Source: Armatimonadota bacterium
Lineage (GTDB): Bacteria; Armatimonadota; Hebobacteria; CAIYQO01
Direction: 5' to 3'
Assembly: GCA_029553475.1 (NCBI GenBank)
Contig: JAKPKV010000137.1
Location: forward strand, 69,976 to 133,975
DNA: 64,000 nt
This document shows, one piece after another, positions 1 through 64,000 of the stretch. Below the pieces are notes generated by a model that saw only the letters and a list, made by a program, of their open reading frames with translations, was not told where the DNA came from and made no database searches. Both the position numbers and the translations under genes were made by a program. Each line of letters starts with the position of its first letter. Positions within the stretch are counted from its first letter, which is position 1.

Positions 1-75
1 CTGGATGAAGCGCCCCAAGCACTGCTCCAGCATGGCGCCGTCGTCCTCGCCGAGAATCAGATCGCGAAAATCCAC
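1..75 (-). CDS. partial CDS, 5' end only (continues past window start); hypothetical, possibly MglB/roadblock-type partner of MglA
   Basis: GTG at 75 (minus) opens VDFRDLILGEDDGAMLEQCLGRFIQ.. to the window edge, about 100 nt downstream of mglA on the same strand. The functional call is positional inference only. Confidence 0.3.
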   Translation of the reverse strand, partial: MDFRDLILGEDDGAMLEQCLGRFIQ

Positions 76-174
76 GGTATGCCCCTTTGCTCGCGCGGCG
101 GGCGGCGCCCGGCGCGCTCCGCGCGGGCCGGGTTCCCCGGCGGGCGCGGCACGAGAATGCGATGGTGACCAGTG

Positions 175-777
175 TTAAAATGCTCCGGTTTCGAACCGAT
201 GGACGAGATCGCGGATGACGAACCGACACAGGATATTCAACGTCGAGAAGACTCCGCGTCCATCCAGGGCAACGGCCTCCGTGTAGGGTACCCCGCGCGC
301 GTTCAGCAGGTACTCCATATACCACACGGGCGCAATGTCCGTGAGGTCGCGCTTGTTATACTGAAAGAGATATGGCAAATCCTCCAAATGGACGTTGTAG
401 CCGGCCAGGTTATCCTGGAGATTCTGCCAACTGTCGAGATTTTCCTGCATGACGTCCCACTGGGAATCGGCGACGAAGACGACGCCGTCCGCCCCGCGCA
501 GCACCAGCTTGCGGGTGGCGTTATACAGCACCTGCCCCGGCACGGTGTAGAGGCCGAACTTCACTTTGAAGCCGTTGATCTCCGCCATCTCCACCGGCAG
601 GAAGTCGAAATAGAGCGTGCGCTCGCCCGGCGTGGCCAGCGAGACCATTTCGCCGCGCCGCCCGCGGTTCAGGTGCTGATGCAGGAACTGCAGGTTGGTG
701 GTTTTGCCGCACAACCCGGGCCCGTAGTACACCAGCTTGCAGTTGATCTCTCGTGTCGCGTAATTAATGGACGCCAT
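175..777 (-). CDS. mglA: MglA-type Ras-superfamily small GTPase
   Basis: 200-aa ORF. INYATREINCKLVYYGPGLCGKTTNLQ (P-loop), LYTVPGQV and QYNKRDL match the Myxococcus MglA signature closely. Confidence 0.88.
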   Translation of the reverse strand: MASINYATREINCKLVYYGPGLCGKTTNLQFLHQHLNRGRRGEMVSLATPGERTLYFDFLPVEMAEINGFKVKFGLYTVPGQVLYNATRKLVLRGADGVVFVADSQWDVMQENLDSWQNLQDNLAGYNVHLEDLPYLFQYNKRDLTDIAPVWYMEYLLNARGVPYTEAVALDGRGVFSTLNILCRFVIRDLVHRFETGAF

Positions 778-791
778 AATGCTCCACGCAT

Positions 792-1808
792 CTATTCGAC
801 ATCGTCGAATTGCGATTCCTGCGGCACGGCCGGCAGGCGCATCCAGGCTGGCGGGATGCGCTGGATTTCAAAATATTCCCGGGGAACCTGGGTGATGAAA
901 TATTTCGGCGAGATCTTCACCCAGCGGTCGCGCACGCCGGCGTCGGCCTGCTCGCCGGTGGGGCGGGCGCCGCCGCCGGGCGCGCTGAAAATCTGCTGCC
1001 AGATGAGCCAGGCGGTGCAGCGCTGCAACTGCGGCACCAGGTAGGCCAGGTGAATGGTCACCGGCTTCTCCGCTTCCAGGAAGGGCTGCGCTTCCGGCAC
1101 CGAGGCGAGAATGACGCTGGCGGGCACCGAAACGGTGCCAAACACGTTGTCGCGCGGGATGGCGGGCGTGAAGTTCTCCGGCGGCTGCACCACCGGGTGG
1201 CGCGGCGCGGCGGGCGCGGCGGGCGCCGGCGCGGCGGGCGTGGCCGGCGCGGACCGCACGATCTGATAGTGCCCCGTGCGCGGCGCCTTGCTGGCGAAGG
1301 AGAACTGTTTGGCTCGGCTCACGCTCGGCGCCGGCGCGGGCGCGTCAATCAGCCCGTAGCCCGTCTGCAGCATGCGGCGGAAGGGGAGCAGCAGCATGGT
1401 GCCGGTGACGAGCATCGCCAGCGCGCGATAGGCCCAGGAGGAGCCATCCATGCCGATCAGCGTCTCGGAGAATTCCACGCCGTTCTGTGAGCTGACGAGG
1501 ATGCCCATGAGCAGGAAGACGACGAAGCGGGTGATGAAGCCCAGCACCGCGCCGGACAACGCCACGAGCAGATTGCGCGAGAGGAGGCCGGCGATGAGCG
1601 CGTACAGGAGGACTTCCAGCAGCCAGAGCAGGCCCACCAGCAGCGGGATGAGCGTGGCCGGCGCGAGATCGCTAATCGTGCGCGCCCAGCCGAATTTCAC
1701 CATGGGCACGGCCAGCAGCCCGCCCAGGAGCAGCAGCGTGCCCAGACTGAATCCCTGCATGAGGCCGAACATCGGTTCTTGTTCGGCGGATTGGGATGTT
1801 GCGGTCAT
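792..1808 (-). CDS. multi-pass membrane protein with Pro/Ala-rich linker and soluble C-terminal domain, unknown function
   Basis: ORF 792..1898; internal ATG at 1808 (MTATSQ..) preferred. Several hydrophobic helices are followed by a PATPAAPAPAAPAAP linker. The stop lies 14 nt before the mglA start, suggesting co-transcription. Confidence 0.55.
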   Translation of the reverse strand: MTATSQSAEQEPMFGLMQGFSLGTLLLLGGLLAVPMVKFGWARTISDLAPATLIPLLVGLLWLLEVLLYALIAGLLSRNLLVALSGAVLGFITRFVVFLLMGILVSSQNGVEFSETLIGMDGSSWAYRALAMLVTGTMLLLPFRRMLQTGYGLIDAPAPAPSVSRAKQFSFASKAPRTGHYQIVRSAPATPAAPAPAAPAAPRHPVVQPPENFTPAIPRDNVFGTVSVPASVILASVPEAQPFLEAEKPVTIHLAYLVPQLQRCTAWLIWQQIFSAPGGGARPTGEQADAGVRDRWVKISPKYFITQVPREYFEIQRIPPAWMRLPAVPQESQFDDVE

Positions 1809-2083
1809 GGACCATCCTTCGCCTCCCGGGGTCGCGCGGTGCCGGCGCGCGTCCGGGCGGTCACGACGATGCGACGTGATACATAACATATATACCATAA
1901 TTTACCGGTCTCGTCCAAGGGCACGGCGCAAAGGGACGCCGAAAGATGGCCATCACCTGCGACATGACGCCGCACCGCGCCCCCTGCCCGCCGCCGGGTC
2001 GCCCCACGGCTGGCCATGCATAGCGCGCCGGTGAAATGGGTACGTGCGAAGGCGGGCACTGCCCGCGCTGAAAGGAGTCCGCC

Positions 2084-2548
2084 GTGACGGATGTCGTGAA
2101 ACCCCTGTATCCCCGCTCGCGCTGGGAGCGGCTGGGCGCCGCGCTGCTCTTCCTCTGCGCCCTGCTTGGCGGGCTGGGCCTGCTGATCGGCCTGGTGGTG
2201 TTCGCCGCCGTGCGCCGCCGCCGGCCGTTCGCGGCGGCGGCGGGTCTGCAGGTCGCCGGCCTGCAGCTCCTCTTCACGCTGCTGGTCGGGGCGCTCTTCC
2301 TCGCCGTTGCCGGCGCCATGGGCGGGATGGCCGGGCTGGCGAACTGGATGGGGCTGGTGAATAATCTCCTGCAGGGGATCCGCGTCTACCTGCTGCCGCT
2401 CGATCGCCTCTTCATCGGGGTGTTCGCCGGGATCATCGGCCTGCAGCTGGCGGCGGCGGTGACGGGGGGCATCCTCGCCCTCACCGGGCGCCTGCTGCCG
2501 GTGCCGGTGCCGCCGGCGCGACTGCGGCGGTGGGTGGGGAAGCATTGA
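2084..2548 (+). CDS. small integral membrane protein, unknown function
   Basis: 154-aa ORF. GTG start preceded by GAAAGGAG. Four long hydrophobic segments. Diverges from the 792..1808 gene across an AT-rich spacer. Confidence 0.55.
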   Translation: MTDVVKPLYPRSRWERLGAALLFLCALLGGLGLLIGLVVFAAVRRRRPFAAAAGLQVAGLQLLFTLLVGALFLAVAGAMGGMAGLANWMGLVNNLLQGIRVYLLPLDRLFIGVFAGIIGLQLAAAVTGGILALTGRLLPVPVPPARLRRWVGKH

Positions 2549-2814
2549 GGCGATTTAGAAACGGTCTTGACCGTGATCGGCGCCAGATCGCTGCAGGATG
2601 GGGCGTGGCTGGCGAGGCGGAGTTCCGCGAGTCCCGATAGCATCGGGATGCCAGGACATCCCACGACGCCAGACGCGATCCAGACCCGCGAGAGGGTGAC
2701 GAGCACGTTCAAGACAGTTTTTTAGGCCGGCGGCGCGACAGGACGCCCGTACCGGCGGCGCGAAATACGCCGGTAACCGCCGCGCGATCACGCGGGCACC
2801 GGCAAAGGAGCGGC

Positions 2815-4746
2815 ATGGCTGTCTTTCAACCGAACGCGGTACTGGGCAACTCGCACACGCTGGTCTCGCTGGGACGGGCGGGCGAGTTGATGACCTTTTT
2901 TTACCCCCACCTCGATTACCCGCAGAACCTGCGGGAGGGGATGGTGGCCGTCTACCTCGGCGCGCCGGGTCACGGGCATGTGAGCTGGACCTTCGAAGAC
3001 GCCTGGCAGAAACGGCAATCCTACCTGCCGCGACGGAATATCCTCGTCACCGACCTGGCCAATCCCGTGCTGGGCCTGGAGGTGCGGATCACCGACCTGG
3101 TGCATCCCCGCCGCGACATCCTGGCGCGCCAGTTCCGCGTGCGCAACGCCAGCCCGCAATCCCGCGACGGCGTGCTGATGCAGTACCTGTGCCTGCGGTT
3201 GGGCGAGATGCCGAGCAAGAATAGCGCCCGCCGGCTGGATGACGAATGGGCGGTGGTGCAATACTGGCGGCACATCTGTTTTGCCATCGGCGGCGACCGG
3301 CCGGATGGCACGCAGATCGGCAAGGCGGAGGGACACAACAGCGCGAAAGCGGACATGCAGGATGGCGCGCTGCAGCACCAGCGCGAGGAGCTGGGCGACG
3401 TGGATACCGCCTACGCCTGGAACTTCACGCTGGAGCCCGGCGCGGAGATCACGCGCACGCTGCTCATCTCCGCCGCCCCCACCGAGCCGGCGGCGCTGAC
3501 GCAGCTCCGCTCCGCGCGCGAGCAGGGCTTTCCGGCGCTGTACGAGCTCACCGATCACTGGTGGGATGCCTGGCTCTCCTCCGCGGTGCCGGTGCACCTG
3601 GACGCCGACTTGACGGAGACCTACTACCGGTCGCTGCTCGCGCTGCGCCTGCTCTATGACGAGCGCTATGGCTCGGTGCTCGCGGCGCCGGAATTTGACC
3701 CGACGTTCGCGCGCTGCGGCGGCTACGGGTTTGTGTGGCCGCGCGACGCCGCCGAGGTGGTGCTGGCGCTGGAGGAGGCCGGCTACCCCACGATGGTGGA
3801 GCGCTTCTTCGAGTGGGCGCGGATGACGCAGCGCAAGGAAGGCTACTGGGAACAGCGCTACTGGGTCAACGGCGACCGCGGGCCGGGATGGTGCAGCTTC
3901 CTCGATTCCATCCAGATTGACCAGACCGGCTCGATGGTCTACGCGTTGGGCGTGCATGCCGACCTGCTGCCGGCGCACGAACGTCCGGGATTTCGCGAGC
4001 GCTACTGGGCGGTGGTGCGGCTGGCGGCCGAGTATCTCTACGGCACGCTCAACGGCGACGGGCTGCACGGGCCGGCCTTCGACCTCTGGGAAAAATTCCG
4101 CGGCAGCTTCACTTACTCCAACGCGGCCATTTATGCCGCCTTCCGCGCCGCGGCGGCGTGGGCAGCGGCGCGCGGCGAGGACGCGCTGGCCGCGCGGTGG
4201 GGCGCGGCCGCCGACCGCATCAAGGCCGTGCTGCTGGCGCGGTGCTGGAACGGCGACTATTTCGCCCGCGGCTTCAACGAGCGCGGCGAGGTGGACTGGA
4301 GCGTGGATTCCGCCATGCTCGGCGTCTGCGACCCCTTTCAGATGCTCTCGCTGGACGACGTCGCCGAGCGCACGATGATCGCGCGCATGGTGGAGGTCAT
4401 CCGCGCGCGCCTCACCCGCCAACTGCCGGAAGGCGAAGGCATCATGCGCCACGAGTGGGACGACTACGGCGGCGGCGCCGCCGGCGGGGTGAATACCCTC
4501 TGGCTGGCGCGGGTGATGCTGCGGCTGGCACGGTATGACCAGGACCGCGACGCCGCACGATCGCACCGCTACCGCGACGACGCCGTGCGCTACCTGCGCA
4601 CCGTCATCGCCCGCGGCACCACCACCGGCCTGCTGCCGGAGCTCATCGGCAGCGACACGCTGCACCACTGGGCCGTCCCCCACGGCTGGGCCATGGCCTC
4701 CTATCTGCAGTGCGCGCTGCTGCTGGATCAGCTGGGGAAGGGGTAG
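2815..4746 (+). CDS. glycoside hydrolase family 15 (glucoamylase/trehalase-like)
   Basis: 643-aa ORF, ATG preceded by AAAGGAG. GYGFVWPRDAAEVVLALEEAGY and downstream (alpha/alpha)6-barrel-like segments are typical of GH15. Confidence 0.85.
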   Translation: MAVFQPNAVLGNSHTLVSLGRAGELMTFFYPHLDYPQNLREGMVAVYLGAPGHGHVSWTFEDAWQKRQSYLPRRNILVTDLANPVLGLEVRITDLVHPRRDILARQFRVRNASPQSRDGVLMQYLCLRLGEMPSKNSARRLDDEWAVVQYWRHICFAIGGDRPDGTQIGKAEGHNSAKADMQDGALQHQREELGDVDTAYAWNFTLEPGAEITRTLLISAAPTEPAALTQLRSAREQGFPALYELTDHWWDAWLSSAVPVHLDADLTETYYRSLLALRLLYDERYGSVLAAPEFDPTFARCGGYGFVWPRDAAEVVLALEEAGYPTMVERFFEWARMTQRKEGYWEQRYWVNGDRGPGWCSFLDSIQIDQTGSMVYALGVHADLLPAHERPGFRERYWAVVRLAAEYLYGTLNGDGLHGPAFDLWEKFRGSFTYSNAAIYAAFRAAAAWAAARGEDALAARWGAAADRIKAVLLARCWNGDYFARGFNERGEVDWSVDSAMLGVCDPFQMLSLDDVAERTMIARMVEVIRARLTRQLPEGEGIMRHEWDDYGGGAAGGVNTLWLARVMLRLARYDQDRDAARSHRYRDDAVRYLRTVIARGTTTGLLPELIGSDTLHHWAVPHGWAMASYLQCALLLDQLGKG

Positions 4747-4880
4747 GGAATCGCGCTCCCGGCGGGCGAGACGCCGGCGTGCGCGGGATGAAACGCACAC
4801 AACTATTGAGGCTCCCGGTTCGAACCACCGACAGTCTCTGCTGTCGTCCTTTCAGGACTCTTGAAAAATACGGGACCTGT

Positions 4881-4991
4881 TCCACGGGTTCCGCTGGCGC
4901 TCCACCCGTGGCTAACAGCTTTCGGCCCTTCGGGCCTCTGTCACCCCGTCACCCCGTCACCTCTTCACCTTGTCACCTCTTCACCCCGTCA
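4881..4991 (+). repeat. R1 hairpin-module repeat plus GTCACC-rich short tandem tract
   Basis: TCCACGGGTTCCGCTGGCGCTCCACCCGTGGCTAACAGCTTTCGGCCCTTCGGGCC (4881-4936) recurs at 9502, 28853 (inverted), 29002 and 60849. It is followed by GTCACCCC/GTCACCTC repeats at 4939-4991. Confidence 0.8.
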
Positions 4992-5019
4992 TCTTCCTGG
5001 TGGAAAAGCGGTCGCGGCG

Positions 5020-5685
5020 TCACGCGAGATCCAACGCCCCCTGCCCGCAGGCCCGCACCGGGCCGAACGACCGCCGGTGGGCGGGACAGGGGCCGAGGCG
5101 GCGGAGGGCGGCGAGATGTTCGGGGGTGGGATAGCCTTTGTGCCGCGCGAAGCCGTAGCCGGGATGCTCGGCATCCAGCGCGCACAGCAGGCGGTCGCGC
5201 GTGACCTTCGCCAGGATGGAGGCGGCGGCGATGCTGGCGGAATGGCTGTCGCCTTTGATGACATTCTGCTGCGGCACGGGGGGCTCGGGCAGCGGCAGGC
5301 CGTCCACCAGCGCGAGGTCGGGGGCGGGCGTCAGCGCGCGCAGCGCGGCGCGCATGCCCCGGCGGGTGGCCTCCAGGATGTTGATCTCGTCAATGATCTC
5401 CGCCGGCACCGCGACAACCGCCCAGGCGACGGCGCCGGCGATGATGCGGTCATACAGGCGCTCCCGCGTCTCGGCCGGCACCTGTTTGGAATCATTGAGG
5501 CCGTCCGGACACCACCCCACGGGGAGGATCACCGCCGCCGCCACCACCGGCCCCGCCAATGGCCCGCGCCCGGCCTCATCCACCCCGGCGATGCGCGCCG
5601 CGCCCGCGGCGATGAGCGCGCGCTCGATGCGCCACAGCCGCGCCGCGCGGTCCGTCTGTTGCCCGGGAGAAGGTGATGTTGCCAT
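5020..5685 (-). CDS. rnhB: ribonuclease HII
   Basis: 221 aa. IAGVDEAGRGPLAGPVVAAAVIL catalytic motif. The ATG lies 3 nt after the stop of the upstream lepB. Confidence 0.9.
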   Translation of the reverse strand: MATSPSPGQQTDRAARLWRIERALIAAGAARIAGVDEAGRGPLAGPVVAAAVILPVGWCPDGLNDSKQVPAETRERLYDRIIAGAVAWAVVAVPAEIIDEINILEATRRGMRAALRALTPAPDLALVDGLPLPEPPVPQQNVIKGDSHSASIAAASILAKVTRDRLLCALDAEHPGYGFARHKGYPTPEHLAALRRLGPCPAHRRSFGPVRACGQGALDLA

Positions 5686-5688
5686 CGG

Positions 5689-7011
5689 TCACAGCAGCCG
5701 CAGCCGGTGCGGAGGCCAGAAGGTGGCCACCGCGCGCCCTTTGATGTCGTCCAGCGGCACCACGCCCCAAAAGCGCCCGTCATAGCTGCCGCCGCGGTTG
5801 TCGCCCATCACCAGCACGGCGTTGTCCGGCACCTGGAACTCGCCGCCGTCCACAATGTAGGGTTTTAGGCGCTTTTCATACAGCACGTGATAGTCATACC
5901 AGGTTTTCAACCAGGACGGGAAGACGTTGTCCGGCGCGTAGGGATGCAGGTAGCGATGCAGCTGCTCGGCCGTCACCGTGCCGTCTTCCGATGCGGTCAG
6001 CAGCGGCATCGGGTCCGGTGCTTGATAGAGACGCTGCGGGAAGTCCATCGTCACCTGCGGCGCCCAGTCGGGGATATAGGGCTCGTCCAGCGGCGTCTTG
6101 CTGCCGTTCAGATAGATGGCTTTCTCCGTCATGCTGACACGGATGCGGTCGCCCGGCACGGCGATGACGCGCTTGATGTAGTCGTCACGCAGCTCGGGCA
6201 GCGTCTGCAGGGTCGCCAGCAGCTCGTGGACATCCCGCAGCGGGTGCTGCCCGTGCATGACACGCCACGTATTCAATGCCGGCAGGTATTGCTCTTCCGC
6301 ATCCCGCGGGTTTTCGGTAGCCCAGCGGCGCAGCATCAGCTCGGGATTGAGACCTTCCAGCGTCTCATCCGACGGTTTGAAGATGATGACTTCGCCGCGG
6401 CGCGGCGGGCGGAAGTGCAGGATGAAGCGGTTCGCCAACAGTTTGTCGCCGCTGCGCCGTTTGCCGTCCCGGATGAGGACCGCTGAGGTGCCGTCATACG
6501 TGGCCGGGTGATACGGGCCGAGCAGCGTGGGCTCCATGCTGGCGGAGGGGATGAAGAAGGTCTGCAGCAGGCAGGGCCGCACAATGCCGAAGACGAGGAT
6601 GAGGGCGATGAGGAGGGTGTCAATCACCTCCAGCCCGCCGTCTTTCCGCGGCCGTTCTTTCAGCCGCTCGCCCCACCGGCCAATGAGCGTCGCTTTCGCG
6701 AAAAAGTCGCGCGCGCCGCCGTAGGCGGCGAAGGCGAAGAGCACGCCGGAGACGATGCCCGGCACGTTGCCCCACTTCATGCCGACGAGCACCGCCACCA
6801 CGAAGGCGAGGAAAAACAGCAGTCCCTCGATGATGGGCTGAATGCGGTACGGCGCCGGCGCGGGATTCTTCGGCGCCGGCAGCGGATTGGCGCGCCGATA
6901 CGCCTGGTAGATGAGGCGAATTCCCAGCGTGACGACCACGCAGGTGACGACCACCCAGGGATTTTCCAGGGCGAGCAGTATGCGAGACAGCAGCAGTGCG
7001 GCATCGGACAT
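5689..7011 (-). CDS. lepB: signal peptidase I (long form with N-terminal membrane extension)
   Basis: ORF 5689..7182; ATG at 7011 (MSDAALLL..) preferred. Catalytic SASMEPTLL box, KRVIAVPGD and GDNRGGSYDGRFWG boxes. Confidence 0.85.
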   Translation of the reverse strand: MSDAALLLSRILLALENPWVVVTCVVVTLGIRLIYQAYRRANPLPAPKNPAPAPYRIQPIIEGLLFFLAFVVAVLVGMKWGNVPGIVSGVLFAFAAYGGARDFFAKATLIGRWGERLKERPRKDGGLEVIDTLLIALILVFGIVRPCLLQTFFIPSASMEPTLLGPYHPATYDGTSAVLIRDGKRRSGDKLLANRFILHFRPPRRGEVIIFKPSDETLEGLNPELMLRRWATENPRDAEEQYLPALNTWRVMHGQHPLRDVHELLATLQTLPELRDDYIKRVIAVPGDRIRVSMTEKAIYLNGSKTPLDEPYIPDWAPQVTMDFPQRLYQAPDPMPLLTASEDGTVTAEQLHRYLHPYAPDNVFPSWLKTWYDYHVLYEKRLKPYIVDGGEFQVPDNAVLVMGDNRGGSYDGRFWGVVPLDDIKGRAVATFWPPHRLRLL

Positions 7012-7097
7012 GGTTGGAAGCCTGCTTTCGCGGCGAATGCCGCGTCTATTATAGCGCGGACGGGCGGCGCGGTCATCCTCGGTGATCGCGGGATCGT

Positions 7098-8141
7098 CTA
7101 CCGGATGAAGCCGATGCGCTTCAGCGGCAAGAAAATGACCACCGCTTTCCCCACCACGGCATCGCGCTCGAGCAGGCCCCACACGTGGCCGTCGTGGCTT
7201 TCGCGGCGGTTGTCGCCCAGCACCAGCAGATAGCCCTCCGGCACCACCAGCGCGTGGTCGTTGATGTAGGGATGCAGCGCGTTGGCGACGCCGGCGCCCA
7301 GCCGCGGGGAGAAATCGCCCATGACGGTCAGCGGAAATTCGTAATCGGGCCGGGCGGCGACATAGGGTTCGTGCAGCAGCGTGTCGTTCACGTAGACGCC
7401 GTCATACGTGATGCGCACGCGGTCGCCGGGGGTGCCGACCACGCGCTTGACGTAGTCCGTCGGCTGTTTCGGGTTGTAGCGCTGGCCGTTCAATTCCAGC
7501 GCCTTGCGCGGGGCGTGGAAGACCACCACGTCGCCCACGCGCGGCTCGCGCAGGCGGTAGGTGAACTTCGTCGCCAGCACCTTATCGCCGATCTGCAGCG
7601 TCGGGATCATGCTGCCGGTGGGGATGTAGAACGCCTGGAGCAGGAAGGGCCGGATGAGGAAAAAGACCAGCACGACCGCGATGATGGCGGAATCGAGCAG
7701 CTCATGCCAGAGGCGAAATTCGCCGCGCGACCCGTCCTCGCCGCGCGCGTCGGCGGGGGCGTCCGCCTGGTCGGGGGCGCTCTCGGCCGGCACAGCACTC
7801 GCGGGTTCCGCGTCCTCGGCCAGCAGCGTCTCATCCACGTGCCGGGGCACCTCCGCGACTTCGGCGGGATCGCGCGGCGGCGCGAAGCGTTCCGCCATGG
7901 CCGGCGCCGGCGGCCCGGCGGGCACGGCGTCAGCGGCGGCATCGGGCGCGCCGGGCGGGGAGGGCGCCTCTTCGCGTTCGGCGGGGTCGTCGGGCGCCAC
8001 TGCCAGGTCATCGCCGGCGGCGGGGGGCGCGGCTGGCGCGGCGGCGAGGCGTTCAATCACGAACGATGCCAGCCGCAATCCCAGCAGGATTGCCAGCAGC
8101 GCCCAGGGAAAGCCCGGATCGTCGAAATTGATCATCGTCAC
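7098..8141 (-). CDS. lepB: signal peptidase I paralog with acidic Pro/Ala-rich insert
   Basis: 347 aa. GSMIPTLQIGDKVLATKF, KRVVGTPGD and GDNRRESHDGHVWG boxes. About 110 aa of low-complexity A/P/D/E sequence between TM1 and TM2. Confidence 0.85.
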   Translation of the reverse strand: MTMINFDDPGFPWALLAILLGLRLASFVIERLAAAPAAPPAAGDDLAVAPDDPAEREEAPSPPGAPDAAADAVPAGPPAPAMAERFAPPRDPAEVAEVPRHVDETLLAEDAEPASAVPAESAPDQADAPADARGEDGSRGEFRLWHELLDSAIIAVVLVFFLIRPFLLQAFYIPTGSMIPTLQIGDKVLATKFTYRLREPRVGDVVVFHAPRKALELNGQRYNPKQPTDYVKRVVGTPGDRVRITYDGVYVNDTLLHEPYVAARPDYEFPLTVMGDFSPRLGAGVANALHPYINDHALVVPEGYLLVLGDNRRESHDGHVWGLLERDAVVGKAVVIFLPLKRIGFIR

Positions 8142-8267
8142 GCTTCAGTCCTGTCAACGCGGCGCGGCCGTTTCCCGGTTGCCGATGCGGTCATGAAGAT
8201 GGGGCGGGTGAAGAGCCACCCGCCCCGGGCGAGAAATCGGCGGAACGTCCCGGCCTTGACCGAATCG

Positions 8268-8645
8268 TTATACCCGCCCGCGCTCTTTGATACGCGTGGC
8301 GCGCGCGCCGATGCGCTTGCGCAGGTAGTACAGCCGGGCGCGGCGCACTTTGCCGAGGCGGATCACTTCGATCTTCTCGATCTTCGGCGAGTGCACCAGG
8401 AAGATGCGCTCGACGCCGACGCCGTTGCTGACGCGGCGCACGGTCACGCGCTCGTTGAGCAGGCCCTTCTGATGGCGGATGACCACGCCCTCATACAGCT
8501 GAATGCGCTCGCGGTTGCCTTCCTTCACCTTCAGGTGCACGCGCAGCGAGTCGCCCGTGCGGAACCGCGGGCGATCCGGCTGCACCTGTTCGGCTTCCAG
8601 CGCGCGGATGAGCCCGTGGTTCAGCTTATTCGACTTCTTCATCAT
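8268..8645 (-). CDS. rplS: 50S ribosomal protein L19
   Basis: ATG at 8645 (MMKKSNKLN..). [30 protein letters not shown] and RRARLYYLR are canonical L19. Confidence 0.92.
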
Positions 8646-9453
8646 CGTGTCTCCCGGCCGAGCGGTCGGCTGTCTCTGCCTTCTGCCGACTTTCAGCCTT
8701 GAGGCGCGCCAACAGGCGCTCATCTTCCTCGGTCAGCGGGGCCGTGGCCAGCAGGTCGGGCCGCCGCTCCAGGGTCCGGCGGAGGGATTGCTCCCGGCGC
8801 CAGTGTCGGATCGCCTCATGATGCCCGGAGAGAAGGACCTCCGGCACCGCCCACCCCCGGAACTCGGGTGGGCGCGTATAGTGCGGGTACTCCAGGAGCC
8901 CCGTCACAAAGCTTTCGGATTCGGCGGCGCCCGCGCCGCCCAGCACGCCCGGCATCAGCCGGGCCACCGCGTCAATCACCACCAGCGCCGGCAACTCGCC
9001 GCCGGTGAGCACGTAGTCGCCGATGGAGATCTCGCGCCCGGCGAGATGCGCGTGCACGCGCTCGTCCATCGCCTCGTAGCGCCCGCAGACGAAGATCAGG
9101 TGATCAAACCCGTCCGCCAGCTCCCGCGCCATCGCCTGCGAAAAGCGCTCGCCGGTCGGCGCCATCACGATCACCAGCTCGCGCGGCCCGCCCTCCCGCA
9201 CGGCGTCCACCGCCTCAAAGATCGGCTCCGGCTTCATCACCATCCCCACACCGCCCCCGTAGGGGTAATCGTCGGTCAGATGATGCTTATCGTGCGTGTA
9301 GTCGCGCACCTGGTGCGCGCGGCACGCCAACAGCCCCGCCGCCCGCGCCCGCCCCAGCATGCTCTCCGCCCAGTAGGCCTCGAACACCCGCGGCAGCAGC
9401 GTGATCACGTCCACCCGCAGCGGCGATCTGGTCATCGTGTCTTCATTTGTCAT
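8626..9453 (-). CDS. trmD: tRNA (guanine37-N1)-methyltransferase
   Basis: [39 protein letters not shown] and [16 protein letters not shown] are TrmD motifs. The start is ambiguous (ATG at 9453 or 9435). The 3' end overlaps the rplS start. Confidence 0.9.
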
Positions 9454-9501
9454 CCGACGGTCTTTCGCCCCTTCGGGGCTTGGACGTTTCTTACTCCGCT
9501 T

Positions 9502-9600
9502 TCCACGGGTTCCGCTGCGCTTCACCCGTGGCTAACGGCTTCGATCCCTTCGGGATGCGTCATCCCACATCCCACATCAAGCATCAAACATCCATCATCC
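9502..9600 (+). repeat. R1 hairpin-module repeat plus CATCCCA-type short tandem tract
   Basis: TCCACGGGTTCCGCTGCGCTTCACCCGTGGCTAACGGCTTCGATCCCTTCGGGATG, then CATCCCACATCCCACATCAAGCATCAAACATCCATCATCC. The tract runs into the last codons of ilvE. Confidence 0.8.
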
Positions 9601-10618
9601 ACCCGTGGCGGTCGGCGATCTCGCCGTACTGGATGCCCTGCAGCGTTGTATAGAGCTGCGTCAGCACCGCGCCGGCGGTGTCCGGGCTCCCGAAGGTGAA
9701 GGTGCGCGCACGGCTCACCACCTCATGCACCGGGGTGATCACCGCGGCGGTGCCGCAGGCGCCCACTTCGCTGAACTGGTCCAGCGCGGCCAGCGGAATC
9801 GGCTCGTGCGCCACCGTCAGCCCCATCTCCTCGGCCAGCACCTGCAGCGAGCGGTTCGTCACGCTCTCCAGGATGGAGGTCGAGCGCGGCGTTTTATACA
9901 CGCCCCCCGGAGTGATGCCGAGGAAGTTCGAGGTGCCGAATTCGTCTACGTATTTATGCTCGACCGGGTCGGTGAAGAGCACGATGGGATAGCCCTGATG
10001 CTTGGCGTCGTAATAGGGCTTCAGGCTGGCGGCGTAGTTGCCCGCGCACTTCGCCCGCCCCGTCCCCCGCGCCGCGGCGCGGTCGTAGTCTTCGCACACC
10101 ACCGCCGAGAGCGGGGTGAACCCATGCTTGTAATACGGCCCCACCGGGGTCACCAGCACCAGGAAGGTATAGGTGGCCGACGCGCTGATGCCCACCATCG
10201 GCTCGGTGCCGAACAGCACCGGGCGCACGTACAGGCTGGCGCCGGTGCCATAGGGCGGCACGAAGGCGGCGTTCAGCGCCACCGCCCGGCGGCACGCGGC
10301 CACGAAGAGGTCCGCCGGCGGCGCGGCCATGCACAGACGGGCGGCGGATTCCGCCATGCGCCGGGCATTCAGCTCCGGGCGGAACAAGGCGATGGTGCCG
10401 TCGTGCCGGGTAAACGCCTTCAGCCCCTCAAAAATGGCCTGGCCGTAGTGCAGGCAGTTGGCGGCGATGTGCAGGGAGATCATCGGCTCCGTCTCGACGG
10501 TCGGCTCGTGCCACGCGCCCTCAGCATACTCGACGCGGATGTAGCCGTTCGTCGGCAGATACTGGAAGCCGAGATTCGCCCAATCCAACTGCACTTTCCG
10601 CTGTTCCACTGCGCTCAT
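9584..10618 (-). CDS. ilvE: branched-chain amino acid aminotransferase (fold-type IV)
   Basis: 344 aa. Fold-type IV aminotransferase pattern (..YGQAIFEGLKAF.., ..GTGASLYVRPVLFG.., ..AKCAGNYAAS.., ..GACGTAAVITPV..). Confidence 0.88.
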   Translation of the reverse strand: MSAVEQRKVQLDWANLGFQYLPTNGYIRVEYAEGAWHEPTVETEPMISLHIAANCLHYGQAIFEGLKAFTRHDGTIALFRPELNARRMAESAARLCMAAPPADLFVAACRRAVALNAAFVPPYGTGASLYVRPVLFGTEPMVGISASATYTFLVLVTPVGPYYKHGFTPLSAVVCEDYDRAAARGTGRAKCAGNYAASLKPYYDAKHQGYPIVLFTDPVEHKYVDEFGTSNFLGITPGGVYKTPRSTSILESVTNRSLQVLAEEMGLTVAHEPIPLAALDQFSEVGACGTAAVITPVHEVVSRARTFTFGSPDTAGAVLTQLYTTLQGIQYGEIADRHGWMMDV

Positions 10619-10656
10619 GCTCTCCCCCTACGCGTCATCAGCGCGTCAGCGCCCTT

Positions 10657-10897
10657 TTCGTACTCGTAGTCGTGCTCGTACTCGTAACTCGAATACGGGC
10701 TCCGCTTCTTCACCCCGTGTCTGATCTCCAGGTCCCGGACTGCCCGACGCGCGGCAGCAACGCGCTCGGCTTCAGCAGAACCGTTTCGCGTACGAGTACG
10801 AGTCGTGCCCATCGGAGCGCCCACCGGAGCGCGGACATCCTGTCCGCCCGTATCCGATTTCGAGTACGAGTACGACTACGTAAGGATACGCGAACCC
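10657..10897. repeat. R2 palindromic repeat (GTACGAG/CTCGTAC arms around a conserved core)
   Basis: TCGTACTCGTAGTCGTGCTCGTACTCGTAACTCGAATACGG..TTCTTCACC..GTCTGATCTCCAGG.CCGGACTG..CGTTTCGCGTACGAGTACGAG, and again TTCGAGTACGAGTACGAC..GGATACGCGAACCCT. Same family at 21381 and 33409. Confidence 0.8.
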
Positions 10898-10916
10898 TCT
10901 CGTGACGCCCGTGCCC

Positions 10917-11474
10917 CTACGCCCCCGGCTCGCGCTTCTTCAACCCGGGATCCGCCCGCACCACCATGCGGCCATGCGCCAGGTCCACCGCGAGCACAAA
11001 CGCCTTCACCGCGGGAATCAGCGCCTCCGGCGTTTCATACACGTCATGCGCCCCGGTCTGCAGGATACCCGTGATCGGCCCCAGCGACTCGCCCTCCGTG
11101 GTCACCACCGCCAGCCCGAGCAACTGGTGATGAAAATACTCATCCTCGCCCAACGGCGGCAACTGCGACGCCCGCAAGAGCAGGCGCGCGCCGCGCAGCG
11201 CGTCCGCCTGCGCGAGGGTCTCCACGCCCGCGAGTTTCAGCGTCACGCGCCGGCCCAGCACCCGCGCCCGCTCCACCGCCGTCACCCGCACCGGGCCGTC
11301 GCCCTGCCGGACGCCCACCTCGCGCAGCGCGGCGAAGCGCTCCGGGGCATCGGTATGCGGGAAGACGCGCACCTCGCCCTTCAGCCCTACCGGCGCGGTA
11401 ATCTCTCCGATGAGCAGCGACCAGGGGTCACTGCTGTCCGGGGAGGACGATCTGTGACTGTGGGAGGATGACAT
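10917..11474 (-). CDS. rimM: 16S rRNA processing protein RimM
   Basis: 185 aa. LLIGEITAPVGLKGEVRVFPHTD (N-terminal barrel) and a C-terminal PRC-barrel-like region. Conserved position before trmD. Confidence 0.88.
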   Translation of the reverse strand: MSSSHSHRSSSPDSSDPWSLLIGEITAPVGLKGEVRVFPHTDAPERFAALREVGVRQGDGPVRVTAVERARVLGRRVTLKLAGVETLAQADALRGARLLLRASQLPPLGEDEYFHHQLLGLAVVTTEGESLGPITGILQTGAHDVYETPEALIPAVKAFVLAVDLAHGRMVVRADPGLKKREPGA

Positions 11475-11907
11475 CTTCCGGACTCATCGCCAACTCGCGG
11501 ATTTCGATCACGACACCGTCTTTCACCACCAACTGGTACCCCGCCAGCTTCGCGAACAGGTTGTCGCCGACCGCGATGTCGGTGAAGCCCTCGATGTTGC
11601 CGCGGGGGTATTCGGCGCCGATTTCCAGCGCTTCGATCTCACGGCGGCGGTCCTGCAGCTCGTGCTTGATGGCGGCCAGCCGCTGCTTCTCGGCCTCGAT
11701 CTGCTGGCGGGCGGCCATCGCGCGGTTCAGGTCGGCGCGCTGCAGCTCGGCCAGCGCGTGGCGGGCGCGAAAATCGAATTGGTCAATCTGCCGCTGCACT
11801 TCTTCGGACGCGGCGTTGAACTCCTCGAGGAGCCGGTTTTTCAGCTCCTCGGTGACGATAAAGATCAGCCCAACCTCCTGGCGCAAACGCAAGGTTTCCA
11901 TACACAC
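11428..11907 (-). CDS. ylqD: YlqD-family protein
   Basis: 159 aa coiled-coil protein ending ..QLVVKDGVVIEIRE. It resembles B. subtilis YlqD and sits between the KH gene and rimM as in Firmicutes. It overlaps the rimM start by 47 nt. Confidence 0.65.
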   Translation of the reverse strand: MCMETLRLRQEVGLIFIVTEELKNRLLEEFNAASEEVQRQIDQFDFRARHALAELQRADLNRAMAARQQIEAEKQRLAAIKHELQDRRREIEALEIGAEYPRGNIEGFTDIAVGDNLFAKLAGYQLVVKDGVVIEIRELAMSPEDVILPQSQIVLPGQQ

Positions 11908-11948
11908 TCCTCATCGCCGGCGCGCGCCGGCGCACACAGCCGCGCCGG

Positions 11949-12191
11949 TCAATGTCCCGGCCGGCGGATGAAATCTACCCAGATGCCTTTGTCGTGCAGG
12001 CCGCCGGCGGCGCGCAGCAGGATGCGCAGGGCATTGGCGACGCGGCCGCTCTTGCCGATCACCTTGCCCATGTCCTCCGGATCCACCTGGACCATATAGG
12101 CGACGTTTTTTTGCCCCGACGACTCGCGGATGACGATGGCATCGGGATGGTCCACGAGCGATGACACCAGGTAATAGAGTAACTCTTTCAC
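11949..12191 (-). CDS. KH-domain RNA-binding protein (YlqC/UPF0109 family)
   Basis: 80 aa. MKELLYYLVSSLVDHPD.. and the GKVIGKSGRVANALR GXXG KH loop. Confidence 0.85.
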   Translation of the reverse strand: MKELLYYLVSSLVDHPDAIVIRESSGQKNVAYMVQVDPEDMGKVIGKSGRVANALRILLRAAGGLHDKGIWVDFIRRPGH

Positions 12192-12231
12192 GGCTCACCC
12201 TTTCTCCGGGCGCGATGCGCCAGGCGGTCCG

Positions 12232-12660
12232 TCAGGCGGGCTCTTCGTCCACGGGCGCGGCGTCGTCGGCCGGCGCCTCCGCGACGGCCGCGGCTTCCTC
12301 AACGACCGGGGCGGCGTCTTCCGCCGGGGCAGCTTCCGCCGGCGCTGCCTCAACAATCGGCGCGGGGGCCGGGGTTTCCTCGACGAGCGACTCCAGCGTC
12401 GCCTCGCCGGTATGGACCGCCCAGATGCCCTTGCGCACGAGCATGGCGCGCACCACGTCGGTGGGCTGGGCGCCCTGCTTCAGCCAGTAGAGGGCGCGGT
12501 CGCTCTTGATGACCACCGTCGCCGGATCGGTCAGCGGGTTGTAGTGGCCGATGATCTCGATGAAGCGGCCATCACGCGGGGCGCGCGCATCGGCGATGAC
12601 GATGCGGTACGCGGGTTGTTTCTTCGCGCCGACACGGCGCAGACGCATTTTCACTGCCAC
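12232..12660 (-). CDS. rpsP: 30S ribosomal protein S16 with Ala/Glu/Pro-rich C-terminal tail
   Basis: GTG at 12660 gives [42 protein letters not shown] (canonical S16). About 55 aa of acidic low-complexity extension. Confidence 0.9.
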
Positions 12661-12892
12661 GGTTCGTGGTGCTCCTTTCACGTTTTCCCGCGGGGTGTCT
12701 TCCCCGGGCCGGGAAGGCCCTCCTGGGGCCGGGCCGGCCGCTGTTGCGACAAATACATTCACCGACGGGCGGCTCAACCCAAAGGGAGCCCGCGCCCATC
12801 GTCATAAAACTCTTCGGCTGTCGGTCGTGCCCCACGCGGCACGGCTTGCAGTGGCGCTGCCCCGCCTTCACCCACCCGCGGCACGGTCCCCG

Positions 12893-14284
12893 CTACAGCC
12901 GGAACGGAAAACCCCCGCCCGGGCCGCCGCAGCCTTTGCCGCCGAGCAGGCCGCCCATCTTCCCGCCGGGCTTGCCCGGCTTCTCCATCGCCATGAACTG
13001 GCCCATCATCGCTTTCATCTGCTCGAACTGCTTCAGCAGTTGGTTCACCTCCGCCACGGAGGTGCCGCTGCCGGCGGCGATGCGCTTGCGCCGGCTGGCG
13101 TTGATGAGCTCCGGCCGGCGGCGCTCTTTCGGCGTCATCGAAGAAATGATGGCGCGGATGCGCACCAGCCGCTTCGGGTCCACCTGCACCGCCCCGCCCA
13201 TCTGCGCCTTGATCTGCCCCATGCCGGGGATCATCTCCAGCAACTGGTCCAGCGGCCCGAGCTGGGTGAGCTGATCGAGCTGCTGGGCGAAATCGTCCAG
13301 ATCGAAGGCGCGGCTGCGGATGCGCTGCTCCATGCGCTCCGCCTGCTCGGCGTCTACCGTCGCCTCCACCTTCTCGATGAGCGACAGTACGTCGCCCATG
13401 CCGAGGATGCGCGAGGCCAGCCGGTCCGGATGGAAGACCTCCAGCGCATCGTATTTTTCGCCGGTGCCCAGAAAACGGATCGGCTTGCCCGTCACCTGGC
13501 GGATGGAGAGCGCCGCGCCGCCGCGGGTATCGCCGTCCACCTTGGTCAGGATGAAGCCGGTCACATCCAGCCGGGCGTTAAACTGCTCGGCGACGTTCAC
13601 GGCGTCCTGGCCGGTCATCGCGTCCAGCACCAGCAGCACTTCCTGCGGCGGCACCGCGTCGCGCACCGCGGCCACTTCCGCCATCAAGTCGTCCTGCACG
13701 TGCAGGCGGCCCGCGGTATCCACCACCAGGTGGGTGAAGCCGTGCTCCCGCGCGTGGGTCACCGCCGCGCGCACGATGTCCACCGGGGCGTGCGCCGTGC
13801 CCAACTGAAAGACGGGCACGTGCACCGCCGCGCCCACCACCTGCAACTGCTGGATGGCCGCCGGGCGCGCGACGTCGGTCGCCACCAGCAGCGGCTGCAA
13901 TCCCTGCTTGCGCAGCAGGGCCGCCAGCTTGCCGCAGGTGGTGGTTTTCCCGCCGCCCTGCAGCCCCACCACCAGGTAGACCGACGGCGCCTTCGCCGCG
14001 GTGGCCAGCGGTCCGCCGTCCTCGCCCAGCAGCGCGATGAGCTCGTCATGGACGATCTTCACCACCTGCTGCGAGGCGTTCAGCCCGCTCAGCACGTCCG
14101 TGCCGACCGCGTGCTCCTTGACGCGGGCGACGAACTCCTTGACCACGCGGTAATTGACGTCCGCCTCGAGCAGCGCCAGCCGAATCTGTCGCGCGGCCTC
14201 GGCCACGTCCGCCTCGGTCAGCCGGCCTTTGCGGCCCAGCGCCCCGAACAGCGTCTGCAGTTTTTCCGTTAAACTTTCAAACAT
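12893..14284 (-). CDS. ffh: signal recognition particle protein Ffh
   Basis: 463 aa. MFESLTEKLQ.., GLQGGGKTTTCGKLA, DTAGRL, and an M-domain with Met-rich tail. Confidence 0.93.
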   Translation of the reverse strand: MFESLTEKLQTLFGALGRKGRLTEADVAEAARQIRLALLEADVNYRVVKEFVARVKEHAVGTDVLSGLNASQQVVKIVHDELIALLGEDGGPLATAAKAPSVYLVVGLQGGGKTTTCGKLAALLRKQGLQPLLVATDVARPAAIQQLQVVGAAVHVPVFQLGTAHAPVDIVRAAVTHAREHGFTHLVVDTAGRLHVQDDLMAEVAAVRDAVPPQEVLLVLDAMTGQDAVNVAEQFNARLDVTGFILTKVDGDTRGGAALSIRQVTGKPIRFLGTGEKYDALEVFHPDRLASRILGMGDVLSLIEKVEATVDAEQAERMEQRIRSRAFDLDDFAQQLDQLTQLGPLDQLLEMIPGMGQIKAQMGGAVQVDPKRLVRIRAIISSMTPKERRRPELINASRRKRIAAGSGTSVAEVNQLLKQFEQMKAMMGQFMAMEKPGKPGGKMGGLLGGKGCGGPGGGFPFRL

Positions 14285-14374
14285 CGCGGATCACGGTTTC
14301 CGCGCCCCCTGCCGGCGGGACGCAACGGATGAGTATACCAGCGCGGTCCGCGCGATGTCAAAGAAAAACCCGAC

Positions 14375-14476
14375 GCCCTCACCCCCCATCCCCCTCTCCC
14401 TGAGGAGAGGGGGGCCGGAAATTCATCACGTAAAACACCCCCTCTCCTCCGGGAGAGGGGGCCGGGGGTGAGGGCG
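14375..14476. repeat. R4 twin-hairpin repeat (CCCTCTCC..GGAGAGGG type) nested in an outer GCCCTCACCCC/GGGGTGAGGGC stem
   Basis: CCCCTCTCCCTGAGGAGAGGGG (14391-14412) and CCCCCTCTCCTCCGGGAGAGGGGG (14438-14461), between rplL and ffh. A similar twin hairpin occurs at 37262-37362. Confidence 0.7.
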
Positions 14477-14483
14477 AAGCGGC

Positions 14484-14873
14484 TTACTTCACCTCGACGG
14501 TGGCGCCACCCTCTTCGAGGGCTTTCTTCGCGGCGTCGGCGTCGTCCTTCGTCACGCCTTCCTTCACCGCCTTCGGCGCGCCTTCCACCAGGTCTTTCGC
14601 TTCCTTCAGCCCGAGGCCGGTCAGCTCGCGGACGACCTTGATGACGTTGATCTTCTTCGCGGCGTCGAAGCCGGTGAGGATCACGTCGAAGGTGGTCTTC
14701 TCTTCTTCTTTTTCCGCTTCGGGAGCGGGACCGGCGGCGGCGGCCGGGGCGGCCACGGCGGCGGCCATCGGGGTCACGCCCCACTTGTCCTGCATCGTCT
14801 TGTAGAGGTCCACGATGTCCAGCAGGGACATCTGCTCGATGGCCTCGATGATCTGGTCTTTGGTCAATGCCAT
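14484..14873 (-). CDS. rplL: 50S ribosomal protein L7/L12
   Basis: 129 aa. [23 protein letters not shown].., Ala-rich hinge, ..[23 protein letters not shown].. Confidence 0.93.
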
Positions 14874-14937
14874 GGGAATCTCTCCTTCGCAAAATGTGCG
14901 GGCAGCGCCCGCGAAATGTCAGCGTGTCGCGGGACGC

Positions 14938-15471
14938 TTACGCGGCGGCCCCGTCGCGGGATGCATAGTAGGCCTCGAGGGTGCCCACCAGGTTCTGCAG
15001 CACCGCGCCCAGCGTAGATACCACGTTGGCCGCCGGCGACTGCACCGTGCCGACCAGGTTGCCGAGGATCTGCTCGCGCGGCGGCAGGGTGGTCAGCGCC
15101 TCGACGTCGGCCGCGCTCATCACGCGGGCGCCGAGCAGGCCGCCCTTCACCAGCGGCAGGTTCTTGCGCTCGGCGCGGATATATTCGGCAAGCGCTTTGG
15201 CGGCTTCCACCGGATCCCCGTCAATGAAGAGCACGGCGTTCGGCCCTTCCAGCAGGTCATCCACCGCCGGCATGTCCTGCGCGCGCAGGGCGATCTTCAG
15301 CAGGGTGTTTTTCACCACCATGAAGCGCGCGCCCAGCGGCCGCAGTTTGTTGCGCAGCTTGTACAGTTGTTCCACCGTCAGGCCGCGATACTCGGCCACG
15401 ATGGCCGCCTGGCTGTTTCCCAGCGCCTCGGCCAGGCCCTGCACCGTCATCTCTTTCTGTGGCGTTGGCAA
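14938..15471 (-). CDS. rplJ: 50S ribosomal protein L10
   Basis: TTG at 15471 (LPTPQKEMTVQGL..) lies 8 nt after AGGAGG. ..AIVAEYRGLTVEQLYKLRNKLR.. is typical L10. Confidence 0.88.
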   Translation of the reverse strand: MPTPQKEMTVQGLAEALGNSQAAIVAEYRGLTVEQLYKLRNKLRPLGARFMVVKNTLLKIALRAQDMPAVDDLLEGPNAVLFIDGDPVEAAKALAEYIRAERKNLPLVKGGLLGARVMSAADVEALTTLPPREQILGNLVGTVQSPAANVVSTLGAVLQNLVGTLEAYYASRDGAAA

Positions 15472-15676
15472 CGTTGTCACCTCCTTTGGTTCGCAAGATC
15501 GGTCCCCCGTCGGCACGCACAAAAAAACGCCGTGTCCTCACGGGACAGCGGCGCGATGTCGTCACGAACGGATCAGCGCGCGAACGCGCGGCGGATCGCG
15601 GTCGTCCACAACCTCGGCAGGCGGCCCGGTGGGCCTTACGCGCGCGGCACCTGCTGTCTCCGGCGGGTCTCACCAG
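15472..15676 (-). ncRNA. rplJ 5' leader, candidate L10-leader autoregulatory element
   Basis: About 205-nt untranslated leader between the consensus promoter and the rplJ RBS. It contains a terminator-like hairpin plus a U-run. The family assignment was not verified by a covariance model. Confidence 0.4.
15521..15553 (-). terminator. intrinsic attenuator inside the rplJ leader
   Basis: Minus strand CGCCGCTGTCC-CGTGA-GGACACGGCG followed by TTTTTTT, about 50 nt upstream of the rplJ start. Confidence 0.55.
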
Positions 15677-15682
15677 CGAGGA

Positions 15683-15711
15683 AGTATACCCGCGCGCGCC
15701 GGCGCTGTCAA
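15683..15711 (-). promoter_or_regulatory. sigma-70 promoter of rplJL
   Basis: Minus strand TTGACA-17 nt-TATACT (TTGACAgcgccggcgcgcgcgggTATACT). Confidence 0.7.
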
Positions 15712-15746
15712 GTGACGAGTACCGAGGCATGCCGGACGATTGGGTA

Positions 15747-15888
15747 CCTTGGGCGGGCGCGCGTCCCCGCGAGCCGACGCCGGGGGGAAGTCTAATCCGT
15801 CGTGCGCGCCAGATAGCCTATCTCGCGCACACGACATACGATCACTTCCTCCCGGCGTCGGCTCGCGGGGACGCGCGCCCGCCCAAGG
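15747..15888. repeat. perfect 38-bp inverted repeat with 66-bp loop
   Basis: CCTTGGGCGGGCGCGCGTCCCCGCGAGCCGACGCCGGG (15747-15784) and its exact reverse complement (15851-15888). The loop holds a second hairpin GTGCGCG..CGCGCAC. Confidence 0.9.
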
Positions 15889-15955
15889 CGCGGAAATCAC
15901 CCCACCCCGCGCGCAGGAAAGACGCGCCGCGGCGGCGAATCCCCCTATAAAGCGC

Positions 15956-17833
15956 ATGACAGAGACGCGGCAGACGTACGATCGCGATCAGGTGCGGGAG
16001 CGCACGGATTTAGTGGCGCTCATCGGGCAGACCGTCACGCTGCGGAAACGCGGCGGGCGGTATCTCGGCCTGTGCCCGTTTCACAGCGAAAAAACGCCCT
16101 CCTTCAACGTGGACCCGCAGAAGGGGTTCTGGCACTGCTTCGGCTGCGGCAAGGGCGGCGACGCCTTCGATTTCCTCATGCTGCTGGAGCATCTCTCCTT
16201 CCCGGAGGCGCTGGAGCGGCTGGCGGAGCGCGCCGGGGTGCCGCCCATCGCGGTGACGCCGCAGCAGCAGATACGCAAGGAAGAGCGCGACTACCTCTAC
16301 GAGGCGAACGCCGCCGCCGCCCTCGCCTTCAGCAAAGCTCTCGCCGGCAAAGCCGGCGCCGCCGCCCGCGCCTATCTGGAGCGGCGCGGCATGACGCCGG
16401 AGATGGCGGCGCGCTTCGGACTGGGCTACGCCCCGCCGGGCTGGGACATGCTGACGGCGCACCTGAAAGGCCGCGGCTTCAGCGAAGAGGTGCTCATCAA
16501 GGCGGGATTGAGCCTGCCCCGCCAGCGCGGCGACGGCGCCATTGACCGCTTCCGCAACCGGGTGATGATCCCCATTCACGACCGCCGCGGGCGGGTGGTG
16601 GCCTTCGGCGGGCGCGCGATGAGCCCGGACGACCAGCCGAAATACCTGAACACGGCGGAGACGCCCGTCTTCCGCAAAAGCAGCACGCTCTACGCGCTGC
16701 ACTGGGCGAGCAAGACGATGGGCGAGCGCGGCCGCGCCATCGTCACCGAGGGGTATTTCGACGTCATCGCCTGCCACCTGGCGGGCTTCACCGAGGCGGT
16801 GGCGACGTTGGGCACCGCGCTGGGCGAGGAGCACGTGCAGCTCTTGCGGCGCCTGGCCGACCGCGTCTACCTCGTCTACGATGCCGACTCCGCCGGGGTG
16901 AACGCCGCGCTGCGCGGGCAGGCGATCTTCCGCGCCGCGGAGGTGGACGTGCGCATCGTACGCCTGCCCGGCGAGCACGACCCGGATTCGCTCATCCGCG
17001 CGGCAGGGCCGGAGGCCTTCGAGCGCGGCCTGGCGGAGGCGCTGCCGCCGGTGGCGTTCGAGCTGGAGCGCCTGCTGGCGCAGCACCCCGAGCGCGACAC
17101 CGAGGGCCGCCTGCGCCTGTTCCGCGCGGCGGCGAAAATCCTCCAGCCGCTGCCCGCGCTGGAGCGCGCCGAATACGCCGAGTGGCTCATCGAGCACTGG
17201 GGGGGCGGCGCCCGCGGCGACCTGACGCAACTGCAGCAGGCGGTGATGAGCGAGGTGGCGGCGCTGGACCGCCGCGCGCGGCGCCGGGGCGGGGGCGCGG
17301 ACGACGCCCCCGCCCCGGCGCCGTTGACGAACCTGCGCGGCTTTCACCTGGAGCTGGAAGCGATCACGGCGATGGTGCAGCACCCGTCCTTCGCCGGCGA
17401 CGTGCTGCTCAGCCTGCCGGCGGAGGCGTTCACCCACGCGGAATATCGCGCCGTATATGACGCGCTCAACCGACTCGCGGAAGCCGGCGCGGTGCCCGAC
17501 GCGCGCCAGCTGCGCGGCGACGACGCCCTCACCGCGCTCATCGCCGGCCTCGCCGTGCGCGAGAGGGACCCCTCCATCACCACCTTCGAGCCGCTGCTCG
17601 ACCGCCTGCGCGACGAGCATGAGAAGCGACAGATTCAGCCCATCGCGCTCGCGCTGGACGACCCCGCCGCCGCCGAGGCGCTGCGCAAGCGCAAACTGCA
17701 GGAATCCGAGCGGCAGAAACGCCGCGCCGGCCTGGCCCCGGAGGACGGCGGCGGGCGATCACTGGCCACCGGAGAGCCTCCCCCGGATAGCGCGTCAAAG
17801 TGGGCGCGGCGTGAATTGCCGGAAGATGGGTGA
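15956..17833 (+). CDS. dnaG: DNA primase
   Basis: ATG at 15956 (MTETRQTYD..). Zinc ribbon CPFHSEKTPSFNVDPQKGFWHCFGCGKGGD and TOPRIM EGYFDV..VYDADSAG. Confidence 0.9.
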   Translation: MTETRQTYDRDQVRERTDLVALIGQTVTLRKRGGRYLGLCPFHSEKTPSFNVDPQKGFWHCFGCGKGGDAFDFLMLLEHLSFPEALERLAERAGVPPIAVTPQQQIRKEERDYLYEANAAAALAFSKALAGKAGAAARAYLERRGMTPEMAARFGLGYAPPGWDMLTAHLKGRGFSEEVLIKAGLSLPRQRGDGAIDRFRNRVMIPIHDRRGRVVAFGGRAMSPDDQPKYLNTAETPVFRKSSTLYALHWASKTMGERGRAIVTEGYFDVIACHLAGFTEAVATLGTALGEEHVQLLRRLADRVYLVYDADSAGVNAALRGQAIFRAAEVDVRIVRLPGEHDPDSLIRAAGPEAFERGLAEALPPVAFELERLLAQHPERDTEGRLRLFRAAAKILQPLPALERAEYAEWLIEHWGGGARGDLTQLQQAVMSEVAALDRRARRRGGGADDAPAPAPLTNLRGFHLELEAITAMVQHPSFAGDVLLSLPAEAFTHAEYRAVYDALNRLAEAGAVPDARQLRGDDALTALIAGLAVRERDPSITTFEPLLDRLRDEHEKRQIQPIALALDDPAAAEALRKRKLQESERQKRRAGLAPEDGGGRSLATGEPPPDSASKWARRELPEDG

Positions 17834-18160
17834 GACCGGAGGGCCTCCGGACCCGCCGAGCCCACGGACGCGCCGCGCTGACCGGTGTGCGCTTCCCCCC
17901 GGCATCCGGGCGCGTTGTCCGCCCGCGGGGAGGCTTGGCAACATTTTCCTACATCATGTGTGCCGCGTCGGGAAGGAGATTTTCCCGTCGAGCCCGAATC
18001 TCCCCATAATGGCGGGGGGACCGCGTGGCGGGGCGCGGCGTTCCGGCGTCTCCGGGCGCGGCGTCGCACTTCCGCCCCAGCGCACTGATACACATCATGA
18101 TGAGATGGGCACAAGATGCTGAGGTCGGGCCGGAAAGCCCCCCTCAAGGGGTGAGCGAAA

Positions 18161-19975
<1,815 letters not shown>

Positions 19976-20056
19976 GGCGTGTCCCCGCGCGCCCCGCTGT
20001 CCCGCCCAGGCCCTCGGCATCCGGTATACCGCACCGCCCGCGCACAGGCCCGTACC

Positions 20057-20357
20057 GGGGCCGCGGCGTTGTACTCCGCACGAGTGACCTCACCCTTTCG
20101 TTTACCTGTAGTGGTCGTTCACGCTGTCCCGTGCTCTGTAGTCCGCGCCCTCCGCGGCGCGTGTTGGCGCATTTTTACCCCGTGCCCGATGATGGTGGTG
20201 TCGGACACGGGGGCGCATGTTGGTCACACGCGCCGCGGAGGGCGCGGACTACCCCGGACTGGTTTGCTACACAGAGTACATCGTGACGACCCGCTACACG
20301 TGCGGAGTACAACGCCGCGGCCCCAGTGTGTGCGGAGCATCAACTCCGCGACCCCAG
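20057..20357. repeat. nested palindromic repeat: R3 element (GTAGYGGNCGTYACG ends) inside GCGGAGTACAACNCCGC hairpin repeats
   Basis: Outer arms 20057-20082 / 20299-20324 (GGGGCCGCGGCGTTGTACTCCGCAC and its complement). Inner element 20108-20297 has arms GTAGTGGTCGTTCACG..CGTGCTCTGTAGTCCGCGCCCTCCGCGGCGCGTGT mirrored on the right. An extra half-copy lies at 20330-20357. Confidence 0.85.
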
Positions 20358-20408
20358 GTGCGGCGGCGCGACGGCGTCTCGTCCGCCCGCGCGGGGGGAT
20401 CCTGCCCC

Positions 20409-21323
20409 CTACAGCGCCGGGTTCTCCTCCGACACCGGATGATAGTGCACGTGTACCCGCCGCAGGTATTCCACCGCGCGCAGCAGCGCGGCTTCAACCT
20501 CCTCGGCGATGGCGTCGCCCTGCGAGACGGTGAGGCCGCCGTCTATGCCCACGGTGACGTTCACCACCAGGAAGGGGCCGAAGCGGTGGGCGTGAATCTC
20601 CTCCACCTGGCGCACGCCGGGGAGGGGGCGCACCACGTCGAGGATCTGCTGCTTGAGCACGTCGCCGGGCACGGCGTCCATCAGCTCGCTCACCGCCTCG
20701 CGCAGGATGGCCAGCCCGGTGCGGAAGATGACCAGCGCCACCACGGCGCCGGCCAGCGGATCCACCCAGGCATAGCCCGCGCGCCCCAGCGTGATGCCGA
20801 CCGTCACCGCCAGCGCGGAGAAGACGTCGTTGCGGTGGTCGTGGGCCAGCGCCACCACCGCGGCGTTCTTCGTCTGCCGGCCGATGCGCAGGGTGAAGGT
20901 GGTGAGCGCGATCTTCAGCAGCACGGTGAAGAGCGCCACCCAGAGGGTGAAGAGCGCGGCGGGCCGCGCCGCGCCCCGCCCGGTGAGCAGCAGGTAGGTG
21001 TCGCTGGCGGTGTTCCAGAAGAGGGCGATGGCGGTGGTGATGACGAAGGCGCCCACGGTGAGCGCGGCGATGCTCTCCAACTGCCGGTGGCCGTAGGGGT
21101 GCTCCTCGTCCGGCGGCTTGTGCGCCAGCCGCATGAAGACGCTCACCAGGATATAATAGGTGACGTCCGACACCGAGTTAATGCCGTCCGCCAGCAGCGC
21201 CGGGCTGTGCCCCAGCACTCCCGCCGCCGTCTTCACCGCGGCCAGGCCGATATTCGCCACCAGTCCCAGATTGACCGCCAGCAATCCCCGGCGCTCGCGC
21301 GGCGTCTCCATGGCCCTAAGCAT
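20409..21323 (-). CDS. cation diffusion facilitator family transporter
   Basis: 304 aa. Six TM segments, ..SPALLADGINSVSDV.. and ..ALAHDHRNDVFSAL.., and a C-terminal cytoplasmic dimerisation domain. Confidence 0.88.
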   Translation of the reverse strand: MLRAMETPRERRGLLAVNLGLVANIGLAAVKTAAGVLGHSPALLADGINSVSDVTYYILVSVFMRLAHKPPDEEHPYGHRQLESIAALTVGAFVITTAIALFWNTASDTYLLLTGRGAARPAALFTLWVALFTVLLKIALTTFTLRIGRQTKNAAVVALAHDHRNDVFSALAVTVGITLGRAGYAWVDPLAGAVVALVIFRTGLAILREAVSELMDAVPGDVLKQQILDVVRPLPGVRQVEEIHAHRFGPFLVVNVTVGIDGGLTVSQGDAIAEEVEAALLRAVEYLRRVHVHYHPVSEENPAL

Positions 21324-21380
21324 ACGCCGGACGCGAGCGCTTCACAAGACCGGCCTCACCCGCGCCCGCCCCCGGCGCCC

Positions 21381-21526
21381 GTTTCGTACTCGTACTCGTA
21401 CTCGTACTCGAATACGGCTTCGCTTCTTCACCGCGCGTCTGATCTCCAGGCACCGGACTGACTGAGGCGCGGTAACAACGCGCTCGGCTGCAGCACAACC
21501 GTTTCGAGTACGAGCACGAGTACGAG
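21381..21526. repeat. R2 palindromic repeat
   Basis: GTTTCGTACTCGTACTCGTACTCGTACTCGAATACGGCTTCGCTTCTTCACC..GTCTGATCTCCAGGCACCGGACTG..CGTTTCGAGTACGAGCACGAGTACGAG. Confidence 0.85.
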
Positions 21527-21558
21527 CCACTTGACGGACCTTCCCCCCACCCCGTACA

Positions 21559-24219
21559 GTGAGCAGGATGGACCACGCCGTCCCCGGAGGAGAAGGCATG
21601 CTCAATCAACTGCTTCGCATCATCGTGCTGGCGCTGCTGTGGCTGCGGTATCGGTTGACCGTGCGCGGGCTGCGGGAGATTCGGGCGCGGGGGACAGGGG
21701 GGATCCTCTTTCTCCCCACGCATCCGGCGCTCATTGACCCGGTGATCCTCACCGCCACGCTGCTGAAGGATTTTCAGGCGCGCCCCTTCGCCGATCAGGA
21801 CGCGGTGGACCTGCCGGGCATCCGCTGGCTGGTGAGCCGCGTGCGCGCGCTGACCATCCCCACCATCGCGAAATACGGGCAGTCGGCGATGGCGCGCATC
21901 GAGGCGACGGTGCGGCAGAGCATCGCGGCGCTGCGCGCGGGCGACAATATCATCCTCTACCCCGCCGGCGGGCTGCTGCGCGGGCGCCTGGAAGTGGTGG
22001 GCGGCAACAGCGCGGTGGAGACGATCCTGCGCGCGCTGCCCGAGGTGCGGGTGGTGCTGGTGCGCACCCGCGGGCTGTGGGGCAGCAGCTTCAGCCTCAT
22101 CAACGGCAAGGAAGCGGACGTGGGGGCCATTCTGCTGCGCGGCATCGGGCAGATCCTCGGCAACCTCCTCGTCTTCACCCCGCGCCGCCGCGTGGACCTG
22201 TATTTCGCGGAGCCGGCGGACTTCCCCCGCGACGGCGACCGTGCGGCGATCAACGCCTACCTGGAACGCTTTTATAATGAGGACGCCCCCCCGGCGACGT
22301 ACGTGCCCTACTCTATCTGGCGCGGCGAAAAACGTCGGGAGCTGCCCGACCCGGCGTGGGGCGGCCTGCCCGGCGCGGTGGAGGACGTGCCGGCGGGCAC
22401 GCGGGAGATCGTCCTCGCCCGCCTGCGCGAGATGACCGGCGCGACGACCATCGCCCTCGACGACCGGCTGGCCAACGAGCTGGGCATGGACAGCCTGGCG
22501 CGCGCCGAGCTGCTGGCGTGGCTGGAGGCGGAGTTCGGCTTCCCGCAGGGGAACTCCGACTCGCTGCAGACGGTGGCGGACGTGCTGCTCGCCGCCTTCG
22601 GCGAGGCGATGGCGGACGCGCGCGTGACGCTGAAGCCGGCGCCGGACGCGTGGTTCGCCGCCGACAGCGACGCGGTGCTGGCGCCGCCGCCGGGCGAGAC
22701 GCTGGCGGACTGTTTTCTGGCGATGGCCCGCCGCGAGCCGACCCGCGCCGTGGTGGCCGATCAGCTCAGCGGCATGAAAACCTACCGCGAGCTGGTGATG
22801 GGCATCCTCGCGCTGCTGCCGGCGGTGAAGGCGCTGCCCGGCGACCGCCTGGGCATCATGCTGCCCGCCTCCGTCGCCGCCTGCCTCGCCTACCTGACGA
22901 CGCTGTTTGCCGGCCGCACCCCGGTGATGCTGAACTGGACGGTGGGCCGGCGCAACCTGCGGCACGCGCTGGAGTGCACCGGCACGGAGCGCATCCTCAC
23001 CGTGAAGCCGCTGGTCGCGCGGCTGGAAAAGGCGGGGATGGACTTGTCGGGCATCGCAGAGCGCTTCGTCTACCTGGAAGAGCTCGGCGCGTCGCTGACT
23101 AAGGGGCAGAAGCTGCGCGCGCTGGTGAACAGTTATCTCAACTGGGGCGCGCTCACCTCCGCCGCGGTCACGCCCACCGCGGCGATCCTCTTCACCAGCG
23201 GCTCGGAGAGCCTGCCGAAGGCGGTGCCGCTCAGCCACGCGAATATCCTCGCCGACCTGCGCGACGTGCTGCCGATGACGAAACTGCGCCGCAGCGACCG
23301 TCTGCTGGCGATGCTGCCGCCCTTCCACTCGTTCGGGCTGACCGGCACCATGGCGGCGCCGCTCTGCGCCGGGCTGCGCGCCGTCTATCACCCGAACCCG
23401 ACGGAGGGGAGCGTGCTGGCGCGGCTCCTCCACGCCTACCGCGCCACGCTGCTGCTCGGCACCCCCACCTTCCTCAACGGCATCCTGCGCGGGGCGACGC
23501 CGGAGCAGCTCGCCTCGCTGCGGCTGGCGGTGGCCGGCGCCGAGGAATGCCCGCCCCGCGTGTACGCGCTGCTGCGCGAGCGCTGTCCGGGGGCGACGCT
23601 CATCGAGGGCTACGGCATCACCGAGTGCGCGCCCATCGTGGCGGTGAACGATCCCGACTGCCCCCGTCCGCACACCATCGGCCGGCTGCTGCCCTCGCTG
23701 GACTCCGCGCTGCTCGACGTGGAGACGGGCGGCCCCGTCGCCCCCGGCGCCGCCGGCATGCTGCTGGTACGCGGGCCGTCCATCTTCGCCGGCTACCTGG
23801 GCGAGGCGGACAGCCCCTTCGTGGAGCACGACGGCAGGGCATGGTATCGCACCGGCGACCTGGTGCGCCGCGAGGCGGACGGCGTCTTCGTCTTCGTCGG
23901 GCGGCTGAAACGCTTCGTGAAACTCGGCGGCGAGATGATCTCGCTGCCCGCCATCGAATCCGCGCTGCTGGCCCACTGCGGGTCGGCGGAGGATGATGGC
24001 CCCATCCTCGCGGTGACCGCCACGGCCGACGAACGCCCGGAGCTGGTGCTCTTCACCGTGAAACCCATCACCCGCGAGGAGGCGAACGCCATCATCCGCG
24101 ACGCCGGCCTCTCCGCGCTGCATAACCTTCGCCGCGTGGAGACCATAGACGCCATCCCGGTGCTGGGCACGGGGAAGACGGATTACCGGGCCCTGCAGGG
24201 GCTATTGGTCGAGGGATGA
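21559..24219 (+). CDS. Aas-like fusion: lysophospholipid acyltransferase + carrier-protein (PP-binding) domain + acyl-AMP ligase
   Basis: 886 aa. N-terminal PlsC-type HX4D region (LPTHPALIDP), central LGMDSLARAELLAWLE phosphopantetheine-attachment-like motif, C-terminal adenylate-forming motifs (FTSGSESLPKAV, GYGITECAP, YRTGDL, GRLKRFVKLGGEMISL). The start may be ATG at 21598. Confidence 0.8.
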   Translation: MSRMDHAVPGGEGMLNQLLRIIVLALLWLRYRLTVRGLREIRARGTGGILFLPTHPALIDPVILTATLLKDFQARPFADQDAVDLPGIRWLVSRVRALTIPTIAKYGQSAMARIEATVRQSIAALRAGDNIILYPAGGLLRGRLEVVGGNSAVETILRALPEVRVVLVRTRGLWGSSFSLINGKEADVGAILLRGIGQILGNLLVFTPRRRVDLYFAEPADFPRDGDRAAINAYLERFYNEDAPPATYVPYSIWRGEKRRELPDPAWGGLPGAVEDVPAGTREIVLARLREMTGATTIALDDRLANELGMDSLARAELLAWLEAEFGFPQGNSDSLQTVADVLLAAFGEAMADARVTLKPAPDAWFAADSDAVLAPPPGETLADCFLAMARREPTRAVVADQLSGMKTYRELVMGILALLPAVKALPGDRLGIMLPASVAACLAYLTTLFAGRTPVMLNWTVGRRNLRHALECTGTERILTVKPLVARLEKAGMDLSGIAERFVYLEELGASLTKGQKLRALVNSYLNWGALTSAAVTPTAAILFTSGSESLPKAVPLSHANILADLRDVLPMTKLRRSDRLLAMLPPFHSFGLTGTMAAPLCAGLRAVYHPNPTEGSVLARLLHAYRATLLLGTPTFLNGILRGATPEQLASLRLAVAGAEECPPRVYALLRERCPGATLIEGYGITECAPIVAVNDPDCPRPHTIGRLLPSLDSALLDVETGGPVAPGAAGMLLVRGPSIFAGYLGEADSPFVEHDGRAWYRTGDLVRREADGVFVFVGRLKRFVKLGGEMISLPAIESALLAHCGSAEDDGPILAVTATADERPELVLFTVKPITREEANAIIRDAGLSALHNLRRVETIDAIPVLGTGKTDYRALQGLLVEG

Positions 24220-24263
24220 ATCCATCGCGCGCGACGGACGGAACTGAAGTTTAGAGGGCGCAT

Positions 24264-24899
24264 ATGATAACTGAACCCATCACCCGCCTGATCACCCGCT
24301 ACCCCGCGCTGGCGCCGCTGGAAGGCGCGCTGACGGCGGCGGGGGAGCGCCTGCTCGCCTGTTTCCGCGCCGGCGGCAAGCTGCTGCTCTGCGGCAACGG
24401 GGGGAGCGCGGCGGACTGCCTGCATATCGCCGGGGAGTTGTTGAAGGGCTTCACCTCGACGCGGCCATTAGCGGAGGAGGACCGCGCGGCGCTGGCGGCG
24501 CTGTACGGTGATGAGGGGACGCGGCTGGGGCGGCGGCTGCAGCGCGGGCTGCCGGCGGTGGCGCTGCCGGGGGCGCTGGCCCTCACCACCGCGATGGCGA
24601 ACGACGTGGACGCCGACCTCGTCTACGCCCAGGGGGTGATGGCGTTGGGCGTGCCCGGCGACGCCCTCCTCTGCCTGAGCACCTCCGGCACGGCGAAAAA
24701 CGTCCTCGCCGCCGCCCGCGTGGCGCGCTGGCGCGGGCTGGCGGTCATCGGCCTCACCGGCAACGGCGGCGGCCCGCTGGCCCCCCTCTGCGACCTCGCG
24801 ATCATCACGCCGGGCGCCACCACCGCGGATATTCAGGAATACCACCTGCCCATCTATCACGCGCTGTGCGAAGTGGTGGAGCGGGGAATGTTCGGCTAA
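24264..24899 (+). CDS. gmhA: SIS-domain phosphoheptose isomerase (GmhA/DiaA family)
   Basis: 211 aa. LLLCGNGGSAADCLHIAGEL and LSTSGTAKNV motifs. Confidence 0.75.
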   Translation: MITEPITRLITRYPALAPLEGALTAAGERLLACFRAGGKLLLCGNGGSAADCLHIAGELLKGFTSTRPLAEEDRAALAALYGDEGTRLGRRLQRGLPAVALPGALALTTAMANDVDADLVYAQGVMALGVPGDALLCLSTSGTAKNVLAAARVARWRGLAVIGLTGNGGGPLAPLCDLAIITPGATTADIQEYHLPIYHALCEVVERGMFG

Positions 24900-24918
24900 C
24901 GCGATGAACGCCTGCTCC

Positions 24919-24965
24919 CTGCAACCTGCAACTCTGCAACCGTGCAACCTGCAACCACACCAACC
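24919..24965 (+). repeat. short tandem tract (CTGCAAC-type units)
   Basis: CTGCAACCTGCAACTCTGCAACCGTGCAACCTGCAACCACACCAACC, between gmhA and ftsE. Confidence 0.8.
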
Positions 24966-25038
24966 GCTCCCCCGCGTCGGCACGGCACCGGATGTGGGCA
25001 TTTTTCGCGCCATGTTTCATCTCGGTGGCGAATTGGGG

Positions 25039-25044
25039 TATAAT
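25039..25044 (+). promoter_or_regulatory. candidate -10 box for a leaderless ftsE transcript
   Basis: Perfect TATAAT ending 6 nt before the GTG at 25051. No Shine-Dalgarno sequence in between. Confidence 0.4.
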
Positions 25045-25050
25045 CGGGCC

Positions 25051-25806
25051 GTGTCTGAACAACCCGTCATCGAATTACAACAGGTCTCCGTCGTGTATCC
25101 GAACGGGATCCAGGCGTTGCAGGAAGCCGATCTGCGCGTGAACAAAGGCGAGTTCGTCTTTCTCGTCGGCCCCAGCGGCGAGGGGAAATCCACCATCCTG
25201 AAGCTGCTCTACCGCGAGGTGAAGGCGACCACGGGGCACGTCTTGGTGGAAGGGCATGACGTGGGCCGGCTCGCGGCGGTGGGGGTGGCGCGGCTGCGCC
25301 GCCGCCTCGGCGTGGTCTTCCAGGATTTCCGCCTGCTCGACTACAAAACCGTGCGCGAGAACCTGACCTTCGCCATGCAGGTGCTGAACACTCCGCCGCA
25401 GATCATCCGCCGCCGCGTGAACGAGCTGCTGGAGCAGGTCGGCCTGCTGGACCGCCGCCACGACTTCCCGCAGCAGCTCTCCGGCGGCGAGCAGCAGCGG
25501 CTGTGCATCGCGCGGGCGCTCATCAATCACCCGCCCATCCTGCTGGCAGACGAGCCCACCGGCAACCTGGACCCCGAGACGTCCGTGGACATTTTCCGGC
25601 TGCTGGAGGCGATTAACCTCAAAGGCACGACGGTGATCGTGGCGACGCACGACCACGCCATGGTGGACCGCATGCTGCGGCGCGTGGTGTATATGTGCGG
25701 CGGGCGCATCGTCGGCGATCATCCGGCGGGCAGCTACTATCAGCCCGACGAATGCCCGTGCGACGACGCGGCGCCCGCGGCCCGCGGCGCGAGCGCTGAG
25801 TGGTAA
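25051..25806 (+). CDS. ftsE: cell division ATP-binding protein FtsE
   Basis: VSEQPVIELQQVSVVYPNG.., Walker A GPSGEGKST, LSGGEQQR, ILLADEPTGNLD. Alternative ATG at 25012. Confidence 0.88.
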   Translation: MSEQPVIELQQVSVVYPNGIQALQEADLRVNKGEFVFLVGPSGEGKSTILKLLYREVKATTGHVLVEGHDVGRLAAVGVARLRRRLGVVFQDFRLLDYKTVRENLTFAMQVLNTPPQIIRRRVNELLEQVGLLDRRHDFPQQLSGGEQQRLCIARALINHPPILLADEPTGNLDPETSVDIFRLLEAINLKGTTVIVATHDHAMVDRMLRRVVYMCGGRIVGDHPAGSYYQPDECPCDDAAPAARGASAEW

Positions 25807-25841
25807 TACCGACGCGAGGCGTCGGCTCCGGGTAGGCATTC

Positions 25842-26741
25842 ATGTTCTCACGACTCGAATTTTTCATCACCGAAACGTTTGTCAGCATGCGCCGGCATCC
25901 GGCGATGGCGTTTGCCGCGACGATCTGCATCGCCGCGTCGCTGTTCGTCGCCGGCATCGTCGGCTTAATCGTGCTCAACGTCAACTACGCCACCGACACC
26001 ACGCTCAACCGCGTGCGCTTCAACGTCTATTTCCAGCCGGAGATCAGTCGGCACGAAGCGTGGGTGGCCTACAAGCGCATCCTCGACATGGCGCGGGTGG
26101 AAGAGGCGCAGTTCATCCCCAAGGAAAAGTCGCCCTTCTGGCTGAAGTACCAGCAAAACCACCCGGACACGAAGAACCTGCTGAACCGCAACCCGCTGCC
26201 GGACAGCGTGGTGGTGAAGGCGCGCGACCTGGAGGACATCAAGGCGCTGAAGCTGGCGATGCTGGAGTGGGGCGAGGTGCGCTCGGTGCGCGACACCCCG
26301 GACCTGATCCAGAAACTCATCAACGTCAGCGAGGCGGTGAAGCAGTCCGGCATCATCATCGGCATCATCCTCATCGCGCTCTCGCTGGTGATCATTCACC
26401 ACACCATTGAGCTGACGCTGTATGCCCGCCGGCGCGAGATGTTCATCATGGGGCTGGTGGGCGCCACTCCGGCCACCATCGCGCTGCCCTTCCTGCTGGA
26501 AGGGATCATCTACGGCCTGTTCGGCGCGGGGGTGGCGCTGGGCATCCTCGTCCCGCTGTACCGCTTCGCCGCGCAAAAGATCGCCGCGAATTTCGGCTTC
26601 GCGCTGCTCACGAAAGGGCCGGAAATGACTCACGGTCTCATCGCCGTGCTCATCGCCGGCGTCGCCCTCGGCTTCATCGGCAGCGTGGTCTCCGTCTGCA
26701 AATATCTGCGCACGCCGAAATCGCGGCTGACGAACGCCTGA
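25842..26741 (+). CDS. ftsX: cell division permease FtsX
   Basis: 299 aa. TM1, large periplasmic loop, then three C-terminal TMs. Immediately follows ftsE. Confidence 0.85.
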   Translation: MFSRLEFFITETFVSMRRHPAMAFAATICIAASLFVAGIVGLIVLNVNYATDTTLNRVRFNVYFQPEISRHEAWVAYKRILDMARVEEAQFIPKEKSPFWLKYQQNHPDTKNLLNRNPLPDSVVVKARDLEDIKALKLAMLEWGEVRSVRDTPDLIQKLINVSEAVKQSGIIIGIILIALSLVIIHHTIELTLYARRREMFIMGLVGATPATIALPFLLEGIIYGLFGAGVALGILVPLYRFAAQKIAANFGFALLTKGPEMTHGLIAVLIAGVALGFIGSVVSVCKYLRTPKSRLTNA

Positions 26742-27108
26742 CGGGTAAAGCGGTGACAGACACCGCATGACGCCTATGAAGATGCCGGTATCGTTGGGAC
26801 TGACTGCGCATGGCCCGTTTGGCAATCGGCCCGACCCGCAATATGCCCGTGTCGTGCTCCATGCCGCCCCGCCATGCGTAGTCTGTCCCGTCCAGGGTCC
26901 ATCGGTGACAGACAGCATGACTGAGCGTTCTCGGTAACGCCCGGACACCTGTCACCCATGTGCCGTGACGTTCCCGGATCTCGGCCTGAAGGGTCACGCG
27001 CAGTCAGTCACCGCTTTACTGAGTGCGTCACCGAATTTTTTGCAATCCGAACAAATTTGCCCTTGAAAATTGTCACTTTGCACTTTTCAATGCCCACAGG
27101 AGGCTCAC

Positions 27109-28851
27109 ATGCTCGCTCGCCTCGGTGTCCTTGCCACGCTGGCCGCGCTCTATATCGTGGGGCAGTCCCTTGCCGCCGCGCACGCCGCCGACCCCGACGC
27201 CGCCGCCGTCACCTGGACGATGGCCGGCCTGATGGTGGTCACTTTCCTGGCGCTGGTGGCGCTGATGTATACGAAGGTGCTGCCCGCGCTGCTGGCGCTG
27301 CCCATCCTCGCGGTGGCGCTGGCGAGCATCGCCGGGATGAAGTGGGACGTGCTCTTCACGAAAGTGATCGCGGACGGCACCACCCGCCTCTCCGGCGCCA
27401 TCATCGCCGCCATCCTCGGCGCGGTACTCGCCCAAGTGGTGGAGAAGACGGGCATCGCGCAGACGGCCATCAAGAAGACCGCGGAGCTGGGCGGCGACAA
27501 GCCGATGGTGCTCGCCGTGCTGCTCACCCTGGTCATCGCGCTGCTCTTCACCACCCTGGGCGGACTGGGCGCGGTGATCATGGTCGCCACCATCGCCATC
27601 CCCATCCTGCTGTCGCTGGGCCTGCGCCCGGTGTATGTGGGGTGTCTCTTCCTGCTCGCCCTCAGCCTGGGCGGCGTCTTCAACCTGGCGAACTGGCAGC
27701 TCTACAAGGACGTGCTCGGCCTCGACAACGCCGCCATCGGCCGCTTCGCCTATCCCTTCGCCGGCGCGATGCTGCTGGCCACCGCCGCCTTCATGGTCAT
27801 CGAGGGCACGCGCCTGGGCAAAAACCGCTTCAAAGCCACTGTCACCGAAACCGAAGACGCCCCGCGGCACACCTTCGTCCCCTGGTACGCCCTGCTCACC
27901 CCGGTGATCCCGCTGCTGCCGGTGCTGTTCTTCACGCTGTTGCCGAAATTCACCGCCAGGCCGGCGGAGATCGTCTACAAACCGATGCCGGGCGTCACGG
28001 TGAGTTCGGTGACCCAACGCGCATATGATCATGTCCGGCGGGAAAAGGAGCGCGCGCTGGCGCTGCCGATTTCGCCATTGACGCCGGATGTCCCGAGACC
28101 GCTCGCGGTCGGCGAAACCTACGTCCTCATGGCGATGCCTGATTCCTTCGAAGGTATTGAAAAGGCGGAAGGCATGACCATCACCCCCAAGCCATGGACG
28201 CGATACGAGATTTCTTCTACCTATGACTTGGCGACGAAGACCATCAAACTCCAATCGAAGGAGAGTTCGACAGCGTATGACTTCCCGATTGCGCTGGCCC
28301 TCCTCCTCGGCATCCTCTACGGCGCCATCACCACCTGGCGGCGCGGGCAGAGCACGGTGCAGTTGCTCACCAAAGCGTCCTTCGATGGCGTGGCGGCGGT
28401 GGGGCCGGCGGTGGTGCTGATGATCGGCATCGGCATGGTCTTTATGGCAACCAAGGAATCTCCCGAAGTCAATGGCATTATCGGGCCGGCCATCGCGAAA
28501 ATCGTGCCATTGGGCCAGACACCTGCCGCGTTCCTCCACTACGTGCTGCTTTTCGGCGTGCTCACCCCGCTGGCGCTGTATCGCGGCCCGCTGAATACCT
28601 GGGGCATGGGCGCAGGCTTGCTCGGTTTAATGCTGAAAGCCGGGATGCCCGCCGGCGCGGTGATGAGCGCCTTCATGTCCGTCGGCATGGTGCAGGGCGT
28701 CTGCGACCCGACGAATACGCACAACGTGTGGATCGCCAACTACACCAACACCGACGTGCAGGAGATCCTCAAGCGCACGCTGCCGTACATGTGGGCGCTG
28801 GCGTTCGTCGGCCTGCTCATCGCCGGGGCGATGTTTTACCTTGTCAAATAA
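27109..28851 (+). CDS. ion-transporter-superfamily permease (GntP/CitMHS-like) with a large central hydrophilic insertion
   Basis: ATG at 27109 preceded by AGGAGG. More than 10 hydrophobic helices. About 150 aa of soluble segment (TARPAEIVYKPMPG..QSKESSTAYD) in the middle. The substrate cannot be assigned. Confidence 0.65.
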   Translation: MLARLGVLATLAALYIVGQSLAAAHAADPDAAAVTWTMAGLMVVTFLALVALMYTKVLPALLALPILAVALASIAGMKWDVLFTKVIADGTTRLSGAIIAAILGAVLAQVVEKTGIAQTAIKKTAELGGDKPMVLAVLLTLVIALLFTTLGGLGAVIMVATIAIPILLSLGLRPVYVGCLFLLALSLGGVFNLANWQLYKDVLGLDNAAIGRFAYPFAGAMLLATAAFMVIEGTRLGKNRFKATVTETEDAPRHTFVPWYALLTPVIPLLPVLFFTLLPKFTARPAEIVYKPMPGVTVSSVTQRAYDHVRREKERALALPISPLTPDVPRPLAVGETYVLMAMPDSFEGIEKAEGMTITPKPWTRYEISSTYDLATKTIKLQSKESSTAYDFPIALALLLGILYGAITTWRRGQSTVQLLTKASFDGVAAVGPAVVLMIGIGMVFMATKESPEVNGIIGPAIAKIVPLGQTPAAFLHYVLLFGVLTPLALYRGPLNTWGMGAGLLGLMLKAGMPAGAVMSAFMSVGMVQGVCDPTNTHNVWIANYTNTDVQEILKRTLPYMWALAFVGLLIAGAMFYLVK

Positions 28852-28852
28852 C

Positions 28853-29059
28853 GTCCCGAAGGGACGGTCAGCCGTTAGCCACGGGTGGAGCGACAGCGGA
28901 ACCCGTGGAACACATTCGGCAAGACAAATCGAGCCCCGACGGGGCGACAGCAACGATGCTCTGCCGCCCCGTTGGGGCTTTTCCCATTTTCGGACACGGT
29001 TCCCACGGGTTGCGCTGTCGCTCCACCCGTGGCTAACGGCTCCTGCCCCGTTGGGGCAG
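28853..29059. repeat. composite palindrome made of two inverted R1 modules
   Basis: Reverse R1 copy at 28853-28909 (GTCCCGAAGGGAC..GTTAGCCACGGGTGGAGCGACAGCGGAACCCGTGG) and forward copy at 29002-29059, with GAGCCCCGACGGGGC / GCCCCGTTGGGGC hairpins between them. Confidence 0.85.
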
Positions 29060-29161
29060 TTTTTTCCCGACACAACCTCCCCTCCCGGCAGGGAATTCGC
29101 CCCGCCATCCCGAACCTCCCCTTTCGGCGCCGCATTTCGCAGACTCTGGCGCCGGGAGTAG

Positions 29162-31045
29162 ATGATGACCACCACCACCGCGCGCATCGAGCGCGTCCTG
29201 TTCGGTAGTGCCTTCCCCCGCTTTTCCGGCGAAGACCCGGCGACGTACTGGGAGAAAGTGGAGCGGCACGTCGAGAAGCTGCGCCACGGCGGCGCCACCC
29301 ACGTGATGGTGAATGACGCCCTCGTCTCCATCCCGCAGGTGATGGACCCGGAAAACAGCTACCTGCGCTTCACCACCTACGGGCATACGCCGGAAAAGTT
29401 CGTCGAATCGAGCTACAGCCGGGGCATCTATCACCCCAGCATCATGGCGGAGAACCGCAAGCTGCTGCGCTGGAACGCCAAGCTGGCGAAGCAGTACGGC
29501 TTCCGCTGCTTCGTGCGCTGCGTGGAGATGACCTTCATGCCGGAGAGTTTCTTCACGCGCTACCCGGCGTTGCGCGGGCCGCGGGTGGACAACCCCGCCT
29601 GCAGCCACACCCCGCTTTTCGCCCTCTGCCCGCTGGTGCCGGAGGTGCAGGACCACTACCGCCAGCTCATCATCAACCTGTTGAACCTGGCCCCGGAGAT
29701 TGACGAGCTGCACATCTTCACCTGCGATTCCGGCGGCGGATTTTGCTACTCGGAGCACCTTTACGCCGGCCCCAACGGCCCGGTGCACTGCCGCCACACC
29801 CCCACCGGCAAACAGGCGCAGACCTTCGTGCGCGTGCTGCTGGAGGCCGGGCGCACGGTGAATCCGGAGTTCCGCGTGGTGATGACCAGCGGGCTGATGC
29901 CGAAGGAGCGCCGCGATTTCCTGGACGGCGCGCCGGAGGGGTCGGCCGCCTCCGTCTTCGGCGCCTTCGCCTGGGGCGGCGGGCTGGAGGATCGCTGGGC
30001 GAACATGGCAGTGGGGCCGGACATCCATCGGCCGGAGGTGCGCGCCGAAGCTCGCGCCTGGCAGGAAGCGGACATGCGGGCGCGCATTGACATGGTCGCG
30101 CGATACGGCGGCATGGCGTATTCCTGCTACAATCCCGATTACTACGGCGGCCCCTCCGACGCGCCCTGCCCCTATCAGACGCACGAAGTGATGATGAAGC
30201 TGCTCGGCTGGGGCGTGCGCAATATCATCGGCGGCTCCTCCGGGTCGAAGTACCACGCGAATACCGCCATCTTCGTGCAGGCGGCGAAAGACGGGATGAT
30301 GGAGACCGATGTCGCCGTGCGCAAGCTGGCGGCCTCCTGGGTGGGCGACGCCCTCGCCGACGAGCTCTGCGCGATCTGGAAGCTGTCCGAGCTGGCCGAC
30401 CGCGAGTGGCCGATGCCGGCGGCGGGCGGACATGCCTTCTACTGCCAGCCGCTCACCATGGCCGGGCCCATGGTGCCGAACGCCGGCCTGCTCGGCGAGG
30501 GCGACCTGGACTACTTCATGACGCCGGTCATCCGCGACCAGCAGACGATGAAGAGCCACCAGGGCGGCGTCTGGCGCATCCTCCACTACCGCGATGCGGT
30601 GAAGCGCTACGTCATCCGCCAGCTCGAGGAGGTGGTGCTGCCCGCCGATGACGCGGCGCTGGCAGCACTGGAGGCGCTGCTGGCGCGCGCCGACCTGACG
30701 GCAGCGCAGCGCGCCTGTCTGGAGGTGCAGCGGCGCGAGATCGGCGTACATCGCTGCTTCATGTCCGGCGTGCGCAACTGGTTCCAGGCGTCCTATCACG
30801 TCTGCGCCGGCTCGCTGCCCTACGACGGCCTGCCGGGCCTGCCGGAGATCATCCAGCGGGAGATTGACGACCGCCAGCGCTGGCACGAGTACGAGGGCGG
30901 CGTCGGCGAGCGTGACGATGCGCGCCAGCGGCTGATGAAAGCCCACAAGGACGATCCCGTGCGGCAAGTGGACCTGCGCGAGTTCCCCTATCACGAATAC
31001 GCGGGATTGCATGGCTGGGAAGGCGCGCACCTGACGGCGGGATAG
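29162..31045 (+). CDS. hypothetical protein (possibly TIM-barrel glycoside-hydrolase-like)
   Basis: 627-aa ORF with protein-like composition and no match I can name. The fold guess is weak. Confidence 0.6.
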   Translation: MMTTTTARIERVLFGSAFPRFSGEDPATYWEKVERHVEKLRHGGATHVMVNDALVSIPQVMDPENSYLRFTTYGHTPEKFVESSYSRGIYHPSIMAENRKLLRWNAKLAKQYGFRCFVRCVEMTFMPESFFTRYPALRGPRVDNPACSHTPLFALCPLVPEVQDHYRQLIINLLNLAPEIDELHIFTCDSGGGFCYSEHLYAGPNGPVHCRHTPTGKQAQTFVRVLLEAGRTVNPEFRVVMTSGLMPKERRDFLDGAPEGSAASVFGAFAWGGGLEDRWANMAVGPDIHRPEVRAEARAWQEADMRARIDMVARYGGMAYSCYNPDYYGGPSDAPCPYQTHEVMMKLLGWGVRNIIGGSSGSKYHANTAIFVQAAKDGMMETDVAVRKLAASWVGDALADELCAIWKLSELADREWPMPAAGGHAFYCQPLTMAGPMVPNAGLLGEGDLDYFMTPVIRDQQTMKSHQGGVWRILHYRDAVKRYVIRQLEEVVLPADDAALAALEALLARADLTAAQRACLEVQRREIGVHRCFMSGVRNWFQASYHVCAGSLPYDGLPGLPEIIQREIDDRQRWHEYEGGVGERDDARQRLMKAHKDDPVRQVDLREFPYHEYAGLHGWEGAHLTAG

Positions 31046-31055
31046 GCGGCCTGCG

Positions 31056-31526
31056 ATGGCGATGCGGCGGATGCTACCGACAGCCGCGGCGACGCGGGCG
31101 CTGGGGGCGGCGCTGGGGCGCAGTGCCGTCCCCGGCGACGTGCTGTGGCTGCACGGCGAGCTGGGCGCGGGGAAGACGGAGATGACCAAGGGCATCGCCG
31201 CCGGGCTGGCGTGCCGCGAGGCGGTGTCGTCGCCGAGTTTCGCGCTCATCCACGAATACCGCACCTGCCGGCTGCCGCTGTATCACGCCGACCTGTACCG
31301 GCTGGAAGACCGGGGCGCGCTCGATCTCGGGCTGGAGGACTACCTGGAGGGTATGGGGGTGACGGTGGTCGAATGGGGCGAGCGCCTGCCGGCGGATTTC
31401 TTCCCCGACGGCGTGGACGCGGCGCTGGCGTTCGCCGACGACGGCGATGCCCGCCGCATCACGCTGACCCCGCGCGGCCCGGCGGGGGCGCGCTGGCTGG
31501 CGCGACTGGAGGAGTATGATGGGTAA
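31056..31526 (+). CDS. tsaE: tRNA t6A37 biosynthesis ATPase TsaE
   Basis: 156 aa. GDVLWLHGELGAGKTEMTKGI Walker A, SPSFALIHEY, HADLYRL. Confidence 0.85.
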   Translation: MAMRRMLPTAAATRALGAALGRSAVPGDVLWLHGELGAGKTEMTKGIAAGLACREAVSSPSFALIHEYRTCRLPLYHADLYRLEDRGALDLGLEDYLEGMGVTVVEWGERLPADFFPDGVDAALAFADDGDARRITLTPRGPAGARWLARLEEYDG

Positions 31527-32673
31527 CGTGATTCCGCATCCGCTGCCGGCCACGCGTCTCACGCCGGCGAGCGAACACGGCTTCTTCGGATACTACGACG
31601 TGCCGGCGTTCAGCGGCGACGGGCGGTTGCACCTGTGCCAGCGCGTGCCGTTCATGGACCGCCTGCCCGCCGGCGATGACGTGGCGACCATCGGCACGGT
31701 GTCGCTGGACGACCGCGCCTTCACCCCCATCACCGAGACGAATGCCTGGAATTTTCAGCAGGGGACGATGCTGCAATGGAGCCCGACGGCGCCGAACGAC
31801 GCCATCCTCTTCAACCGCTTTGCCGATGGGCGCTACGTGGGGGTGATGCGCGATCTCCTCACCGGCGCCGAGCGCGTCCTCGCCATGCCGATCGCGACGG
31901 TGGACCCGCGCGGGCACTACGCGCTGGGCATCAACTTCAGCCGCGTCTTCGACTTCCGCCCCGGCTACGGCTATGCCAATAGCCCCGACCCGTTCCGCGA
32001 GGAAACATCTCCCGCGGCAGACGGGGTGTATCGCATCGAGCTGGAGACGGGGGCGAGCGAGCTGTTTTTTTCCTACGCGGAGCTGTCGCGCCTGCTGCCG
32101 GCCATGCGGGGGCGCAAAATCGTCGTCAATCATATCACCATCAACCCGGACGGCACGCGCTTCCTCATGCTGGTGCGCGATTTCGGCGAGATGACGGCCG
32201 CCCGCTGGGGCACCGCGCTGCTGACGGCCGGCCTGGACGGCGGCGACCTGCGGGTGCACGCCGACAACCACCTGGTGTCACACTATCACTGGCGCGACCC
32301 GCGGACGGTCCTCGCCTACGCCGCGTTGGACAAGGGCGAGGGGCTGTACCTGCTGGACGACGTCACCGGCGAGACGACGGTGCTCGATCGCGGCTTCTTC
32401 ACCTTCGACGGCCACTGCAGCTTCTCGCCGGATCGCCAGTGGCTGCTGTATGACACCTACCCGCGGGAGGGGCGGCGCCACCTCTTCCTGTATGATCTCC
32501 GGCGCGGCATCCCCTACGAGGTGGGCGCCTTCGCCGACCCTTACCCGCCGGACGACATCCGCTGCGACCTGCACCCGCGCTGGGACCGGACGGGGGCGCG
32601 GATCTCCTTCGACGCGGTGCACGAGGGGTTCCGCGGCGTGTATCTGATGGACGTGAGCCCGCTCGTCGGGTAA
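31516..32673 (+). CDS. hypothetical beta-propeller-like protein
   Basis: 385 aa. Start overlaps the tsaE stop (ATGATGGGTAA). Repeated ..DG..L.. strand patterns resemble TolB/oligogalacturonate-lyase-like propellers. The assignment is tentative. Confidence 0.55.
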   Translation: MMGNVIPHPLPATRLTPASEHGFFGYYDVPAFSGDGRLHLCQRVPFMDRLPAGDDVATIGTVSLDDRAFTPITETNAWNFQQGTMLQWSPTAPNDAILFNRFADGRYVGVMRDLLTGAERVLAMPIATVDPRGHYALGINFSRVFDFRPGYGYANSPDPFREETSPAADGVYRIELETGASELFFSYAELSRLLPAMRGRKIVVNHITINPDGTRFLMLVRDFGEMTAARWGTALLTAGLDGGDLRVHADNHLVSHYHWRDPRTVLAYAALDKGEGLYLLDDVTGETTVLDRGFFTFDGHCSFSPDRQWLLYDTYPREGRRHLFLYDLRRGIPYEVGAFADPYPPDDIRCDLHPRWDRTGARISFDAVHEGFRGVYLMDVSPLVG

Positions 32674-32685
32674 GATGGGAAGCCC

Positions 32686-33354
32686 ATGCGCATCCTGACG
32701 ATTGAAACCTGTACCGAGACCAGCACGCTGGGGCTGGCGCGCGACGGCGCGGTGCTGGGGGAGATGGCCTTCCCCAGCCGGCAGGCGCTGGCGCAGCGGC
32801 TGACGGCGCGGCTGGAGTGGCTGCTGGCGGAATGCGGGCTGGCGAAGGGCGACCTCGACGGCATCGCCGTCTCCAGCGGGCCGGGCTCCTTCACCGGCGT
32901 GCGCATCGGCGCGGCGGCGGCGAAGATGCTGGCGTGGGGGCTGCAGGTGCCGCTGGCGGGCGTCTCGGCGCTGGAGGCGCTGGCGTATCCGTTCCGCGCG
33001 CTGCGCGGGCATCTGCTGGTGCCGGTCATCAACGCCCGCCGGCAGCAGGTCTACGCCGCCGGATTCCGTGGGCAGGGGGAGAGCCTCGCGCGCGCCACCC
33101 CCGATCTCGCCCTCGCCGCCGCGCCGTTCGCCGACTGGGTGGCCGATCACGCGGCGGATGGCCCGCCGGTGCTCATCGGGCAGTGGGAGGGGCTGCCCGC
33201 CGCCTTCCTGGACGCCTCCGCCGCCCTCGCCCCCGTGCGCGCGCTGGTCACCCCGGCGGCGCTGGCCGCGCTGGCGGCGGCGCGCTTCGCCCGCGGCGAG
33301 GCGGATGACCCGATGACGATGACGCCGATCTACCTGCGGGGGGCGGCGGATTGA
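32686..33354 (+). CDS. tsaB: tRNA t6A37 biosynthesis protein TsaB
   Basis: 222 aa. MRILTIETCTE.., GPGSFTGVRIG motif. Confidence 0.85.
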   Translation: MRILTIETCTETSTLGLARDGAVLGEMAFPSRQALAQRLTARLEWLLAECGLAKGDLDGIAVSSGPGSFTGVRIGAAAAKMLAWGLQVPLAGVSALEALAYPFRALRGHLLVPVINARRQQVYAAGFRGQGESLARATPDLALAAAPFADWVADHAADGPPVLIGQWEGLPAAFLDASAALAPVRALVTPAALAALAAARFARGEADDPMTMTPIYLRGAAD

Positions 33355-33408
33355 CGCGAAGCCCCCGCTCCCGTCAGCGGGGAGGGCGCCGGGGCATCTG
33401 CGTCACGA

Positions 33409-33806
33409 TAGGGTTCGCGTATCCGTCGTACTCGTGCTCGTACTCGAAACGACTATGTGTAGTGGGCCGTTACGATATACCGTGCTCTGTAGTCCGCGCC
33501 CTCCGCGGCGCGTGTGACCAACATGCGACACCGTGTCCGACAACACCGGCATCGGGCACCAGCCTTCGCTAAAGCTTCGGCTGACAAGCGGTGGAAAACT
33601 GCGTCACCACGCGCCGCGGAGGGCGCTCCACTACCAGTCGCGTGTTTGAAGGCACACGGTACAGCGTGACGACCCGCTACAACTATGCTGTAGCCGAGCA
33701 CGATGATACCGCGCGTCGGTCAATCCGGTGCCTGGCGATCAGACGCGAGGTGAAGAAGCGAAGCCCGTATTCGAGTACGAGTACGATGACGATGACGAGT
33801 ACGACG
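33409..33806. repeat. composite repeat: R2 element split by a nested R3 element (33459-33680)
   Basis: Outer AGGGTTCGCGTATCC-GTCGTACTCGTGCTCGTACTCGAA .. TTCGAGTACGAGTACGATGACGATGACGAGTACGAC. Inner GTAGTGGGCCGTTACG..CGTGCTCTGTAGTCCGCGCCCTCCGCGGCGCGTGT..CGTGACGACCCGCTAC. Confidence 0.85.
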
Positions 33807-33826
33807 GGTTGGGGTGACCCCGGGCC

Positions 33827-34282
33827 ATGACCGATACCATCACCATCCTGCCGATGACGGCGGACCATATCCCGCAAGTGTATGCGCTGGAGCGGGTGTG
33901 CTTCACCGCGCCGTGGGCGCTCTCCGCGTACCTGAGCGAGCTGCGCAACCCGTCGGCGTATTACCTGGTGGCGCTGCGGGATCATCACCTGCTGGGCTAC
34001 GGCGGCATGTGGGTGGTGGAGACGAACGCGCACGTGGTGACGCTGGCGGTGCGGCCGGAGTGCCGCCGCCAGGGATTGGGGCGCAGGCTGATGGCGGAGT
34101 TGCTGGCGGAAGCCCGCCGCCGCGGCGCGGACGAGGTGACGCTGGAGGTGCGCGCCGGCAACGCCCCCGCGCAGGGGCTCTACGCCGCGCTGGGCTTTCA
34201 GGCCGTCGCCCGCCGCCGCGGCTATTACCCCGACAACAACGAGGACGCGCTGGTGATGCGGCTGGACCTGCGCCGCGCGTGA
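33827..34282 (+). CDS. rimI: ribosomal-protein-alanine N-acetyltransferase RimI
   Basis: 151 aa GNAT. ..VCFTAPWALSAYLSEL.., VRPECRRQGLGRRLM, LEVRAGNAPAQGLYAALGF. Confidence 0.85.
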   Translation: MTDTITILPMTADHIPQVYALERVCFTAPWALSAYLSELRNPSAYYLVALRDHHLLGYGGMWVVETNAHVVTLAVRPECRRQGLGRRLMAELLAEARRRGADEVTLEVRAGNAPAQGLYAALGFQAVARRRGYYPDNNEDALVMRLDLRRA

Positions 34283-34287
34283 ACGAC

Positions 34288-34315
34288 GACGCCCGGGGCC
34301 GGTGCCCCGGGCGTC
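34288..34315. terminator. bidirectional hairpin terminator between rimI and pseudopilin operon 1
   Basis: GACGCCCGGGGCC-GG-TGCCCCGGGCGTC. Paralogous hairpins at 37565 and 40371. Confidence 0.6.
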
Positions 34316-34386
34316 GGTTATCGCGATAGGCGGAATCGTTATTCCACTCCGTGCAGCCGTTGCCCGGCAGCGGCGCCGCTGACCGG

Positions 34387-35613
<1,227 letters not shown>

Positions 35614-35668
35614 CGTGACGATCTCCTTTCTCAACACATCATGAAGTGATGATGCTTCGGTCCGGGCA

Positions 35669-36952
35669 TCAGTTGTCGAACAGCACCATGCTCAACGCGC
35701 CCGCGCCGCAATACACCCCGGTTCCGGCCGTGGCGCGGATGCGGACGGTGCCCGGGCCCCGCACGCAGAATCCCGCATAGTACGCATTGAACGTTGATCG
35801 CACGCCGTCAGTCCCGCCGGGCAAGGTGATGGCCGGGGTCACTTTTTTGACGACCCCGCCCGTGTCCGCGACGTCGAAGACCAGCGGGGAGCCGCCGCAC
35901 ACCGGCAGCGCATACAGCGTCACCACGTGCAGCGCGCTGTCGGCGAGGGCGACGTTCACGCTGACGGCACGGCACATATTGCGCGGGTGAGGGCCGCTCG
36001 CGGGATTGTCAGCGGTGAAATAGAGGCCGGCTTTGGAGGACAGACCGTTCGGCCCCTGCGCGACCTGCGTGCGCTGATCAGCAACCGCCATGTTTTCCGG
36101 CATGGCGGTGAAGGGGGCGGTAAACTCCCGCACCGCGGACGAAAAATGGCCTTGATCCAGGGTAAACCGGAACGAGAGGCCGCTGGCCCAGGCGGGGAGC
36201 TGCGTTTTGATGTCCGCCGTGACCGGCGTGCGCCCGGCGGTCTCCCCGGTGTAAATCCAGTAGCCTTGCTCGCCGTAGTTGGAGAGGTCAACGGTGCCCG
36301 CCGCGGTGGTCGGGAACGCGAGTTGGGGACCCACCACCACGTCCCACAGGCGGAGCGGCGCGCGCTTGCCCAGCTCGGGCGGATTGAGATACAGGTCATG
36401 ACGCTTGAGCGCCGCCGTCACATCGTCCTTTTGCAGCGAGATATAGACGGCATGTCCGTCCACGGCGGATACCAGAAATCCCTCGTTATGCCGGGCGTCA
36501 ATGTCTTCATTGCCCCGCACCAGCGTGTAACTGGCGAGTGAATCCTTGTGCCGTTTCAGATCCGCGGTGAGCACGGTCTGCTCCGGATACGTGATGTCGC
36601 CCAACGCCGTGTCGAACAGGAACCAGTTGAATCCGTATTCCGGACGACCGCTGTTGCCCATGCCTTTCGTGCCTGACAACGACGGACAGTCATAGATGTT
36701 CGACTCGTTATAGGCGCCGAGCACCGTCGGCCAGGGTATGTCGCCGGTGTTGACGGGAAAGATCTCGCTGTGATCCTGCACGAACATGCTGACGGCAATG
36801 GCCTGCTGCCGAACGTTGTTCAGGCATTGGGACTGTTGGGCCTTCTCGCGGGCTTTCGCGAAGACCGGGAAGAGGATGGCGGCCAGAATCGCGATGATCG
36901 CGATGACCACCAGGAGTTCAATGAGGGTGAACCCTCGTCTCGCGGAGACCAT
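35669..36952 (-). CDS. prepilin-type H-X9-DG family protein (operon 1, promoter-proximal gene)
   Basis: ATG at 36952 after [55 protein letters not shown]. Confidence 0.88.
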
Positions 36953-37093
36953 GTCAATAACCTCCTTTGACAAATTGGGTTATGATGCATGGAAATGCAC
37001 GGCAGAACGCCCGGCACCCGTTGACGCCACAGCATGCCCCGGTGCCTCTTTCGGTGCCTCTTTGGCCGGCCACAGGCTCCAGGCTCTCGGCCC

Positions 37094-37118
37094 TTCCGAG
37101 AAGCGCGCATTTTCGGAA
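37094..37118. repeat. recombination-site-like inverted repeat A (9-7-9)
   Basis: TTCCGAGAA-GCGCGCA-TTTTCGGAA. The extended match to site B covers 37093-37124 (29 of 32 positions). Confidence 0.85.
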
Positions 37119-37224
37119 GTTAGTAGGCGTAAATAATCATGATGTATGGCGCTCCGTCACGCGCGGGAGCGCCTCCGCGGGGCGTGGCGGCGCGGCAATA
37201 GTCGCGAAAGTAGAGGGGAACGGG

Positions 37225-37398
37225 CAACAGTTCAGTCCTGTCAGCATGTCGCCGATTGATGGCAAACCTAACCCCCCGCCCCCCTTCCCTGAGAGGGAAG
37301 GGGGAGTGATGGGTGTGCAGCTCCGGTGCTCCCCTCCCCGCTTAGGGGAGAGGTGGGCGGGCAGACGCCACATCACGCTGACAAGACGGAACGGTTAC
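37225..37398. mobile_element. MITE-like 174-bp insertion inside cassette 1
   Basis: Absent from the homologous position of cassette 3. Flanked by a 9-bp direct repeat GGGAACGGG (37216-37224 and 37399-37407). Imperfect terminal inverted repeats CAGTTCAGTCCTGTCAGCATG / CACGCTGACAAGACGGAACGG. Contains an R4-type twin hairpin. Confidence 0.65.
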
Positions 37399-37413
37399 GG
37401 GAACGGGGTGCGC

Positions 37414-37443
37414 TTGACAAAACAGACCCATGATGGGTAGACT
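37414..37443 (+). promoter_or_regulatory. promoter P1 inside cassette 1 (reads rightwards, away from operon 1)
   Basis: TTGACA-18 nt-TAGACT, ending 3 nt before site B. Homologous to P3 on the opposite strand. Confidence 0.6.
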
Positions 37444-37446
37444 AAC

Positions 37447-37471
37447 TTCCGAAAATGCGCGCTTTCCGGAA
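37447..37471. repeat. recombination-site-like inverted repeat B
   Basis: TTCCGAAAA-TGCGCGC-TTTCCGGAA. The spacer is the exact reverse complement of the site A spacer. Confidence 0.85.
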
Positions 37472-37491
37472 CCTTCCCCCGCACCCACTCC

Positions 37492-37563
37492 CGCCGGCGC
37501 GGCGATGACCCCGACAACAACGAAGGCGCGCTGGTGATGCGCCTCGCGTTGCGCCACGCGTGA
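37492..37563 (+). pseudogene. relic of the rimI 3' end
   Basis: Reads RRRGDDPDNNEGALVMRLALRHA*, versus genuine rimI RRRGYYPDNNEDALVMRLDLRRA* (34211-34282), followed by the same type of hairpin. Confidence 0.75.
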
Positions 37564-37564
37564 C

Positions 37565-37592
37565 GACGCCCGAGGCACGTGCCTCGGGCGTC
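37565..37592. terminator. hairpin terminator (paralog of 34288)
   Basis: GACGCCCGAGGCACGTGCCTCGGGCGTC. Confidence 0.6.
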
Positions 37593-37619
37593 GCTGTCTC
37601 GGCAGGCAAACGAGGGGGG

Positions 37620-38717
37620 CTATTCCACCCAGAAGGCCATCATCTCCGTACAGCCGTTGCCCTGGGCGCCGGTGTCGAACGGTTTGACGGGATCCACTTC
37701 GAATTTGACGCCTTTCACATCGTAGAACTCGGTCTCCGCGGCGCGAATGTCCCAGACGATCTTCGCGCCGCTCTCAACCGGCGCGGTGTCGCGCAGATTG
37801 CGCGGGCCGGATTTCGTGCCGAATTCCACCCAGGTGCTCGTGCGGGCGTCCAGCACGTAGACCTGGCAGGGGCCCACGCTGACGGTATCTTTTTCGCCGC
37901 CGCGGATTTTTATATAGTTGACGCGCGCCAGCGTCGGCAGAGAGAATTCGCACCAGAACGAAGAATTTCCGTCCCAGCGGCAGCGCGGGGTGGTGTAGCT
38001 CACGTATTCGATGCCATCCGAGATGTGCTGGATCGGGTTCCACGAGGTCAGCGGCTGGCTGCTCACCTTCGGCACGATCCCTTTCAGCAGGCTGGAGGCC
38101 GCGCTGGTATTGGAGGTGGCGGTCGCCTCGGTCACCGGCGAGTTCGCCGCGCCGCTGGAGGCCAGGGATACTCCCTTCAGCGTCATGCCGTCGGCGACGG
38201 TCTGCGGGCTTTTCACCACGATGTTGTCGGCGTGGCCATCCACCGCCACGAAGTTGAAGCTGTTGTTGTGACGGGGGTCAATATCCGTCGTCTGGCTGAT
38301 GGCGCAGGCGCCGGTGAAGGCGCTTTTCTTCAGGTCGGCGCACAGCACCGCGGAGGTGGGGGACAGCACCTCGCCCATGACTATGGGCGCGTACAGGTTC
38401 TTGTTGAAGCCGTATTCCGGCGCGGTGTTGGTGCCGGTGCCGGTGAACGATGGGCAGTCGTAGATGGTCGGCCCGTTGTACGGCGTCAGGTAGGCGCCCC
38501 AGGCGCTGCCGCCCGGATCGGGGAAGAAGGTCTGGTTGTTGTCCTGCACGTACATCTGCACGGCGACGGCGATTTGCCGCAGGTTGTTCAGGCAGGAGTT
38601 CTGCCGGGCTTTCTCCCGCGCGCGGGCGAACACCGGGAAGAGGATCGCCGCCAGGATGGCAATGATCGCGATCACCACCAGCAGCTCGATTAACGTAAAA
38701 CCGCGTTTCCGCATCAT
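37620..38717 (-). CDS. prepilin-type H-X9-DG family protein with discoidin/galactose-binding-like C-terminal domain (operon 2, distal gene)
   Basis: ATG at 38717 after [57 protein letters not shown]-terminus [32 protein letters not shown].. is paralogous to the next gene. Confidence 0.88.
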
Positions 38718-38753
38718 GAGTTCTCTCCTTTTCTCCACTGTCACGCGCATGGC

Positions 38754-39860
38754 TTACAGGACGAAGAAGGCCATCATCTCCGTGCCGCCGTTCCCCTGCA
38801 CATTCGTGTCGTAACCCGCCACCGGGTCCACGACGATCTTGACGCCGGACACGTCATAGTAGTTGGGCGTCATCGCGCGGATGTCCCAGAGCAGCGTGGA
38901 GCCGCTGGTGCCGCTGGGGTTCAGGTTGGTGGCGGCCGTCTTCGCGCCGATGTTCACCCATTCCCCGGTCTCTTTGACCTGCAAGGAGAGCTGGCACGGG
39001 CCGATGGAGATGGTGTCTTTCTCGCCGCCGCGGAATTTCAGATAGTTCACGCGCAGGCCGTACGGCAGCTCCCAGACCACGGTGAAGCTGCTGTCGCGGG
39101 ACCAGCGGCAGCGCGGGGTGGTGTAATTGATATAGTCCACGCCATCCGAGAGGTATTGAATCGGATTCCACGACGCCAGCGGCGCGGGGGTCGGTGTGCC
39201 GACCAGCCCTTTCAGCAGGTTGTTGATGGCCATGGCCTGGCCTATCGCGATGGGCTCCTCCGTGTTAATGATGGCATCCGGGCCGTAGAGCAGGTATTTG
39301 CGCGCGGGGAGCGCCTGCTTGATCGTCTGCCCGGCCAGGTTCTCGGTGGCGACGTGGCCGTCCAGGCAAGCCAGCAGCGCGTTGCCGCCGTGGCGGGGGT
39401 CCATGTGCTCGTATTTGGTGAAGGCGTAGTTGTCTTTGAACTGCGTCTTGGCGAGGTCCGTCGCCACGATGTACGTTTCCGGGGGCGTCAGGTCGCCGAG
39501 GGCGTAGCCGAAGAGCCAGCCATTAAAACCATACTCCGGGGCGGTGTTGGTGCCTTTGCCCTGCAGCGAGGGACAGTCATAAATGCTCGGCTCGTTGTAG
39601 GGGGCGAGATAGGCGGACCAGGGCGACGTCTTCGAATCCGGGAAGAGCATTTCGCCGTGATCCTGGAGATACATGCTGACCGCGATGCCGATCTGCCGCA
39701 GGTTGTTCAGGCACGACGTCTGGTTGGCTTTTTCGCGCGCCTTCGCGAAGACGGGGAAGAGGATGGCGGCTAAAATCGCGATGATCGCGATCACCACCAG
39801 GAGTTCGATGAGGGTGAAGCCCGCGCGGCGGCGGGTCCCTCTGCTCGGCAGCTGAGACAT
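38754..39860 (-). CDS. prepilin-type H-X9-DG family protein with discoidin-like C-terminal domain (operon 2, proximal gene)
   Basis: ATG at 39860 after [77 protein letters not shown].. Confidence 0.88.
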
Positions 39861-39907
39861 ACCCTACACTCCTTTCAAAAAGAACGTAGTATGGCCAACG
39901 CGATAGG

Positions 39908-39932
39908 TTCCGAAAATCGTATGTTTTCGGAA
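39908..39932. repeat. recombination-site-like inverted repeat C
   Basis: TTCCGAAAA-TCGTATG-TTTTCGGAA. Confidence 0.85.
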
Positions 39933-40053
39933 ACCAGCGGGCGAAAATGTTGCTGCCGGGCGCTCTGTGACGCCTGAATGGGGGGTATTTTGCCTCCGAG
40001 GGCTGCTGTCCGGGGCGCTACCGGGGGCATTGGCGGGCAAAGGCTCCCGATAC

Positions 40054-40083
40054 TTGACAAGAAAGGTCCTTGTCGCATATATT
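40054..40083 (+). promoter_or_regulatory. promoter P2 inside cassette 2
   Basis: TTGACA-18 nt-TATATT, ending 4 nt before site D. Confidence 0.6.
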
Positions 40084-40087
40084 TAAG

Positions 40088-40112
40088 TTCCGAAAACATA
40101 CGATTCCCGGAA
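40088..40112. repeat. recombination-site-like inverted repeat D
   Basis: TTCCGAAAA-CATACGA-TTCCCGGAA. The spacer is the exact reverse complement of the site C spacer. Confidence 0.85.
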
Positions 40113-40370
40113 TTGCCCGTGCAGGCGCGACAGCGGCACGACGCCGACATAGCATACCGGTGTATCACACCACGACCGCTGCCGTACTCGGACCTAGACA
40201 CCGTTGATGTCCGCGCGCGGCCTCCCGCCGCCCCCAAAGCCCTGCGCCCCCGCCCCGTGCCGGGCAGCCCGCCCGCATCCGGCAGGGGCATCCCATCGCG
40301 TGTCCCGCGCTGTTGACGTTGCCCTGCTTCCCGTGGACGCGTGCAGCGGTGAACCGGGGGCGACGTACGC

Positions 40371-40402
40371 GACGCGCCCGGTGCCAGGGCACCGGGCGCG
40401 TC
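40371..40402. terminator. hairpin terminator (paralog of 34288 and 37565)
   Basis: GACGCGCCCGGTGCCAGGGCACCGGGCGCGTC, 25 nt beyond the stop of the 40427 gene. Confidence 0.6.
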
Positions 40403-40426
40403 TGTCCAGGGGGCCAGCGGCCCAAT

Positions 40427-41584
40427 CTAGGGTTCGAAGACCAGGTAGGCGGCGCCCCTGTTGCAGCCGGTCGGGCCACTGAGCTGGATGCTCGTGGCTT
40501 TCCCCGCCTCGCAGGGTACCAGGAGGAAGCCGACGGAGGCTTTATCCGTGGAATTGGCCGAGGCTTTGATGACCTGGTTCAGGGTGACGGTGTTGGTCCC
40601 GGTGGTCACGCTCTGGATGGTGAAGGACGCGTTCGCATTGGTGTCAGCGGAGGTGAAGACCACGCCGACCTTGCGGATGCCGCTGGCATTCGGCACGAAG
40701 GTCACTTTCGCGGTGGTGACCCGGCCATCGTAGTCGCCGAATGGCGGCTGGATGTTCGCGCCGTTCCAGTTGAGCCAGGAGTTGCCGTTCCAACTGGACA
40801 GGGAGCCGCTCACCAGCGTCCAGGTGCCGTTGTCGCTCCACCAGCCCGGGTTGCCGGTGGGCATGAGCAGCATGCTGCTGGCGCCCCCGGTGCCGGCGGC
40901 GACCAGGGAGGCGATCTTCGAGATGCCGACGCCGCCCAGGAGGCCCTGCACGCTGCCGTCCGAGCGCTTCAGGTTCTCCGCCAGCAGCACGAACGGCACG
41001 CCGGCCACTTTCGAGCCTTTCGCCAGCGAGTAGGCGAAGGTGGCGGCGGTGATGTTGTCCTTGGTGAGGTAGCCGACGTGGCCGTCCACGTAGCCGAAGA
41101 CGGCGCCGTTGTTGTGGCGGCCCGTATCGCACTGCGCGAGCGCTTTCGCCAGGTCGCCGGTGTCGCCGTCATCCACGTAGGGCTTGCCGGTGGCCGGGCT
41201 CTTCAGCTCGGCGAGCATCACCGCCTCCACCGCGGAGCCGACGTCGTTGAGCGCCGCGCCCGAGAGGAAGGAGCCGGCGACGAAGAAGTAGTCCGGCTGC
41301 ACTGACTTGCCCATGAAGCTGGTGGTGGGACAGTCGAAGATCTTGTTCTCCGCGCCGTAGTTGGCGGCAAGCTGGCTGTTCCAGCCGGTGGCCGACGGCA
41401 GCTTGGAGTCGTGGTCCTGCGCGTACATGGTCATGCCGATGCAGAGCTGCCGGACGTTGTTCATGCAGGTATTCTGCCGGGCCTTCTCACGGGCTTTGGC
41501 GAATACCGGGAAGAGGATCGCCGCCAGGATCGCGATGATCGCGATGACGACCAGGAGCTCGATCAATGTAAAGCCTTTTCGCAT
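40427..41584 (-). CDS. prepilin-type H-X9-DG family protein (operon 3, distal gene)
   Basis: ATG at 41584 after [55 protein letters not shown]. Confidence 0.88.
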
Positions 41585-41613
41585 GGGATGATACCTCCTC
41601 TAGGTAATCGGCC

Positions 41614-42765
41614 TTATTCCTCGAAGGCCAGGCTCATGCCGCTCCAGCCGGGGATGGCGCTGTAATCGAGAGTGATCTCGATGGTCTTGCCGGCTTCGAC
41701 GGGGATGGCCAGGAATCCGGCCGCCACCTTGCCGCCGCTGGACTGGAGGGATTTGTTGAGCGTATACGTGTCGGCGCCGATCTTGATGGTCGAAAGCCGC
41801 GTGATGCCCACGCCCAGGCTGTCCCAGCAGCTATACATCACCACCAGCTTCTTCGTGACGGGCGTGGTCAGGCTGGCGTGCGGGACGATCGTCACCGTCG
41901 CGATGCCTGTGCGGCCGTCGCCGTCGCCGCAGATCGGCACGCGGTTCGCCCCGTTCCAGCGCACGCCGTTCCAGTCGTACACGGTATTCGTGCCGACGAC
42001 CTGGGTGAACGTCGGCATCGCCGACCACCAGGTGGGCGTGCCGGTCGGCTCCACGGCGGTCGCTTTGTTGTACAGCAGTTTCGTCACGCCCAGCGCCTTG
42101 CAGGTGGTGTAGAAGGTCTGCGCGGTGTCGCGGGCGGGCGTCATGCCGTCGGCGATCTGCCCCATCCACGTCGGCTCGGTGACGACGACGTTGGGATTCA
42201 TGCTGGGGGCGAAGAAGCCGGCGTTGATCTCCTCGCGCTTCACCCAGGCCACGTGGCCGTCCAGGAAGGCGAAGACCGCGCCGCCGTTATGGCGGGCGTC
42301 CGCGGTGGCGACGGCGGTCAGCGGATTCTGCGTGCCGTTGTCGTTGATGTACGGCGGGTTTTCCCCGGGCCCGGACTGGTCGCCGACGATGGGCGCGAGC
42401 TCCGGATACTTCACGTCGCCCAGCGCCATGCTGTCCAGGAAGGAGCCGGCCACGTAGAAGTAGTCCGGCTGGGTGTCGGTGCCCACGTGGGTGATGGAGG
42501 GGCAATCCCAGACTTTGCCGGTCATTCCGTAGTGCTGCGCCAGCACGCCGTACCAGGTTTTCGCCGGCGGCAGCCTCTCCTCGTTGTCCTGCACGTACAT
42601 GCTCACGGCAATGGCAATCTGCCGCTGGTTGTTCATGCAGGTGTTCTGGTTGGCCTTCTCGCGGGCTTTCGCGAAGACGGGGAACAAGATGGAGGCCAGG
42701 ATGGCGATAATCGCGATCACCACCAGGAGTTCGATGAGGGTGAACCCTCGTTTCGGGGAGACCAT
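41614..42765 (-). CDS. prepilin-type H-X9-DG family protein (operon 3, proximal gene)
   Basis: ATG at 42765 after [55 protein letters not shown]. Confidence 0.88.
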   Translation of the reverse strand: MVSPKRGFTLIELLVVIAIIAILASILFPVFAKAREKANQNTCMNNQRQIAIAVSMYVQDNEERLPPAKTWYGVLAQHYGMTGKVWDCPSITHVGTDTQPDYFYVAGSFLDSMALGDVKYPELAPIVGDQSGPGENPPYINDNGTQNPLTAVATADARHNGGAVFAFLDGHVAWVKREEINAGFFAPSMNPNVVVTEPTWMGQIADGMTPARDTAQTFYTTCKALGVTKLLYNKATAVEPTGTPTWWSAMPTFTQVVGTNTVYDWNGVRWNGANRVPICGDGDGRTGIATVTIVPHASLTTPVTKKLVVMYSCWDSLGVGITRLSTIKIGADTYTLNKSLQSSGGKVAAGFLAIPVEAGKTIEITLDYSAIPGWSGMSLAFEE

Positions 42766-42892
42766 GTTCGTAACCTCCTTTACGGATTGATTATGATGCA
42801 CGGAAATGTGCACGGCAGGGTTCTCGCGCTCATCACGCTGGAGAACGCCTCGTTGCCGCCTGTGCCGACCATACGCTCAAGGGTCTTGGCCC

Positions 42893-42917
42893 TTCCGAGA
42901 ATCCCGTATTTCCGGAA
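42893..42917. repeat. recombination-site-like inverted repeat E
   Basis: TTCCGAGAA-TCCCGTA-TTTCCGGAA. Confidence 0.85.
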
Positions 42918-42920
42918 ATT

Positions 42921-42949
42921 AATCTACGCATCACGGCCTATTTTGTCAA
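42921..42949 (-). promoter_or_regulatory. promoter P3 inside cassette 3 (drives operon 3)
   Basis: Minus strand TTGACA-17 nt-TAGATT, ending 3 nt before site E. Confidence 0.65.
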
Positions 42950-43063
42950 GTAATCCCACGCGTTCCCCCGCCACTTCCGCGACTATTTCAGCGTCTCCAC
43001 TCCCACGGGGGCGCTCCCGCGCGCGTGACGGAGCGCCACGCCTCACGATGTACGCCCGCTGAC

Positions 43064-43088
43064 TTCCGGAAATACGGGATTTCCGGAA
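43064..43088. repeat. recombination-site-like inverted repeat F
   Basis: TTCCGGAAA-TACGGGA-TTTCCGGAA. The spacer is the exact reverse complement of the site E spacer. Confidence 0.85.
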
Positions 43089-43410
43089 CCTTTCCCCGCG
43101 CCCATCCCGCCGGCGGATGAGATGAGGAAGGGCTGTGGTCGCCTCGCGTTGATGCCGGCAAGGCAGCAAATGCTACAGCCCAGGGGTCACCACCCTCGTG
43201 CCCCGTCACATGGCATTTGCCGGCGTAGCGGCAGACGCATCGCGGGTGGCTTCCGGCGCGTCCTGCCGCTTCAAGGCCAGCATGAACTCCTCGTCGCTGC
43301 AGCCCAACTCCGTGTGCGCCAGCGAGTCCGGGCTCGCGTTGGCGGCCATCGTGGGGGGGGATCCATCCCCAGCGCCCGGTCGGCCCCGGCCTTGTCGGGG
43401 GAGACCCCGT

Positions 43411-43426
43411 TGCTAAAGCGCTTCAA
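43411..43426. promoter_or_regulatory. LacI-type operator candidate O1, overlapping a TTGCTA-18-TATACT promoter
   Basis: TGCTAAAGCGCTTCAA (AAAGCGCTT core palindrome). TATACT at 43434-43439. Confidence 0.45.
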
Positions 43427-43479
43427 ACTCGCGTATACTGAATGCTTGGAAGCATCCGTGCCGGCGGAGAATCGAGTGG

Positions 43480-43493
43480 TTAAAGCGCTTTAA
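43480..43493. promoter_or_regulatory. LacI-type operator candidate O2
   Basis: Perfect 14-bp palindrome TTAAAGCGCTTTAA, about 95 nt upstream of the LacI-family gene. Confidence 0.5.
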
Positions 43494-43587
43494 TCAGTAT
43501 TGATAAAATTATAACACGGACAGATAGCTCTGTCAATGCGACGGCGGCTCTATTACCGAAAAAAGCTGGCGGGGAAAGGAGGCGACG

Positions 43588-44751
43588 ATGACTGATCTGC
43601 CCATCGCGGGATTATCCGTCCGCGCCGTCACCCTCAAAGACATCGCCGCGCACTGCGGGGTGTCGCTGGGCACGGTGTCGCTGGCGCTGCGCGACGACCC
43701 GCGCATCAGCACGGATACCCGCGCGCGCGTGCTGGCGGCGGCAGCCGAGCTGGGATACGACCCCACGCTGCATCAGGCGGCGCGCCGGCTGGCGCTCAGC
43801 AAGCACGGCCGCGACGTGCTCAATCACGTCATCGCGCTGATCGCCCCGTCGGGCTTTCACCGGCCGGGCTATTTCGCCGAGCTGCTGCACGGCATCATGG
43901 ACGTGCTGGTGCCCGCCGGCTTTTGTGCGCTCATCACCTACATTTACTCGCACGAGGACGCCCAGGAGACGACCATCCCCAGCGCCCTGCGCGCGGGCAT
44001 TGTGGACGGCCTCATCAGCATGGTGCGCCCGGAGCCGGTCATCGCGCTGCTCGACACGCTGCGCCGGCAGCCGGGATTCGCCCGCCGCCCCACCGCCTCG
44101 CTCATCTGGGAGATGCCCGGCAGCTCCTGCGTGCGCGCCGATGACGAGGGCGCCGGATACGCCCTGACGCGGCGCCTGCTCGCGCTGGGGCACCGGCATT
44201 TCCTGCAGTTGACCTTCCTGCTGCCCTACAGCAAAACGATGGAACCCCAGAACTACCGCATCGCGGGCGCGCGGCGCGCGCTGGCGGAGGCCGGCCTCGA
44301 TCCGGACCGCCACCTGCTGCTCGCGGACATGTCGAACTTCAATTGGCTCAACCCGGCGCATATTGACTCGGACCAGCCCGAACTCGCGCAGGTGTGGGTG
44401 GGCGACCGGGTGTTGCCGCTGGTGGACGTGCTGCGCGCCCACCCGGCCATCACCGCCATCTTCGGCCTGAACGACGCCAGCGCGCTGCGCGCCTGGCGGC
44501 TGCTGGAAGGGGCGGGCTATCGCGTGCCGGCGGACTACAGCATCGTCGGCTTCGACGACACGACGCCCCGTCTCGACGCCGCGGGCGCCAACCAGCTCTC
44601 CTCGGCGCGCGTGCCGCTGCAGGAGATCGGCCGCGCCGCCGCAACGCTGATTATCGAACAGGCCACCGCGGCCGTGCCGCGCGCCCCCGCGGAGCTGGTG
44701 CTGCCGGTGGCGATGGCCTTCCGGGGATCGGTCGGCCCGGCGCGAGGGTGA
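43588..44751 (+). CDS. LacI-family transcriptional regulator
   Basis: 387 aa, ATG after AAGGAGG. N-terminal HTH VTLKDIAAHCGVSLGTVSLALRDDPRIS..TRARVLAAAAELGY, followed by a periplasmic-binding-protein-like fold. Confidence 0.88.
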   Translation: MTDLPIAGLSVRAVTLKDIAAHCGVSLGTVSLALRDDPRISTDTRARVLAAAAELGYDPTLHQAARRLALSKHGRDVLNHVIALIAPSGFHRPGYFAELLHGIMDVLVPAGFCALITYIYSHEDAQETTIPSALRAGIVDGLISMVRPEPVIALLDTLRRQPGFARRPTASLIWEMPGSSCVRADDEGAGYALTRRLLALGHRHFLQLTFLLPYSKTMEPQNYRIAGARRALAEAGLDPDRHLLLADMSNFNWLNPAHIDSDQPELAQVWVGDRVLPLVDVLRAHPAITAIFGLNDASALRAWRLLEGAGYRVPADYSIVGFDDTTPRLDAAGANQLSSARVPLQEIGRAAATLIIEQATAAVPRAPAELVLPVAMAFRGSVGPARG

Positions 44752-44868
44752 AGAGGAATCATCGCGCGGGGCGCGAATTAACGATAGCCGGGCGCATATC
44801 GCGGTAAGTGCGCCGTGTGGTTTTTCACGCGCCGCATTCGCGCCCGATCCGCGTGTCAGGAGTCCGAG

Positions 44869-46197
44869 ATGTCGTTGCCCGCAGCGTATCAGCAGGTTGC
44901 CGCCGCGTTGAATGCCCCGTCCCGCGATGCGCGGCTGGCGGCCGCCCGCGCGCTGGCCGCCGGGGTGGCGTCCGGCGCCATCCCGCCGGCGCCGCCCCCC
45001 GTCGAGGTGAACAACCACGTGCACACCTGCTACTCCTTCAGCCCGCACTCCCCGACGAGCGCGGCGTGGGCGGCGCAGCGCGCGGGCCTGCAGGCGGTGG
45101 GCATCATGGACCACGATTCGGTGGCCGGCGTCGAGGAGATGCTGGAGGCCGGGCGCATCCTGGGCATCGCCACCACCGCCGGCTGTGAACTCCGCGTCAC
45201 CTTCGCCGATACGCCGTTTGCGACACGCCTCATCAACGGTCCCGGCCTCACCGGCATCGCCTACATGGCCATACACGGCATCCCCGCCGGCGCGGTGGCG
45301 CGCTGCCGCGACTTCCTCGCCCCCGTGCAGGCGGCGCGCAACGCCCGCAACGCGGCGATGGTGGAGCGGCTGAACGCCCTCCTGCGTGCCCAGGGCGTGC
45401 CGGAGGTGGATTTTCGGCGCGACGTATACGACCGGTCCATGGCCGCCGAGGGCGGCGCCATCACCGAGCGGCATATCATCGCCGCCCACTCGCGCAAGCT
45501 CATCGCGGCGCACGGCGCGGGGGCGGGGCTGGTGCGCTTCCTGGAGGACGGCCTGCGCCTCGCCATCCCCGGCCGGGTGCGCGGCTACCTGCTCGATCCG
45601 GAGAATCCGCATTATCTCTACGACCTCCTCGGCCTGTTGAAGGCCCACTACGCCGACGAATTCTTCATCCACCCGACGATGGCCGAGTGCCCTGACGTGC
45701 GCGCGGTGCTGGCCTTCGCGGAGGAGATCGGCGGCATCTCCGCCTATGCCTATCTCGGCGACGTGACCGAATCGCCCACCGGCGACAAGAAGGCCGAGCA
45801 GTTCGAAGACGCCTTCCTCGAGGAGCTGATGGCCTGGCTGCGCCGGCTCGGCTTCCGCGCGGTCACCTACATGCCGCCGCGCAACACCCGCCCGCAGCTC
45901 GAGCGCATCGCCCGCCTGTGCGAGGCGCACGGCTTCATGCAGATCTCCGGGGTGGATATCAACTCCTCGCGGCAATCCTTCAGCTGCCCGGAGATCCTCG
46001 ACCCGCGCTTCACAAATCTCATCACCGCCACCTGGGCGCTCATCGGCCACGAAAAGCTCTCCACCGCGCGGCCCGGCGCCGGCCTTTTTGGCGCGCGGGC
46101 TCTCGCCGAATACCCCGCCCGCGCCGACCGGCTGGCGTATTTCGCCGCCCTCGGCCGCCGGCTCGACCCGCGCGACCCGACCGCGGTGCCTGTCTGA
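44869..46197 (+). CDS. PHP-domain metal-dependent phosphoesterase-like protein
   Basis: ATG at 44869 after AGGAG. VEVNNHVHTCYSFSPHSP..GIMDHDS PHP motifs. The long C-terminal part is unassigned. Confidence 0.7.
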   Translation: MSLPAAYQQVAAALNAPSRDARLAAARALAAGVASGAIPPAPPPVEVNNHVHTCYSFSPHSPTSAAWAAQRAGLQAVGIMDHDSVAGVEEMLEAGRILGIATTAGCELRVTFADTPFATRLINGPGLTGIAYMAIHGIPAGAVARCRDFLAPVQAARNARNAAMVERLNALLRAQGVPEVDFRRDVYDRSMAAEGGAITERHIIAAHSRKLIAAHGAGAGLVRFLEDGLRLAIPGRVRGYLLDPENPHYLYDLLGLLKAHYADEFFIHPTMAECPDVRAVLAFAEEIGGISAYAYLGDVTESPTGDKKAEQFEDAFLEELMAWLRRLGFRAVTYMPPRNTRPQLERIARLCEAHGFMQISGVDINSSRQSFSCPEILDPRFTNLITATWALIGHEKLSTARPGAGLFGARALAEYPARADRLAYFAALGRRLDPRDPTAVPV

Positions 46198-46296
46198 CCG
46201 CCCCCATCGCGCAAGTGCCTCCCCCGGCGGGCGCGACAGGCGCGGTCGGCCCGCCCGACGCGTTCGCCGTGCGCCATCACACTCCCGGGCGTCCTG

Positions 46297-46305
46297 TGGT
46301 ATACT
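46297..46305 (+). promoter_or_regulatory. extended -10 promoter for a leaderless MFS transcript
   Basis: TGGTATACT (TGn + TATACT), ending 7 nt before the ATG at 46313. No Shine-Dalgarno sequence. Confidence 0.5.
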
Positions 46306-46312
46306 CCGCGTG

Positions 46313-47773
46313 ATGTCAACCACGCCCGCGCCCGCGTATCCGCATCGCTGGCTCATCCTTGCCGCGCTGGTCACCGTGCTGCTCATGACGCCGCTGGACA
46401 TGAGCGCGGTGAACGTCATCCTGCCCACGCTGCGCCAGCAGTTCGGCGCCTCGGTGGGCGCGGTGTCGTGGGTATCGCTGGCCTACCTGCTGGTCATCGT
46501 CGGCCTGCTGCTGCCCGTCGGGCGGCTGGGCGATCTGTGGGGCTTCCGCCGGCTGTTTCTCATCGGCGTGGCGCTCTTCACCGTCTCCTCGGCCCTGTGC
46601 GGGCTGTCGCACACCGTGCCGGCACTCTTTGGCGAGGGCGCGCTGCGCCTCTTCGGCCTGCCGTCGCTCATCGCCGCGCGGGTGCTGCAGGGGGTGGGCG
46701 CATGCATGATGATGGCGCTCAGCAGCGGCATCGTCACCGCCGTCTTCCCGCCGGGGGAGCGCGGCCGCGCCATGGGATTTCTCGGCATGGGCATCGCCAC
46801 CGGGCTGGTGCTCGGCCCCACGCTGGGCGGGCTGCTCACCCATTGGTTCGGCTGGCCGTGGATCTTCTACATCAACGTGCCCATCGGCCTCTTTGGCGGG
46901 CTGTGGGTGCGCCGCCTGCTGCCGCCGCTCGCCCCGCACCGCCCCACCCCGGTGGACTGGCCGGGCGCGCTGCTCATCATCGCCACGCTGGCCACCCTCA
47001 TGCTCGGCGTCACGCTGGTGGAGACCGCCGGCTGGCGGTCGCCGCTGGTGCTCGGCCTCCTCGCCGCCAGCCTCCTCGTCGGCGGCGCGCTCGTCCGGCA
47101 CGAGCGGCGCAGCCCGCACCCGATGCTCGATTTCGCGCTCTTTGCCCACCCCGTCTTCGCCGGGGCGAACCTGGCGGCGATGATGAATTACCTGGGGCAG
47201 TTCACCGCCATCTTCATCACTCCGTTCGCGCTGCGCTACGGCATGGACCGCGACCCGCGGCAGATCGGCCTCACCATGGCGGCGCTGCCGGTGGCGGTGC
47301 TGGTGCTGGCGCCCATCAGCGGCGCGCTCTCCGACCGCTTTGGCACACGCGCGCTGGCGGCGCTGGGCGAGACCATCGTCGCCGCCGGCCTGTTCGTGCT
47401 GGCGCTGGTCATCGGCCGCGGGCAGCCCGTGCCGATCATCGCCGCGCTGGCGCTGGTGGGCATCGGCGCCGGCCTCTTCCAGTCGCCGAACGCCAGCGCC
47501 ATCATGGGCAGCCTGCCGCGCACCCACCTGGGCATCGGCGGCAGCGTGCTCGCCGTGGTGCGCAATCTCGGCATGGCCGTCGGCATCGCCACCAGCAGCG
47601 CCGCCCTCGCCATCGGCAGCCAGTGGTACCGGGGCGCCCACCCGACCGCCCCCGCCGCCCAAGCCATCCTCTACGCCGCGCAAATCGGCTACGCCATCGG
47701 CGCCGCCTTCGCGTTGCTGGGAGCGCTGACCAGCGCGGTGCGGGAGGATCATCCAAGCCAATCGTTGTCGTGA
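46313..47773 (+). CDS. MFS transporter, 14-TM DHA2 (EmrB/QacA-like)
   Basis: ATG at 46313 (MSTTPAPAYPHRW..). ..LDMSAVNVILPTL.., GRLGDLWGFRR motif A. About 14 hydrophobic helices. Confidence 0.88.
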   Translation: MSTTPAPAYPHRWLILAALVTVLLMTPLDMSAVNVILPTLRQQFGASVGAVSWVSLAYLLVIVGLLLPVGRLGDLWGFRRLFLIGVALFTVSSALCGLSHTVPALFGEGALRLFGLPSLIAARVLQGVGACMMMALSSGIVTAVFPPGERGRAMGFLGMGIATGLVLGPTLGGLLTHWFGWPWIFYINVPIGLFGGLWVRRLLPPLAPHRPTPVDWPGALLIIATLATLMLGVTLVETAGWRSPLVLGLLAASLLVGGALVRHERRSPHPMLDFALFAHPVFAGANLAAMMNYLGQFTAIFITPFALRYGMDRDPRQIGLTMAALPVAVLVLAPISGALSDRFGTRALAALGETIVAAGLFVLALVIGRGQPVPIIAALALVGIGAGLFQSPNASAIMGSLPRTHLGIGGSVLAVVRNLGMAVGIATSSAALAIGSQWYRGAHPTAPAAQAILYAAQIGYAIGAAFALLGALTSAVREDHPSQSLS

Positions 47774-47780
47774 TTTTCCT

Positions 47781-47812
47781 GGCGGGCGAGACTCTGTCAA
47801 GCCGCGCGTAGG
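47781..47812 (+). repeat. half-copy of the R5 inverted-repeat arm
   Basis: GGCGGGCGAGACTCTGTCAAGCCGCGCGTAGG, versus the arm GGAGGGCGAGACTCCGTCGAGCCGCGTGCGTAGG at 49559. It abuts the low-GC island. Confidence 0.75.
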
Positions 47813-47850
47813 ATAATTGATAATTATCACTGTCACAGTAAAAATGATAT

Positions 47851-48588
47851 CTATAAAATTACACGAATCGCCAATCCATCCTTGCCATTATCAATATAAT
47901 CACACCCATATTTTTGGGCTTTTAATAAACATTCAGCAATTTCCGTTTTTTCTTCTGTATTAGTACATCCCAGATTAATGAGCGCATAGGCACGGCAAAA
48001 CCAAGTAAGACCGCTATTCGGAAATAATTTACACAATTCTCTCATAACAACAACGGGTAGTATTGATTTTTCTTCTCCACATCTATCTAGTAATAAGACA
48101 AATAATTTTCTACTCATGTCTATGCATTGTCCAATATATGAATCGTCGTATTGATCAAAACTACGTAGACTTGCCACATGCCTCCAAGCATAAAAAGCAT
48201 CAATAAATTTTTCACAATCTTTGCGCGCAGTTGGATTGCTTGGATAAGCACTTGACGGAATAATGTCTTTAAGAATGTCTGATATTGTGCCTTCTATTCC
48301 ACATTTTTTACACTTCAAACCATTCCACTTGTGATCACTTGCCCGTGTCTTCCCACAAATATTGCATTTCTCACAATCTTTCGACCAGTCATGCCCTTTA
48401 TCACGAGTTTGCCCGCAGTTGGTACAGACACACCTGTTCCACCTATGTGCATTTGTGCGCATTGCCCCACACCGCGCGCACTGCTCGCAGTCCTGCGACC
48501 AGTCGTGCTCCTGGTCGCGTGTTCGTCCGCAGGCTGTACAGGTGCAACCCGACCAGGTATGCAATCCGAAAAGGCATGTCAGTTTCAT
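47851..48588 (-). CDS. Cys-rich repeat protein on a low-GC island, unknown function
   Basis: 245 aa, ATG after AGGAGG. Five tandem H-x-W-x(2-4)-C-x2-CG-x2-R units (HTWSGCTCTACGRTR, HDWSQDCEQCARCGAMR, HRWNRCVCTNCGQTR, HDWSKDCEKCNICGKTR, HKWNGLKCKKCG), then a ~150-aa AT-rich-encoded domain. Confidence 0.75.
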   Translation of the reverse strand: MKLTCLFGLHTWSGCTCTACGRTRDQEHDWSQDCEQCARCGAMRTNAHRWNRCVCTNCGQTRDKGHDWSKDCEKCNICGKTRASDHKWNGLKCKKCGIEGTISDILKDIIPSSAYPSNPTARKDCEKFIDAFYAWRHVASLRSFDQYDDSYIGQCIDMSRKLFVLLLDRCGEEKSILPVVVMRELCKLFPNSGLTWFCRAYALINLGCTNTEEKTEIAECLLKAQKYGCDYIDNGKDGLAIRVIL

Positions 48589-48716
48589 GGCTCCTCCTAC
48601 GTACTGTGGCTTGGACTATGTGAAAAACACATTCCTTGGGCAATATACGGTAGAAAATGGTATCTCTGCGATTTCCGTTAAAATAATGTCTTTAGGGATA
48701 TTCGTCAATTCATCTA

Positions 48717-49529
48717 TTATCTTGGTTCCGCAATCGCCCCATACAGCTCCGCCCTTCGCACGCAGTACTGTCCGGTGGCGCTGATGGGGGTTTCCCGCAC
48801 TGTCTGGGCGGCGTTCAGGTCCACTTCCGCCGTCAGGCAGCCGCCGGTGTCCCCCTGGTACTCGGCGAGGAGGGCGCCGGTGTGGTCGCAGAGTTGCGCG
48901 TGGCAGGGGAGTGAGGTGGCGCCGGTTTGCGCGCCTTCGGCCATGAGGATGGGGACGATGTTATCGAGCGCGCGCAGGCGGGGCAGGCCGGCGCCGGCGA
49001 GGTAGCCACCGCTGCGCGCCGGCCAGAGGATGGCTCGCGCGCCGGAGAGCACCAGGCAGCGCGGCACCTCGGCGAAACAGCCGTCGAAGCAGATCATCAC
49101 CCCCAACTTGCCGAAGCGCGTCTCCACCAGGCCCAGCCGGTCGCCGGCGATGATGAACTCCGGCTCATTAAAGGGATGCCCGGCGAGATAGGGATGCAGG
49201 TGCGTCTTATAATACACTTGCGGTGCCCGTCCCGGCTCCGCCACGGCGTAGGCGTTATACACCTTGCCCGGCACGCCGGACGGCGCGGCGAATCCCCACC
49301 CCAGCACGCAGTCGCGCTCCGCGGCCAGCGCCTGGAAAGTCGCGAAGGTGGGGCTGGATACATCTTCGGCCCACGGCGTCAGGTCTCGCGCGCAATAACC
49401 GCAAGTAAATATCTCCGGCAGGATGACGAGATCAGCCGGTCCCGCCGCGCGAATAGTCTCACACGCCCGCGCTACGTTGCCGGCGATATCGCCTTCGAGC
49501 GAACTGATGTTGACGGAGAGGACGCGCAT
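48717..49529 (-). CDS. carbon-nitrogen hydrolase (nitrilase superfamily)
   Basis: 270 aa. ..ADLVILPEIFTCGY.. (Glu), ..YYKTHLHP.. (Lys), ..LGVMICFDGCF.. (Cys) catalytic-triad context. Confidence 0.85.
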   Translation of the reverse strand: MRVLSVNISSLEGDIAGNVARACETIRAAGPADLVILPEIFTCGYCARDLTPWAEDVSSPTFATFQALAAERDCVLGWGFAAPSGVPGKVYNAYAVAEPGRAPQVYYKTHLHPYLAGHPFNEPEFIIAGDRLGLVETRFGKLGVMICFDGCFAEVPRCLVLSGARAILWPARSGGYLAGAGLPRLRALDNIVPILMAEGAQTGATSLPCHAQLCDHTGALLAEYQGDTGGCLTAEVDLNAAQTVRETPISATGQYCVRRAELYGAIAEPR

Positions 49530-49558
49530 GGTCCCTCTCCTTTCATCGTAGTCATTTT

Positions 49559-49699
49559 GGAGGGCGAGACTCCGTCGAGCCGCGTGCGTAGGGACCGTGA
49601 TTGCATTCGCATATACCTTTGAGCGGGTACTACGCGCCTAGGTATGCAGAGAGTCGCTCCCGGTTCCTACGCACGCGGCTCGACGGAGTCTCGCCCTCC
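49559..49699. repeat. R5: perfect 34-bp inverted repeat with 73-bp loop
   Basis: GGAGGGCGAGACTCCGTCGAGCCGCGTGCGTAGG (49559-49592) and its exact reverse complement (49666-49699). Confidence 0.9.
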
Positions 49700-49704
49700 A
49701 AAAA

Positions 49705-51063
49705 TCACCCCTTCACAAACTTCACCACCCATGCTTCCTTGCACGGCAGTTCACCCACCGGCAGGCTAATCTCCGCGCCGTCGTCTGTCCGCGTCCAGTC
49801 GAGGGCGCCCGCGACGCCGAGCAGCGTGACTTTGCTGCCGGGGGCGGGCCGCAGGTCGCGCAGCGTCACCGTTGCCGGCGGTCGCTCCTGCCCCTCCTCC
49901 GCCAGCACGATGGCATACACCGTGTCGCCCTTGCTGGTGTAGCGCACCGGGCCCTCCGCGTAGGGGGCGATGGCGCGGGTGGCGTAGATCGCCTCGCCGT
50001 TCACCGCCATCCAGTCGCCGATGGCGCGCAGGCGCGCCAACTGCTCCGGCGCCACCGCGCCGTCGGGCATCGGGCCGATGTTCAGCAGAAAATTGCCGTC
50101 TTTGGCCACCGTATCCACCAGCAGGTGGATGAGCGTGCGCACGCTCTTGTAGCGGTCGTTCGGCCGGTACGCCCAACCATCGCCCATCGTCAGGCAGCTT
50201 TCCCAGGGGTGGCCCAGCGGGGCGTCGGGAATGACCTGCTCCGGGGTGAGGATGTTTTCGAAGGCGCCGCCCACCGTGCGGTCGGCGATGATGAGCCCCG
50301 GCTGGTGGCGGCGCGCCATGGCGGCGATGCGGTCCATGCGGATGTCCTGCCGCGGCGGCCGCACCTGCCCGCCATCCAGCCAGAGGATGTCAATCGGCCC
50401 GTAGCCGGTCATCAGCTCCTCGATCTGGTCGTAGACGAACTGCTGGAACCGCGCCCACTGCTCCGGCTTCGCCCGCGTGTCATAATTCGGGTTGCGGTCC
50501 GGCGCCGGCAGCGCGGGATCCCAATACGCTGGGTGATGCCAGTCGGACTTGGAAAAATAGCAACTGATCGCCAGCCCCTCGGCGCGGAAGGCGTCGAAAA
50601 CGTGCTGCGCGATATTCGCCCGCGGGTCGGCGTGGAACGGGCAGTCCGGCGCGGTGATGCGGTAATCGGTGGTCCGCGTGTCGAACATGCAGAAGCCGTC
50701 GTGGTGTTTGGTGGTGAAGGCCGCGTATTGCATCCCCGCGTACTTCGCCGCCGCCGCCCAGACGGATGGGTCGAAATTGACCGGATTGAAAGTGCGGTTG
50801 AGCGCCCAGTACTCCCGGCGGAAGCGCGACAGGTCTTTGCCGCGCTCCACCCAGCAGGCGAGATCGTCGGGCCGCGCCCAGGTGTCCTCCTCCACCAGCG
50901 GCCAGCTCTCGATGCACCCCCACTGGCAATACGGCCCCCAGTGGATGATCATGCCGAACCGCAGGTCCTGAAACCACGCCAGCCGCTGCCACAGCCAGTC
51001 CGGGTACTCCACCACCAGGTGATCCGCGGTGGAATGGTTGATGATATCGTCGCGCTCCGCCAT
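49705..51063 (-). CDS. alpha-L-fucosidase (GH29)
   Basis: ATG at 51063 after GGAGG. ..IIHWGPY.., FTTKHHDGFCMFDT, ..ILWLDGG.. GH29 motifs. Confidence 0.85.
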   Translation of the reverse strand: MAERDDIINHSTADHLVVEYPDWLWQRLAWFQDLRFGMIIHWGPYCQWGCIESWPLVEEDTWARPDDLACWVERGKDLSRFRREYWALNRTFNPVNFDPSVWAAAAKYAGMQYAAFTTKHHDGFCMFDTRTTDYRITAPDCPFHADPRANIAQHVFDAFRAEGLAISCYFSKSDWHHPAYWDPALPAPDRNPNYDTRAKPEQWARFQQFVYDQIEELMTGYGPIDILWLDGGQVRPPRQDIRMDRIAAMARRHQPGLIIADRTVGGAFENILTPEQVIPDAPLGHPWESCLTMGDGWAYRPNDRYKSVRTLIHLLVDTVAKDGNFLLNIGPMPDGAVAPEQLARLRAIGDWMAVNGEAIYATRAIAPYAEGPVRYTSKGDTVYAIVLAEEGQERPPATVTLRDLRPAPGSKVTLLGVAGALDWTRTDDGAEISLPVGELPCKEAWVVKFVKG

Positions 51064-51253
51064 GCGTCCGCCTCCCCACAAAGCTGGGAGCATTGTACCT
51101 GCGAGGGCGGGCCGCTGCCAACCCCTGTCCCGGCGCACGCCGTGCCCGCGCCGCGGTCAGGACCAGGCTGTGCGGAGTACAACTCCGCGGCCCCAGTATC
51201 GGCGGAGTGCAACGAACCAGGAACCAGGCTGTGCCGCCGGGGCATGCGTCGCG

Positions 51254-52315
51254 TCACCTCAGCACGAGCACGATGAAGCGGATCTTCTGGATCTCGAAGT
51301 ACTGCTGGGTGTCATCGTAGCAGGTGAGGGGGGTGATCCGGACATATCGCGCCTGCGCCGGGCTGCCGAATTGGTAGTCCTCGCCTCGGTAGTTCGTCAC
51401 GAACGTCGCCGGAGCGGTGGGGAGGGGCACGGCCAGGACATTCGGCGTGATGGTCACCGGCGTGAAGCTGGTGCCGTTGAGCGACACCGCCACGTTCGCC
51501 GTGCGCACGGCGTATTTGGCCGAGTTGGCCGCGTTCGTGTTCCATAAATGGAACGCGGACACGTAATACGCCTGCCCCAGGTCGTAAATCAGATGGACGT
51601 CTGTTTTCGTGCTGCTGCACCAGGGATAATGGATTTGATCATAGCCATACGTGTGCCCCGGCCAGATGGCGGGCACCTCCGCGCCGGTCACGATATCGGC
51701 GGACAGGCCGGTGGCGTCAAGCGTGTGAGAGGCGGGATAGAGCGCGCTATAGGGCTTGGACGCCGCCTCATCCACCCCGACGGGCTTCACCACCATCCGC
51801 TGCGCCCCGGCGGGGACGTCGGGCCCTTTATACGTCCAGGAGGCGCTCTTGTCGGTGGTTTCCACATGCCCATCCACGAAGGCCGCGATGGTCTTTTTAC
51901 TGTGGCGGGTGGCCGCCGTGGCGAGGTGCTGGCCGTCGGCGGTGCAGAAGGTGGCGGTGGGATCGGACACATCGCCGAGCGCGGTGCCATCCAGCACATT
52001 GTTATACACGTAGTCGGGGTTGGTGGCGGCGCCTTTCTTCGAGGTGGTCGGGCAGTCCCACACCTTGCCCGGGGTCTCCGCCGCCTGCGTCCAGGTGGCC
52101 GACCGGGGCAGGGTTTCATCGTAGTCCTGCGCGTACAGGGTGATCGCGGTGACGAGCTGGCGCTGATTGTGCATGCAGGTGGTCTGCCGCGCCTTCTCAC
52201 GGGCGTTCGCAAACACCGGGAAGAGGATGGCCGCCAGGATGGCGATGATCGCGATGACGACGAGCAGCTCGATCAGGGTGAACCCGGAATGCGGCCGCTG
52301 ATGATGATGAGACAT
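51254..52315 (-). CDS. prepilin-type H-X9-DG family protein with F5/8-type-C (discoidin)-like C-terminal domain (solitary copy)
   Basis: ATG at 52315 after [55 protein letters not shown]-terminus ..[26 protein letters not shown]... No flanking inverted sites; a TATAAT lies at 52347-52352 (minus). Confidence 0.88.
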
Positions 52316-52425
52316 CAGACGCTCCTTTCGCAAACTGATGCATGAAATTATAAGCGGCAGGCACGGCAGCGTCGTTCTCTGATACGGACTTAGTATTTCG
52401 CGATCCGGTCACGGGGGAGAATTGG

Positions 52426-52473
52426 AAACGCTCTCCACGCGTCTCGCCGCCGCGAGATGCGTGGAGAGCGTTT
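52426..52473. terminator. long hairpin after the AraC-family gene
   Basis: AAACGCTCTCCACGCGTCTCG-CCGC-CGCGAGATGCGTGGAGAGCGTTT with a flanking T-run. It abuts the AraC stop codon (52474-52476). Confidence 0.55.
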
Positions 52474-53384
52474 TTAGGCGCCGACGTCAGTGCGGTACTG
52501 GCTGGGCGTCATGCCGAAACGGCGTTTGAAGAGCGCGCAGAAGTAGGCGACGTTGGCGATGCCCACCCGGGCACCGATGGCGGAGAGTTTCAGGTCTGTT
52601 TCGCGGAGCAGCAAGCAGACCTGGCGCATGCGCAACTGCAGCAGGTATGCCATCGGGCTCAAGCCCGTTTGCGCGCGGAAGAGGCGCGCGAGGTGGCGCG
52701 GGCAGTATCCGGCGTGCTGGGCGAGCGTGGCCATGGTGATCGGCTCCGCGAGATGCTGCAGCATGAACTGCTCGACCTGGGGCACCACCTGCGGCACGCG
52801 GGGATGGGCCGGCGGCGTCTCCGCAAACCAACCGGCCACGGCCAGCGCGTCGGCGGTCAGAGCACCGCGGCCATGGCGCGCATCGTCCAGCCGGGCCGCC
52901 CCTCCGCCGCCTCGGTAAAGATGTGCCGGCACATCGCGATCACCGCCGGGTCGGCAGGCCAGACCGACGGCACGGGGACGGCGACGGCGGGGTCCAGCGT
53001 CATCTGTACGGCACAATACACGCAGGTGTGCGCCGCGACAGCCCAGGAATGCTCGGTATACGGCGCATGCAGCATCATGCTGCCCGGCTGCAGCGCCTGC
53101 GGCGCGGCGCCCGGATACGCGGCCCCCCCCTGCACGATCACCAGCAACTCGTAATACGAGTGGGAATGGGGCGGAACCGTCGCGCCCGGGCGCATGGAGT
53201 GCAGGGCCACGTTCTCCAGCGTCATCGCGTAGTCGCCGACGGTGAACCGCGGCTGGTCGTGGAACAACCGCTCACACCGCTGGCGCAGCCACCACCAGCG
53301 CTCGGACGCCGTTTCCTGCACGCCACGCTGCATAAAAAAACACCCCCGGAACATCGGGACAGGCATCACCCCGCGCCAAGCCAT
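52474..53384 (-). pseudogene. AraC-family regulator split by a frameshift (cupin N-domain + HTH C-domain in different frames)
   Basis: ORF 52857..53384 encodes the cupin part (..PPHSHSYYELLVIVQG..) and stops at ..RAMAAVL*. ORF 52474..53016 carries the AraC HTH (..ITMATLAQHAGYCPRHLARLF..FKRRFGMTPSQYR). The frames join smoothly at about 52858-52866 if one base is added. Confidence 0.7.
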
Positions 53385-53587
53385 TTATCGTCGCCACGGC
53401 TATATATCTTCGCCACGGGTAAAAATATCCCTGCGTGGGCACCTGCCGCGGATGCCGGGTACAGCGGAAACACGCTGTCACCGCGCGGCAACCGGTCGGA
53501 CAGCACGGCGAATCGAAGCAGCACGGCCCGCGCCGCAGGAACCTGATGAGGTCACTTTTGCATTTTCCGAACTTTTCTCTCTTGAGG

Positions 53588-53617
53588 TTGACAGTGTCGA
53601 AATCATCTCTTTATAAT
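53588..53617 (+). promoter_or_regulatory. near-consensus sigma-70 promoter of ftsZ
   Basis: TTGACA-18 nt-TATAAT (TTGACAgtgtcgaaatcatctcttTATAAT), about 130 nt upstream of the ftsZ start. Confidence 0.65.
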
Positions 53618-53745
53618 GACCCAAGAGATCAGGCGTCTCGCCGGGCGTCATGGCTCGGCTGATCCCCCTTAAGGTAGACATGACGCAATTCCAGTTTGAA
53701 TTCAGCAGCAGCGCATGCATGGAACCCGCGCGAAGGGAGATAGCA

Positions 53746-54792
53746 GTGGTTAAGCTACATGATGGCCAGGCGCGTATCAAGGTCGTCGGCGTGGGCGGCG
53801 GCGGCAGCAACGCCGTGGACCGCATGATTGACGCCGGCCTGGGCGGCGTGGAATTCATCGTCTGCAACACCGATATGCAGGCGCTGGCGCGCTCCTCCGC
53901 CGAACGCAAGGTGCAGCTCGGCGAAGACGTGACCCGCGGGCTGGGCGCGGGCGGCAACCCGGAGATCGGCCGCCAGTCCGCCGAGGAAAGCCGCCAGGAA
54001 TTGAAAAACATCCTCGACGGCGCGGACATGGTCTTCATCACCGCCGGCATGGGCGGCGGCACCGGCACCGGCGCCGGCCCGGTGATCTCCGAGATCGCCA
54101 AAGAGCTGGGCGCCCTCACCGTGGCGGTGGTCACCAAACCCTTCCGCTTTGAAGGCCGCCGCATGATCACCGCCAACGAGGGCATGAACCGCCTCCGCGG
54201 CAAGGTGGACGCGCTCATCGCCATCCCGAATGAGCGGCTGCAGGGCGTGGTGCCGAAGAACACCAGCATGCTGGAAGCCTTCCGCTATGCCGACGAAGTG
54301 CTGCGCCAGGGCGTGCAGGGCATCTCCGACCTCATCACCGTCGCCGGCGACCTGAACCTGGATTTCGCCGACGTCTGCGCCGTGCTCTCCAATGCCGGCA
54401 CCGCGCTGATGGGCATCGGCGAAGGCTCCGGCGAGCGCCGCGCCGCCGAAGCCGCGCAGGCCGCCATCTCCAGCCCGCTGCTGGAAACCTCGATGGAAGG
54501 CGCCACCCGCATCCTCTTCAACATCACCGGCGGCTGCAACCTCAGCCTCAACGAAGTGGATGAAGCGGCCAGCATCATCGCCAGCGCGTCCGGCGTGGAA
54601 GACGCCAACGTCTACTTCGGCATCGTCTTCGACGAACGGCTGGAAGAGCGCGTGCGCATCACCGTCGTCGCCACCGGCTTCACCGCCGACGCCATGGGCG
54701 ACGCCGCCCGCGCGCTGGCCGGCTCCGCCGTCCCGGCCCCGGTGGCCGCCGAAGGCGACCTGGAAATCCCCACCTTCCTGCGCCGCAAGTAA
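53746..54792 (+). CDS. ftsZ: cell division protein FtsZ
   Basis: GTG at 53746 after GGGAG (alternative ATG at 53719). [29 protein letters not shown] tubulin signature, C-terminal [11 protein letters not shown] peptide. Confidence 0.92.
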
Positions 54793-54959
54793 ACGCCCGG
54801 AGGATAGCCCACCCGATGACAGCCCGGCGTCTGCCGGGCTGTCATGAGTTTGGGCCTCGTCGCGAAAAAATTTCTCCCCGGAAAATTTCTCTCCAGCAGG
54901 AACTGTATGTTTTGGCGGCGTATTCATGCGCATGCAATCCGAAACGAGGTACGTGTGCC

Positions 54960-57900
54960 ATGAACAAGTCCGCAGCGTGCATGACGCTTTTCCTGTGCTT
55001 GCTGCTGGCCGCGCGGCTGCCGGCCGCCGACCTGCCTGACCCGAAAACCGGCGGCAAGGACGGCCGCCCGCTGGCCATCCTCTTCCTGAGCTGGGCGCCG
55101 AGGCTGGATGCCACCTATGCCGAGAAGCTGACGGCGCGCGGTTTCGTCTGCGGCAGCGCCAACTACCTGGAGCCCATCGCGCTTGAATTTCTCCGGCAGT
55201 TCAATGTGTTCGTCCTCGATGAGCTGCCGAACGCGAATTACGACTACCGCGCGGGCATGGAGCATTATCGCGCCACGATGGGGATGCTGCGTCGCTGCGT
55301 GGAAGACGGCGCGGGCCTGCTGACCTATGCCGGCTATGGCGCGCACTTCCAGGCGGGATGGAACCGCGAGCTGGCGCCCTACGGCATCACCTCGCTGCAT
55401 CGCGGCGTCCTCGATCCCTCGGTCGGCGGGCTGGCGCCCTGGAGGGCATACGTGCAGAACAGCTATGGGTGGACGACGAACCTGCATGCCACGCACCCCG
55501 TCACCGCCGGGCTGCAGCGCGTCTACTATCCGATGGGCGAGCTGAATGGCACCGCGGTCTTTCCCACCGTGCCGTTGATCTGCGACGCCGCCTGGACGCC
55601 GTTGGTGCGGACGATGCCCGGCAGTCACCTGGTGCTCTTCACCCCACCCGACGGCGGCCTGCTGTATGAGCCCGGTCCGCCGGCGCCGCGCACCATCGTC
55701 GCCGCGCGCGCCGTCGGCAACGGCCGCATGGCCGCCTGCGGCATCGTGCCGGAGTTCACCCACCGCGGCGGCTACAGCAGCGGCAATACCCGCTACGAGC
55801 TGCGCCTGGGCAATCAGGGCGGCACCATGCTGGAGAAAGGCGACGGCATGATCCCCAGCGACGCCGCTGAGCTGCTGCTGCGCCTGTATGCCTGGCTCGC
55901 CGGTGATTCGGCGACGGCGGGCTTCGGCGGCTACGTGCCGGGCACGCCGGCTGTCGCCGGCGCGCCGGCGCCGGACCCCAATGCCGGCCTGCCCTGGCGC
56001 AGCTACCGCGCCCTCATCGGCGCGCGCTCCAAGTACGGCGGCGGCACGGGCACGGTGGCCGAGTATGCCCAGGCGGCGAAAGACGCGGGCTTCAGCCTGC
56101 TCGTCTTCACCGAACGGTTCGCCGCCCTTGATCCCGCCCAATGGGATGCCTACCTCGCCGACTGCGCCGCGAGCAGCGACGAGACGCTCACCGTGCTGCC
56201 GGGCTTCGAAATTGACGATGTGGAGGGCAGCCACTTCCTCTACCTCGCGCCGCCATTTTACCCGCACCGCTCCTGGCTCACCGCCGACGGCCGGCGCCTG
56301 CTGAGTCCGTATACGCTGAACTTCTATTACGCCAAGCATATGGTGGTGGTGCATCGCCCGGAGAGCAGCCCCATCCCCACCGAGCGATTGAAGCATTTTC
56401 AGGGCATCTCCGTCTATACCTATCGGGACGGCGCGCTGGTGGATAACAGTCTGGCCGCATTCCAGTGGCAGGTGCAGAGCGCCTCATTCCCCGTGCCCAT
56501 CGTCGTCCATGAGCTCAACAGCCCCGCCGAGGTGGCGGCCGCGGCGCGCACCGGGTTTCAGCAGTGGCTGCCCGAAGCGCCCACGCCGGCGGACGCCGTG
56601 AATCGCTTCTGCCGTCAGGGATACAACCATCCGACCCACCCGATGATCAGCGAAGGCCCGCGCATCGCGCCCCTTGAAGTGCTGGACCTGCCGGATCCGA
56701 ACCGGCGCATGGAGGCCAAGGAGGCGCAGACCTTCGAACTCGCGGTGCGCGTCGAGCACACCATCCCGCTGCACACCATCACCCTCTACGACGGGTTCAC
56801 CCCGGTGCGCCGCTGGCGCACGACGGAGAAAAATTTCGCCGCCACCGCCGTCTTCCCGTTTTCGCATCAGTACGGCTTCTCCGTCATCGCCGAGGACGCC
56901 GCCGGCAAGCGCGCCCTGCGCAGCATGTTCTGGATCGCCCCCGGACGCTGGCCGGGACATTTCCGCTGCACGGACCGCCAGAACTGGCTGGGGCACCTCG
57001 CCATGTACTATACCGGCGCCTTCCTGCCCTTCGGCGGCGCCTACCACGCGCTGAAGATGCCCATTAAAGGCACCGAAGAAGGGAACGGCCTGTTCACCGC
57101 CCTGCCCGGCACCTGCATGGCGGCGAAGCTGCAGACCCCCTTCACCGGCAACGACGTGGTGCTGACCGAGTTCCTCCTCGATGAAAAATACGTGGACGCG
57201 ACCTTCAAGACGGTCGGACTGGCGGCGACGCCGTCCCGCGCGAGCCGCAGGTCATCCGTGTATGCCGGGCGCGTGCGCCACTACAGCTTCACCCAGTCGC
57301 ACGAGGCGGAGCCCTGGGTGGCGCTGATCGAGTATGACCTGACGCTCAAGCGCGCCGTGGAGCCCATCAATCCCGCCGGCCTCTTCCCGGCCATTGATCA
57401 AGTGCGCGCGGCCAAGTACTGCTGGTGGGATGGCACGCGCTTTATCACCGGCGCCATGAATCCCGCCGCGCGCGATCAGGTGCTGCCCATCCCCCGCGGC
57501 GGGCTGGGCGGGGGCGTCATCCCGCTCGATGACGGCTTCGCGCTCTCGGATGGCCGCATCGGCCGCCTGCTGCCCGGCGCCCCGGACTATCTGCCGGCCG
57601 GCACGCGTCTCGCCGGGCGTTTCCTGGTTGCCGGCCGCTCCAATCAGGTCGGGGCGTATGACACAGTGACGCGCAACTTCGACGCCGCCCCCGAACGCTG
57701 GCTGCGGGCGATGGGTTTTGCCGGCGCAACCCCGTACGCGCTGCGCTTTACCCGCGGCACAGCCGGCCCGGTCGCCTTCTGCGTGCCGGTGACGCCGGAA
57801 GCGTATGGCGTAGCCGGCGCGGTGCGCACCTCCGCTGACATTCCGTATGACCTGCCGCTGCAGATCACCGGGCTGAACCCGCGCTGGGTCGCCGGCAGCT

Positions 57901-58199
57901 GGCGCGAGGGTGAGCGCATTCGCTACACCGGCGTCTTCGAAAACACCGCCTGGCCGCGCCTCAACGTCGGGAAGCCCGGGGCGTTTTATGCCGGCAACCT
58001 GCTCACCGCCGATCACCCGCACCTCGTGCTCGCCATCCGCGCCTGGACAGCCGATGCGATCAGCATTGAGGTGCATAACCCCACCGGCGCCGCCATCGAG
58101 GCCACCGTGGCCACGCCGCCGGAGATGCGCGGGTATACGGCGCTGCGCGCGAAGGTCGCCGTGCCGGCCGGGGCGACCGTCTGGCTCGAGGCGCCATGA
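54960..58199 (+). CDS. large secreted protein, unknown function
   Basis: ATG at 54960. Signal peptide MNKSAACMTLFLCLLLAARLPAADL. 1079 aa with no family I can name. One segment (..YGGGTGTVAEYAQAAKDAGFSLLVFTE..) looks PHP-like. Confidence 0.7.
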   Translation: MNKSAACMTLFLCLLLAARLPAADLPDPKTGGKDGRPLAILFLSWAPRLDATYAEKLTARGFVCGSANYLEPIALEFLRQFNVFVLDELPNANYDYRAGMEHYRATMGMLRRCVEDGAGLLTYAGYGAHFQAGWNRELAPYGITSLHRGVLDPSVGGLAPWRAYVQNSYGWTTNLHATHPVTAGLQRVYYPMGELNGTAVFPTVPLICDAAWTPLVRTMPGSHLVLFTPPDGGLLYEPGPPAPRTIVAARAVGNGRMAACGIVPEFTHRGGYSSGNTRYELRLGNQGGTMLEKGDGMIPSDAAELLLRLYAWLAGDSATAGFGGYVPGTPAVAGAPAPDPNAGLPWRSYRALIGARSKYGGGTGTVAEYAQAAKDAGFSLLVFTERFAALDPAQWDAYLADCAASSDETLTVLPGFEIDDVEGSHFLYLAPPFYPHRSWLTADGRRLLSPYTLNFYYAKHMVVVHRPESSPIPTERLKHFQGISVYTYRDGALVDNSLAAFQWQVQSASFPVPIVVHELNSPAEVAAAARTGFQQWLPEAPTPADAVNRFCRQGYNHPTHPMISEGPRIAPLEVLDLPDPNRRMEAKEAQTFELAVRVEHTIPLHTITLYDGFTPVRRWRTTEKNFAATAVFPFSHQYGFSVIAEDAAGKRALRSMFWIAPGRWPGHFRCTDRQNWLGHLAMYYTGAFLPFGGAYHALKMPIKGTEEGNGLFTALPGTCMAAKLQTPFTGNDVVLTEFLLDEKYVDATFKTVGLAATPSRASRRSSVYAGRVRHYSFTQSHEAEPWVALIEYDLTLKRAVEPINPAGLFPAIDQVRAAKYCWWDGTRFITGAMNPAARDQVLPIPRGGLGGGVIPLDDGFALSDGRIGRLLPGAPDYLPAGTRLAGRFLVAGRSNQVGAYDTVTRNFDAAPERWLRAMGFAGATPYALRFTRGTAGPVAFCVPVTPEAYGVAGAVRTSADIPYDLPLQITGLNPRWVAGSWREGERIRYTGVFENTAWPRLNVGKPGAFYAGNLLTADHPHLVLAIRAWTADAISIEVHNPTGAAIEATVATPPEMRGYTALRAKVAVPAGATVWLEAP

Positions 58200-58272
58200 G
58201 GCGGCCGGCGCCCCTGGTGGCGTCTCATCTCTCGCCCCCGCGCGAAAAATCTGGTAGACTGGTATCCAGCCT

Positions 58273-59190
58273 ATGACCACGCACCAGTTGGATGCCATGA
58301 GCGAGTTCGCGAAGCACGAGCGCAAGAGTCCGATGGACTTCGTCATCGTCACCGGCCTGTCCGGCGCCGGGAAGACGCTGGCCGTGCACGGCCTGGAGGA
58401 CATGGGCTTTTTCTGCGTGGACAACATGCCGCCCGCGCTGCTGCCGCAGTTCGCCGAGCTCTGCGCGCACTCGCAGGGGCGCATCTCGCGCATCGCCGTG
58501 GTGATGGACATCCGCGCCGGACATTTCTTCCAGAACCTGCCGGAGATGGTGCAGACGCTGCGCGGACTGGGCTTCAGCCCAAAACTCATCTTCCTGGAAG
58601 CGGAGGAAGCGACGCTGGTGCGCCGCTTCAAGGAGACCCGCCGCCGACACCCGCTGGCCACCCGCCACCGCACGCTGCTCGACAGTATCCGCCTGGAGCG
58701 CAAACAGCTCCAGGAGCTGCGCGCGGGCGCCGACAAGGTGATTGACACCACCGAGATGGGCCCGAAAACGCTGAAGGACGAATTCACCATGCTGTTCACC
58801 GGCCGCGAGCAGCCGGCGCGCATGCTGGTGAACGTCCGCTCCTTCGGCTACAAACACGGCGTGCCCTCCGACGCCGACCTGATGTTCGACGTGCGCTTCC
58901 TGCGCAATCCGCACTACGTGCCGGAGCTGCAGCCGTTCACCGGCGCCGACGCCGCCGTGGAGGCCTACGTGCTGGCCGACCCTGACGCCCGCCCGTACCT
59001 GGACAAGCTGAAGGACCTGCTCGCCTTCTCGCTGCCGCGCTACAGCGACGAGGGCAAGTCGTACCTGACGGTGGCGATCGGCTGCACGGGCGGACGCCAT
59101 CGCTCGGTGGTGTTCGCCCGCCTGCTCGGCGATTTTTTGCGCGCGCAGGGGTACGAAGTCGTGTTGGAACACCGCGACTGGAAACGGTAG
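58273..59190 (+). CDS. rapZ: RNase adapter / nucleotide-binding protein RapZ (YvcJ)
   Basis: 305 aa. FVIVTGLSGAGKTLAVHGLEDMGFFCVDNMP, ..AIGCTGGRHRSV.. Confidence 0.9.
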   Translation: MTTHQLDAMSEFAKHERKSPMDFVIVTGLSGAGKTLAVHGLEDMGFFCVDNMPPALLPQFAELCAHSQGRISRIAVVMDIRAGHFFQNLPEMVQTLRGLGFSPKLIFLEAEEATLVRRFKETRRRHPLATRHRTLLDSIRLERKQLQELRAGADKVIDTTEMGPKTLKDEFTMLFTGREQPARMLVNVRSFGYKHGVPSDADLMFDVRFLRNPHYVPELQPFTGADAAVEAYVLADPDARPYLDKLKDLLAFSLPRYSDEGKSYLTVAIGCTGGRHRSVVFARLLGDFLRAQGYEVVLEHRDWKR

Positions 59191-59193
59191 CGT

Positions 59194-60516
59194 ATGCTGC
59201 GTCTGCTGCAACCCGGGATCCGTCTGAAGCGCTGGCTCCTGATCATGCTGGTCGGGATGCTGGCATTCGCCATCGGCTTCATCCTCCTCACCCATCATGA
59301 CGGGCCGTTCCACTACGCGCTGTGGGCCGTCACCAACCCGCTGACCGGCGGCGAGATGCCCGTCGCCGTCCCCGCCGCCACCGGCGCGGGCTTTCTCGTC
59401 ATCAGCCTCTTTCTCGTCTGGTTCAGCCTGCGCAAAGTGGTGCGCGTCTTCGCGCAGGCGGCGGCGGGCAATCCCAACGGCGCCACGAAAGACCTGGTGC
59501 AGGTGCTGGTGGACCGCCGGCCCTCGGCGCCGCGGCTGCGCGTGGTGGGCATGGGGGGCGGCACCGGCCTCTCGACGTTATTGCGCGGCTTGAAGGAATA
59601 CCCGGTGGCGCTCACCGCGGTGGTCACCGTCTCCGACGACGGCGGCTCCTCCGGCCGGCTGCGCGGCGATCTGGACATGCCGCCGCCGGGCGATATCCGC
59701 CATTGCCTCACCGCGCTGGCCGAAGCCGAGCCGCTGATGGAGCGCCTCTTCCATCATCGCTTCGCGGTGGACGGCACGGAATTGAACGGCCACTCGCTGG
59801 GCAACCTCATCATCGCCGGCCTGCAGGAGATCACCGGCGATTTTCAGCAGGCGATCAGCGAGGCCAGCCGCGTGCTCGCCGTGCGCGGGCGCGTGCTGCC
59901 CTCCACCAATCGCCCGCTGGTGCTGAAAGCGGTGATGGCGGACGGGCACGAGGTCGTTGGCGAGACGGCCATCACCGGCTGCGGCGGCGTCATCCGCGAA
60001 GTGGCGCTCACCCCGCCGGACGCCGCGCCGCTGCCCGACACGCTGGAGGCGCTGGAAGAGGCGGACGTCATCATCGTCGGCCCCGGCAGCGTGTACACCA
60101 GCCTGCTGCCCAATCTGCTCATCCCCGGCGTGGTGGAGGCGCTCATCGCCTCCCCCGCGATCAAAATCTTCGTCTGCAACGTGATGACCCAGCCCGGCGA
60201 GACCGACGGCTTCACCGCCGCCCGCCACCTGGACGTGGTGCTGGAGCACCTGCCCTGCGAGAATCCCTTCCATTACGCCGTGGTGAACCTCCAGCGCCCG
60301 CCGCAGGAGGTGATGGCCGTCTACGAGCAGCGGGGCCAGCGCTTCGTCGAGCCCGACCTCGCGCGCCTCCGCGCCCTCGGCGTCACCCCGCTCACCGCCG
60401 CCCTCCTCGCCGACCTCCACCTCGCCCGCCACGACCCCGACAAACTCGCCCGCTGCATCCTCGAGCACGTCGCCAGGGAAGCCTGCTGGCCCAAACTGCT
60501 GAAGCGGCGGAAGTAA
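59194..60516 (+). CDS. yvcK: YvcK/CofD-like gluconeogenesis factor with N-terminal TM extension
   Basis: 440 aa. VVGMGGGTGLSTLLRGLK, VTVSDDGGSSGRLR, GPGSVYTSLLPNLL. Confidence 0.88.
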   Translation: MLRLLQPGIRLKRWLLIMLVGMLAFAIGFILLTHHDGPFHYALWAVTNPLTGGEMPVAVPAATGAGFLVISLFLVWFSLRKVVRVFAQAAAGNPNGATKDLVQVLVDRRPSAPRLRVVGMGGGTGLSTLLRGLKEYPVALTAVVTVSDDGGSSGRLRGDLDMPPPGDIRHCLTALAEAEPLMERLFHHRFAVDGTELNGHSLGNLIIAGLQEITGDFQQAISEASRVLAVRGRVLPSTNRPLVLKAVMADGHEVVGETAITGCGGVIREVALTPPDAAPLPDTLEALEEADVIIVGPGSVYTSLLPNLLIPGVVEALIASPAIKIFVCNVMTQPGETDGFTAARHLDVVLEHLPCENPFHYAVVNLQRPPQEVMAVYEQRGQRFVEPDLARLRALGVTPLTAALLADLHLARHDPDKLARCILEHVAREACWPKLLKRRK

Positions 60517-60620
60517 CGGGCGCGCAGGAAAGCGCGTCATCCCTCATGCGTAACGCGCGCCCGCCGCCTGCCCCGATGGAATCGCGGGTGGCGCGCACTA
60601 CGAAGAAACCCGGCGCGCCT

Positions 60621-61142
60621 CAATCCCTACTCCCTGTTTTCCCCAATCCCTAATTGTAGTGGGCCGTCACGCTACAGATAGGAGATAGGAGTACGAGGTA
60701 GAGGATATGATGTCATCCCGAAGGGATCACCCCCGCCGGCCACGGGCGGCGCATCAGCGGACCCCGCGGGCAGCACCCGGTCGCTCCCCACCCCCATGTC
60801 CCGAAGCTGTCGCCCCTGCGGGGCTGTGGATGTTTTGCGGGGCCGGGGTCCACGGGTTCCGCTGACGCTCCACCCGTGGCTAACGGCTTCGGTCCCTTCG
60901 GGACATGGGGATGGGGGGCGACCGGGCGCTATCCGGGGGGGCCGCTGGCGCGCCGCCCGCGTCGGCGCCGGCCGATTCCCGTGGGACGCCCCCGGTCAAG
61001 ATGGCGAAGCGAGGCGCAACGTGACGAGCCGCTACAATTAGGGATTAGGGGTGAGGGATTGGGGCTTGGGGCGCGCGCTACGGTTTGCATGGCACGGCGC
61101 ATCGTGACGACCCGCTACACCTAATCCCCGACCCCTAACCCC
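60621..61142. repeat. large composite of nested repeats (TAGGGAT-type arms > R3 ends > R1 module) plus an R3 half-copy
   Basis: CCCCAATCCCTAATT|GTAGTGGGCCGTCACG (60641-60671) pairs with CGTGACGAGCCGCTAC|AATTAGGGATTAGGGG (61020-61051). Inside, CCCCACCCCCATGTCCCGAAG (60787-60807) pairs with CTTCGGGACATGGGGATGGGG (60897-60917) around an R1 module at 60849-60905. An extra CGTGACGACCCGCTAC sits at 61103-61118. Confidence 0.8.
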
Positions 61143-63064
61143 TCCTCCCGCTTCACGAACACCTGCAGCCCGTTCCGCCCTTCCAGCGCCAGCAGCGCGG
61201 TGAATGTTCGATACTCGGCCAGCGTCTCCGGCGGGAAGGTGCCGCGGACGGTGGCGTATTCGCAAGTATAGGTGAGGGTCTGCCCGGCGCGGGTGAGGGC
61301 GTCGCCGTAGCTGCCCACTGGGCCGGCGTAGGTGGCCACCGCCGGCAGGTGGGTGATGGTGACGCCGTCGGGGAAGGTGACGCGCGCCTGCATGCGGAAG
61401 CTGGAGGCCATCCCCTGCACGAAGGGCAGCGCCCGCGCCGTGGCCGAGCGGAAGCGGTTGGGCTGATACATGAAGACGGGCAGGCCGGCGGAGAGGCCGG
61501 CGCCCGCCGGCTGCAAATATCGGTGCGCGGTGAAGTCGGCGGTGATGACCAGCGGCCGCTCCGGCGCGCGCAGGTGCTCCACCTTCAGCGCGGTGATCGT
61601 CGCCTCGCCGCCCAGCCGCGCCGCCAGCACCGGCTCCAGCGCCTCGCGATAGCGCTCATCCTCTACCTGCGCCAGCGTCGCGCGCTGCAGCATTGCGGTG
61701 AGGCCGGTGAAGCGCAGCACGGCCCGCCCGCCGGCGCTGCCGTCCGCCCGCACCGTCGTCGTCACCGTCACGTCGGTACGGTTGGCCGCCGCCGGGGAGA
61801 CGGGCAGCGTCACCAGCGCGCCATCCCCGCGCACGATGAGCGCGTCCGCCCCTTCCACGCCTGACGGCAGCAGGTCGGCGGGACACTCGGCCGGCGTGGG
61901 GTCCACGAAGCGGTCGCCGGCCGGCGTCCGCACGGCGAGGATGACGTGGTTGAATTCCGCCGGGCTGTAGCAGGCGCGGTCCAGCGCGCCGCGGTCGGTG
62001 GTGCGCACCAGCACGTAGTCGCTCGTCACCCCTGCCGCCTTCAGCAGCCCGCGCAGCAGCGTCGCCTTGTCCTTGCAGTCGCCGTACTGGCGCTCCGCCA
62101 CCTCTTGCGGGGTGTGCGGCAGGTCGCCGAGCGTGCCCAACTCGATGCCGACGTAGGGCAGCTCGCGCACGACGGCATGCAGCGCCGCCAGTTTTTCCTC
62201 CGGCGTCCGGCAGCCCTTCGTCTTCGCCTGCGCCAGCTTCGTCAGCTCCGGGGTGAGGGCGTCGCGGCCCTCGGTGAGCTTGGCGTACCACGCCGCCACC
62301 GGCGCCCAGCTCGCCAAGGAGCACACGCGGGCGGTGGCCATCAGATCGGCGGCGGGCGGCGTCTGCGCCTCCACCACTTTGAAGGCGGGCACGTCGGCCA
62401 TCCGCCAGCGGATGACGCGCTGGCCGCCCGCCTCCGTCGTCTCCAACGCGGGCACGAGCAGGCCGGTGAAGCGCACGGTCAGCGGCATCGCCGCCGGCGC
62501 GCGCAGCGTGTAGCGCAACTCGCGTACCGGGTAGCTCATCTGCAGCGGCAGCCGCGCGCTGAACTCGCCGGAGATGCGCGGCATGGGGCGTTTGAAGAGC
62601 GTTTCCACCTCCAGCGTGGCGCCCACCACCGCGCCGGGCAGCGGAAAACGGCGCAGGGTGAGGGCGTCATACCAGGCCATGCCGGGGTAGACGGCGCTCT
62701 CCACCACCTGCGTGGGATTCAGCGCGTACGCCTGCCCCTGCACCAGCGTGCGCGCCGTGCGTACCTCCACCGTCTCGCTCGATTTGTCGTACGGGATGGC
62801 CCACTGCGCCAGCGAGAGCCCCTGCGGGGTGAGGATGGTCACCAGCTTGCGGTCGCGCACCACCGTACCGCCAGCCGCGTCCACGGTGATCTCCATCTCG
62901 CGCAGCAGGCACACGGCAGGCGCGCCGGGATAATCCTTCGCGGCAGGCGCGGTGTCCAGCAGCGCCCGCAGCGCCGGGTCATCGAGCGGCGCGGCGGCGG
63001 CGAGGGACGCGAGCAGCAGGACCAGCGCGACGAGCGATGACTGGCGGACGGCAATACCCATCAA
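61121..63064 (-). CDS. DUF3857/transglutaminase-like domain protein (secreted)
   Basis: 647 aa. Signal peptide MMGIAVRQSSLVALVLLLASLAAAAP. Transglutaminase-core-like YGDCKDKATLLRGLLKAAGV. The last codons (..GLGVGD*) are encoded by the TAGGGG-type repeat tract. Confidence 0.8.
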   Translation of the reverse strand: MMGIAVRQSSLVALVLLLASLAAAAPLDDPALRALLDTAPAAKDYPGAPAVCLLREMEITVDAAGGTVVRDRKLVTILTPQGLSLAQWAIPYDKSSETVEVRTARTLVQGQAYALNPTQVVESAVYPGMAWYDALTLRRFPLPGAVVGATLEVETLFKRPMPRISGEFSARLPLQMSYPVRELRYTLRAPAAMPLTVRFTGLLVPALETTEAGGQRVIRWRMADVPAFKVVEAQTPPAADLMATARVCSLASWAPVAAWYAKLTEGRDALTPELTKLAQAKTKGCRTPEEKLAALHAVVRELPYVGIELGTLGDLPHTPQEVAERQYGDCKDKATLLRGLLKAAGVTSDYVLVRTTDRGALDRACYSPAEFNHVILAVRTPAGDRFVDPTPAECPADLLPSGVEGADALIVRGDGALVTLPVSPAAANRTDVTVTTTVRADGSAGGRAVLRFTGLTAMLQRATLAQVEDERYREALEPVLAARLGGEATITALKVEHLRAPERPLVITADFTAHRYLQPAGAGLSAGLPVFMYQPNRFRSATARALPFVQGMASSFRMQARVTFPDGVTITHLPAVATYAGPVGSYGDALTRAGQTLTYTCEYATVRGTFPPETLAEYRTFTALLALEGRNGLQVFVKREEGLGVGD

Positions 63065-63156
63065 TGCGGCCCCTTCTTCCGGACGGATAGACGCGACGCG
63101 CGTCAGCCCTCTTGTTCCCGCGGAACGGATCGCTCAAGCGTCGGGGGAACCGCCCG

Positions 63157-63651
63157 TCACTCCGGCGCGCGCAGCGCCGCGATGAGCTGGGTGGTGGAGA
63201 GATCGGGCACCAGCGGACAGAAGACGACGGCGATGCCGTATTGGGCGACCACCGCGCGCTCCGGCAGGTTCTGCGCGTCGTAGTCGCCGCCCTTCACGTA
63301 GACGTGGGGGCGCAGGGCGGCGAGCAACGCGCTGGCGGTGGATTCGTCGAAGATGGTGACGGCATCCACGCAGGCGAGGGCGGCAATGACGCGGGCCCGG
63401 TTGCCCTCGGCGTTCAGCGGCCGGCCAGGGCCTTTCAATTTCCGCACGGACGCATCGCTGTTCACGCCGACGATGAGCACGTTGCCGTGCGTGCGCGCGG
63501 CTTCCAGCGTCTCGATGTGCCCGACATGCAGCAGGTCGAAGCAGCCATTGGTGAGGACAATCGTCTGGCCCTGCGCGCGCCAGATTTCCACCTGGTGGCA
63601 CAGCGTGTCGCGGGTGAAGACGTTCCCGGCGGTGGTGGTGAAAGCGGTCAT
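63157..63651 (-). CDS. D-beta-D-heptose 1-phosphate adenylyltransferase (RfaE/HldE domain II type cytidylyltransferase)
   Basis: ATG at 63651 (MTAFTTT..). LTNGCFDLLHVGHIETLE HxGH motif, VGVNSDASVRKLKGPGRP. Confidence 0.85.
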   Translation of the reverse strand: MTAFTTTAGNVFTRDTLCHQVEIWRAQGQTIVLTNGCFDLLHVGHIETLEAARTHGNVLIVGVNSDASVRKLKGPGRPLNAEGNRARVIAALACVDAVTIFDESTASALLAALRPHVYVKGGDYDAQNLPERAVVAQYGIAVVFCPLVPDLSTTQLIAALRAPE

Positions 63652-63726
63652 CGGTCGTTCCTGTGATGAAAGCGGCGTTCGCGACGGTATTGTACCACAA
63701 ACCCGCCCGCGTGGCACTAGCAGCCC

Positions 63727-63892
63727 GCGGATACAGTCGTTATTCGGATTGCGCCGAGATTTTGGCGCCAGGCAAGGCGCAGATATAGTGTGTTACATAG
63801 AATGTAAACGCTATATCTGCAACGCGGCATGGCGGCAAAAGATTAAACAAGGCGAGTAACGACTGTATCCGCGGGCTGCTAGCGCGTCAGCA
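63727..63892. repeat. perfect 26-bp inverted repeat flanking a 114-bp AT-richer segment
   Basis: CTAGCAGCCCGCGGATACAGTCGTTA (63727-63752) and its exact reverse complement (63867-63892). The interior holds a second palindrome GCAGATATAG..CTATATCTGC and a minus-strand TTGCAG-17-TATGTA. Confidence 0.9.
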
Positions 63893-64000
63893 CCCGCACC
63901 GCGTCGAAGCGCGCCGCCCCTTCCGTCACGAACAGGCCCAGCGCGCCGGCACGGGGCGCATACATGCGGCAGGAGAGCGCCACATCGCCGGCATAGACCA
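63890..64000 (-). CDS. partial CDS, 3' end only; hypothetical
   Basis: Minus-strand frame ..VYAGDVALSCRMYAPRAGALGLFVTEGAARFDAVRVLTR*, open to the window edge. The stop codon lies inside the right arm of the 26-bp inverted repeat. Confidence 0.5.

Follow-up and report, generated by a model that had tools for sequence, protein, structure and literature searches.

The 64-kb stretch of DNA analysed here (the window) contains three short promoter cassettes. We put the probability at about 80% that they are part of a family of promoter switches (invertons) that are inverted site-specifically and spread over the genome of an uncultured Armatimonadota bacterium of anaerobic digesters. The cassettes are a new example of the well-known flip-switch mechanism of phase variation. 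Each of them, C1 (37094–37471), C2 (39908–40112) and C3 (42893–43088), lies upstream of its own two-gene operon of the prepilin-type/DUF1559 class. A preliminary description of this region had recognized C1 and C3; C2 is a third cassette, oriented like C1.

Cassettes, bounding sites and downstream operons

A pattern search identified the bounding repeats of the cassettes as a 25-nt motif, TTCCGNNAA-N7-TTNNCGGAA (of the form TTCCGRRRA-N7-TYYYCGGAA), which occurs six times in the window as three inverted pairs. Only 0.01 copies were expected by chance, and none of 100 shuffled sequences contained six or more. The putative recombination sites and the operons are as follows.

34387–36952, minus strand: operon 1, two prepilin-type N-terminal/DUF1559 genes (35669–36952 and 34387–35637)
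37094–37118: C1 gene-proximal site, TTCCGAGAA-GCGCGCA-TTTTCGGAA; inverted repeat of 31 nt, 94% complementary
37447–37471: C1 distal site, TTCCGAAAA-TGCGCGC-TTTCCGGAA; spacer is the reverse complement of that of its proximal partner
37620–39860, minus strand: operon 2, two prepilin-type/DUF1559 genes (38754–39860 and 37620–38750)
39908–39932: C2 gene-proximal site, TTCCGAAAA-TCGTATG-TTTTCGGAA; inverted repeat 92% complementary
40088–40112: C2 distal site, TTCCGAAAA-CATACGA-TTCCCGGAA
40427–42765, minus strand: operon 3, two prepilin-type/DUF1559 genes (41614–42765 and 40427–41584)
42893–42917: C3 gene-proximal site, TTCCGAGAA-TCCCGTA-TTTCCGGAA; inverted repeat 92% complementary
43064–43088: C3 distal site, TTCCGGAAA-TACGGGA-TTTCCGGAA

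As in an inverton, all three cassettes are bounded by inverted 25-nt sites that are 92–94% complementary. The segments between the sites measure 146–328 nt, and each carries one outward-facing promoter of the sigma-70 type. The downstream genes were assigned by matches to Pfam (N_methyl and SBP_bac_10) and NCBIfam (TIGR02532 and TIGR04294). All six have the prepilin N-terminal methylation motif and the DUF1559 N-terminal region, but only two of these genes gave a match to the H-X9-DG motif (TIGR04294).

Promoters and predicted expression states

A promoter scan located the cassette promoters, together with one fixed promoter, at the following positions.

37414–37443, plus strand: C1 promoter, TTGACA-N18-TAGACT (10 of 12 consensus matches), in a block conserved in 11 of 11 cassettes
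40054–40083, plus strand: C2 promoter, TTGACA-N18-TATATT (11 of 12)
42921–42949, minus strand: C3 promoter, TTGACA-N17-TAGATT (10 of 12)
43508–43536, minus strand: fixed consensus promoter, TTGACA-17-TATAAT with TG (12 of 12)
43588–44751: LacI-family gene (Pfam scan), divergent from the fixed promoter

The cassette promoters rank among the best sigma-70 matches across the 9.6-kb region, and in each of them 3–4 nt separate the end of the −10 element from the inner arm of a bounding site. The C1 and C2 promoters are directed away from operons 1 and 2, so that both cassettes are in the OFF orientation, whereas the C3 promoter is directed into operon 3 and C3 is therefore ON. The scan detected no other promoter-like sites in the UTRs between cassette and operon. 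Judged by consensus matches only, the cassettes thus show the inverton arrangement of an outward promoter next to genes that have no promoter of their own; their promoter activity and transcription starts are predicted ones.

The fixed promoter lies about 410 nt upstream of C3, is directed toward it and is followed by two AAGCGCTT palindromes; it may constitute a second, LacI-controlled input to C3. An orientation-dependent intrinsic terminator within the cassettes was unsupported, since a terminator scan gave matches no commoner than in shuffled sequence. The sole terminator-like feature was a weak 5-bp hairpin with a T-run, antisense to the C1 promoter.

Comparison of C1 and C3

We aligned the C1 and C3 regions in both orientations, as the preliminary description had proposed. 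Three further features enter this comparison.

36953–37093, minus strand: operon 1 5′ UTR, homologous to and collinear with the operon 3 UTR; RBS AAAGGAGGT
about 37225–37400 (approximate): C1-specific insert, about 180 nt long, seen as a gap in the cassette alignment
37472–37508: C-rich distal flank CCTTCCCCCGCACCCACTCCCGCCGGCG, common to C3 (43089–43125, in forward alignment) and to the cassette L024

The outside flanks were said to be homologous and in the same orientation, and both indeed align forward only. The left flanks, which are the 5′ UTRs (36953–37093 versus 42766–42892), gave a local score of 55 forward and 18 reversed against a shuffled maximum of 24; the right flanks (37472–37560 versus 43089–43180) gave 41 forward and 18 reversed against a shuffled maximum of 27. 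In contrast, the interiors are not collinear but reverse complements of each other, again as described, scoring 85 as reverse complements but 26 in the forward sense; shuffled sequences reached at most 29. Accordingly, the block with the promoter, CTTGACAAAA..TAGA(C/T)TAA, adjoins the right site on the plus strand in C1 (37414–37443) and the left site on the minus strand in C3 (42949–42921). Homology between the two interiors is limited to about 90 nt plus a 33-nt promoter block. The C1 insert is rich in hairpins, and its ends form imperfect inverted repeats (CCTGTCAGCATG / CACGCTGACAAG); no second copy of it was present in the window or in any retrieved locus.

The preliminary description had explained this footprint by site-specific inversion between the bounding repeats. 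The opposite orientations of the paralogues, the arm variants bound to the flanks and the match between spacers within a cassette (see below) support that explanation, which is the only reading that fits all of the evidence.

A family of cassettes in related assemblies

Seven proteins of the window were looked up in public assemblies, and every cassette copy that was recovered was compared. Other assemblies of the same digester organism contained at least eight further cassettes with the same arms. Within the ENA assemblies concerned, the coverage of the cassette contigs (3.0–4.1x) was similar to that of contigs from the organism of the window, which was counted in favour of the cassettes residing in the same genome. 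A homologous interior is common to 11 distinct cassettes, in which a constant distance separates promoter and site. In the alignment of these 11, the mean column identity of the interiors is down to about 43%. C3, c4, L027 and L034 are in the ON orientation, and C1, C2, L018, L023, L024, L028 and L033 are OFF. A sister contig (L001) carries four cassettes; the interiors of two of these, c2 and c4, are 97% identical with four internal differences and lie in opposite orientations, although gene conversion instead of a recent flip could account for their near-identity.

Both orientations relative to fixed flanks were seen between paralogues (C1/C3 and c2/c4), but at no single locus across the 2–7 assemblies available per cassette. 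C1 was OFF in seven assemblies, C3 ON in three, c4 ON in five and the cassette with spacer TACAATG OFF in two. The compared assemblies probably derive from related reactor samples and report the majority state only. Because each locus has the same orientation in every assembly, it is from the conservation of the sites that we infer current switching.

A paired-site pattern scan of a genome collection matched nothing but tandem repeats and hairpins unrelated to the cassettes, among them those of Shewanella and Sorangium, and the species is evidently absent from the representative genomes of that collection. A single-site scan of viral contigs gave 17 isolated sites; there were no pairs among them, and they were taken as chance matches.

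Architecture of the sites

The sites have a lox/FRT-like layout, with inverted 9-nt arms (TTCCGRRRA) around an asymmetric 7-nt spacer, as in the core sites of tyrosine recombinases, in which two inverted binding arms enclose an overlap of 6–8 bp. Across the 22 sites of 11 cassettes, 14 of the 18 arm positions are invariant, and the entropy was 0.22 bit in the arms and 1.21 bit in the spacers. The spacer is private to each cassette and matches at both of its ends: agreement within cassettes was 77 of 77 positions, compared with a mean of 39 and a maximum of 63 after permutation. All 11 spacers are non-palindromic. An overlap that is identical between partners and asymmetric is likewise a property of tyrosine-recombinase core sites. 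Variants of the outer arms go with the flanks, regardless of the orientation of the interior, which places the breakpoints inside the 25-nt sites.

Serine invertase sites are even-length dyads with a central 2-bp crossover. The 25-nt length of the sites described here instead puts the dyad axis on a base, and the match within a cassette spans all seven central positions, beyond the 2 bp that serine invertases require; these differences are suggestive but not decisive. A shufflon would show multiple cross-reacting sites with a common spacer within coding 3′ segments, whereas these spacers are all different and the sites intergenic.

Recombinase and proposed mechanism

All ORFs of the window were compared with Pfam, and those without matches with NCBIfam. 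No recombinase gene was found in the window and 10 kb past each of its ends (on the 133-kb sister contig; about 84 kb in total), nor among the ORFs of the cassette-bearing metagenome contigs, and no protein with a Phage_integrase domain was present in the window, its 10-kb extensions or the cassette contigs. The recombinase acting on the cassettes is probably an unlinked tyrosine recombinase, a class assignment that is based on site geometry alone. Such an enzyme would be expected to have the R-K-H-R-H/W-Y catalytic domain and to cleave at the edges of the spacer.

We propose that a trans-acting recombinase, encoded outside the region, would bind the common arms and exchange strands within the spacer, and that with each exchange the promoter would come to face the downstream operon or point the other way. 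The operons switched in this manner in the window would be pairs of divergent type-IV-pilin-like/DUF1559 proteins. Because partner sites must share their overlap sequence, the private spacers would permit every cassette to flip independently; they would also curb deletions and large inversions between neighbouring cassettes. Alternative secreted or surface proteins would thereby be expressed in varying ON/OFF combinations.

A more far-reaching version, which we advance tentatively and at slightly less than even odds, is that one unlinked tyrosine recombinase runs at least a dozen lox-like switches, insulated by their spacers and operating combinatorially, with occasional non-cognate exchanges that remodel the loci. 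If so, the private 7-nt overlaps would form a naturally evolved heterospecific site set in one Armatimonadota genome, and the pilin-like DUF1559 proteins and other secreted proteins would be switched independently and in combination.

Three features are candidate traces of non-cognate exchange: the hybrid site of L022, the truncation of a lacI gene at the c4 site, and a 3.2-kb difference between the window and L001. For the last of these, the exchange point falls within 137 nt that the two copies share without a difference and that start in the proximal arm. We did not adopt a site-specific deletion as its explanation, since the exchange point may lie anywhere in the identical 137 nt, which makes homologous recombination or an assembler chimera equally possible.

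Alternative explanations

The cassettes might be fossil switches, once invertible, whose recombinase has been lost or whose sites have fallen into disuse, leaving the promoters hard-wired ON or OFF. This would agree with the constant orientation of every cassette across assemblies, with the absence of a recombinase from the roughly 84 kb and from all cassette contigs searched, and with the non-matching spacers of L022 (CCGCATG versus CCGCGCG), as expected of a locked switch. Yet the arms are almost invariant despite interiors at about 43% mean column identity, and the spacers have diversified between cassettes while still matching at 77 of 77 positions within them, a pattern that calls for ongoing recombination or for ongoing selection in its favour. 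Moreover, invertases that act globally, Mpi and RecV among them, are typically encoded away from the sites that they invert. We therefore regard fossil switches as unlikely, although they are the most credible of the alternatives. Far less probable is an artefact in which the assembler set inverted-repeat-flanked segments in arbitrary orientation. The assembly coverage is low (3–4x), contig L007 is an obviously palindromic artefact, and the differences between the window, L001 and L032 fall in the 137-nt repeat; but at 25–31 nt the inverted repeats are below read length and the usual k-mers, so that the orientation is fixed by reads, and the 2–7 independent assemblies per cassette agree on each orientation. 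Of all the explanations considered, we give this one the least credence.

Two other explanations assign the repeats another role; we consider both very improbable. Short, multicopy segments bounded by inverted repeats could represent a promoter-carrying MITE with 25-nt terminal inverted repeats that inserted upstream of genes either way round, and C1 itself has acquired a MITE-like insert. However, a MITE or IS would be expected to show target-site duplications, the same terminal repeats in all copies and unrelated insertion contexts. The flank table revealed no target-site duplication at any cassette, no transposase was found among the ORFs of the window and the cassette contigs, and both flanks are homologous between cassettes, which implies that each cassette was duplicated along with its flanks as a single unit. 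Nor does transposition produce repeats whose central 7 nt vary between copies and co-vary at both ends. Alternatively, the sites could be regulator-binding palindromes or the strands of a long-range RNA helix in a read-through transcript, with the opposite orientations resulting from ordinary rearrangement. Every site is a palindrome with a 9-bp stem, both sites of one cassette could base-pair within a transcript from the upstream promoter (43536→43508), and an RNA helix would also be expected to show co-varying spacers. This would leave unexplained why, for every pair of paralogues, the inversion breakpoints fall precisely within the sites and why the arms are conserved in sequence, beyond mere complementarity; furthermore, an Rfam search of the whole window matched no family.

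Comparison with known systems and implications

Promoter inversion is a classic bet-hedging device, investigated almost exclusively in gut and pathogenic Proteobacteria, Bacteroidota and Firmicutes. Our literature search found no report of invertons in Armatimonadota, and the cassettes provide a clean multi-locus example from this phylum and from an engineered anaerobic ecosystem. The prepilin-type/DUF1559 proteins form a very large family of unknown function, on which phase-variable pairs offer a concrete handle. Phase variation of such mutually divergent pairs would argue that DUF1559 proteins are surface-exposed and under fluctuating selection by phage, predators or substrates.

Invertible segment fimS of E. 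coli, which is acted upon by the tyrosine recombinases FimB and FimE, likewise has the promoter of a pilus operon on a short segment (314 bp) between inverted repeats; its orientation sets ON or OFF, and the recombinase binds half-sites flanking the crossover region. However, fimS is a single locus with adjacent recombinase genes and 9-bp inverted repeats, whereas the cassettes occupy at least 11 loci with common 9-nt arms, private 7-nt spacers and no linked recombinase found. Furthermore, fimS targets chaperone-usher fimbriae, while the cassettes precede pilin-like/DUF1559 proteins of the type IV pilin class. With Mpi of Bacteroides fragilis, which acts on polysaccharide promoters, and RecV of Clostridioides difficile, the cassettes would share the use of one unlinked recombinase, as proposed here, for many promoter or leader segments, and the resulting combinatorial surface variation. 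Mpi is a serine invertase whose inverted repeats have a common core, and RecV is a tyrosine recombinase whose inverted repeats differ between loci without a clear common arm motif. In contrast, the arms described here are nearly invariant, only the 7-nt centre is locus-specific, and the enzyme is a presumed one.

Inverted arms around an asymmetric 6–8-bp spacer are also the geometry of Cre/loxP, lox511, lox2272 and FLP/FRT, in which the spacer sets the orientation and must match between partners, and differing spacers do not cross-react. The lox arms measure 13 bp and the spacer 8 bp, compared with 9 and 7 nt in our sites, which have no sequence similarity to lox or FRT. Whereas heterospecific lox sets are man-made, the present set seems to be the product of natural evolution in a single chromosome; its invariant arms and private, co-varying spacers make it a natural counterpart of the engineered sites, and the recombinase, if found, could supply an orthogonal toolkit for multi-site inversion. 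The R64 shufflon (Rci) and Moraxella Piv also vary type IV pilus-related proteins by site-specific inversion. These systems invert coding segments and thereby swap C-termini, with identical 7-bp spacers through which all sites cross-react, whereas the Armatimonadota cassettes invert promoters and keep their spacers different.

Pilin-like gene pairs and their promoter cassettes

The window has a G+C content of 67%. Among its housekeeping genes are rpoD, dnaG, ffh, the L10/L12 ribosomal protein genes, ftsZ and tsaE. Six minus-strand genes located between 34.4 and 42.8 kb are arranged as three pairs (operons 1, 2 and 3). All six encode a prepilin N-terminal methylation motif and a DUF1559 N-terminal region, and two of the six match the H-X9-DG motif. 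The first ~45 residues of the six proteins are nearly identical and the remainder is 33-51% identical; likeness to solved type IV pilins is confined to the N-terminal helix. Directly upstream of each pair lies a promoter-carrying cassette (C1, C2 and C3) bounded by two 25-nt sites.

Sites bounding the cassettes of the window, with the sequence of their centres
37094-37118 and 37447-37471, sites of C1, centre GCGCGCA
39908-39932 and 40088-40112, sites of C2, centre TCGTATG
42893-42917 and 43064-43088, sites of C3, centre TCCCGTA

Each site is palindromic, with a 9-nt arm on either side of a 7-nt centre (the spacer). A pattern search of the window for TTCCGNNAA-N7-TTNNCGGAA returned six copies, located precisely at the sites of C1-C3, against 0.01 expected by chance. 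In all three cassettes, the centres of the two sites are exact reverse complements of each other. Judged by its sequence, this arrangement of two putative binding arms and an asymmetric overlap region has the geometry of a tyrosine-recombinase core site.

The preliminary description had proposed site-specific inversion, because the flanks of C1 and C3 appeared collinear and their interiors reverse complements. Alignment in both orientations bears this out. The left flanks (5' UTRs) are homologous in the same orientation (score 55 forward, 18 reversed, shuffled maximum 24), as are the right flanks (41 forward, 18 reversed, shuffled maximum 27), whereas the interiors align in reverse (85 reversed, 26 forward, shuffled maximum 29). 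The promoter block adjoins the right site on the plus strand in C1 and the left site on the minus strand in C3, as had been described. Two refinements are added: C1 contains a unique insert of ~180 nt, and a third cassette, C2, carries its promoter on the plus strand as C1 does. Relative to the minus-strand operons, the promoter of C3 thus points into its operon (ON), while those of C1 and C2 point away (OFF). A promoter scan between each cassette and its operon in the window found no further promoter-like site.

The insert in C1 (about 37225-37400) separates the conserved upstream block from the promoter. It is MITE-like: it contains G/C-rich hairpins (CCCCCTTCCCTGAGAGGGAAGGGGG; CCCCTCCCCGCTTAGGGGAGAGG) and its terminal inverted repeats are imperfect. 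No second copy was found in the window or the fetched contigs. A seventh prepilin/DUF1559 gene (51254-53384), fused to an F5/8 type C (discoidin) domain and neighbouring an AraC/cupin-type regulator, has no cassette and is therefore a conventionally regulated member of the family.

Related cassettes in other assemblies

Searches for exact matches to window proteins retrieved the same organism from several digester metagenomes; protein cluster mates bear the names 'bacterium ADurb.Bin429' and 'Armatimonadota bacterium'. The source samples comprise JGI 3300010344, 3300009715, 3300009720, 3300009767 and 3300025682, together with the runs underlying ENA ERZ795030/49/58 and ERZ27257448 and the NCBI assembly that includes a 167-kb contig. 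A 133-kb JGI sister contig (L001) bears four cassettes: C3, c2 (spacer TCGTATG), c4 (spacer TCACACG) and C1. Further cassettes with the same arms and new spacers were obtained from a paired-site scan of metagenome contigs.

Spacers of the cassettes found by the paired-site scan
GCGTATA, contig L018
TACAATG, contigs L023 and L025
ACGAACA, contig L024
TGGCCTG, contig L027
CCGCATG, contig L028
TCGTAAG, contig L033
CCGCACA, contig L034

The coverage of the cassette contigs (3.0-4.1x) is similar to that of contigs from the window's organism within those assemblies, and the scan-found contigs therefore probably derive from one genome. According to the alignment of the interiors, all are homologous, with a conserved CCAGCGGGCGAAAAT block at the end opposite the promoter and the promoter at a constant distance from its adjoining site. 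Of the distinct cassettes, four are in the ON orientation and seven in the OFF orientation, and most of them lie upstream of pilin-like genes. On L024 (3404-4931) the cassette precedes a gene for a secreted protein with NPCBM/FGE-sulfatase domains, and on L033 (1214-2769) a gene for an uncharacterised 365-aa signal-peptide protein; hence, the switch family extends beyond DUF1559 genes.

Site structure and probable selection

Site statistics were calculated for 22 sites from 11 distinct cassettes. Fourteen of the 18 arm positions are invariant (entropy 0.22 bit), whereas the seven central positions are highly variable (1.21 bit). Even so, the two ends of each cassette agree at 77 of 77 central positions, compared to a permuted mean of 39 and a maximum of 63. 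Outer-arm variants travel with the flank whichever way the interior points: C1 and C3 share the gene-proximal arm TTCCGAGAA and the distal arm TTCCGGAAA, while c2 and c4 share the distal arm TTCCGGGAA. The inversion breakpoints therefore lie inside the sites.

The cassettes c2 and c4 have opposite orientations relative to their own genes (OFF and ON, respectively), despite near-identical interiors. They differ at just 4 of 149 interior positions, at the 3 nt adjoining each inner arm, and concordantly at three of the seven spacer positions at both ends. Substitutions are thus concentrated in the spacers, a pattern that selection for locus-specific, internally matched overlap regions would produce. 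Tyrosine recombinases such as lambda Int, Cre and FLP require homology between overlap regions. From this requirement we infer that each cassette would be able to flip on its own, and that exchange between neighbouring cassettes, deleting or inverting pilin genes, would be disfavoured.

The two outer arms are usually unlike, one being A-rich (TTCCGA[AG]AA) and one G-rich (TTCCGG[AG]AA); they are alike in 2 of the 11 cassettes. Such asymmetry could favour one direction of switching over the other.

Probable inversion and alternative explanations

Collinear flanks, reversed interiors, breakpoints inside the sites and fully matched spacers support site-specific inversion, and we assign a probability of about 0.8 to the cassettes being site-specific invertible promoters. 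Explanations of the cassettes as MITEs, of the sites as operators or RNA helices, and of the orientations as assembly artefacts were considered and rejected. The inverting enzyme is probably a tyrosine recombinase. A search of the window, of the 10 kb adjoining it on either side and of all cassette contigs yielded no recombinase gene.

The cassettes might instead be fossil switches, once invertible and now fixed. Orientation is uniform at each locus across two to seven assemblies (C1 OFF in seven, C3 ON in three, c4 ON in five, the TACAATG cassette OFF in two), and no cassette was seen in two orientations at the same locus across assemblies. These assemblies show the majority state and probably stem from related reactors, so that uniform orientation is weak evidence against fast switching, although it leaves fossil switches as a live alternative. 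Loss of activity appears improbable, and it is likely that the invertible promoters are still active today.

The invertible-promoter mechanism itself is already known, and these cassettes are another example of it. Functionally, they correspond to invertible promoters of the fimS type. Their organisation recalls the regulons that Mpi (B. fragilis) and RecV (C. difficile) control at multiple loci, and the design of their sites recalls lox/FRT with heterospecific spacers. Their most distinctive feature is the private-spacer design across a dozen loci. A literature search found no paper connecting invertons with Armatimonadota or DUF1559.

Possible rearrangements at or near the sites

Compared with the sister contig (L001 6716-10200), the window lacks 3.2 kb at 39778-39932, comprising two pilin-like genes, a lacI fragment and c4. 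The exchange point falls within 137 nt over which the two copies are identical; this stretch begins in the site's proximal arm. The reciprocal junction, with c4 joined to the deleted gene, is present on contig L032. Homologous recombination, an excised circle or duplication, or an assembler chimera could each account for this.

On L001 (9273-9773), a 150-aa C-terminal fragment of lacI has its truncated 5' end just 24 nt away from the distal site of c4, which places the breakpoint of a past rearrangement at or beside the site. C2 of the window and c2 of L001 are unlike only at 3 nt just inside the promoter-end inner arm (40085-40087 and 6561-6563): AAG in C2, as in c4, and GGT in c2. Gene conversion between cassettes, over a small patch, may account for the difference.

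Contigs L022 (2326-2530) and L028 (2823-3027) share the same cassette and gene (99%), with unlike distal flanks. The distal site of L022 is a hybrid: its outer arm is TTCCGGGAA, and its spacer is CCGCGCG where its partner has CCGCATG. The site seems to have arisen by exchange with a non-cognate one, and a cassette with such mismatched spacers should be locked. A perfect head-to-head palindrome of the C1/operon-1 region (L007; ENA ERZ795049 NODE_13533) was rejected as a biological inversion and attributed to assembly.

Additional regulatory genes and a possible motility module

At 43536->43508 (within 43400-43590), the minus strand carries a promoter that matches the sigma-70 consensus perfectly, TTGACA-17-TATAAT with TG; two AAGCGCTT palindromes (TTAAAGCGCTTTAA, TGAAGCGCTTTAG) come after it. 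This promoter diverges from a LacI-family gene (43588-44751) and reads toward C3 from ~410 nt upstream. The first pilin operon may thus receive a second input that responds to sugar. In L028, too, a LacI-family gene lies upstream of the cassette.

A gene for a Ras-like small GTPase, which has a cluster mate named MglA, precedes a Roadblock/LC7 (MglB-like) gene and a PatA_N gene (window 175-1898 and contig L036 10001-12261). The set resembles the polarity or motility modules that function together with type IV pili.

Follow-up and report, generated by a model that had tools for sequence, protein, structure and literature searches.

The DNA analyzed here, referred to as the window, is a 64-kb stretch from an Armatimonadota bacterium (GCA_029553475.1, contig JAKPKV010000137.1, positions 69,976–133,975 of the plus strand). 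It contains three two-gene operons on the minus strand that encode pseudopilin-like proteins. The first gene of operon 1 (35669–36952; 427 aa) specifies a protein with a prepilin-type N-terminus and an H-X9-DG motif; the product of the second gene (34387–35613; 408 aa) has a prepilin-type N-terminus, a DUF1559 domain, and an H-X9-DG motif that scored above the TIGR04294 cut-off. Operon 2 (37620–39860) and operon 3 (40427–42765) each comprise two H-X9-DG pseudopilin-like genes (38754–39860 and 37620–38717 for operon 2; 41614–42765 and 40427–41584 for operon 3). The TIGR02532 prepilin N-terminal domain was above cut-off in all six proteins, and all six contain the H-X9-DG string; DUF1559 was found in five, and TIGR04294 was above cut-off in two. 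An earlier reading of this locus, made from the sequence only, had assigned both operon 1 genes to the H-X9-DG type, and the TIGR02532 matches and H-X9-DG strings bear this out. Prepilin-like proteins of this DUF1559 H-X9-DG type have undergone a very large expansion in Planctomycetota, Verrucomicrobiota, and Armatimonadota. A seventh H-X9-DG prepilin-like gene in the window (51257–52408), which carries an F5/8 type C domain and adjoins a fucosidase gene, has no inverton upstream.

Each of the three operons is preceded by a pair of inverted sites located 47–141 nt upstream of its start codon. Upstream of operon 1, two inverted repeat arms of 31 nt (37094–37124 and 37441–37471) match at 29 of 31 positions (94% complementary) and are separated by 316 nt. 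The 22-nt core of this repeat occurs exactly twice in the window, compared with 0.00 copies expected (none in 100 shuffles), so that the inverton proposed in the sequence-only reading is built on a real inverted repeat. Within the repeat, site A (37094–37118), which is proximal to operon 1, reads TTCCGAGAA GCGCGCA TTTTCGGAA, corresponding to outer arm, 7-nt spacer, and inner arm. Site B (37447–37471) reads TTCCGAAAA TGCGCGC TTTCCGGAA, and its spacer is the exact reverse complement of the site A spacer. The invertible segment consists of the 328 nt between the core sites (37119–37446), into which the perfect repeat runs a further 6 nt from each core (GTTAGT/ACTAAC). We refer to this arrangement as inverton 1.

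The inverton 1 cassette is approximately 180 nt longer than its paralogues because of inserted REP-like G+C-rich palindromes at approximately 37273–37350, which the shorter cassettes do not have. These palindromes read CCCCCTTCCCT..AGGGAAGGGGG, and similar ones are present near 14383–14468 (region 14361–14489). Rfam and tRNA scans of the window gave no matches. The window also contains six other long intergenic inverted repeats with arms of 27–91 nt (15747–15888, 49555–49703, 20054–20327, 60641–61050, 63714–63885, and 28846–29065); neither the TTCCG...CGGAA site described below nor an Rfam match was found in these six.

A promoter-like sequence, TTGACA-18-TAGACT (37414–37443, plus strand), matches the consensus at 10 of 12 positions and lies inside inverton 1, where 3 nt separate the end of its −10 hexamer from the 25-nt core of site B (first position 37447). 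It faces right, toward the 3′ end of operon 2 and away from the minus-strand operon 1 (ATG at 36952); the consensus scan thus confirmed the promoter, its spacing, and its direction as originally described. We predict from this match to the consensus that the promoter is active. The fixed leader of operon 1 extends over 141 nt from site A to the ATG (36953–37093, minus strand), in agreement with the length of about 140 nt given previously. No promoter was detected by the consensus scan on the minus strand between site A and the ribosome binding site, and to the extent of that scan the claim that operon 1 lacks an alternative promoter there holds.

Just downstream of the operon 2 stop codon lies a duplicated rimI 3′ end with a hairpin (37490–37593, plus strand). 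This segment is 82% identical over 108 nt (E 3e-21) to the 3′ end of rimI and its hairpin at 34209–34316, and by tblastn it retains 75% identity across the last 24 residues of RimI. The hairpin is a perfect 15+15 palindrome (37564–37593) that folds on either strand, with a G+C-rich stem of 11 bp on the plus strand and 14 bp on the minus strand (z −5.3 on the minus strand). Both the relic and the strong hairpin beyond it had been noted from the sequence, and both stood. In the assembled orientation the promoter would fire rightward into the relic and the hairpin, and operon 1 would lack a dedicated promoter (OFF). On the minus strand, however, no U-tract follows the hairpin, so that transcription of operon 2 could continue into operon 1 in either orientation of the cassette, the OFF state included. 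A hairpin within the cassette was considered as an orientation-dependent terminator and rejected; the stem at 37150–37175 and its paralogue in inverton 3 folded no better than shuffled sequences (z −1.0 and +0.1). We conclude that inverton 1 is a real promoter inverton and that it is in the OFF state as assembled.

Site pairs and their spacers

The core site is 25 nt long and consists of TTCCGNNAA, a 7-nt asymmetric spacer, and TTNNCGGAA. All sites have this 9-7-9 layout, and the two 9-nt arms of each site are palindromic to each other (TTCCGRRAA). Six copies are present in the window, where 0.01 would be expected, and they form three pairs. The left and right sites begin at 37094 and 37447 for inverton 1 (spacers GCGCGCA and TGCGCGC), at 39908 and 40088 for inverton 2 (TCGTATG and CATACGA), and at 42893 and 43064 for inverton 3 (TCCCGTA and TACGGGA). 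Because the spacers are exact reverse complements within each pair, the paired sites are in inverted orientation. All 14 fixed arm positions are intact in both inverton 1 sites, and their spacers match at 7 of 7 positions.

Inverton 2, also called cassette a below, spans 39908–40112 (sites 39908–39932 and 40088–40112) and contains a plus-strand promoter, TTGACA-18-TATATT (40054–40083), that is OFF for operon 2. Inverton 3 spans 42893–43088 (sites 42893–42917 and 43064–43088); its promoter, TTGACA-17-TAGATT (42949–42921), is on the minus strand and ON for operon 3. In the OFF state, inverton 2 has its promoter directed at the 3′ end of operon 3, and no terminator-like hairpin was found across 40113–40427; convergent transcription between these neighboring modules is possible. 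Upstream of inverton 3 and facing it is a fixed minus-strand promoter (43508–43536) with a 12 of 12 match to the consensus, followed by LacI-type palindromes of the form TTAAAGCGCTTTAA. It lies in the divergent promoter region of a LacI-family gene (43400–43540), in which a weaker promoter (43410–43439, plus strand) faces lacI and two such palindromes are found at approximately 43413–43428 and 43478–43493. The fixed promoter may constitute a second, non-invertible, sugar-responsive input to the array.

Promoter-like sequences matching the consensus at 10 or more of 12 positions are rare in the window, with only 10 on both strands of the whole 64 kb. Three of them sit 3–4 nt inside the three invertons, and four precede ffh, rplJ, ftsZ, and the lacI-divergent region. 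Since there are so few, and some lie ahead of genes such as ffh, rplJ, and ftsZ, we conclude that the consensus is meaningful in this organism and that the placement of promoters within the invertons is not due to chance.

The same arrangement was found in ten invertons from four Armatimonadota lineages, each with an inverted pair of 25-nt sites and a sigma-70-like promoter. The promoters match the consensus at 10–11 of 12 positions in all pairs, and the −10 hexamer ends 2–4 nt from one inner arm. In all 11 listed pairs, which represent these 10 distinct invertons and eight different spacers, the two 7-nt spacers are reverse-complementary; a further pair, at locus L147, also has matching spacers and brings the total to nine different spacers. 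Within the organism, spacers belonging to different switches differ from one another by 3 or more of 7 nt in whichever orientation they are compared, and none equals its own reverse complement. On comparative grounds, we consider the perfect co-variation within pairs the strongest argument that partner sites have to interact via their spacers, as a tyrosine recombinase requires.

The arms showed a further regularity. The inner arms of a pair and 2–6 nt of the adjoining interior were always identical in all ten invertons, even where they departed from the consensus, and the outer arms of a pair differed at one to three positions (in the window and at six loci from other contigs). Such concerted evolution of the inner arms is not accounted for if strands are exchanged within the spacer only.

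A candidate recombinase

The window itself has no recombinase gene. When 185,579 species genomes were scanned for paired sites (two sites 140–170 nt apart), a single match was obtained, in a related Armatimonadota MAG that DnaG (65% identity) likewise places with the closest relatives; a paired-site scan at a spacing of 171–200 nt found none. In the matched MAG the site pair is directly upstream of a Phage_integrase gene, and a promoter lies 2 nt from the right site.

A generic scan of the species genomes for single sites gave at least 119 matches, most of them by chance. When the MAG recombinase was used in tblastn searches, a homologue (30–45% identity) was present on the same locus in 15 of the 119 listed single-site matches, all in other phyla. 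Pelagibacter, Veillonella, and Terriglobia were among the sources of these loci, whose sites have the form TTCCGATAA-N7-TTATCGGAA; the single site is upstream of the recombinase gene and, at most of the 15 loci, within approximately 100 nt of it. On the strength of these 15 loci we conclude that the site motif is the cognate site of a widespread recombinase family, which has thousands of members. In Pelagibacter and other phyla (seven loci, among others), the single site upstream of the recombinase gene is a nearly perfect palindrome, and the spacer TTAATGG is common to several unrelated contigs; possible roles for these single sites are dimer resolution or service to a mobile element.

A protein of 315 aa, P0007, was found in the same sample series as the window organism. 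The 57-kb contig that encodes it has a tetranucleotide correlation of r = 0.98 to the window and contains a paralogous pseudopilin gene with its own inverton (spacers TCGAACA/TGTTCGA), which is ON. P0007 is itself preceded by an inverton (positions 3350–3581 of locus L146, JGI 3300010344 contig Ga0116243_10001137), whose sites read GTCCGGGAA GTGAAGG TTTTCGGAA and TTCCGAAAA CCTTCAC TTTTCGGAA. In four of four assemblies the promoter of this inverton is directed at the P0007 gene, which is intact, and on its far side is a two-gene operon encoding Big_2/PKD surface proteins. A site pair was present at the 5′ end of the recombinase gene at each of five loci. The self-inverton is shared by P0007 orthologues from three further Armatimonadota lineages, in one of which it adjoins a prepilin-type gene.

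P0007 matched PF00589 (1.7e-14). Its best relative of solved structure is Cre (E 4e-10 over residues 34–300), the XerC-like match being only 4e-5, and the R, K, H-x-x-R, H, and Y positions of P0007 and Cre are aligned. P0007 fell below the NCBIfam cut-offs for the Xer models that it matched. A recombinase of the related P0015 subfamily (49% identity) was rejected as a candidate because no sites of the 25-nt type were found near it. Co-occurrence, composition, and paralogy suggest that P0007 belongs to the same genome as the window, and the sequence evidence makes it the likely recombinase acting on inverton 1.

Cassette orientation and alternative explanations

Comparison of paralogous cassettes provided evidence for inversion. 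Between invertons 1 and 3, the left flanks align directly (76.5% over 362 nt), as do the right flanks (86% over 58 nt), and the interiors align in inverted orientation (76.5% over 132 nt). The window was also compared with the other assemblies, all of which have four operons where the window has three. In them, operons 3 and 2 are separated by an additional operon X (411 + 403 aa) and by a LacI fragment of 150 aa, and the cassette upstream of operon 2 in those assemblies, cassette b, has the spacers TCACACG/CGTGTGA and is ON in four of four assemblies. Cassettes a and b have interiors in inverted orientation (92% over 199 nt) and right flanks that are 100% identical (272 bp); their spacers differ at 3 of 7 positions, with the matching change in both sites of each pair. 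Thus, in the same organism, inverton 3, cassette b, and the pseudopilin inverton on the P0007 contig are ON, and inverton 1 and cassette a are OFF. Because the interiors are inverted between colinear flanks in paralogous cassettes, we conclude that inversion at such sites has happened.

The 272-bp identical segment, which comprises the right arm of the site, the leader, and the 5′ coding region, is a direct repeat at the junction between the two arrangements (39661–39932 in the window; 3808–4079 and 7021–7292 in locus L120). Either a real deletion or an assembly collapse at this repeat explains the shorter array of the window. In one assembly (ERZ795049), contig NODE_13533 is a perfect palindrome centred between the operon 1 genes and is most likely a low-coverage assembler artefact. 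Three sets of loci whose differing gene calls had suggested possible inversions (L142 versus L143, L147 versus L148, and L149–L151) were rejected as such because their DNA is identical.

For inverton 1 itself, the ON junction was defined as CCCATGATGGGTAGACTAAC + site A + GGGCCGAGAGCCTG and the OFF junction as GATTATTTACGCCTACTAAC + TTCCGAAAATGCGCGCTTCTCGGAA + GGGCCGAGAGCCTG. By exact-protein look-up the inverton 1 locus was found in JGI 3300010344 (133-kb contig), 3300009767, and 3300009715 and in ENA ERZ795049, ERZ795058, and ERZ27257448. Seven public assemblies contain inverton 1; its sequence is the same in each and its orientation is OFF, and the ON junction was absent from these seven and from all other sequences compared. 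The seven assemblies are probably derived from a few related bioreactor data sets, and hence are not independent, and consensus assemblies hide minority orientations. A scan of metagenome collections for either inverton 1 junction returned two contigs only, neither of them new and each in the OFF orientation. When five of the six window pseudopilins were looked up as exact proteins, the same few assemblies were recovered with no alternative orientation, and no loci related to the operon 1 protein were found in the species genomes. Among assemblies, therefore, both orientations of inverton 1 were not seen at the same locus, and orientation differs only among paralogous cassettes. As no assembly has inverton 1 ON, present-day switching is what we infer from the cassettes and sites described above.

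Because only one orientation has ever been seen, an alternative that must be weighed is that inverton 1 is a fossil or is locked, with operon 1 permanently silent or transcribed by read-through only. The uniform OFF state in every assembly would be expected of a locked switch, as might the unusual length of the cassette; the insertion of approximately 180 nt of REP-like G+C-rich palindromes, or a rarely expressed recombinase, could possibly have caused the locking. However, a decayed switch would not be expected to have the 14 fixed arm positions intact in both sites and spacers matching at 7 of 7 positions, and the candidate recombinase gene is likewise intact, with its own promoter aimed at it in four of four assemblies. 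A segment of 328 nt is not known to be a barrier for Cre-type enzymes. We consider a locked inverton unlikely and an inverton that still switches the better account of these features.

We regard two further explanations as very improbable. In one, which involves no DNA inversion, the TTCCG...CGGAA palindromes are operators at which a dimeric transcription factor brackets and regulates a fixed rightward promoter; the product might, for example, be an RNA that is antisense to operon 2 or otherwise regulates it. Palindromic arms are indeed typical of operators, and the promoter does face the 3′ end of operon 2. Operators nevertheless leave unexplained why the asymmetric spacers co-vary as exact reverse complements in 11 of 11 pairs, the inverted cassette interiors between colinear flanks, and the tight link across phyla between the motif and a Cre-like recombinase gene.

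In the other, the cassette is a MITE-like non-autonomous mobile element with terminal inverted repeats and an outward promoter that was inserted upstream of the operons. The element is indeed short, has inverted repeats at its ends, and occurs in several related copies; yet no target-site duplication is present at inverton 1 (GGCCC on one side and CCTTC on the other), no transposase is associated with it, and the copies differ specifically in the spacer while their arms are conserved. Moreover, the copies are at the same position in paralogous modules with homologous flanks, which indicates duplication of the module rather than insertion.

A serine invertase of the Hin/Gin/Mpi type was rejected because no resolvase-family domain was found among the window ORFs scanned and because the site shape does not fit, such enzymes acting on 26-bp sites with a 2-bp crossover core and not requiring identity of a full 7-nt spacer within pairs.

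Proposed mechanism and relation to known systems

We propose that inverton 1 is a phase-variation switch in which an outward sigma-70-type promoter between inverted lox-like sites is flipped by a Cre-like recombinase, and we assign this reading a probability of roughly 0.8. A Cre-like tyrosine recombinase encoded elsewhere would bind the arms, exchange strands within the identical spacers, and flip the cassette. After inversion the −10 hexamer would sit 3 nt from site A, and transcripts would start inside the site, near 37115; the ON transcript would have a leader of approximately 160 nt followed by the two H-X9-DG pseudopilin genes. Inversion is probably still ongoing. The same enzyme probably also operates five or more additional switches in this organism, namely cassettes a and b, inverton 3, the switch of the pseudopilin/Laminin_G gene near the recombinase gene, and that of the recombinase's own promoter. 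Since the spacers are switch-specific (at least 3 of 7 nt apart), each switch should flip independently and should not recombine with its neighbors; engineered lox variants suggest by analogy that recombination would be confined to the two sites of one switch. This specificity matters in a tandem array because cross-recombination would delete or invert whole operons.

A broader proposal, for which we see about an even chance, is that six or more orthogonal promoter switches are under the control of a single, domesticated Cre-like recombinase, whose own promoter is among them, and that the pair-specific spacers have diversified and co-evolved such that tandem switches flip independently and without operon deletion, as a natural multiplexed "FLEx-like" system. 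If this is true, the H-X9-DG pseudopilin operons would undergo combinatorial phase variation. The promoter of the recombinase would toggle between its own gene and the Big_2/PKD operon: when flipped, it would face that operon and leave P0007 promoterless, which could lock the state of every switch, and hence the current combination, in the cell. Phase-variable and mutually independent expression, if it occurs, would argue that the H-X9-DG proteins form structures that are secreted or exposed at the surface and on which selection by phage, grazers, or substrates fluctuates.

The elements that are new here are the host phylum, tandem H-X9-DG pseudopilin operons as the targets, lox-like sites with switch-specific spacers, and a recombinase whose own promoter is invertible. 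No mention of Armatimonadota or of pilin was found in the 2024 cross-phylum inverton survey, and no description was found in the other literature searched. Our finding broadens the range of invertons to bacteria that are not host-associated.

Tyrosine recombinases are well known to drive promoter invertons, including those of the fimS type with FimB and FimE of Escherichia coli and those of the Tsr enzymes of Bacteroides. In Clostridioides difficile, one tyrosine recombinase, RecV, acts on several switches with different repeats (PMC7446863, PMC9286219). The inverton 1 system resembles these in having a short invertible promoter segment beside genes for surface structures, presumably flipped by a tyrosine recombinase, and it resembles RecV in that one enzyme appears to serve several switches with different repeats. 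It differs from the fimS, RecV, and Tsr systems in several respects: the candidate enzyme is Cre-like by sequence and below the cut-offs of the Xer models it matched; the sites are full lox-like arm-spacer-arm units in place of simple short repeats; the bacterium is an uncultured member of the Armatimonadota; H-X9-DG pseudopilin operons serve as the targets; and the promoter of the recombinase is itself invertible.

The global invertase Mpi of Bacteroides fragilis is a serine recombinase that acts on a short shared repeat. As with Mpi, one trans-acting enzyme would control many distant promoter invertons for surface structures; in contrast to Mpi, the sites have an anatomy that suits a tyrosine enzyme, and no gene for a serine recombinase turned up here. 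The Rci/sfx shufflon of IncI plasmids shuffles coding segments of one pilV gene by means of a single shared spacer. Common to both systems are a tyrosine recombinase (in our case the candidate P0007), a 7-bp spacer, pilus-related targets, and asymmetric conservation of the arms, the inner arms being more conserved than the outer arms here. Unlike Rci/sfx, the switches described here flip promoters, and each has its own spacer.

Close parallels in site structure are with Cre/loxP, SCre/SloxP, and VCre/VloxP, in which a site with two inverted arms and an asymmetric spacer adjoins the recombinase gene. All the corresponding features were found here: inverted arms with an asymmetric spacer in the 6–8 bp range, spacers shared between partners (co-variation), and a site near the recombinase gene. 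Heterospecific spacers are used in lox2272/FLEx engineering designs. Nature may have arrived at the same solution, since the pair-specific spacers described here resemble engineered heterospecific lox variants, and the sites offer a naturally orthogonal set for one small Cre-like enzyme. SloxM1, a site of the Cre relative SCre, reads CTCGTGTCCGATA ACTGTAAT TATCGGACACGAG (PMC3082901), and the half-site core TCCGATA of the wider recombinase family matches it. Compared with SloxP, the variable center here is 7 nt between 9-nt conserved arms, one nt longer in the same register. Unlike Cre/loxP and its relatives, which have a single plasmid or phage site, the sites described here are natural inverted chromosomal pairs arranged as gene switches, with several orthogonal pairs in one genome.

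Follow-up and report, generated by a model that had tools for sequence, protein, structure and literature searches.

Paired 9-7-9 sites with private spacers as probable crossover sites of invertible promoter cassettes upstream of prepilin-type/DUF1559 operons

Results

Genes and paired sites in the window

The window, by which we mean the whole analyzed 64-kb stretch of DNA from an uncultured Armatimonadota bacterium, contains three operons, each consisting of two genes with a prepilin-type N-terminus and DUF1559 (H-X9-DG). Directly upstream of each gene pair lies a short segment bounded by inverted sites, referred to in the following as a cassette (Table 1). Operon 3 has, in addition, a fixed upstream promoter region that is conserved in a related genome without the cassette.

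Table 1. Features of the window, with positions counted from its first letter.
Feature	Position	Strand	Description
Operon 1	34387..36952	-	Two prepilin-type N-terminal/DUF1559 (H-X9-DG) genes, 35669-36952 and 34387-35637
Cassette 1 gene-proximal site	37094..37118		TTCCGAGAA-GCGCGCA-TTTTCGGAA; pattern and inverted-repeat search
Cassette 1 interior	37119..37446	+	328 bp; predicted promoter TTGACA-18-TAGACT at 37414-37443
Cassette 1 distal site	37447..37471		TTCCGAAAA-TGCGCGC-TTTCCGGAA; pattern and inverted-repeat search
Operon 2	37620..39860	-	Two prepilin/DUF1559 genes, 38754-39860 and 37620-38750
Cassette 2 gene-proximal site	39908..39932		TTCCGAAAA-TCGTATG-TTTTCGGAA; pattern and inverted-repeat search
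Cassette 2 interior	39933..40087	+	155 bp; predicted promoter TTGACA-18-TATATT at 40054-40083
Cassette 2 distal site	40088..40112		TTCCGAAAA-CATACGA-TTCCCGGAA; pattern and inverted-repeat search
Operon 3	40427..42765	-	Two prepilin/DUF1559 (H-X9-DG) genes, 41614-42765 and 40427-41584
Cassette 3 gene-proximal site	42893..42917		TTCCGAGAA-TCCCGTA-TTTCCGGAA; pattern and inverted-repeat search
Cassette 3 interior	42918..43063	-	146 bp; predicted promoter TTGACA-17-TAGATT at 42949->42921
Cassette 3 distal site	43064..43088		TTCCGGAAA-TACGGGA-TTTCCGGAA; pattern and inverted-repeat search
Operon 3 fixed upstream promoter	43413..43536	-	Perfect TTGACA-17-TATAAT at 43536->43508
LacI-type palindromes	43480-43493; 43413-43426		3' of the operon 3 fixed promoter; TTAAAGCGCTTTAA at the first position, two-mismatch copy at the second
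LacI-family regulator gene	43588..44751	+	Divergent; distal side of cassette 3

A pattern search for TTCCGRRAA-N7-TTYYCGGAA gave exactly six exact matches in the window, compared with 0.00 in the shuffled window, i.e., a chance expectation of zero. Allowing up to three mismatches yielded no further sites in the whole 64 kb, and the 9-mer arms occurred a single time outside the six sites, at 19157. Each site is 25 bp long, with two inverted 9-bp arms (TTCCG-RR-AA) around an asymmetric 7-bp centre. By inverted-repeat search, the six sites form three inverted pairs enclosing segments of 328, 155 and 146 bp, with repeat arms of 25-31 nt; in some cassettes, the repeat runs 4-6 nt further inward (6 nt in cassette 1). 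The spacers are reverse-complementary within a pair and unlike between pairs (GCGCGCA, TCGTATG and TCCCGTA), and the two outer arms of a pair are usually not identical at the RR positions. The six sites with common arms and pair-specific spacers that a first-pass annotation of this DNA had described were thus recovered in full.

Every cassette, including those described below, has a predicted outward-reading promoter (TTGACA-17/18-TAnAnT) at one end, 3-4 nt from the site. The predicted promoters of the three window cassettes are sigma-70-like, matching 10-11 of 12 consensus positions, and, as in an inverton, only in one of the two orientations would such a promoter face the adjacent gene. In cassettes 1 and 2, it is directed away from the respective operon, which would place both in the OFF state, while that of cassette 3 is directed at operon 3, corresponding to ON. 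In its OFF state, the cassette 3 promoter would be directed at the LacI-family gene. The interior of cassette 1 is homologous to the 146-157-bp cassettes but has an additional, hairpin-rich insertion of ~170 bp.

A wider cassette family with co-varying spacers

Metagenomes were scanned for two arm pairs 140-170 bp apart, with the spacers left free. The scan returned 11 contigs, all from one anaerobic-digester sample series, so that the further arm pairs that the first-pass annotation had proposed to look for do exist, as members of this cassette family within the digester population. The spacers were perfect reverse complements in 10 of the 11 pairs; the lone exception, L122, has two spacer mismatches between its partner sites. 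Contig L152 carries one additional cassette and, at 9601, an orphan site that is degenerate; in L152b, two of the arms are degenerate. Besides the three pairs in the window, nine further cassettes elsewhere consist of inverted repeats around a short segment. The interiors of all cassettes are mutually homologous, having diverged by 10-30%. The predicted promoter is ON-directed in cassettes W3, J4, L126 and L130, and OFF-directed in W1, W2, L120, L123, L124, L127 and L152b.

In the digester population, at least 11 different spacers occur, no two of them closer than a Hamming distance of 2; between cassettes, they are unlike at 2-7 positions. All 11 are non-palindromic, with 3-7 mismatches to their own reverse complement. 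When partner sites were compared in 10 distinct cassettes, the spacers showed 0/70 mismatches, versus 24/180 in the arms (16/90 in the outer and 8/90 in the inner arms) and 40/60 in the 6-nt outer flank. At the arm mismatch rate, the probability of finding no mismatch among 70 spacer positions is 4.5e-5. Read from the outer to the inner arm, the spacers have a conserved polarity, N-C-G-N-R-Y-R; since particular bases are favoured at positions 2, 3, 6 and 7 (C, G, Y and R), the enzyme may contact part of the "spacer".

N_methyl/DUF1559 genes adjoin 10 of 11 cassettes, and the remaining one is next to a gene for a secreted NPCBM+FGE-sulfatase protein. Surface or secreted proteins of such kind are the usual targets of phase variation. 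LacI-family genes adjoin three cassettes. In three related genomes, the syntenic operons have no 9-7-9 sites and instead have fixed promoters with LacI-type operators; the sites are absent from relatives that retain LacI.

Orientation of the cassettes

Between homologous flanks, some homologous cassettes are inverted relative to others, and the orientation changes at the sites. On a JGI contig, cassettes J2 and J4 are 92% identical and mutually inverted, and their downstream leaders are identical. Window cassettes 1 and 3 show the same arrangement: they are paralogues in inverted orientation, and their flanks are direct. The outer arms go with the flanks. Among the assemblies, no flip was seen at the same locus, each cassette having a constant orientation wherever it was recovered more than once. 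These assemblies are consensus sequences at 3-4x coverage that report the majority orientation only, so the constant orientation is compatible with switching. Together with the spacer co-variation and the predicted promoters, the opposite orientations of paralogues support the earlier reading of the sites as recombination sites with cassette-specific spacers.

Search for a recombinase

About 50 ORFs, which together cover the 64 kb, were scanned against Pfam and NCBIfam, and no tyrosine or serine recombinase was among them, in agreement with the first-pass annotation. Extending the search as that annotation had advised gave the same outcome: there was no tyrosine or small serine recombinase gene in the 10 kb past each end of the window on the 133.6-kb JGI contig, and none beside the other cassettes. 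Neither the scanned ORFs nor the annotations precomputed for the loci contained a match to PF00589 (Phage_integrase), and in all, about 140 kb of the digester population yielded no cognate recombinase. The sole recombinase near any cassette is encoded in a prophage-like island on L152; this large serine recombinase is frameshifted, has DUF2924 and is typical of an integrase and not of the ~190-aa invertases.

Discussion

Invertible promoter cassettes

These observations make it probable that crossover takes place at the six sites and that the three promoter cassettes are invertible (invertons), acting as on/off switches, each toggling a two-gene operon of prepilin-type/DUF1559 surface proteins. 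The 9-bp arms would be the recombinase-binding arms and the asymmetric 7-bp centre the overlap region. The enzyme, most probably a tyrosine recombinase, would be encoded at another place in the genome; it would bring together the two sites of one cassette, and strand exchange at the spacer edges would flip the 146-328-bp segment with its promoter. Because tyrosine recombinases leave the overlap as heteroduplex after strand exchange, efficient recombination would be restricted to sites with identical spacers. With a private spacer for each cassette, one enzyme could flip each cassette independently, and site-specific deletion or inversion of the operons lying between cassettes would be suppressed. 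We infer that inversion is still active, that one enzyme acts on all cassettes and that spacer mismatch blocks recombination between them. The constant orientation of each cassette among the assemblies, the biased spacer positions and the defects of L122 and L152b speak against this explanation.

The tyrosine class is suggested by the geometry of the sites and the behaviour of their spacers. Core sites of this class have inverted arms around an asymmetric overlap of 6-8 bp, identical in partner sites, and are cut at both overlap edges through a 3'-phosphotyrosine, with a Holliday junction as intermediate. As to arms and overlap, the 9-7-9 layout with its 11 non-palindromic spacers fits this description, as does the identity of the predicted overlap in all partners except those of L122 (0/70 versus 24/180 mismatches in 10 cassettes). 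The tyrosine core-site reading of the first-pass annotation therefore stands as regards geometry and spacer identity within pairs, whereas the PF00589 gene that would go with it was not found in the loci scanned.

A further proposal concerns the origin of the family. The cassette might be a self-spreading promoter-inverton module that colonized at least 11 pre-existing operons in one Armatimonadota lineage, its private spacers arising through recombination itself; we regard this as rather unlikely. A spacer mutation would be carried to the partner site by heteroduplex segregation after a rare inversion, and L122, with its spacer mismatches, could be an intermediate. On this view, the enzyme might also prove to be non-canonical, as there was none nearby.

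Alternative explanations

It is improbable, in our judgment, that these are true inversion sites of a serine invertase of the Hin/Gin/Mpi type, with a central 2-bp stagger and spacer identity reflecting descent. The arm TTCCGAAAA may loosely resemble the outer part of the hix/gix half-sites, Bacteroides Mpi is a serine enzyme that flips numerous promoter invertons in trans, and the L152 recombinase belongs to the serine family. However, a site of odd length (25 bp) is not 12-2-12, and although the arms drift, partner spacers agree at every one of the seven positions, which a 2-bp core would not enforce. The differences between the spacers of different cassettes also make a conserved inner half-site unlikely, and the L152 enzyme is large and frameshifted, with DUF2924 and a prophage-like setting.

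Alternatively, the cassettes might be fossil switches that inverted in the past and became fixed when the recombinase was lost or silenced. The uniform orientation of each cassette in every assembly having it agrees with this idea, as do the outcome of the recombinase search in about 140 kb and several signs of decay: the L122 spacer mismatch, the degenerate arms of L152b and the orphan L152 site. Against these stand the perfectly matched spacers of 10 cassettes, which, given interior divergence of 10-30% and varying arms, argue for continuing selection or conversion, and the low-coverage consensus nature of the assemblies. We consider fossil switches quite improbable.

Paired operators for a dimeric transcription factor, such as the neighbouring LacI-family regulator, which would loop out the promoter, are a very unlikely explanation. 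The sites are near-palindromic, two of them flank a promoter, and LacI-family genes are nearby. This would provide no reason for reverse-complementary spacers or inverted paralogue interiors, and a separate, typical LacI-type operator, TTAAAGCGCTTTAA, is present in two copies next to the LacI gene and conserved in a relative where the 9-7-9 sites are absent. LacI-family operators are palindromes of 14-20 bp, centred on CG, that lie near the regulated promoter and are conserved with the regulator; that motif fits this description, and the 9-7-9 sites do not. Single sites upstream of other, unrelated genes, which the first-pass annotation had named as a sign of operators, were looked for and none were seen. 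MITE-like transposable elements, with the sites as terminal inverted repeats, would account for homologues of ~200 bp that are dispersed in multiple copies within one lineage while relatives have none, but are equally hard to credit, because transposed terminal repeats would be alike in all copies and here contain a 7-nt block that is copy-specific and complementary within each copy, the 6-nt flanks are unrelated, with no target-site duplications (40/60 mismatches), and the cassettes have no similarity to plasmids or phages.

Comparison with known systems

Orthogonal spacers that allow independent events with a single enzyme are known from Cre/loxP with lox511, lox2272 and loxN, and from FLP/FRT variants; these enzymes require spacer identity between partner sites, as reportedly described by Hoess in 1986. 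The present sites share with lox and FRT the inverted arms around an asymmetric 7-8-bp spacer that is identical between partners. They differ in being natural, whereas the lox variants were engineered, and no Cre-like gene was found here. Arms are 13 bp in loxP and FRT and 11 bp in dif. The 9-bp arms of the present sites, with up to 6 bp more on the inner side, are short beside these, which counts against the tyrosine core-site reading.

In E. coli fimS, an invertible promoter segment of ~300 bp with short inverted repeats controls the pilus operon through the tyrosine recombinases FimB and FimE. In both systems, a promoter lies on a segment, here predicted to be invertible, upstream of a pilus or prepilin operon, but fimS is a single switch with adjacent recombinase genes, 9-bp inverted repeats plus flanking half-sites, and no spacer-coded family. 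Mpi of Bacteroides fragilis is encoded away from most of its targets and flips many capsular-polysaccharide promoter invertons. It resembles the enzyme proposed here in serving many promoter cassettes for surface structures; unlike that enzyme, it is a serine recombinase, and its repeats have a common core and not private spacers. Hin/hix and Gin/gix also have short near-palindromic inverted sites around a promoter or gene segment; their 26-bp 12-2-12 sites with a 2-bp core, their Fis enhancer and their adjacent invertase have no counterpart here, where the sites are 25 bp with a copy-specific 7-nt centre and no small Resolvase+HTH gene is nearby.

The concept of a spacer code is not new, and RecV of Clostridioides difficile is the direct precedent. 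For RecV, a code of a shared motif with a unique spacer for each switch was proposed in Cell Rep 2025, so far only as an in-silico model, in which the code would prevent recombination between different switches (PMC12282940). The RecV-dependent set comprises six heterogeneous switches, among them flgB, cwpV and cmrRST, whose sites have the motif AWAGTWNCCNTTW flanking a 6-bp spacer; the enzyme was identified and tested (PMC12282940). In both sets, one trans-acting recombinase is proposed for several short invertible regulatory segments, with a shared inverted motif and a spacer that is identical within a switch and unique to it (11 spacers here). The principle is the same and the site family is not (AWAGTWNCCNTTW-N6 compared with TTCCGRRAA-N7). 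The organisms also differ, C. difficile being a member of the Bacillota, as do the targets, which here are prepilin/DUF1559 operons. Finally, the present set consists of at least 11 cassettes of one homologous family and is known from its sites alone, whereas the RecV enzyme is known. The co-variation among 11 homologous cassettes, in which a spacer code is cleanly visible, adds independent evolutionary support for the idea.

In the literature searched, no paper joins DUF1559 with phase variation, or Armatimonadota with invertons. As far as that literature shows, phase variability is indicated here for the first time in the DUF1559/H-X9-DG pseudopilin family, which is very large and of obscure function. 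Switching would suggest that these proteins act at the cell surface, where selection fluctuates, e.g., through phage or substrate pressure. The comparison with relatives illustrates how stochastic switching can be superimposed on, or take the place of, sugar-responsive LacI-type control. Should all cassettes share one compact recombinase, that enzyme would have at least 11 natural, mutually orthogonal sites, and once it is found, such 25-bp sites could be useful for multiplexed genetic switches. To RecA-type exchange, the spacers are no barrier; the JGI contig has 3.2 kb that the window lacks, and some cassettes are mosaic.

Paired sites and promoter cassettes in the window

The pattern TTCCGRRAA-N7-TTYYCGGAA, a 25-bp site with two inverted 9-bp arms around a 7-bp spacer, matched the window exactly six times. 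Dinucleotide-preserving shuffles of the window gave 0.00 matches, relaxing the pattern to 3 mismatches added no site in the window, and the 9-mer arms by themselves occurred once elsewhere in the 64 kb. A repeat finder recovered the three site pairs as inverted repeats, with arms of 25–31 nt, around 316, 155 and 146 nt; the 316 nt of cassette 1 are counted between the longer 31-nt arms and become 328 nt between the 25-nt sites. As the first-pass annotation had claimed, the spacers were reverse-complementary inside each of the three pairs and different among pairs.

Each pair lies upstream of a two-gene operon. In all six operon products, a prepilin-type N-terminal methylation motif precedes the start of DUF1559, and the H-X9-DG motif was present in the one product checked. 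The segment between paired sites, the cassette interior, holds in each case one of the region's best sigma-70-like promoter matches (10–11/12). This promoter reads into the operon in cassette 3 (W3), which is thus ON; cassettes 1 and 2 (W1 and W2) have it reading the other way and are OFF. The window is chromosomal DNA of 67% G+C that encodes rpoD, dnaG, ffh, ftsZ and ribosomal proteins, and exact and near-exact copies of the window proteins are labelled Armatimonadota by NCBI.

Coordinates of cassettes, operons and associated features
Feature	Sequence	Coordinates	Remarks
Site pair, cassette 1	Window	37094, 37447	Directly upstream of operon 1
Site pair, cassette 2	Window	39908, 40088	Directly upstream of operon 2
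Site pair, cassette 3	Window	42893, 43064	Directly upstream of operon 3
Operon 1	Window	34387-36952	Minus strand
Operon 2	Window	37620-39860	Minus strand
Operon 3	Window	40427-42765	Minus strand
Insertion in cassette 1	Window	37230-37400	CCCCTTCCC/GGGAAGGGG-type hairpins
Palindromic element	Window	14361-14489	Downstream of ffh
Nested-hairpin elements	Window	15747-15888, 20054-20327, 21389-21526, 28846-29065, 33423-33807, 49555-49703, 60641-61050, 63714-63885	Intergenic
Nested-hairpin motifs	L152	15400-15900	
Mosaic end of W2	Window	40083-40087	ctta, not acca
3.2-kb difference	Window / L001	39661-39932 / 12834-16318	Missing from window
Shared interior and gene	L122 / L127	2326-2530 / 2823-3027	
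Cassette and non-pilin gene	L124	3401-4931	OFF; spacer ACGAACA
Large serine recombinase	L152	3378-5091	Frameshifted
Orphan degenerate site	L152	9601-9625	
Eleventh cassette, L152b	L152	16085-16291	
LacI-controlled promoter	Window	43413-43536	Minus strand
Same layout in relative	L143	1660-1790	
Discoidin-domain protein	Window	51254-53016	

A wider family of cassettes

The first-pass annotation had also proposed a search for further arm pairs. When metagenomes were scanned for two arm pairs (TTCCGNNAA-N7-TTNNCGGAA) 140–170 nt apart, with the spacers unconstrained, more cassettes were indeed found: 11 contigs matched, all from one series of digester samples, and one additional cassette was present on contig L152. 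Among the matches listed for the single-site pattern in GTDB genomes there were only singletons in unrelated taxa; since about 140 chance matches are estimated in 596 Gb, this result is uninformative. The cassettes had no phage or plasmid similarity.

All cassette interiors aligned with each other, with a divergence of roughly 10–30%. One end carries cTTGACA-17-TAnACT, 3–4 nt from the site, and the opposite end a conserved RYYAGCGGGCGAAAA. Cassette 1 has the same layout, enlarged by ~170 bp of inserted hairpin-rich sequence; a palindromic element resembling this insertion occurs elsewhere in the window. By promoter direction, W3, J4 (on the JGI digester contig L001), L126 and L130 are ON, and W1, W2 with its JGI counterpart J2, L120, L123, L124, L127 and L152b are OFF. 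Prepilin/DUF1559 genes follow 10 of the 11 cassettes. The remaining one precedes a gene for a secreted protein with NPCBM and FGE-sulfatase domains, showing that the switch family is not limited to pseudopilins.

Concerted change of partner spacers

In 10 of the 11 contigs from the free-spacer scan, the two spacers were perfect reverse complements. There were 11 distinct spacers in total, any two of which differ at at least 2 positions. Summed over 10 distinct cassettes, partner sites mismatched at 16/90 positions in the outer arms, 8/90 in the inner arms and 0/70 in the spacers, with 20/60 in the 6 nt inside the inner arm and 40/60 in the 6 nt outside the outer arm. The probability of 0/70 at the arm rate is 4.5e-5. 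Because the spacers match despite the divergence of the interiors, partner spacers must have changed in concert, which is the signature expected if the whole 7-bp region must match for the reaction. Tyrosine recombinases (Cre, Flp, Xer, lambda Int) require that the overlap region match between partner sites. The spacers also have a common polarity bias, N-C-G-N-R-Y-R from outer to inner arm, a weaker replacement for a rule of alternating purines and pyrimidines that fit the first four spacers but broke on the larger set.

We propose that the cassettes are promoter invertons that would be served in trans by one recombinase, and that a 7-bp overlap region private to each cassette would keep recombination between that cassette's own two sites. 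Taken as a whole, this explanation is probably correct; its least secure part is the tyrosine class of the enzyme, which we infer. A serine invertase acting on the sites is unlikely, being a poor fit both to the 25-bp site and to spacer co-variation over the full length.

The only mismatched pair was on L122, where the distal spacer is CCGCGCG and its partner CCGCATG (2 mismatches). This contig has the cassette interior and downstream gene in common with L127, but a different distal flank, and its cassette may be locked or of hybrid origin, or may represent a stage in the change of a spacer. In the eleventh cassette, L152b (spacer TCGGGCA), two of the four arms are mutated in the CGG core. L122 and L152b may be locked or decaying copies; that the cassettes are fossil switches altogether is decidedly unlikely.

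Orientation of the cassettes

The window locus recurs at 99.7–99.9% identity on several short contigs and on the 133.6-kb JGI contig, which carries a fourth cassette with a new spacer, TCACACG. Of the four cassettes there, J2 and J4 share 92% identity and have the same leader sequence downstream, and their interiors are oppositely oriented, with one promoter directed away from the operon and the other into it. Similarly, the flanks and outer arms of W1 and W3 are direct paralogues and their interiors are mutually inverted. Since duplication alone keeps orientation, inversion bounded by the sites must have happened in both cases. The same cassette in opposite orientation was not seen among assemblies of adjacent genes, a weak negative since these are consensus contigs, several at ~3–4x. 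We did not accept contig L140 (ENA ERZ795049 NODE_13533) as evidence of inversion: it has the 427-aa pilin gene and cassette 1 duplicated head to head, but it is palindromic, at 2.6x coverage, and most likely an assembly artefact.

It is highly improbable that the sites are paired operators, and just as improbable that they are MITE termini, because both readings leave the complementary, copy-specific spacers and the inverted paralogues unexplained. These two readings and that of an RNA family were all rejected. No Rfam families or tRNAs were found in the window.

Probable exchange between cassettes

A 3.2-kb segment of the JGI contig is missing from the window. It holds a pilin pair (411 and 403 aa), a 150-aa LacI-family gene fragment and the fourth cassette, and its junction falls in ~270 bp of leader and N-terminal sequence that is identical downstream of two cassettes. 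A site-specific deletion is less likely than homologous recombination or assembly collapse, given that the junction lies in this identical stretch and that the two sites carry different spacers. Across different contigs, J2 and J4 were seen in all four combinations with the downstream genes (411 and 368 aa), reflecting either frequent homologous exchange over the ~270-bp leader or assembly chimeras.

W2 shares its spacer and interior with J2, except for 4 J4-type nt beside its distal inner arm, and L129 has J4 sites and ends around a J2-type centre in the opposite orientation. These mosaics suggest gene conversion between cassettes. Together with the 3.2-kb difference, they indicate that private spacers give no protection from homologous exchange between cassettes, although some of these cases could be assembly chimeras.

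Search for the recombinase

That the window lacks a recombinase gene, as first noted from the sequence, held up: no tyrosine or serine recombinase was found there with Pfam (~50 ORFs) or with NCBIfam (ORFs unassigned by Pfam). No invertase was found in ~140 kb of the population (the window, 10 kb past each of its ends on the JGI contig, the flanks on L120–L130, and L152). The search yielded a single recombinase. It is a large serine enzyme (Resolvase, followed by Recombinase and Zn ribbon) with DUF2924 on L152, is frameshifted, and belongs to a prophage-like island at 5 kb from a cassette; its type makes an integrase the likelier identity. The orphan degenerate site on L152 lies 77 bp outside this cassette.

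The closest precedent is the 2025 model of a 'spacer code' for C. difficile RecV (PMC12282940). The principle is the same. The two systems are unlike in motif, spacer length, phylum, target genes and number of switches, and no enzyme is assigned here. By this comparison, the Armatimonadota sites fall outside the RecV site family but would be RecV-like in their working. In the literature searched, a 'spacer code' appeared in the RecV paper only, and no link was found between DUF1559 and phase variation or between Armatimonadota and invertons. The mechanism itself is not new; the cassettes offer a clean natural example of spacer-coded switches, with evolutionary co-variation in its support, and they give a first hint of phase variation in the enigmatic DUF1559 pseudopilin family.

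Older control of the pilin operons

Three related genomes (GCA_964590255.1, GCA_022708765.1 and ADurb.Bin429, GCA_002068615.1) retain the LacI gene, pilin pairs, GNAT, TsaB and TsaE at the syntenic locus, where none of the three has a 9-7-9 site with up to 3 mismatches. Their operons have fixed TTGACA/TATAAT promoters with LacI-type palindromes upstream. The cassettes are thus a lineage-specific addition over an older, probably sugar-responsive control. The 9-7-9 sites were rejected as LacI operators, since LacI-type operators have another sequence and persist where these sites are absent.

The LacI-controlled promoter of the relatives survives in the window upstream of cassette 3. It is a perfect sigma-70 consensus (TTGACA-17-TATAAT) with an upstream TG, and reads toward cassette 3. 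Downstream of it come a perfect 14-bp palindrome, TTAAAGCGCTTTAA, and a copy with 2 mismatches, adjoining a divergent LacI-family gene. In L143, a relative without the cassette, the same layout directly precedes the orthologous pilin operon. Operon 3 may therefore be driven both from a regulated and from an invertible promoter; with cassette 3 turned to OFF, its promoter would read toward the LacI gene.

Two other features of the window were observed. The nested-hairpin elements are inverted repeats, long and nearly perfect, whose arms span 19–91 nt and in which the motifs CGTACTCGTACTCG / CGAGTACGAGTACG and GTACTCCGCACGAG recur, as they do again in L152. Another prepilin/DUF1559 protein carries an F5/8 type C (discoidin) domain at its C-terminus; its gene neighbours are an AraC-family regulator and an alpha-L-fucosidase, and its locus has no 9-7-9 sites. 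This is a hint of a link between the pilin-like family and glycan use.

Follow-up and report, generated by a model that had tools for sequence, protein, structure and literature searches.

The window, by which we mean the whole 64-kb stretch of DNA analyzed here, is a chromosomal core region with a GC content of ~67%, in which Pfam searches identified Ffh, S16, RimM, TrmD, L10, L7/L12, FtsZ, TsaE and TsaD. Six paralogous genes on the minus strand, arranged as three pairs, occupy the interval from a GNAT gene (33827-34282) to a LacI-family gene (43588-44751), and one short cassette precedes each pair (c1, c2 and c3; Table 1). Rfam and tRNA scans of the window returned no matches to RNA genes. 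The names of the closest database homologues, for example 'bacterium ADurb.Bin429' and 'Armatimonadota bacterium', point to a member of the Armatimonadota from anaerobic digesters. This analysis centers on c2, a 205-bp cassette (39908-40112) that stands, in this assembly, upstream of the pilin-like gene pair referred to as operon 2.

Table 1. Features of the cassette locus, in window coordinates
Feature	Position	Strand	Description	Basis
Cassette c1	37094-37471		378 bp, overlap GCGCGCA; predicted promoter 37414-37443 (+), directed away from genes 35669-36952 and 34387-35613, read as OFF	
Operon 2, gene 2	37620-38717	-	365 aa (376 aa from alternative start 38750); paralogous pilin-like protein	
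Operon 2, gene 1	38754-39860	-	368 aa; prepilin N-terminal methylation motif, DUF1559 start, predicted C-terminal CBM32/galactose-binding-like jelly roll	Pfam, NCBIfam, AF2, Foldseek
Leader of operon 2	39861-39907	-	47 nt; Shine-Dalgarno AAAGGAG at 39869-39875	
Site C of c2, putative gene-proximal recombination site	39908-39932		TTCCGAAAA-TCGTATG-TTTTCGGAA	Sequence read, repeat finder, pattern scan
Site C, outer arm	39908-39916		TTCCGAAAA	
Site C, 7-nt overlap	39917-39923		TCGTATG	
Site C, inner arm	39924-39932		TTTTCGGAA	
Putative invertible interior of c2	39933-40087		155 bp; conserved blocks, AGCGGGCGA near the far end, promoter at the opposite end	14-cassette alignment
Predicted c2 promoter, sigma-70 type	40054-40083	+	TTGACA-18-TATATT; score 11/12	Sigma-70 scan, 14-cassette conservation
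Site D of c2, putative distal recombination site	40088-40112		TTCCGAAAA-CATACGA-TTCCCGGAA; inner arm TTCCGAAAA, outer arm TTCCCGGAA	
Hairpin	40371-40402		perfect 15-bp stem, -38.6 kcal/mol, z = -3.8; no U-tract; 25 nt past the stop of the upstream 385-aa gene	
Cassette c3	42893-43088		196 bp, overlap TCCCGTA; predicted promoter 42949-42921 (-), directed towards genes 41614-42765 and 40427-41584, read as ON	
Fixed promoter (predicted) with two LacI-type palindromes	43413-43536	-	TTGACA-17-TATAAT at 43536-43508; palindromes 43480-43493 and 43413-43426; located before c3 and oriented divergently from the LacI gene	

The six genes encode pilin-like proteins. All of them match PF07963 (~1e-9), score above the cutoff of TIGR02532 and carry the N-terminal 30-40 residues of PF07596 (DUF1559); an N-terminal cleavage/methylation motif followed by a hydrophobic alpha-1 helix is present in each. 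When the 368-aa product of the first gene of operon 2 was compared with PDB sequences, matches were confined to the pilin alpha-1 helix and covered residues 9-97 only. The AlphaFold2 model of this protein (mean pLDDT 82) has a long N-terminal helix (residues 17-67), a small pilin-like head and a C-terminal beta-sandwich, for which Foldseek returned CBM32/galactose-binding-like modules as the best PDB matches (E ~1e-5, TM-score on target 0.6-0.7). A further paralogue in the window, at 51254-52333, has an explicit F5/8-type-C domain and lies next to a fucosidase and an AraC regulator. Based on the modeled CBM32-like sandwich and on this F5/8-type-C paralogue beside a fucosidase, the cassette-controlled genes look like pilin or pseudopilin stalks that would present sugar-binding heads.

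The two ends of c2 form an inverted repeat. The repeat finder delineated two 25-nt arms, 39908-39932 and 40088-40112, separated by 155 nt and complementary at 23/25 positions (92%), with both mismatches in the outer arm of site D. Each end has a 9-7-9 layout, TTCCGRRAA-N7-TTYYCGGAA, in which the 7-nt spacer of site C, TCGTATG, is the exact reverse complement of that of site D, CATACGA. The predicted promoter, the second-best sigma-70 match in the 34-44 kb interval, ends 4 nt short of site D, so placed that transcription would start inside site D. It faces away from the minus-strand gene 38754-39860; 47 nt separate the ATG of this gene (39860) from site C. Because the promoter is directed away from the pilin-like operon, c2 reads as OFF relative to operon 2 in this assembly. 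Beyond site D, no ORF with coding-like GC3 was found up to 40426. The hairpin at 40371 probably terminates operon 3, and it would also face the outward-firing promoter of c2 in its OFF state. The sequence-only reading had described this same 205-bp cassette, with inverted copies of one site around TCGTATG and CATACGA, a TTGACA-18-TATATT promoter abutting site D, an ATG about 45 nt from site C, and nothing but non-coding DNA and the hairpin on the outward side; its coordinates and sequences are all correct.

A scan of the 64-kb window for TTCCGAAAA-N7-TTTTCGGAA, allowing up to 3 mismatches, yielded six matches, which fall into three pairs (37094/37447, 39908/40088 and 42893/43064), versus 0.00 expected from 100 shuffles. 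Within each pair the spacers are exact reverse complements, and they differ between pairs: GCGCGCA, TCGTATG and TCCCGTA. A sigma-70 scan of the 34-44 kb interval found six promoter-like sites, compared with 1.8 expected, and the cassette promoters are three of the four best. All three end 3-4 nt from the inner arm of one site. By the direction of their promoters, the window cassettes read OFF (c1), OFF (c2) and ON (c3).

Further members of the family were collected by an exact scan for the promoter-plus-site pattern in JGI/ENA metagenome contigs, which gave 22 loci, mostly from anaerobic-digester samples, and from contigs found via the encoded proteins. We tabulated 15 cassette entries with 14 different overlaps, and the family comprises at least 14 cassettes, three in the window and at least 11 from related digester contigs. 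Read from the far end, a cassette consists of an outer arm, the 7-nt overlap, an inner arm, the conserved block NNCAGCGGGCGA and ~100 variable nucleotides; at the near end, the promoter (CTTGACAAAA...GTATACT) is followed after 3-4 nt by inner arm, overlap and outer arm. In an alignment of 14 cassettes, the mean column identity is 75%, and TTGAC of the -35 element and TA...T of the -10 element are invariant (14/14). All cassettes but one (14/15) are found 45-130 nt ahead of a pilin-like gene, which usually belongs to a pair, and the exception neighbors a secreted FGE-sulfatase-like protein. The promoter is directed towards the gene in five cassettes (c3, cB, L019, L024 and L035) and away from it in ten. 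A hairpin formed by GGCGCTCCG...CGGGAGCGCC is strong in c1 and c3, and c2 has only a 4-bp version of it. We also considered a conserved internal terminator, a candidate that was dropped as alifold gave only site-to-site pairing and weak local helices. In 185,579 GTDB species genomes, the promoter-plus-site pattern returned six single, unpaired sites only (Veillonella, Muribaculaceae and a Proteobacteria MAG), which were judged to be chance matches and not members of the family. Alongside this species-genome scan, the family was seen solely in digester metagenomes.

The overlaps of the two partner sites are exact reverse complements in 15/15 cassettes. In the 14-cassette alignment, all 98 of 98 cells are Watson-Crick pairs, and compensatory double changes occur at 7/7 positions (38 cells). 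None of 500 shuffles reached the observed covariation score, and sliding the partner by 1-3 columns reduced pairing to 11-48%. The two overlap positions beside the inner arm (1-2) are always pyrimidine-purine, and the other positions are free. None of the tabulated cassettes has a palindromic 7-nt overlap, and the arm consensus is TTCCGRRAA. The overlaps are not strictly unique, since TGACACA is common to two cassettes that are 79% identical (L021/L050 and L028/L046), both in sample 3300010344.

A closely related contig allows homologous cassettes to be compared directly. Ga0116243_10000229 (133 kb; loci L001, L005, L006 and L037), hereafter the sister contig, carries four cassettes versus three in the window. 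It is 99.96% identical to window positions 39932-32754 and 98.9% identical to positions 42647-39646 (3,002 nt), with mismatches concentrated in the 5' region of the gene. Cassette cA of the sister contig is the equivalent of c2, with the same sites in the same orientation (OFF). Cassette cB has arms as in cA, the overlap TCACACG and a promoter in the ON direction. The gene-side outer arm, the leader and the first ~83 nt of the gene are identical in cA and cB over 139 bp, and the window has these same 139 bp between c2 and operon 2. Their interiors differ at 4 of ~155 positions (~97% identical) and lie in opposite orientations. Identical junctions around an inverted interior are the pattern left by recombination between flanking sites, not by independent insertion. 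Homologous cassettes thus lie in both orientations relative to homologous genes.

The sequence-only reading had proposed a comparison with related genomes and MAG strains for the flipped state of the cassette itself. Across the related metagenome contigs and the metagenome scan, no single cassette occurs in two orientations in any assembly examined, whereas paralogues do show both. The states are the same across these assemblies, with c1 OFF, c2/cA OFF, cB ON and c3 ON. A single orientation per cassette neither supports nor refutes ongoing switching, because assemblies report the majority state. As a separate observation, three contigs end within the gene-proximal site of one and the same cassette. 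This is suggestive, and it was not counted as evidence because the break point falls in the overlap and not at the inner edge, where the two orientations diverge.

Taken together, these features support the reading of c2 as an invertible promoter in the OFF orientation. We consider it quite probable that c2 is a phase-variation switch, in which sites C and D recombine and the promoter segment is flipped; the enzyme is most likely a trans-acting tyrosine recombinase. The core sites of tyrosine recombinases such as lambda Int, Cre, Flp and XerCD have overlaps of 6-8 bp. The cassette sites share this geometry, with inverted arms around an asymmetric overlap of that length and partner overlaps that are reverse complements in every tabulated cassette. 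The tyrosine class is favored because of the two inverted 9-bp arms and the asymmetric, protein-unconstrained 7-bp center that matches between partners. Neither a tyrosine nor a serine recombinase was detected in the 64-kb window (Pfam on ~40 genes plus motif scans) or in ~150 kb of related loci (motif scans, with Pfam on nine genes); the lone motif match fell in an unrelated Proteobacteria locus. Since it is absent from both, the enzyme would have to act in trans. A low-GC ORF at 47851-48588, inspected as a possible recombinase, encodes a Cys-rich repeat protein with no recombinase features.

In the proposed mechanism, the two 9-bp arms of each site (TTCCGRRAA) would bind a recombinase dimer around the 7-bp overlap, in which strand exchange would take place. 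A tyrosine recombinase would bind the shared arms, synapse sites C and D, exchange strands across TCGTATG/CATACGA and flip the 155-bp segment. In the present state, the promoter would fire towards the hairpin at 40371, away from the operon, leaving the genes OFF. In the flipped state, its distance from site C would be 4 nt, and the start point of transcription would fall within the inner arm beside this site. The transcript would then cover the site, the 47-nt leader and the two pilin-like genes, which would be ON; folding predicts that the site forms a hairpin with a 9-bp stem, located at the 5' end of this RNA. The enzyme would be encoded elsewhere in the genome and would serve at least 14 cassettes via their common arms. 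Strand exchange requires the overlaps to be identical. With a different 7-nt overlap in nearly every cassette, a site would thus recombine only with its partner in the same cassette, and the promoters could be flipped one by one while the order of the chromosome is preserved. Since the complementarity of the overlaps is intact, we infer that the recombinase is still acting.

Four other explanations of the cassettes were weighed. They may represent a MITE-like mobile element, with terminal inverted repeats and an outward promoter, that was inserted either way round and never flips in place. The cassettes do resemble such an element in being multi-copy, in having terminal inverted repeats around a conserved interior and in occurring in both orientations. 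However, the 8-nt flanks of 15 cassettes contain no target-site duplication, and the 7-nt block differs in nearly every copy, yet the ends of each copy are complementary, which transposition from a master copy does not give. The cassettes also occupy a fixed place relative to homologous leaders and genes, indicating that they were duplicated along with the genes, and the cA/cB pair joins identical gene-side junctions to opposite interiors. This very unlikely reading was rejected on account of the missing duplications at the target site, the copy-specific complementary overlaps and the joint duplication with leaders and genes. It is even harder to credit that the 25-bp palindromes are operators of a dimeric transcription factor looping a fixed promoter, with no DNA rearrangement. 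The 9-N7-9 palindrome is a typical operator shape, and LacI-type regulation is present in the gene neighborhood; what this model leaves unexplained is why spacers are reverse-complementary within cassettes and different between them, and why the promoter is directed away from the sole adjacent gene in 10/15 cassettes. If inversion by recombination is accepted, the enzyme might instead be a serine DNA invertase of the Hin/Gin/Mpi type. The arms bear what we take to be a loose resemblance to hix/gix half-sites (TT..C.AAAA). Sites of serine invertases are ~26 bp long, with a 12-2-12 layout and a conserved 2-bp crossover, and only the central 2 bp need to match. The cassette sites, however, are 25 bp long with an odd center, not 12-2-12, and have no conserved central dinucleotide. 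All seven overlap positions covary where two would suffice, and no resolvase motif was found in any locus scanned. The best-known multi-promoter system with one trans-acting enzyme, Mpi of Bacteroides fragilis (cited in PMC11602134), does use a serine recombinase. On balance, the serine class is disfavored and appears unlikely. Finally, the cassettes might be relics that once inverted and whose promoters were frozen ON or OFF after the recombinase was lost. The orientation of each cassette is constant in every assembly, over several samples, and no recombinase was found in the window or the related loci, as a relic would predict. On the other hand, all 15 cassettes have retained complementary overlaps as well as conserved arms, despite the 75% mean column identity, which points to continuing selection for recombination competence. 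Furthermore, consensus assemblies hide minority orientations, and the enzyme search covered a small part of the genome. We regard the relic model as improbable.

A different question is whether c2 is natively paired with operon 2. The sister contig contains 3.2 kb that are missing from the window (genes of 411 and 403 aa, a LacI remnant and cB), and the breakpoint lies within the 139-bp exact repeat. In the sister contig, c2/cA heads the 411-aa and 403-aa pair, and the 368-aa gene is headed by cB in the ON state; cB precedes the 368-aa gene in four contigs, namely the sister contig and three short ones. In addition, DAOSJH010000445.1 (MAG GCA_035367115.1; 3,208 nt) corresponds exactly to the missing 3.2 kb as a circular permutation in which cB and the 411-aa gene are joined, and its first 2,003 nt are identical to an ENA contig. 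This join is the reciprocal of the window's join. Reciprocal joins are expected from either a true excision or deletion, or an assembler mis-resolving the repeat. The switch may then be real but natively control the 411-aa and 403-aa pair, the own cassette of operon 2 being cB (TCACACG, ON) and the 3.2-kb loss in the window reflecting an assembler jump across the 139-bp repeat or else a homologous deletion. The extra 3.2 kb of the sister contig, situated between stretches matching the window, the four cB contigs and the reciprocal join all speak for this reading, which we hold to be a serious, though minority, possibility. Against a mis-join stands a genuine 3-nt change beside site D (40085-40087, AAG versus GGT in the sister contig). 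Because the 19-nt context of the AAG change occurs in neither cA nor cB, the window represents a distinct strain, not merely a chimera of the same reads. Moreover, deletion between 139-bp direct repeats is biologically easy. We put the likelihood that the adjacency of c2 and operon 2 is an assembly product at roughly one third. Whether deletion or mis-join applies makes no difference to cassette c2 itself or to its orientation relative to the identical leader. The claim of the sequence-only reading that an inverton upstream of operon 2 is OFF is upheld as to anatomy and promoter direction, but the pairing with operon 2 holds only in this assembly.

Three related Armatimonadota MAGs, GCA_002068615.1/ADurb.Bin429, GCA_022708765.1 and GCA_964590255.1, have a syntenic locus (LacI, pilin pairs, GNAT, TsaD and TsaE) with orthologues 61-68% identical to those of the window. 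No recombination site was found in these three syntenic loci, even at five mismatches. Ahead of every pilin pair stands a fixed consensus promoter instead, with LacI-type palindromes such as TTAAAGCGCTTTAA downstream of it. Since the syntenic relatives without sites use fixed LacI-operated promoters, the cassette is a lineage-specific regulatory acquisition. In the window, the fixed promoter at 43413-43536 is read as the ancestral regulated promoter of the pilin-like operons, and cB in the sister contig adjoins a truncated LacI gene. The fixed promoter kept before c3 and the LacI remnant at cB lead us to conclude that, in this lineage, cassettes replaced substrate-responsive promoters (c1, c2 and cB) or became part of the leader of such a promoter (c3).

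Tentatively, and with a confidence that falls somewhat short of even, the observations can be extended to the whole genome. One trans-acting tyrosine recombinase may run a genome-wide bank of at least 14 switches through common arms and private 7-nt overlaps. Each glycan-binding pilin-like pair would then be switched independently, giving thousands of surface states with no rearrangement between loci, and this stochastic system would replace or overlay the ancestral LacI-type, substrate-responsive control.

Several known systems resemble parts of this arrangement. The fimS switch of the Escherichia coli type 1 fimbriae is likewise a short invertible segment with a sigma-70 promoter, bounded by inverted repeats and placed before surface-filament genes, which are ON or OFF according to its orientation; it is flipped by FimB/FimE, tyrosine recombinases, the class we favor for the cassettes. 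However, fimS is a single 314-bp locus with 9-bp repeats, adjacent recombinase genes and chaperone-usher fimbriae as cargo, whereas the cassettes occupy at least 14 loci, have 9-7-9 palindromic core sites and no adjacent recombinase, and precede type IV pilin/pseudopilin-like genes. The Mpi promoters of Bacteroides fragilis, which control capsule and other surface loci, also consist of many cassettes spread over the genome, with a common repeat consensus, one trans-acting enzyme (a presumed counterpart in our case) and a combinatorial surface repertoire. Mpi differs in being a serine recombinase with the same repeat core at all loci, whereas the cassettes have tyrosine-like geometry and their own overlap at each locus. 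RecV of Clostridioides difficile, which acts on cwpV and the flagellar switch, is a tyrosine recombinase that serves several unlinked segments in trans, as the putative enzyme of the cassettes would; its targets have dissimilar repeats, in contrast to the near-identical arms of the cassettes, where only the overlap varies. A parallel to the latter property is found in the lox511, lox2272 and loxN variants of Cre sites and the FRT variants of Flp, which have identical arms and different spacers and recombine only when the spacers match, so that one enzyme can carry out several independent events. These are laboratory constructs with a 13-8-13 geometry; the cassette family would be a natural 9-7-9 version, presumably with similar orthogonality. 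Inversion at type IV pilin-related genes is known from the IncI shufflons (Rci, sfx sites) and from Moraxella Piv, and the Rci sites also have a 7-bp spacer. Shufflons and Piv, however, invert coding segments and swap protein C-termini, whereas the cassettes would flip a promoter. The sfx sites share one spacer, hence shuffle together, whereas the cassette sites are probably insulated from each other, and Piv is a DEDD enzyme. What sets the cassettes apart from fimS, Mpi and RecV is the combination of near-identical arms with cassette-specific overlaps, the host phylum and the cargo.

Invertible promoters are a familiar feature of gut Bacteroidota, Enterobacteria and Clostridia. Full-text literature searches returned no paper that treats invertons in Armatimonadota or phase variation in the DUF1559/prepilin-like families, and a recent survey of 68,733 genomes does not mention Armatimonadota. 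The finding is solid and mechanistically neat, but it introduces no new principle. If true, it would represent a natural case of one recombinase multiplexed via heterospecific overlaps, and the set of arms and overlaps offers synthetic biology a ready supply of candidate orthogonal recombination sites. Comparison with the site-less relatives shows how a regulated promoter can become a stochastic switch. If true, the cassettes would also open a first way into the regulation of the DUF1559/prepilin-like families, which are very large and functionally obscure, and they would portray an environmental polysaccharide degrader that bet-hedges on its substrate-capture or adhesion apparatus.

Compared with the 133-kb sister contig (Ga0116243_10000229), the window lacks a 3.2-kb unit near c2, the putative invertible promoter cassette at 39908–40112 (window 39646–39932 versus 2716–3002 and 5929–6215 of L001, a locus of the sister contig). 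In the sister contig, this unit comprises two pilin-like genes (411 and 403 aa), a LacI remnant, and cassette cB, a near-identical paralogue of cA, the sister equivalent of c2; the overlap of cB, the 7-nt spacer inside its recombination sites, is TCACACG. The unit also exists, circularly permuted, as a separate 3,208-nt contig (L052, DAOSJH010000445.1, from NCBI MAG GCA_035367115.1). Either the unit was deleted from the window through an exact repeat of 139 bp, or the assembly is mis-joined at this point.

Exchange between cassettes may have left a trace in c2 itself. Three adjacent substitutions lie just inside site D, the gene-distal site: positions 40085–40087 read AAG in the window and GGT in cA. 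The cB cassette also carries AAG, which is suggestive of a short tract of gene conversion between cassettes. The three nucleotides lengthen the inverted repeat of both cA and cB, giving 12-nt inner arms, but not that of the window's c2. On the gene-proximal side, the predicted fold of the minus-strand leader RNA (39858–39910) pairs the Shine-Dalgarno sequence AAAGGAG with the upstream CGUUCUUUUU (z = -2.4); this pairing might serve to control translation, or it might be mere noise.

The window's other two cassettes before pilin-like gene pairs are c1 and c3 (see the table). Cassette c1 spans 378 bp instead of ~205 bp, and the surplus of ~170 bp, which contains G/C-rich palindromes (interior, 37140–37410), looks like a small inserted repeat element. 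Upstream of c3, a fixed promoter is followed by two LacI-type palindromes; the same promoter-O1-O2 arrangement sits immediately upstream of orthologous pilin pairs in related MAGs devoid of recombination sites, which argues that operon 3, the pilin-like pair of c3, may combine a regulated with an invertible promoter.

Features in the window near the cassettes and in the neighboring genes
Feature	Position	Strand	Remark
G/C-rich palindrome CCCCTTCCC-TGAGA-GGGAAGGGG	near 37275–37300		inside c1
Perfect promoter TTGACA-17-TATAAT with TG, plus two LacI-type palindromes	43413–43536	minus	directed at c3
LacI-type palindrome CTAAAGCGCTTCAA	43413–43426		downstream of the promoter
LacI-type palindrome TTAAAGCGCTTTAA	43480–43493		downstream of the promoter
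LacI gene	43588–44751		
245-aa ORF	47851–48588	minus	within low-GC island
Seventh prepilin/DUF1559 protein	51254–52333	minus	explicit F5/8-type-C (CBM32-like) domain

The low-GC island (47800–48700; about 50% versus 67% elsewhere) may have been horizontally acquired with its ORF, whose product, without a match in Pfam, is made up of repeats of the Cys-rich form HDWS.DCE.C..CG. The seventh prepilin/DUF1559 gene, which has no inverton, adjoins an alpha-L-fucosidase as well as an AraC-family regulator that is split or frameshifted (49705–51138, 52474–53384); together with its F5/8-type-C domain, these neighbors support a putative glycan-capture role for the family.

Beyond the window, the cassette with overlap ACGAACA (L020 4726–4931, Ga0116159_1013307) has no pilin-like gene beside it; its neighbor is a secreted protein in which an FGE-sulfatase-like domain is present. 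The cargo of the switch family is therefore not limited to pilin-like genes. Three independent assemblies of the TGGCCTG cassette end within its gene-proximal site (first 20 nt of L043, L044 and L045), and the overlap end in L045, AGTCA versus GGCCA, hints at strain-level variation or overlap swapping. The overlap TGACACA is shared by two cassettes that precede different genes and are only ~79% identical (L046 9753–9957 and L050 9744–9947, both from sample 3300010344). If one genome holds both, they could recombine with each other, giving rise to large rearrangements.
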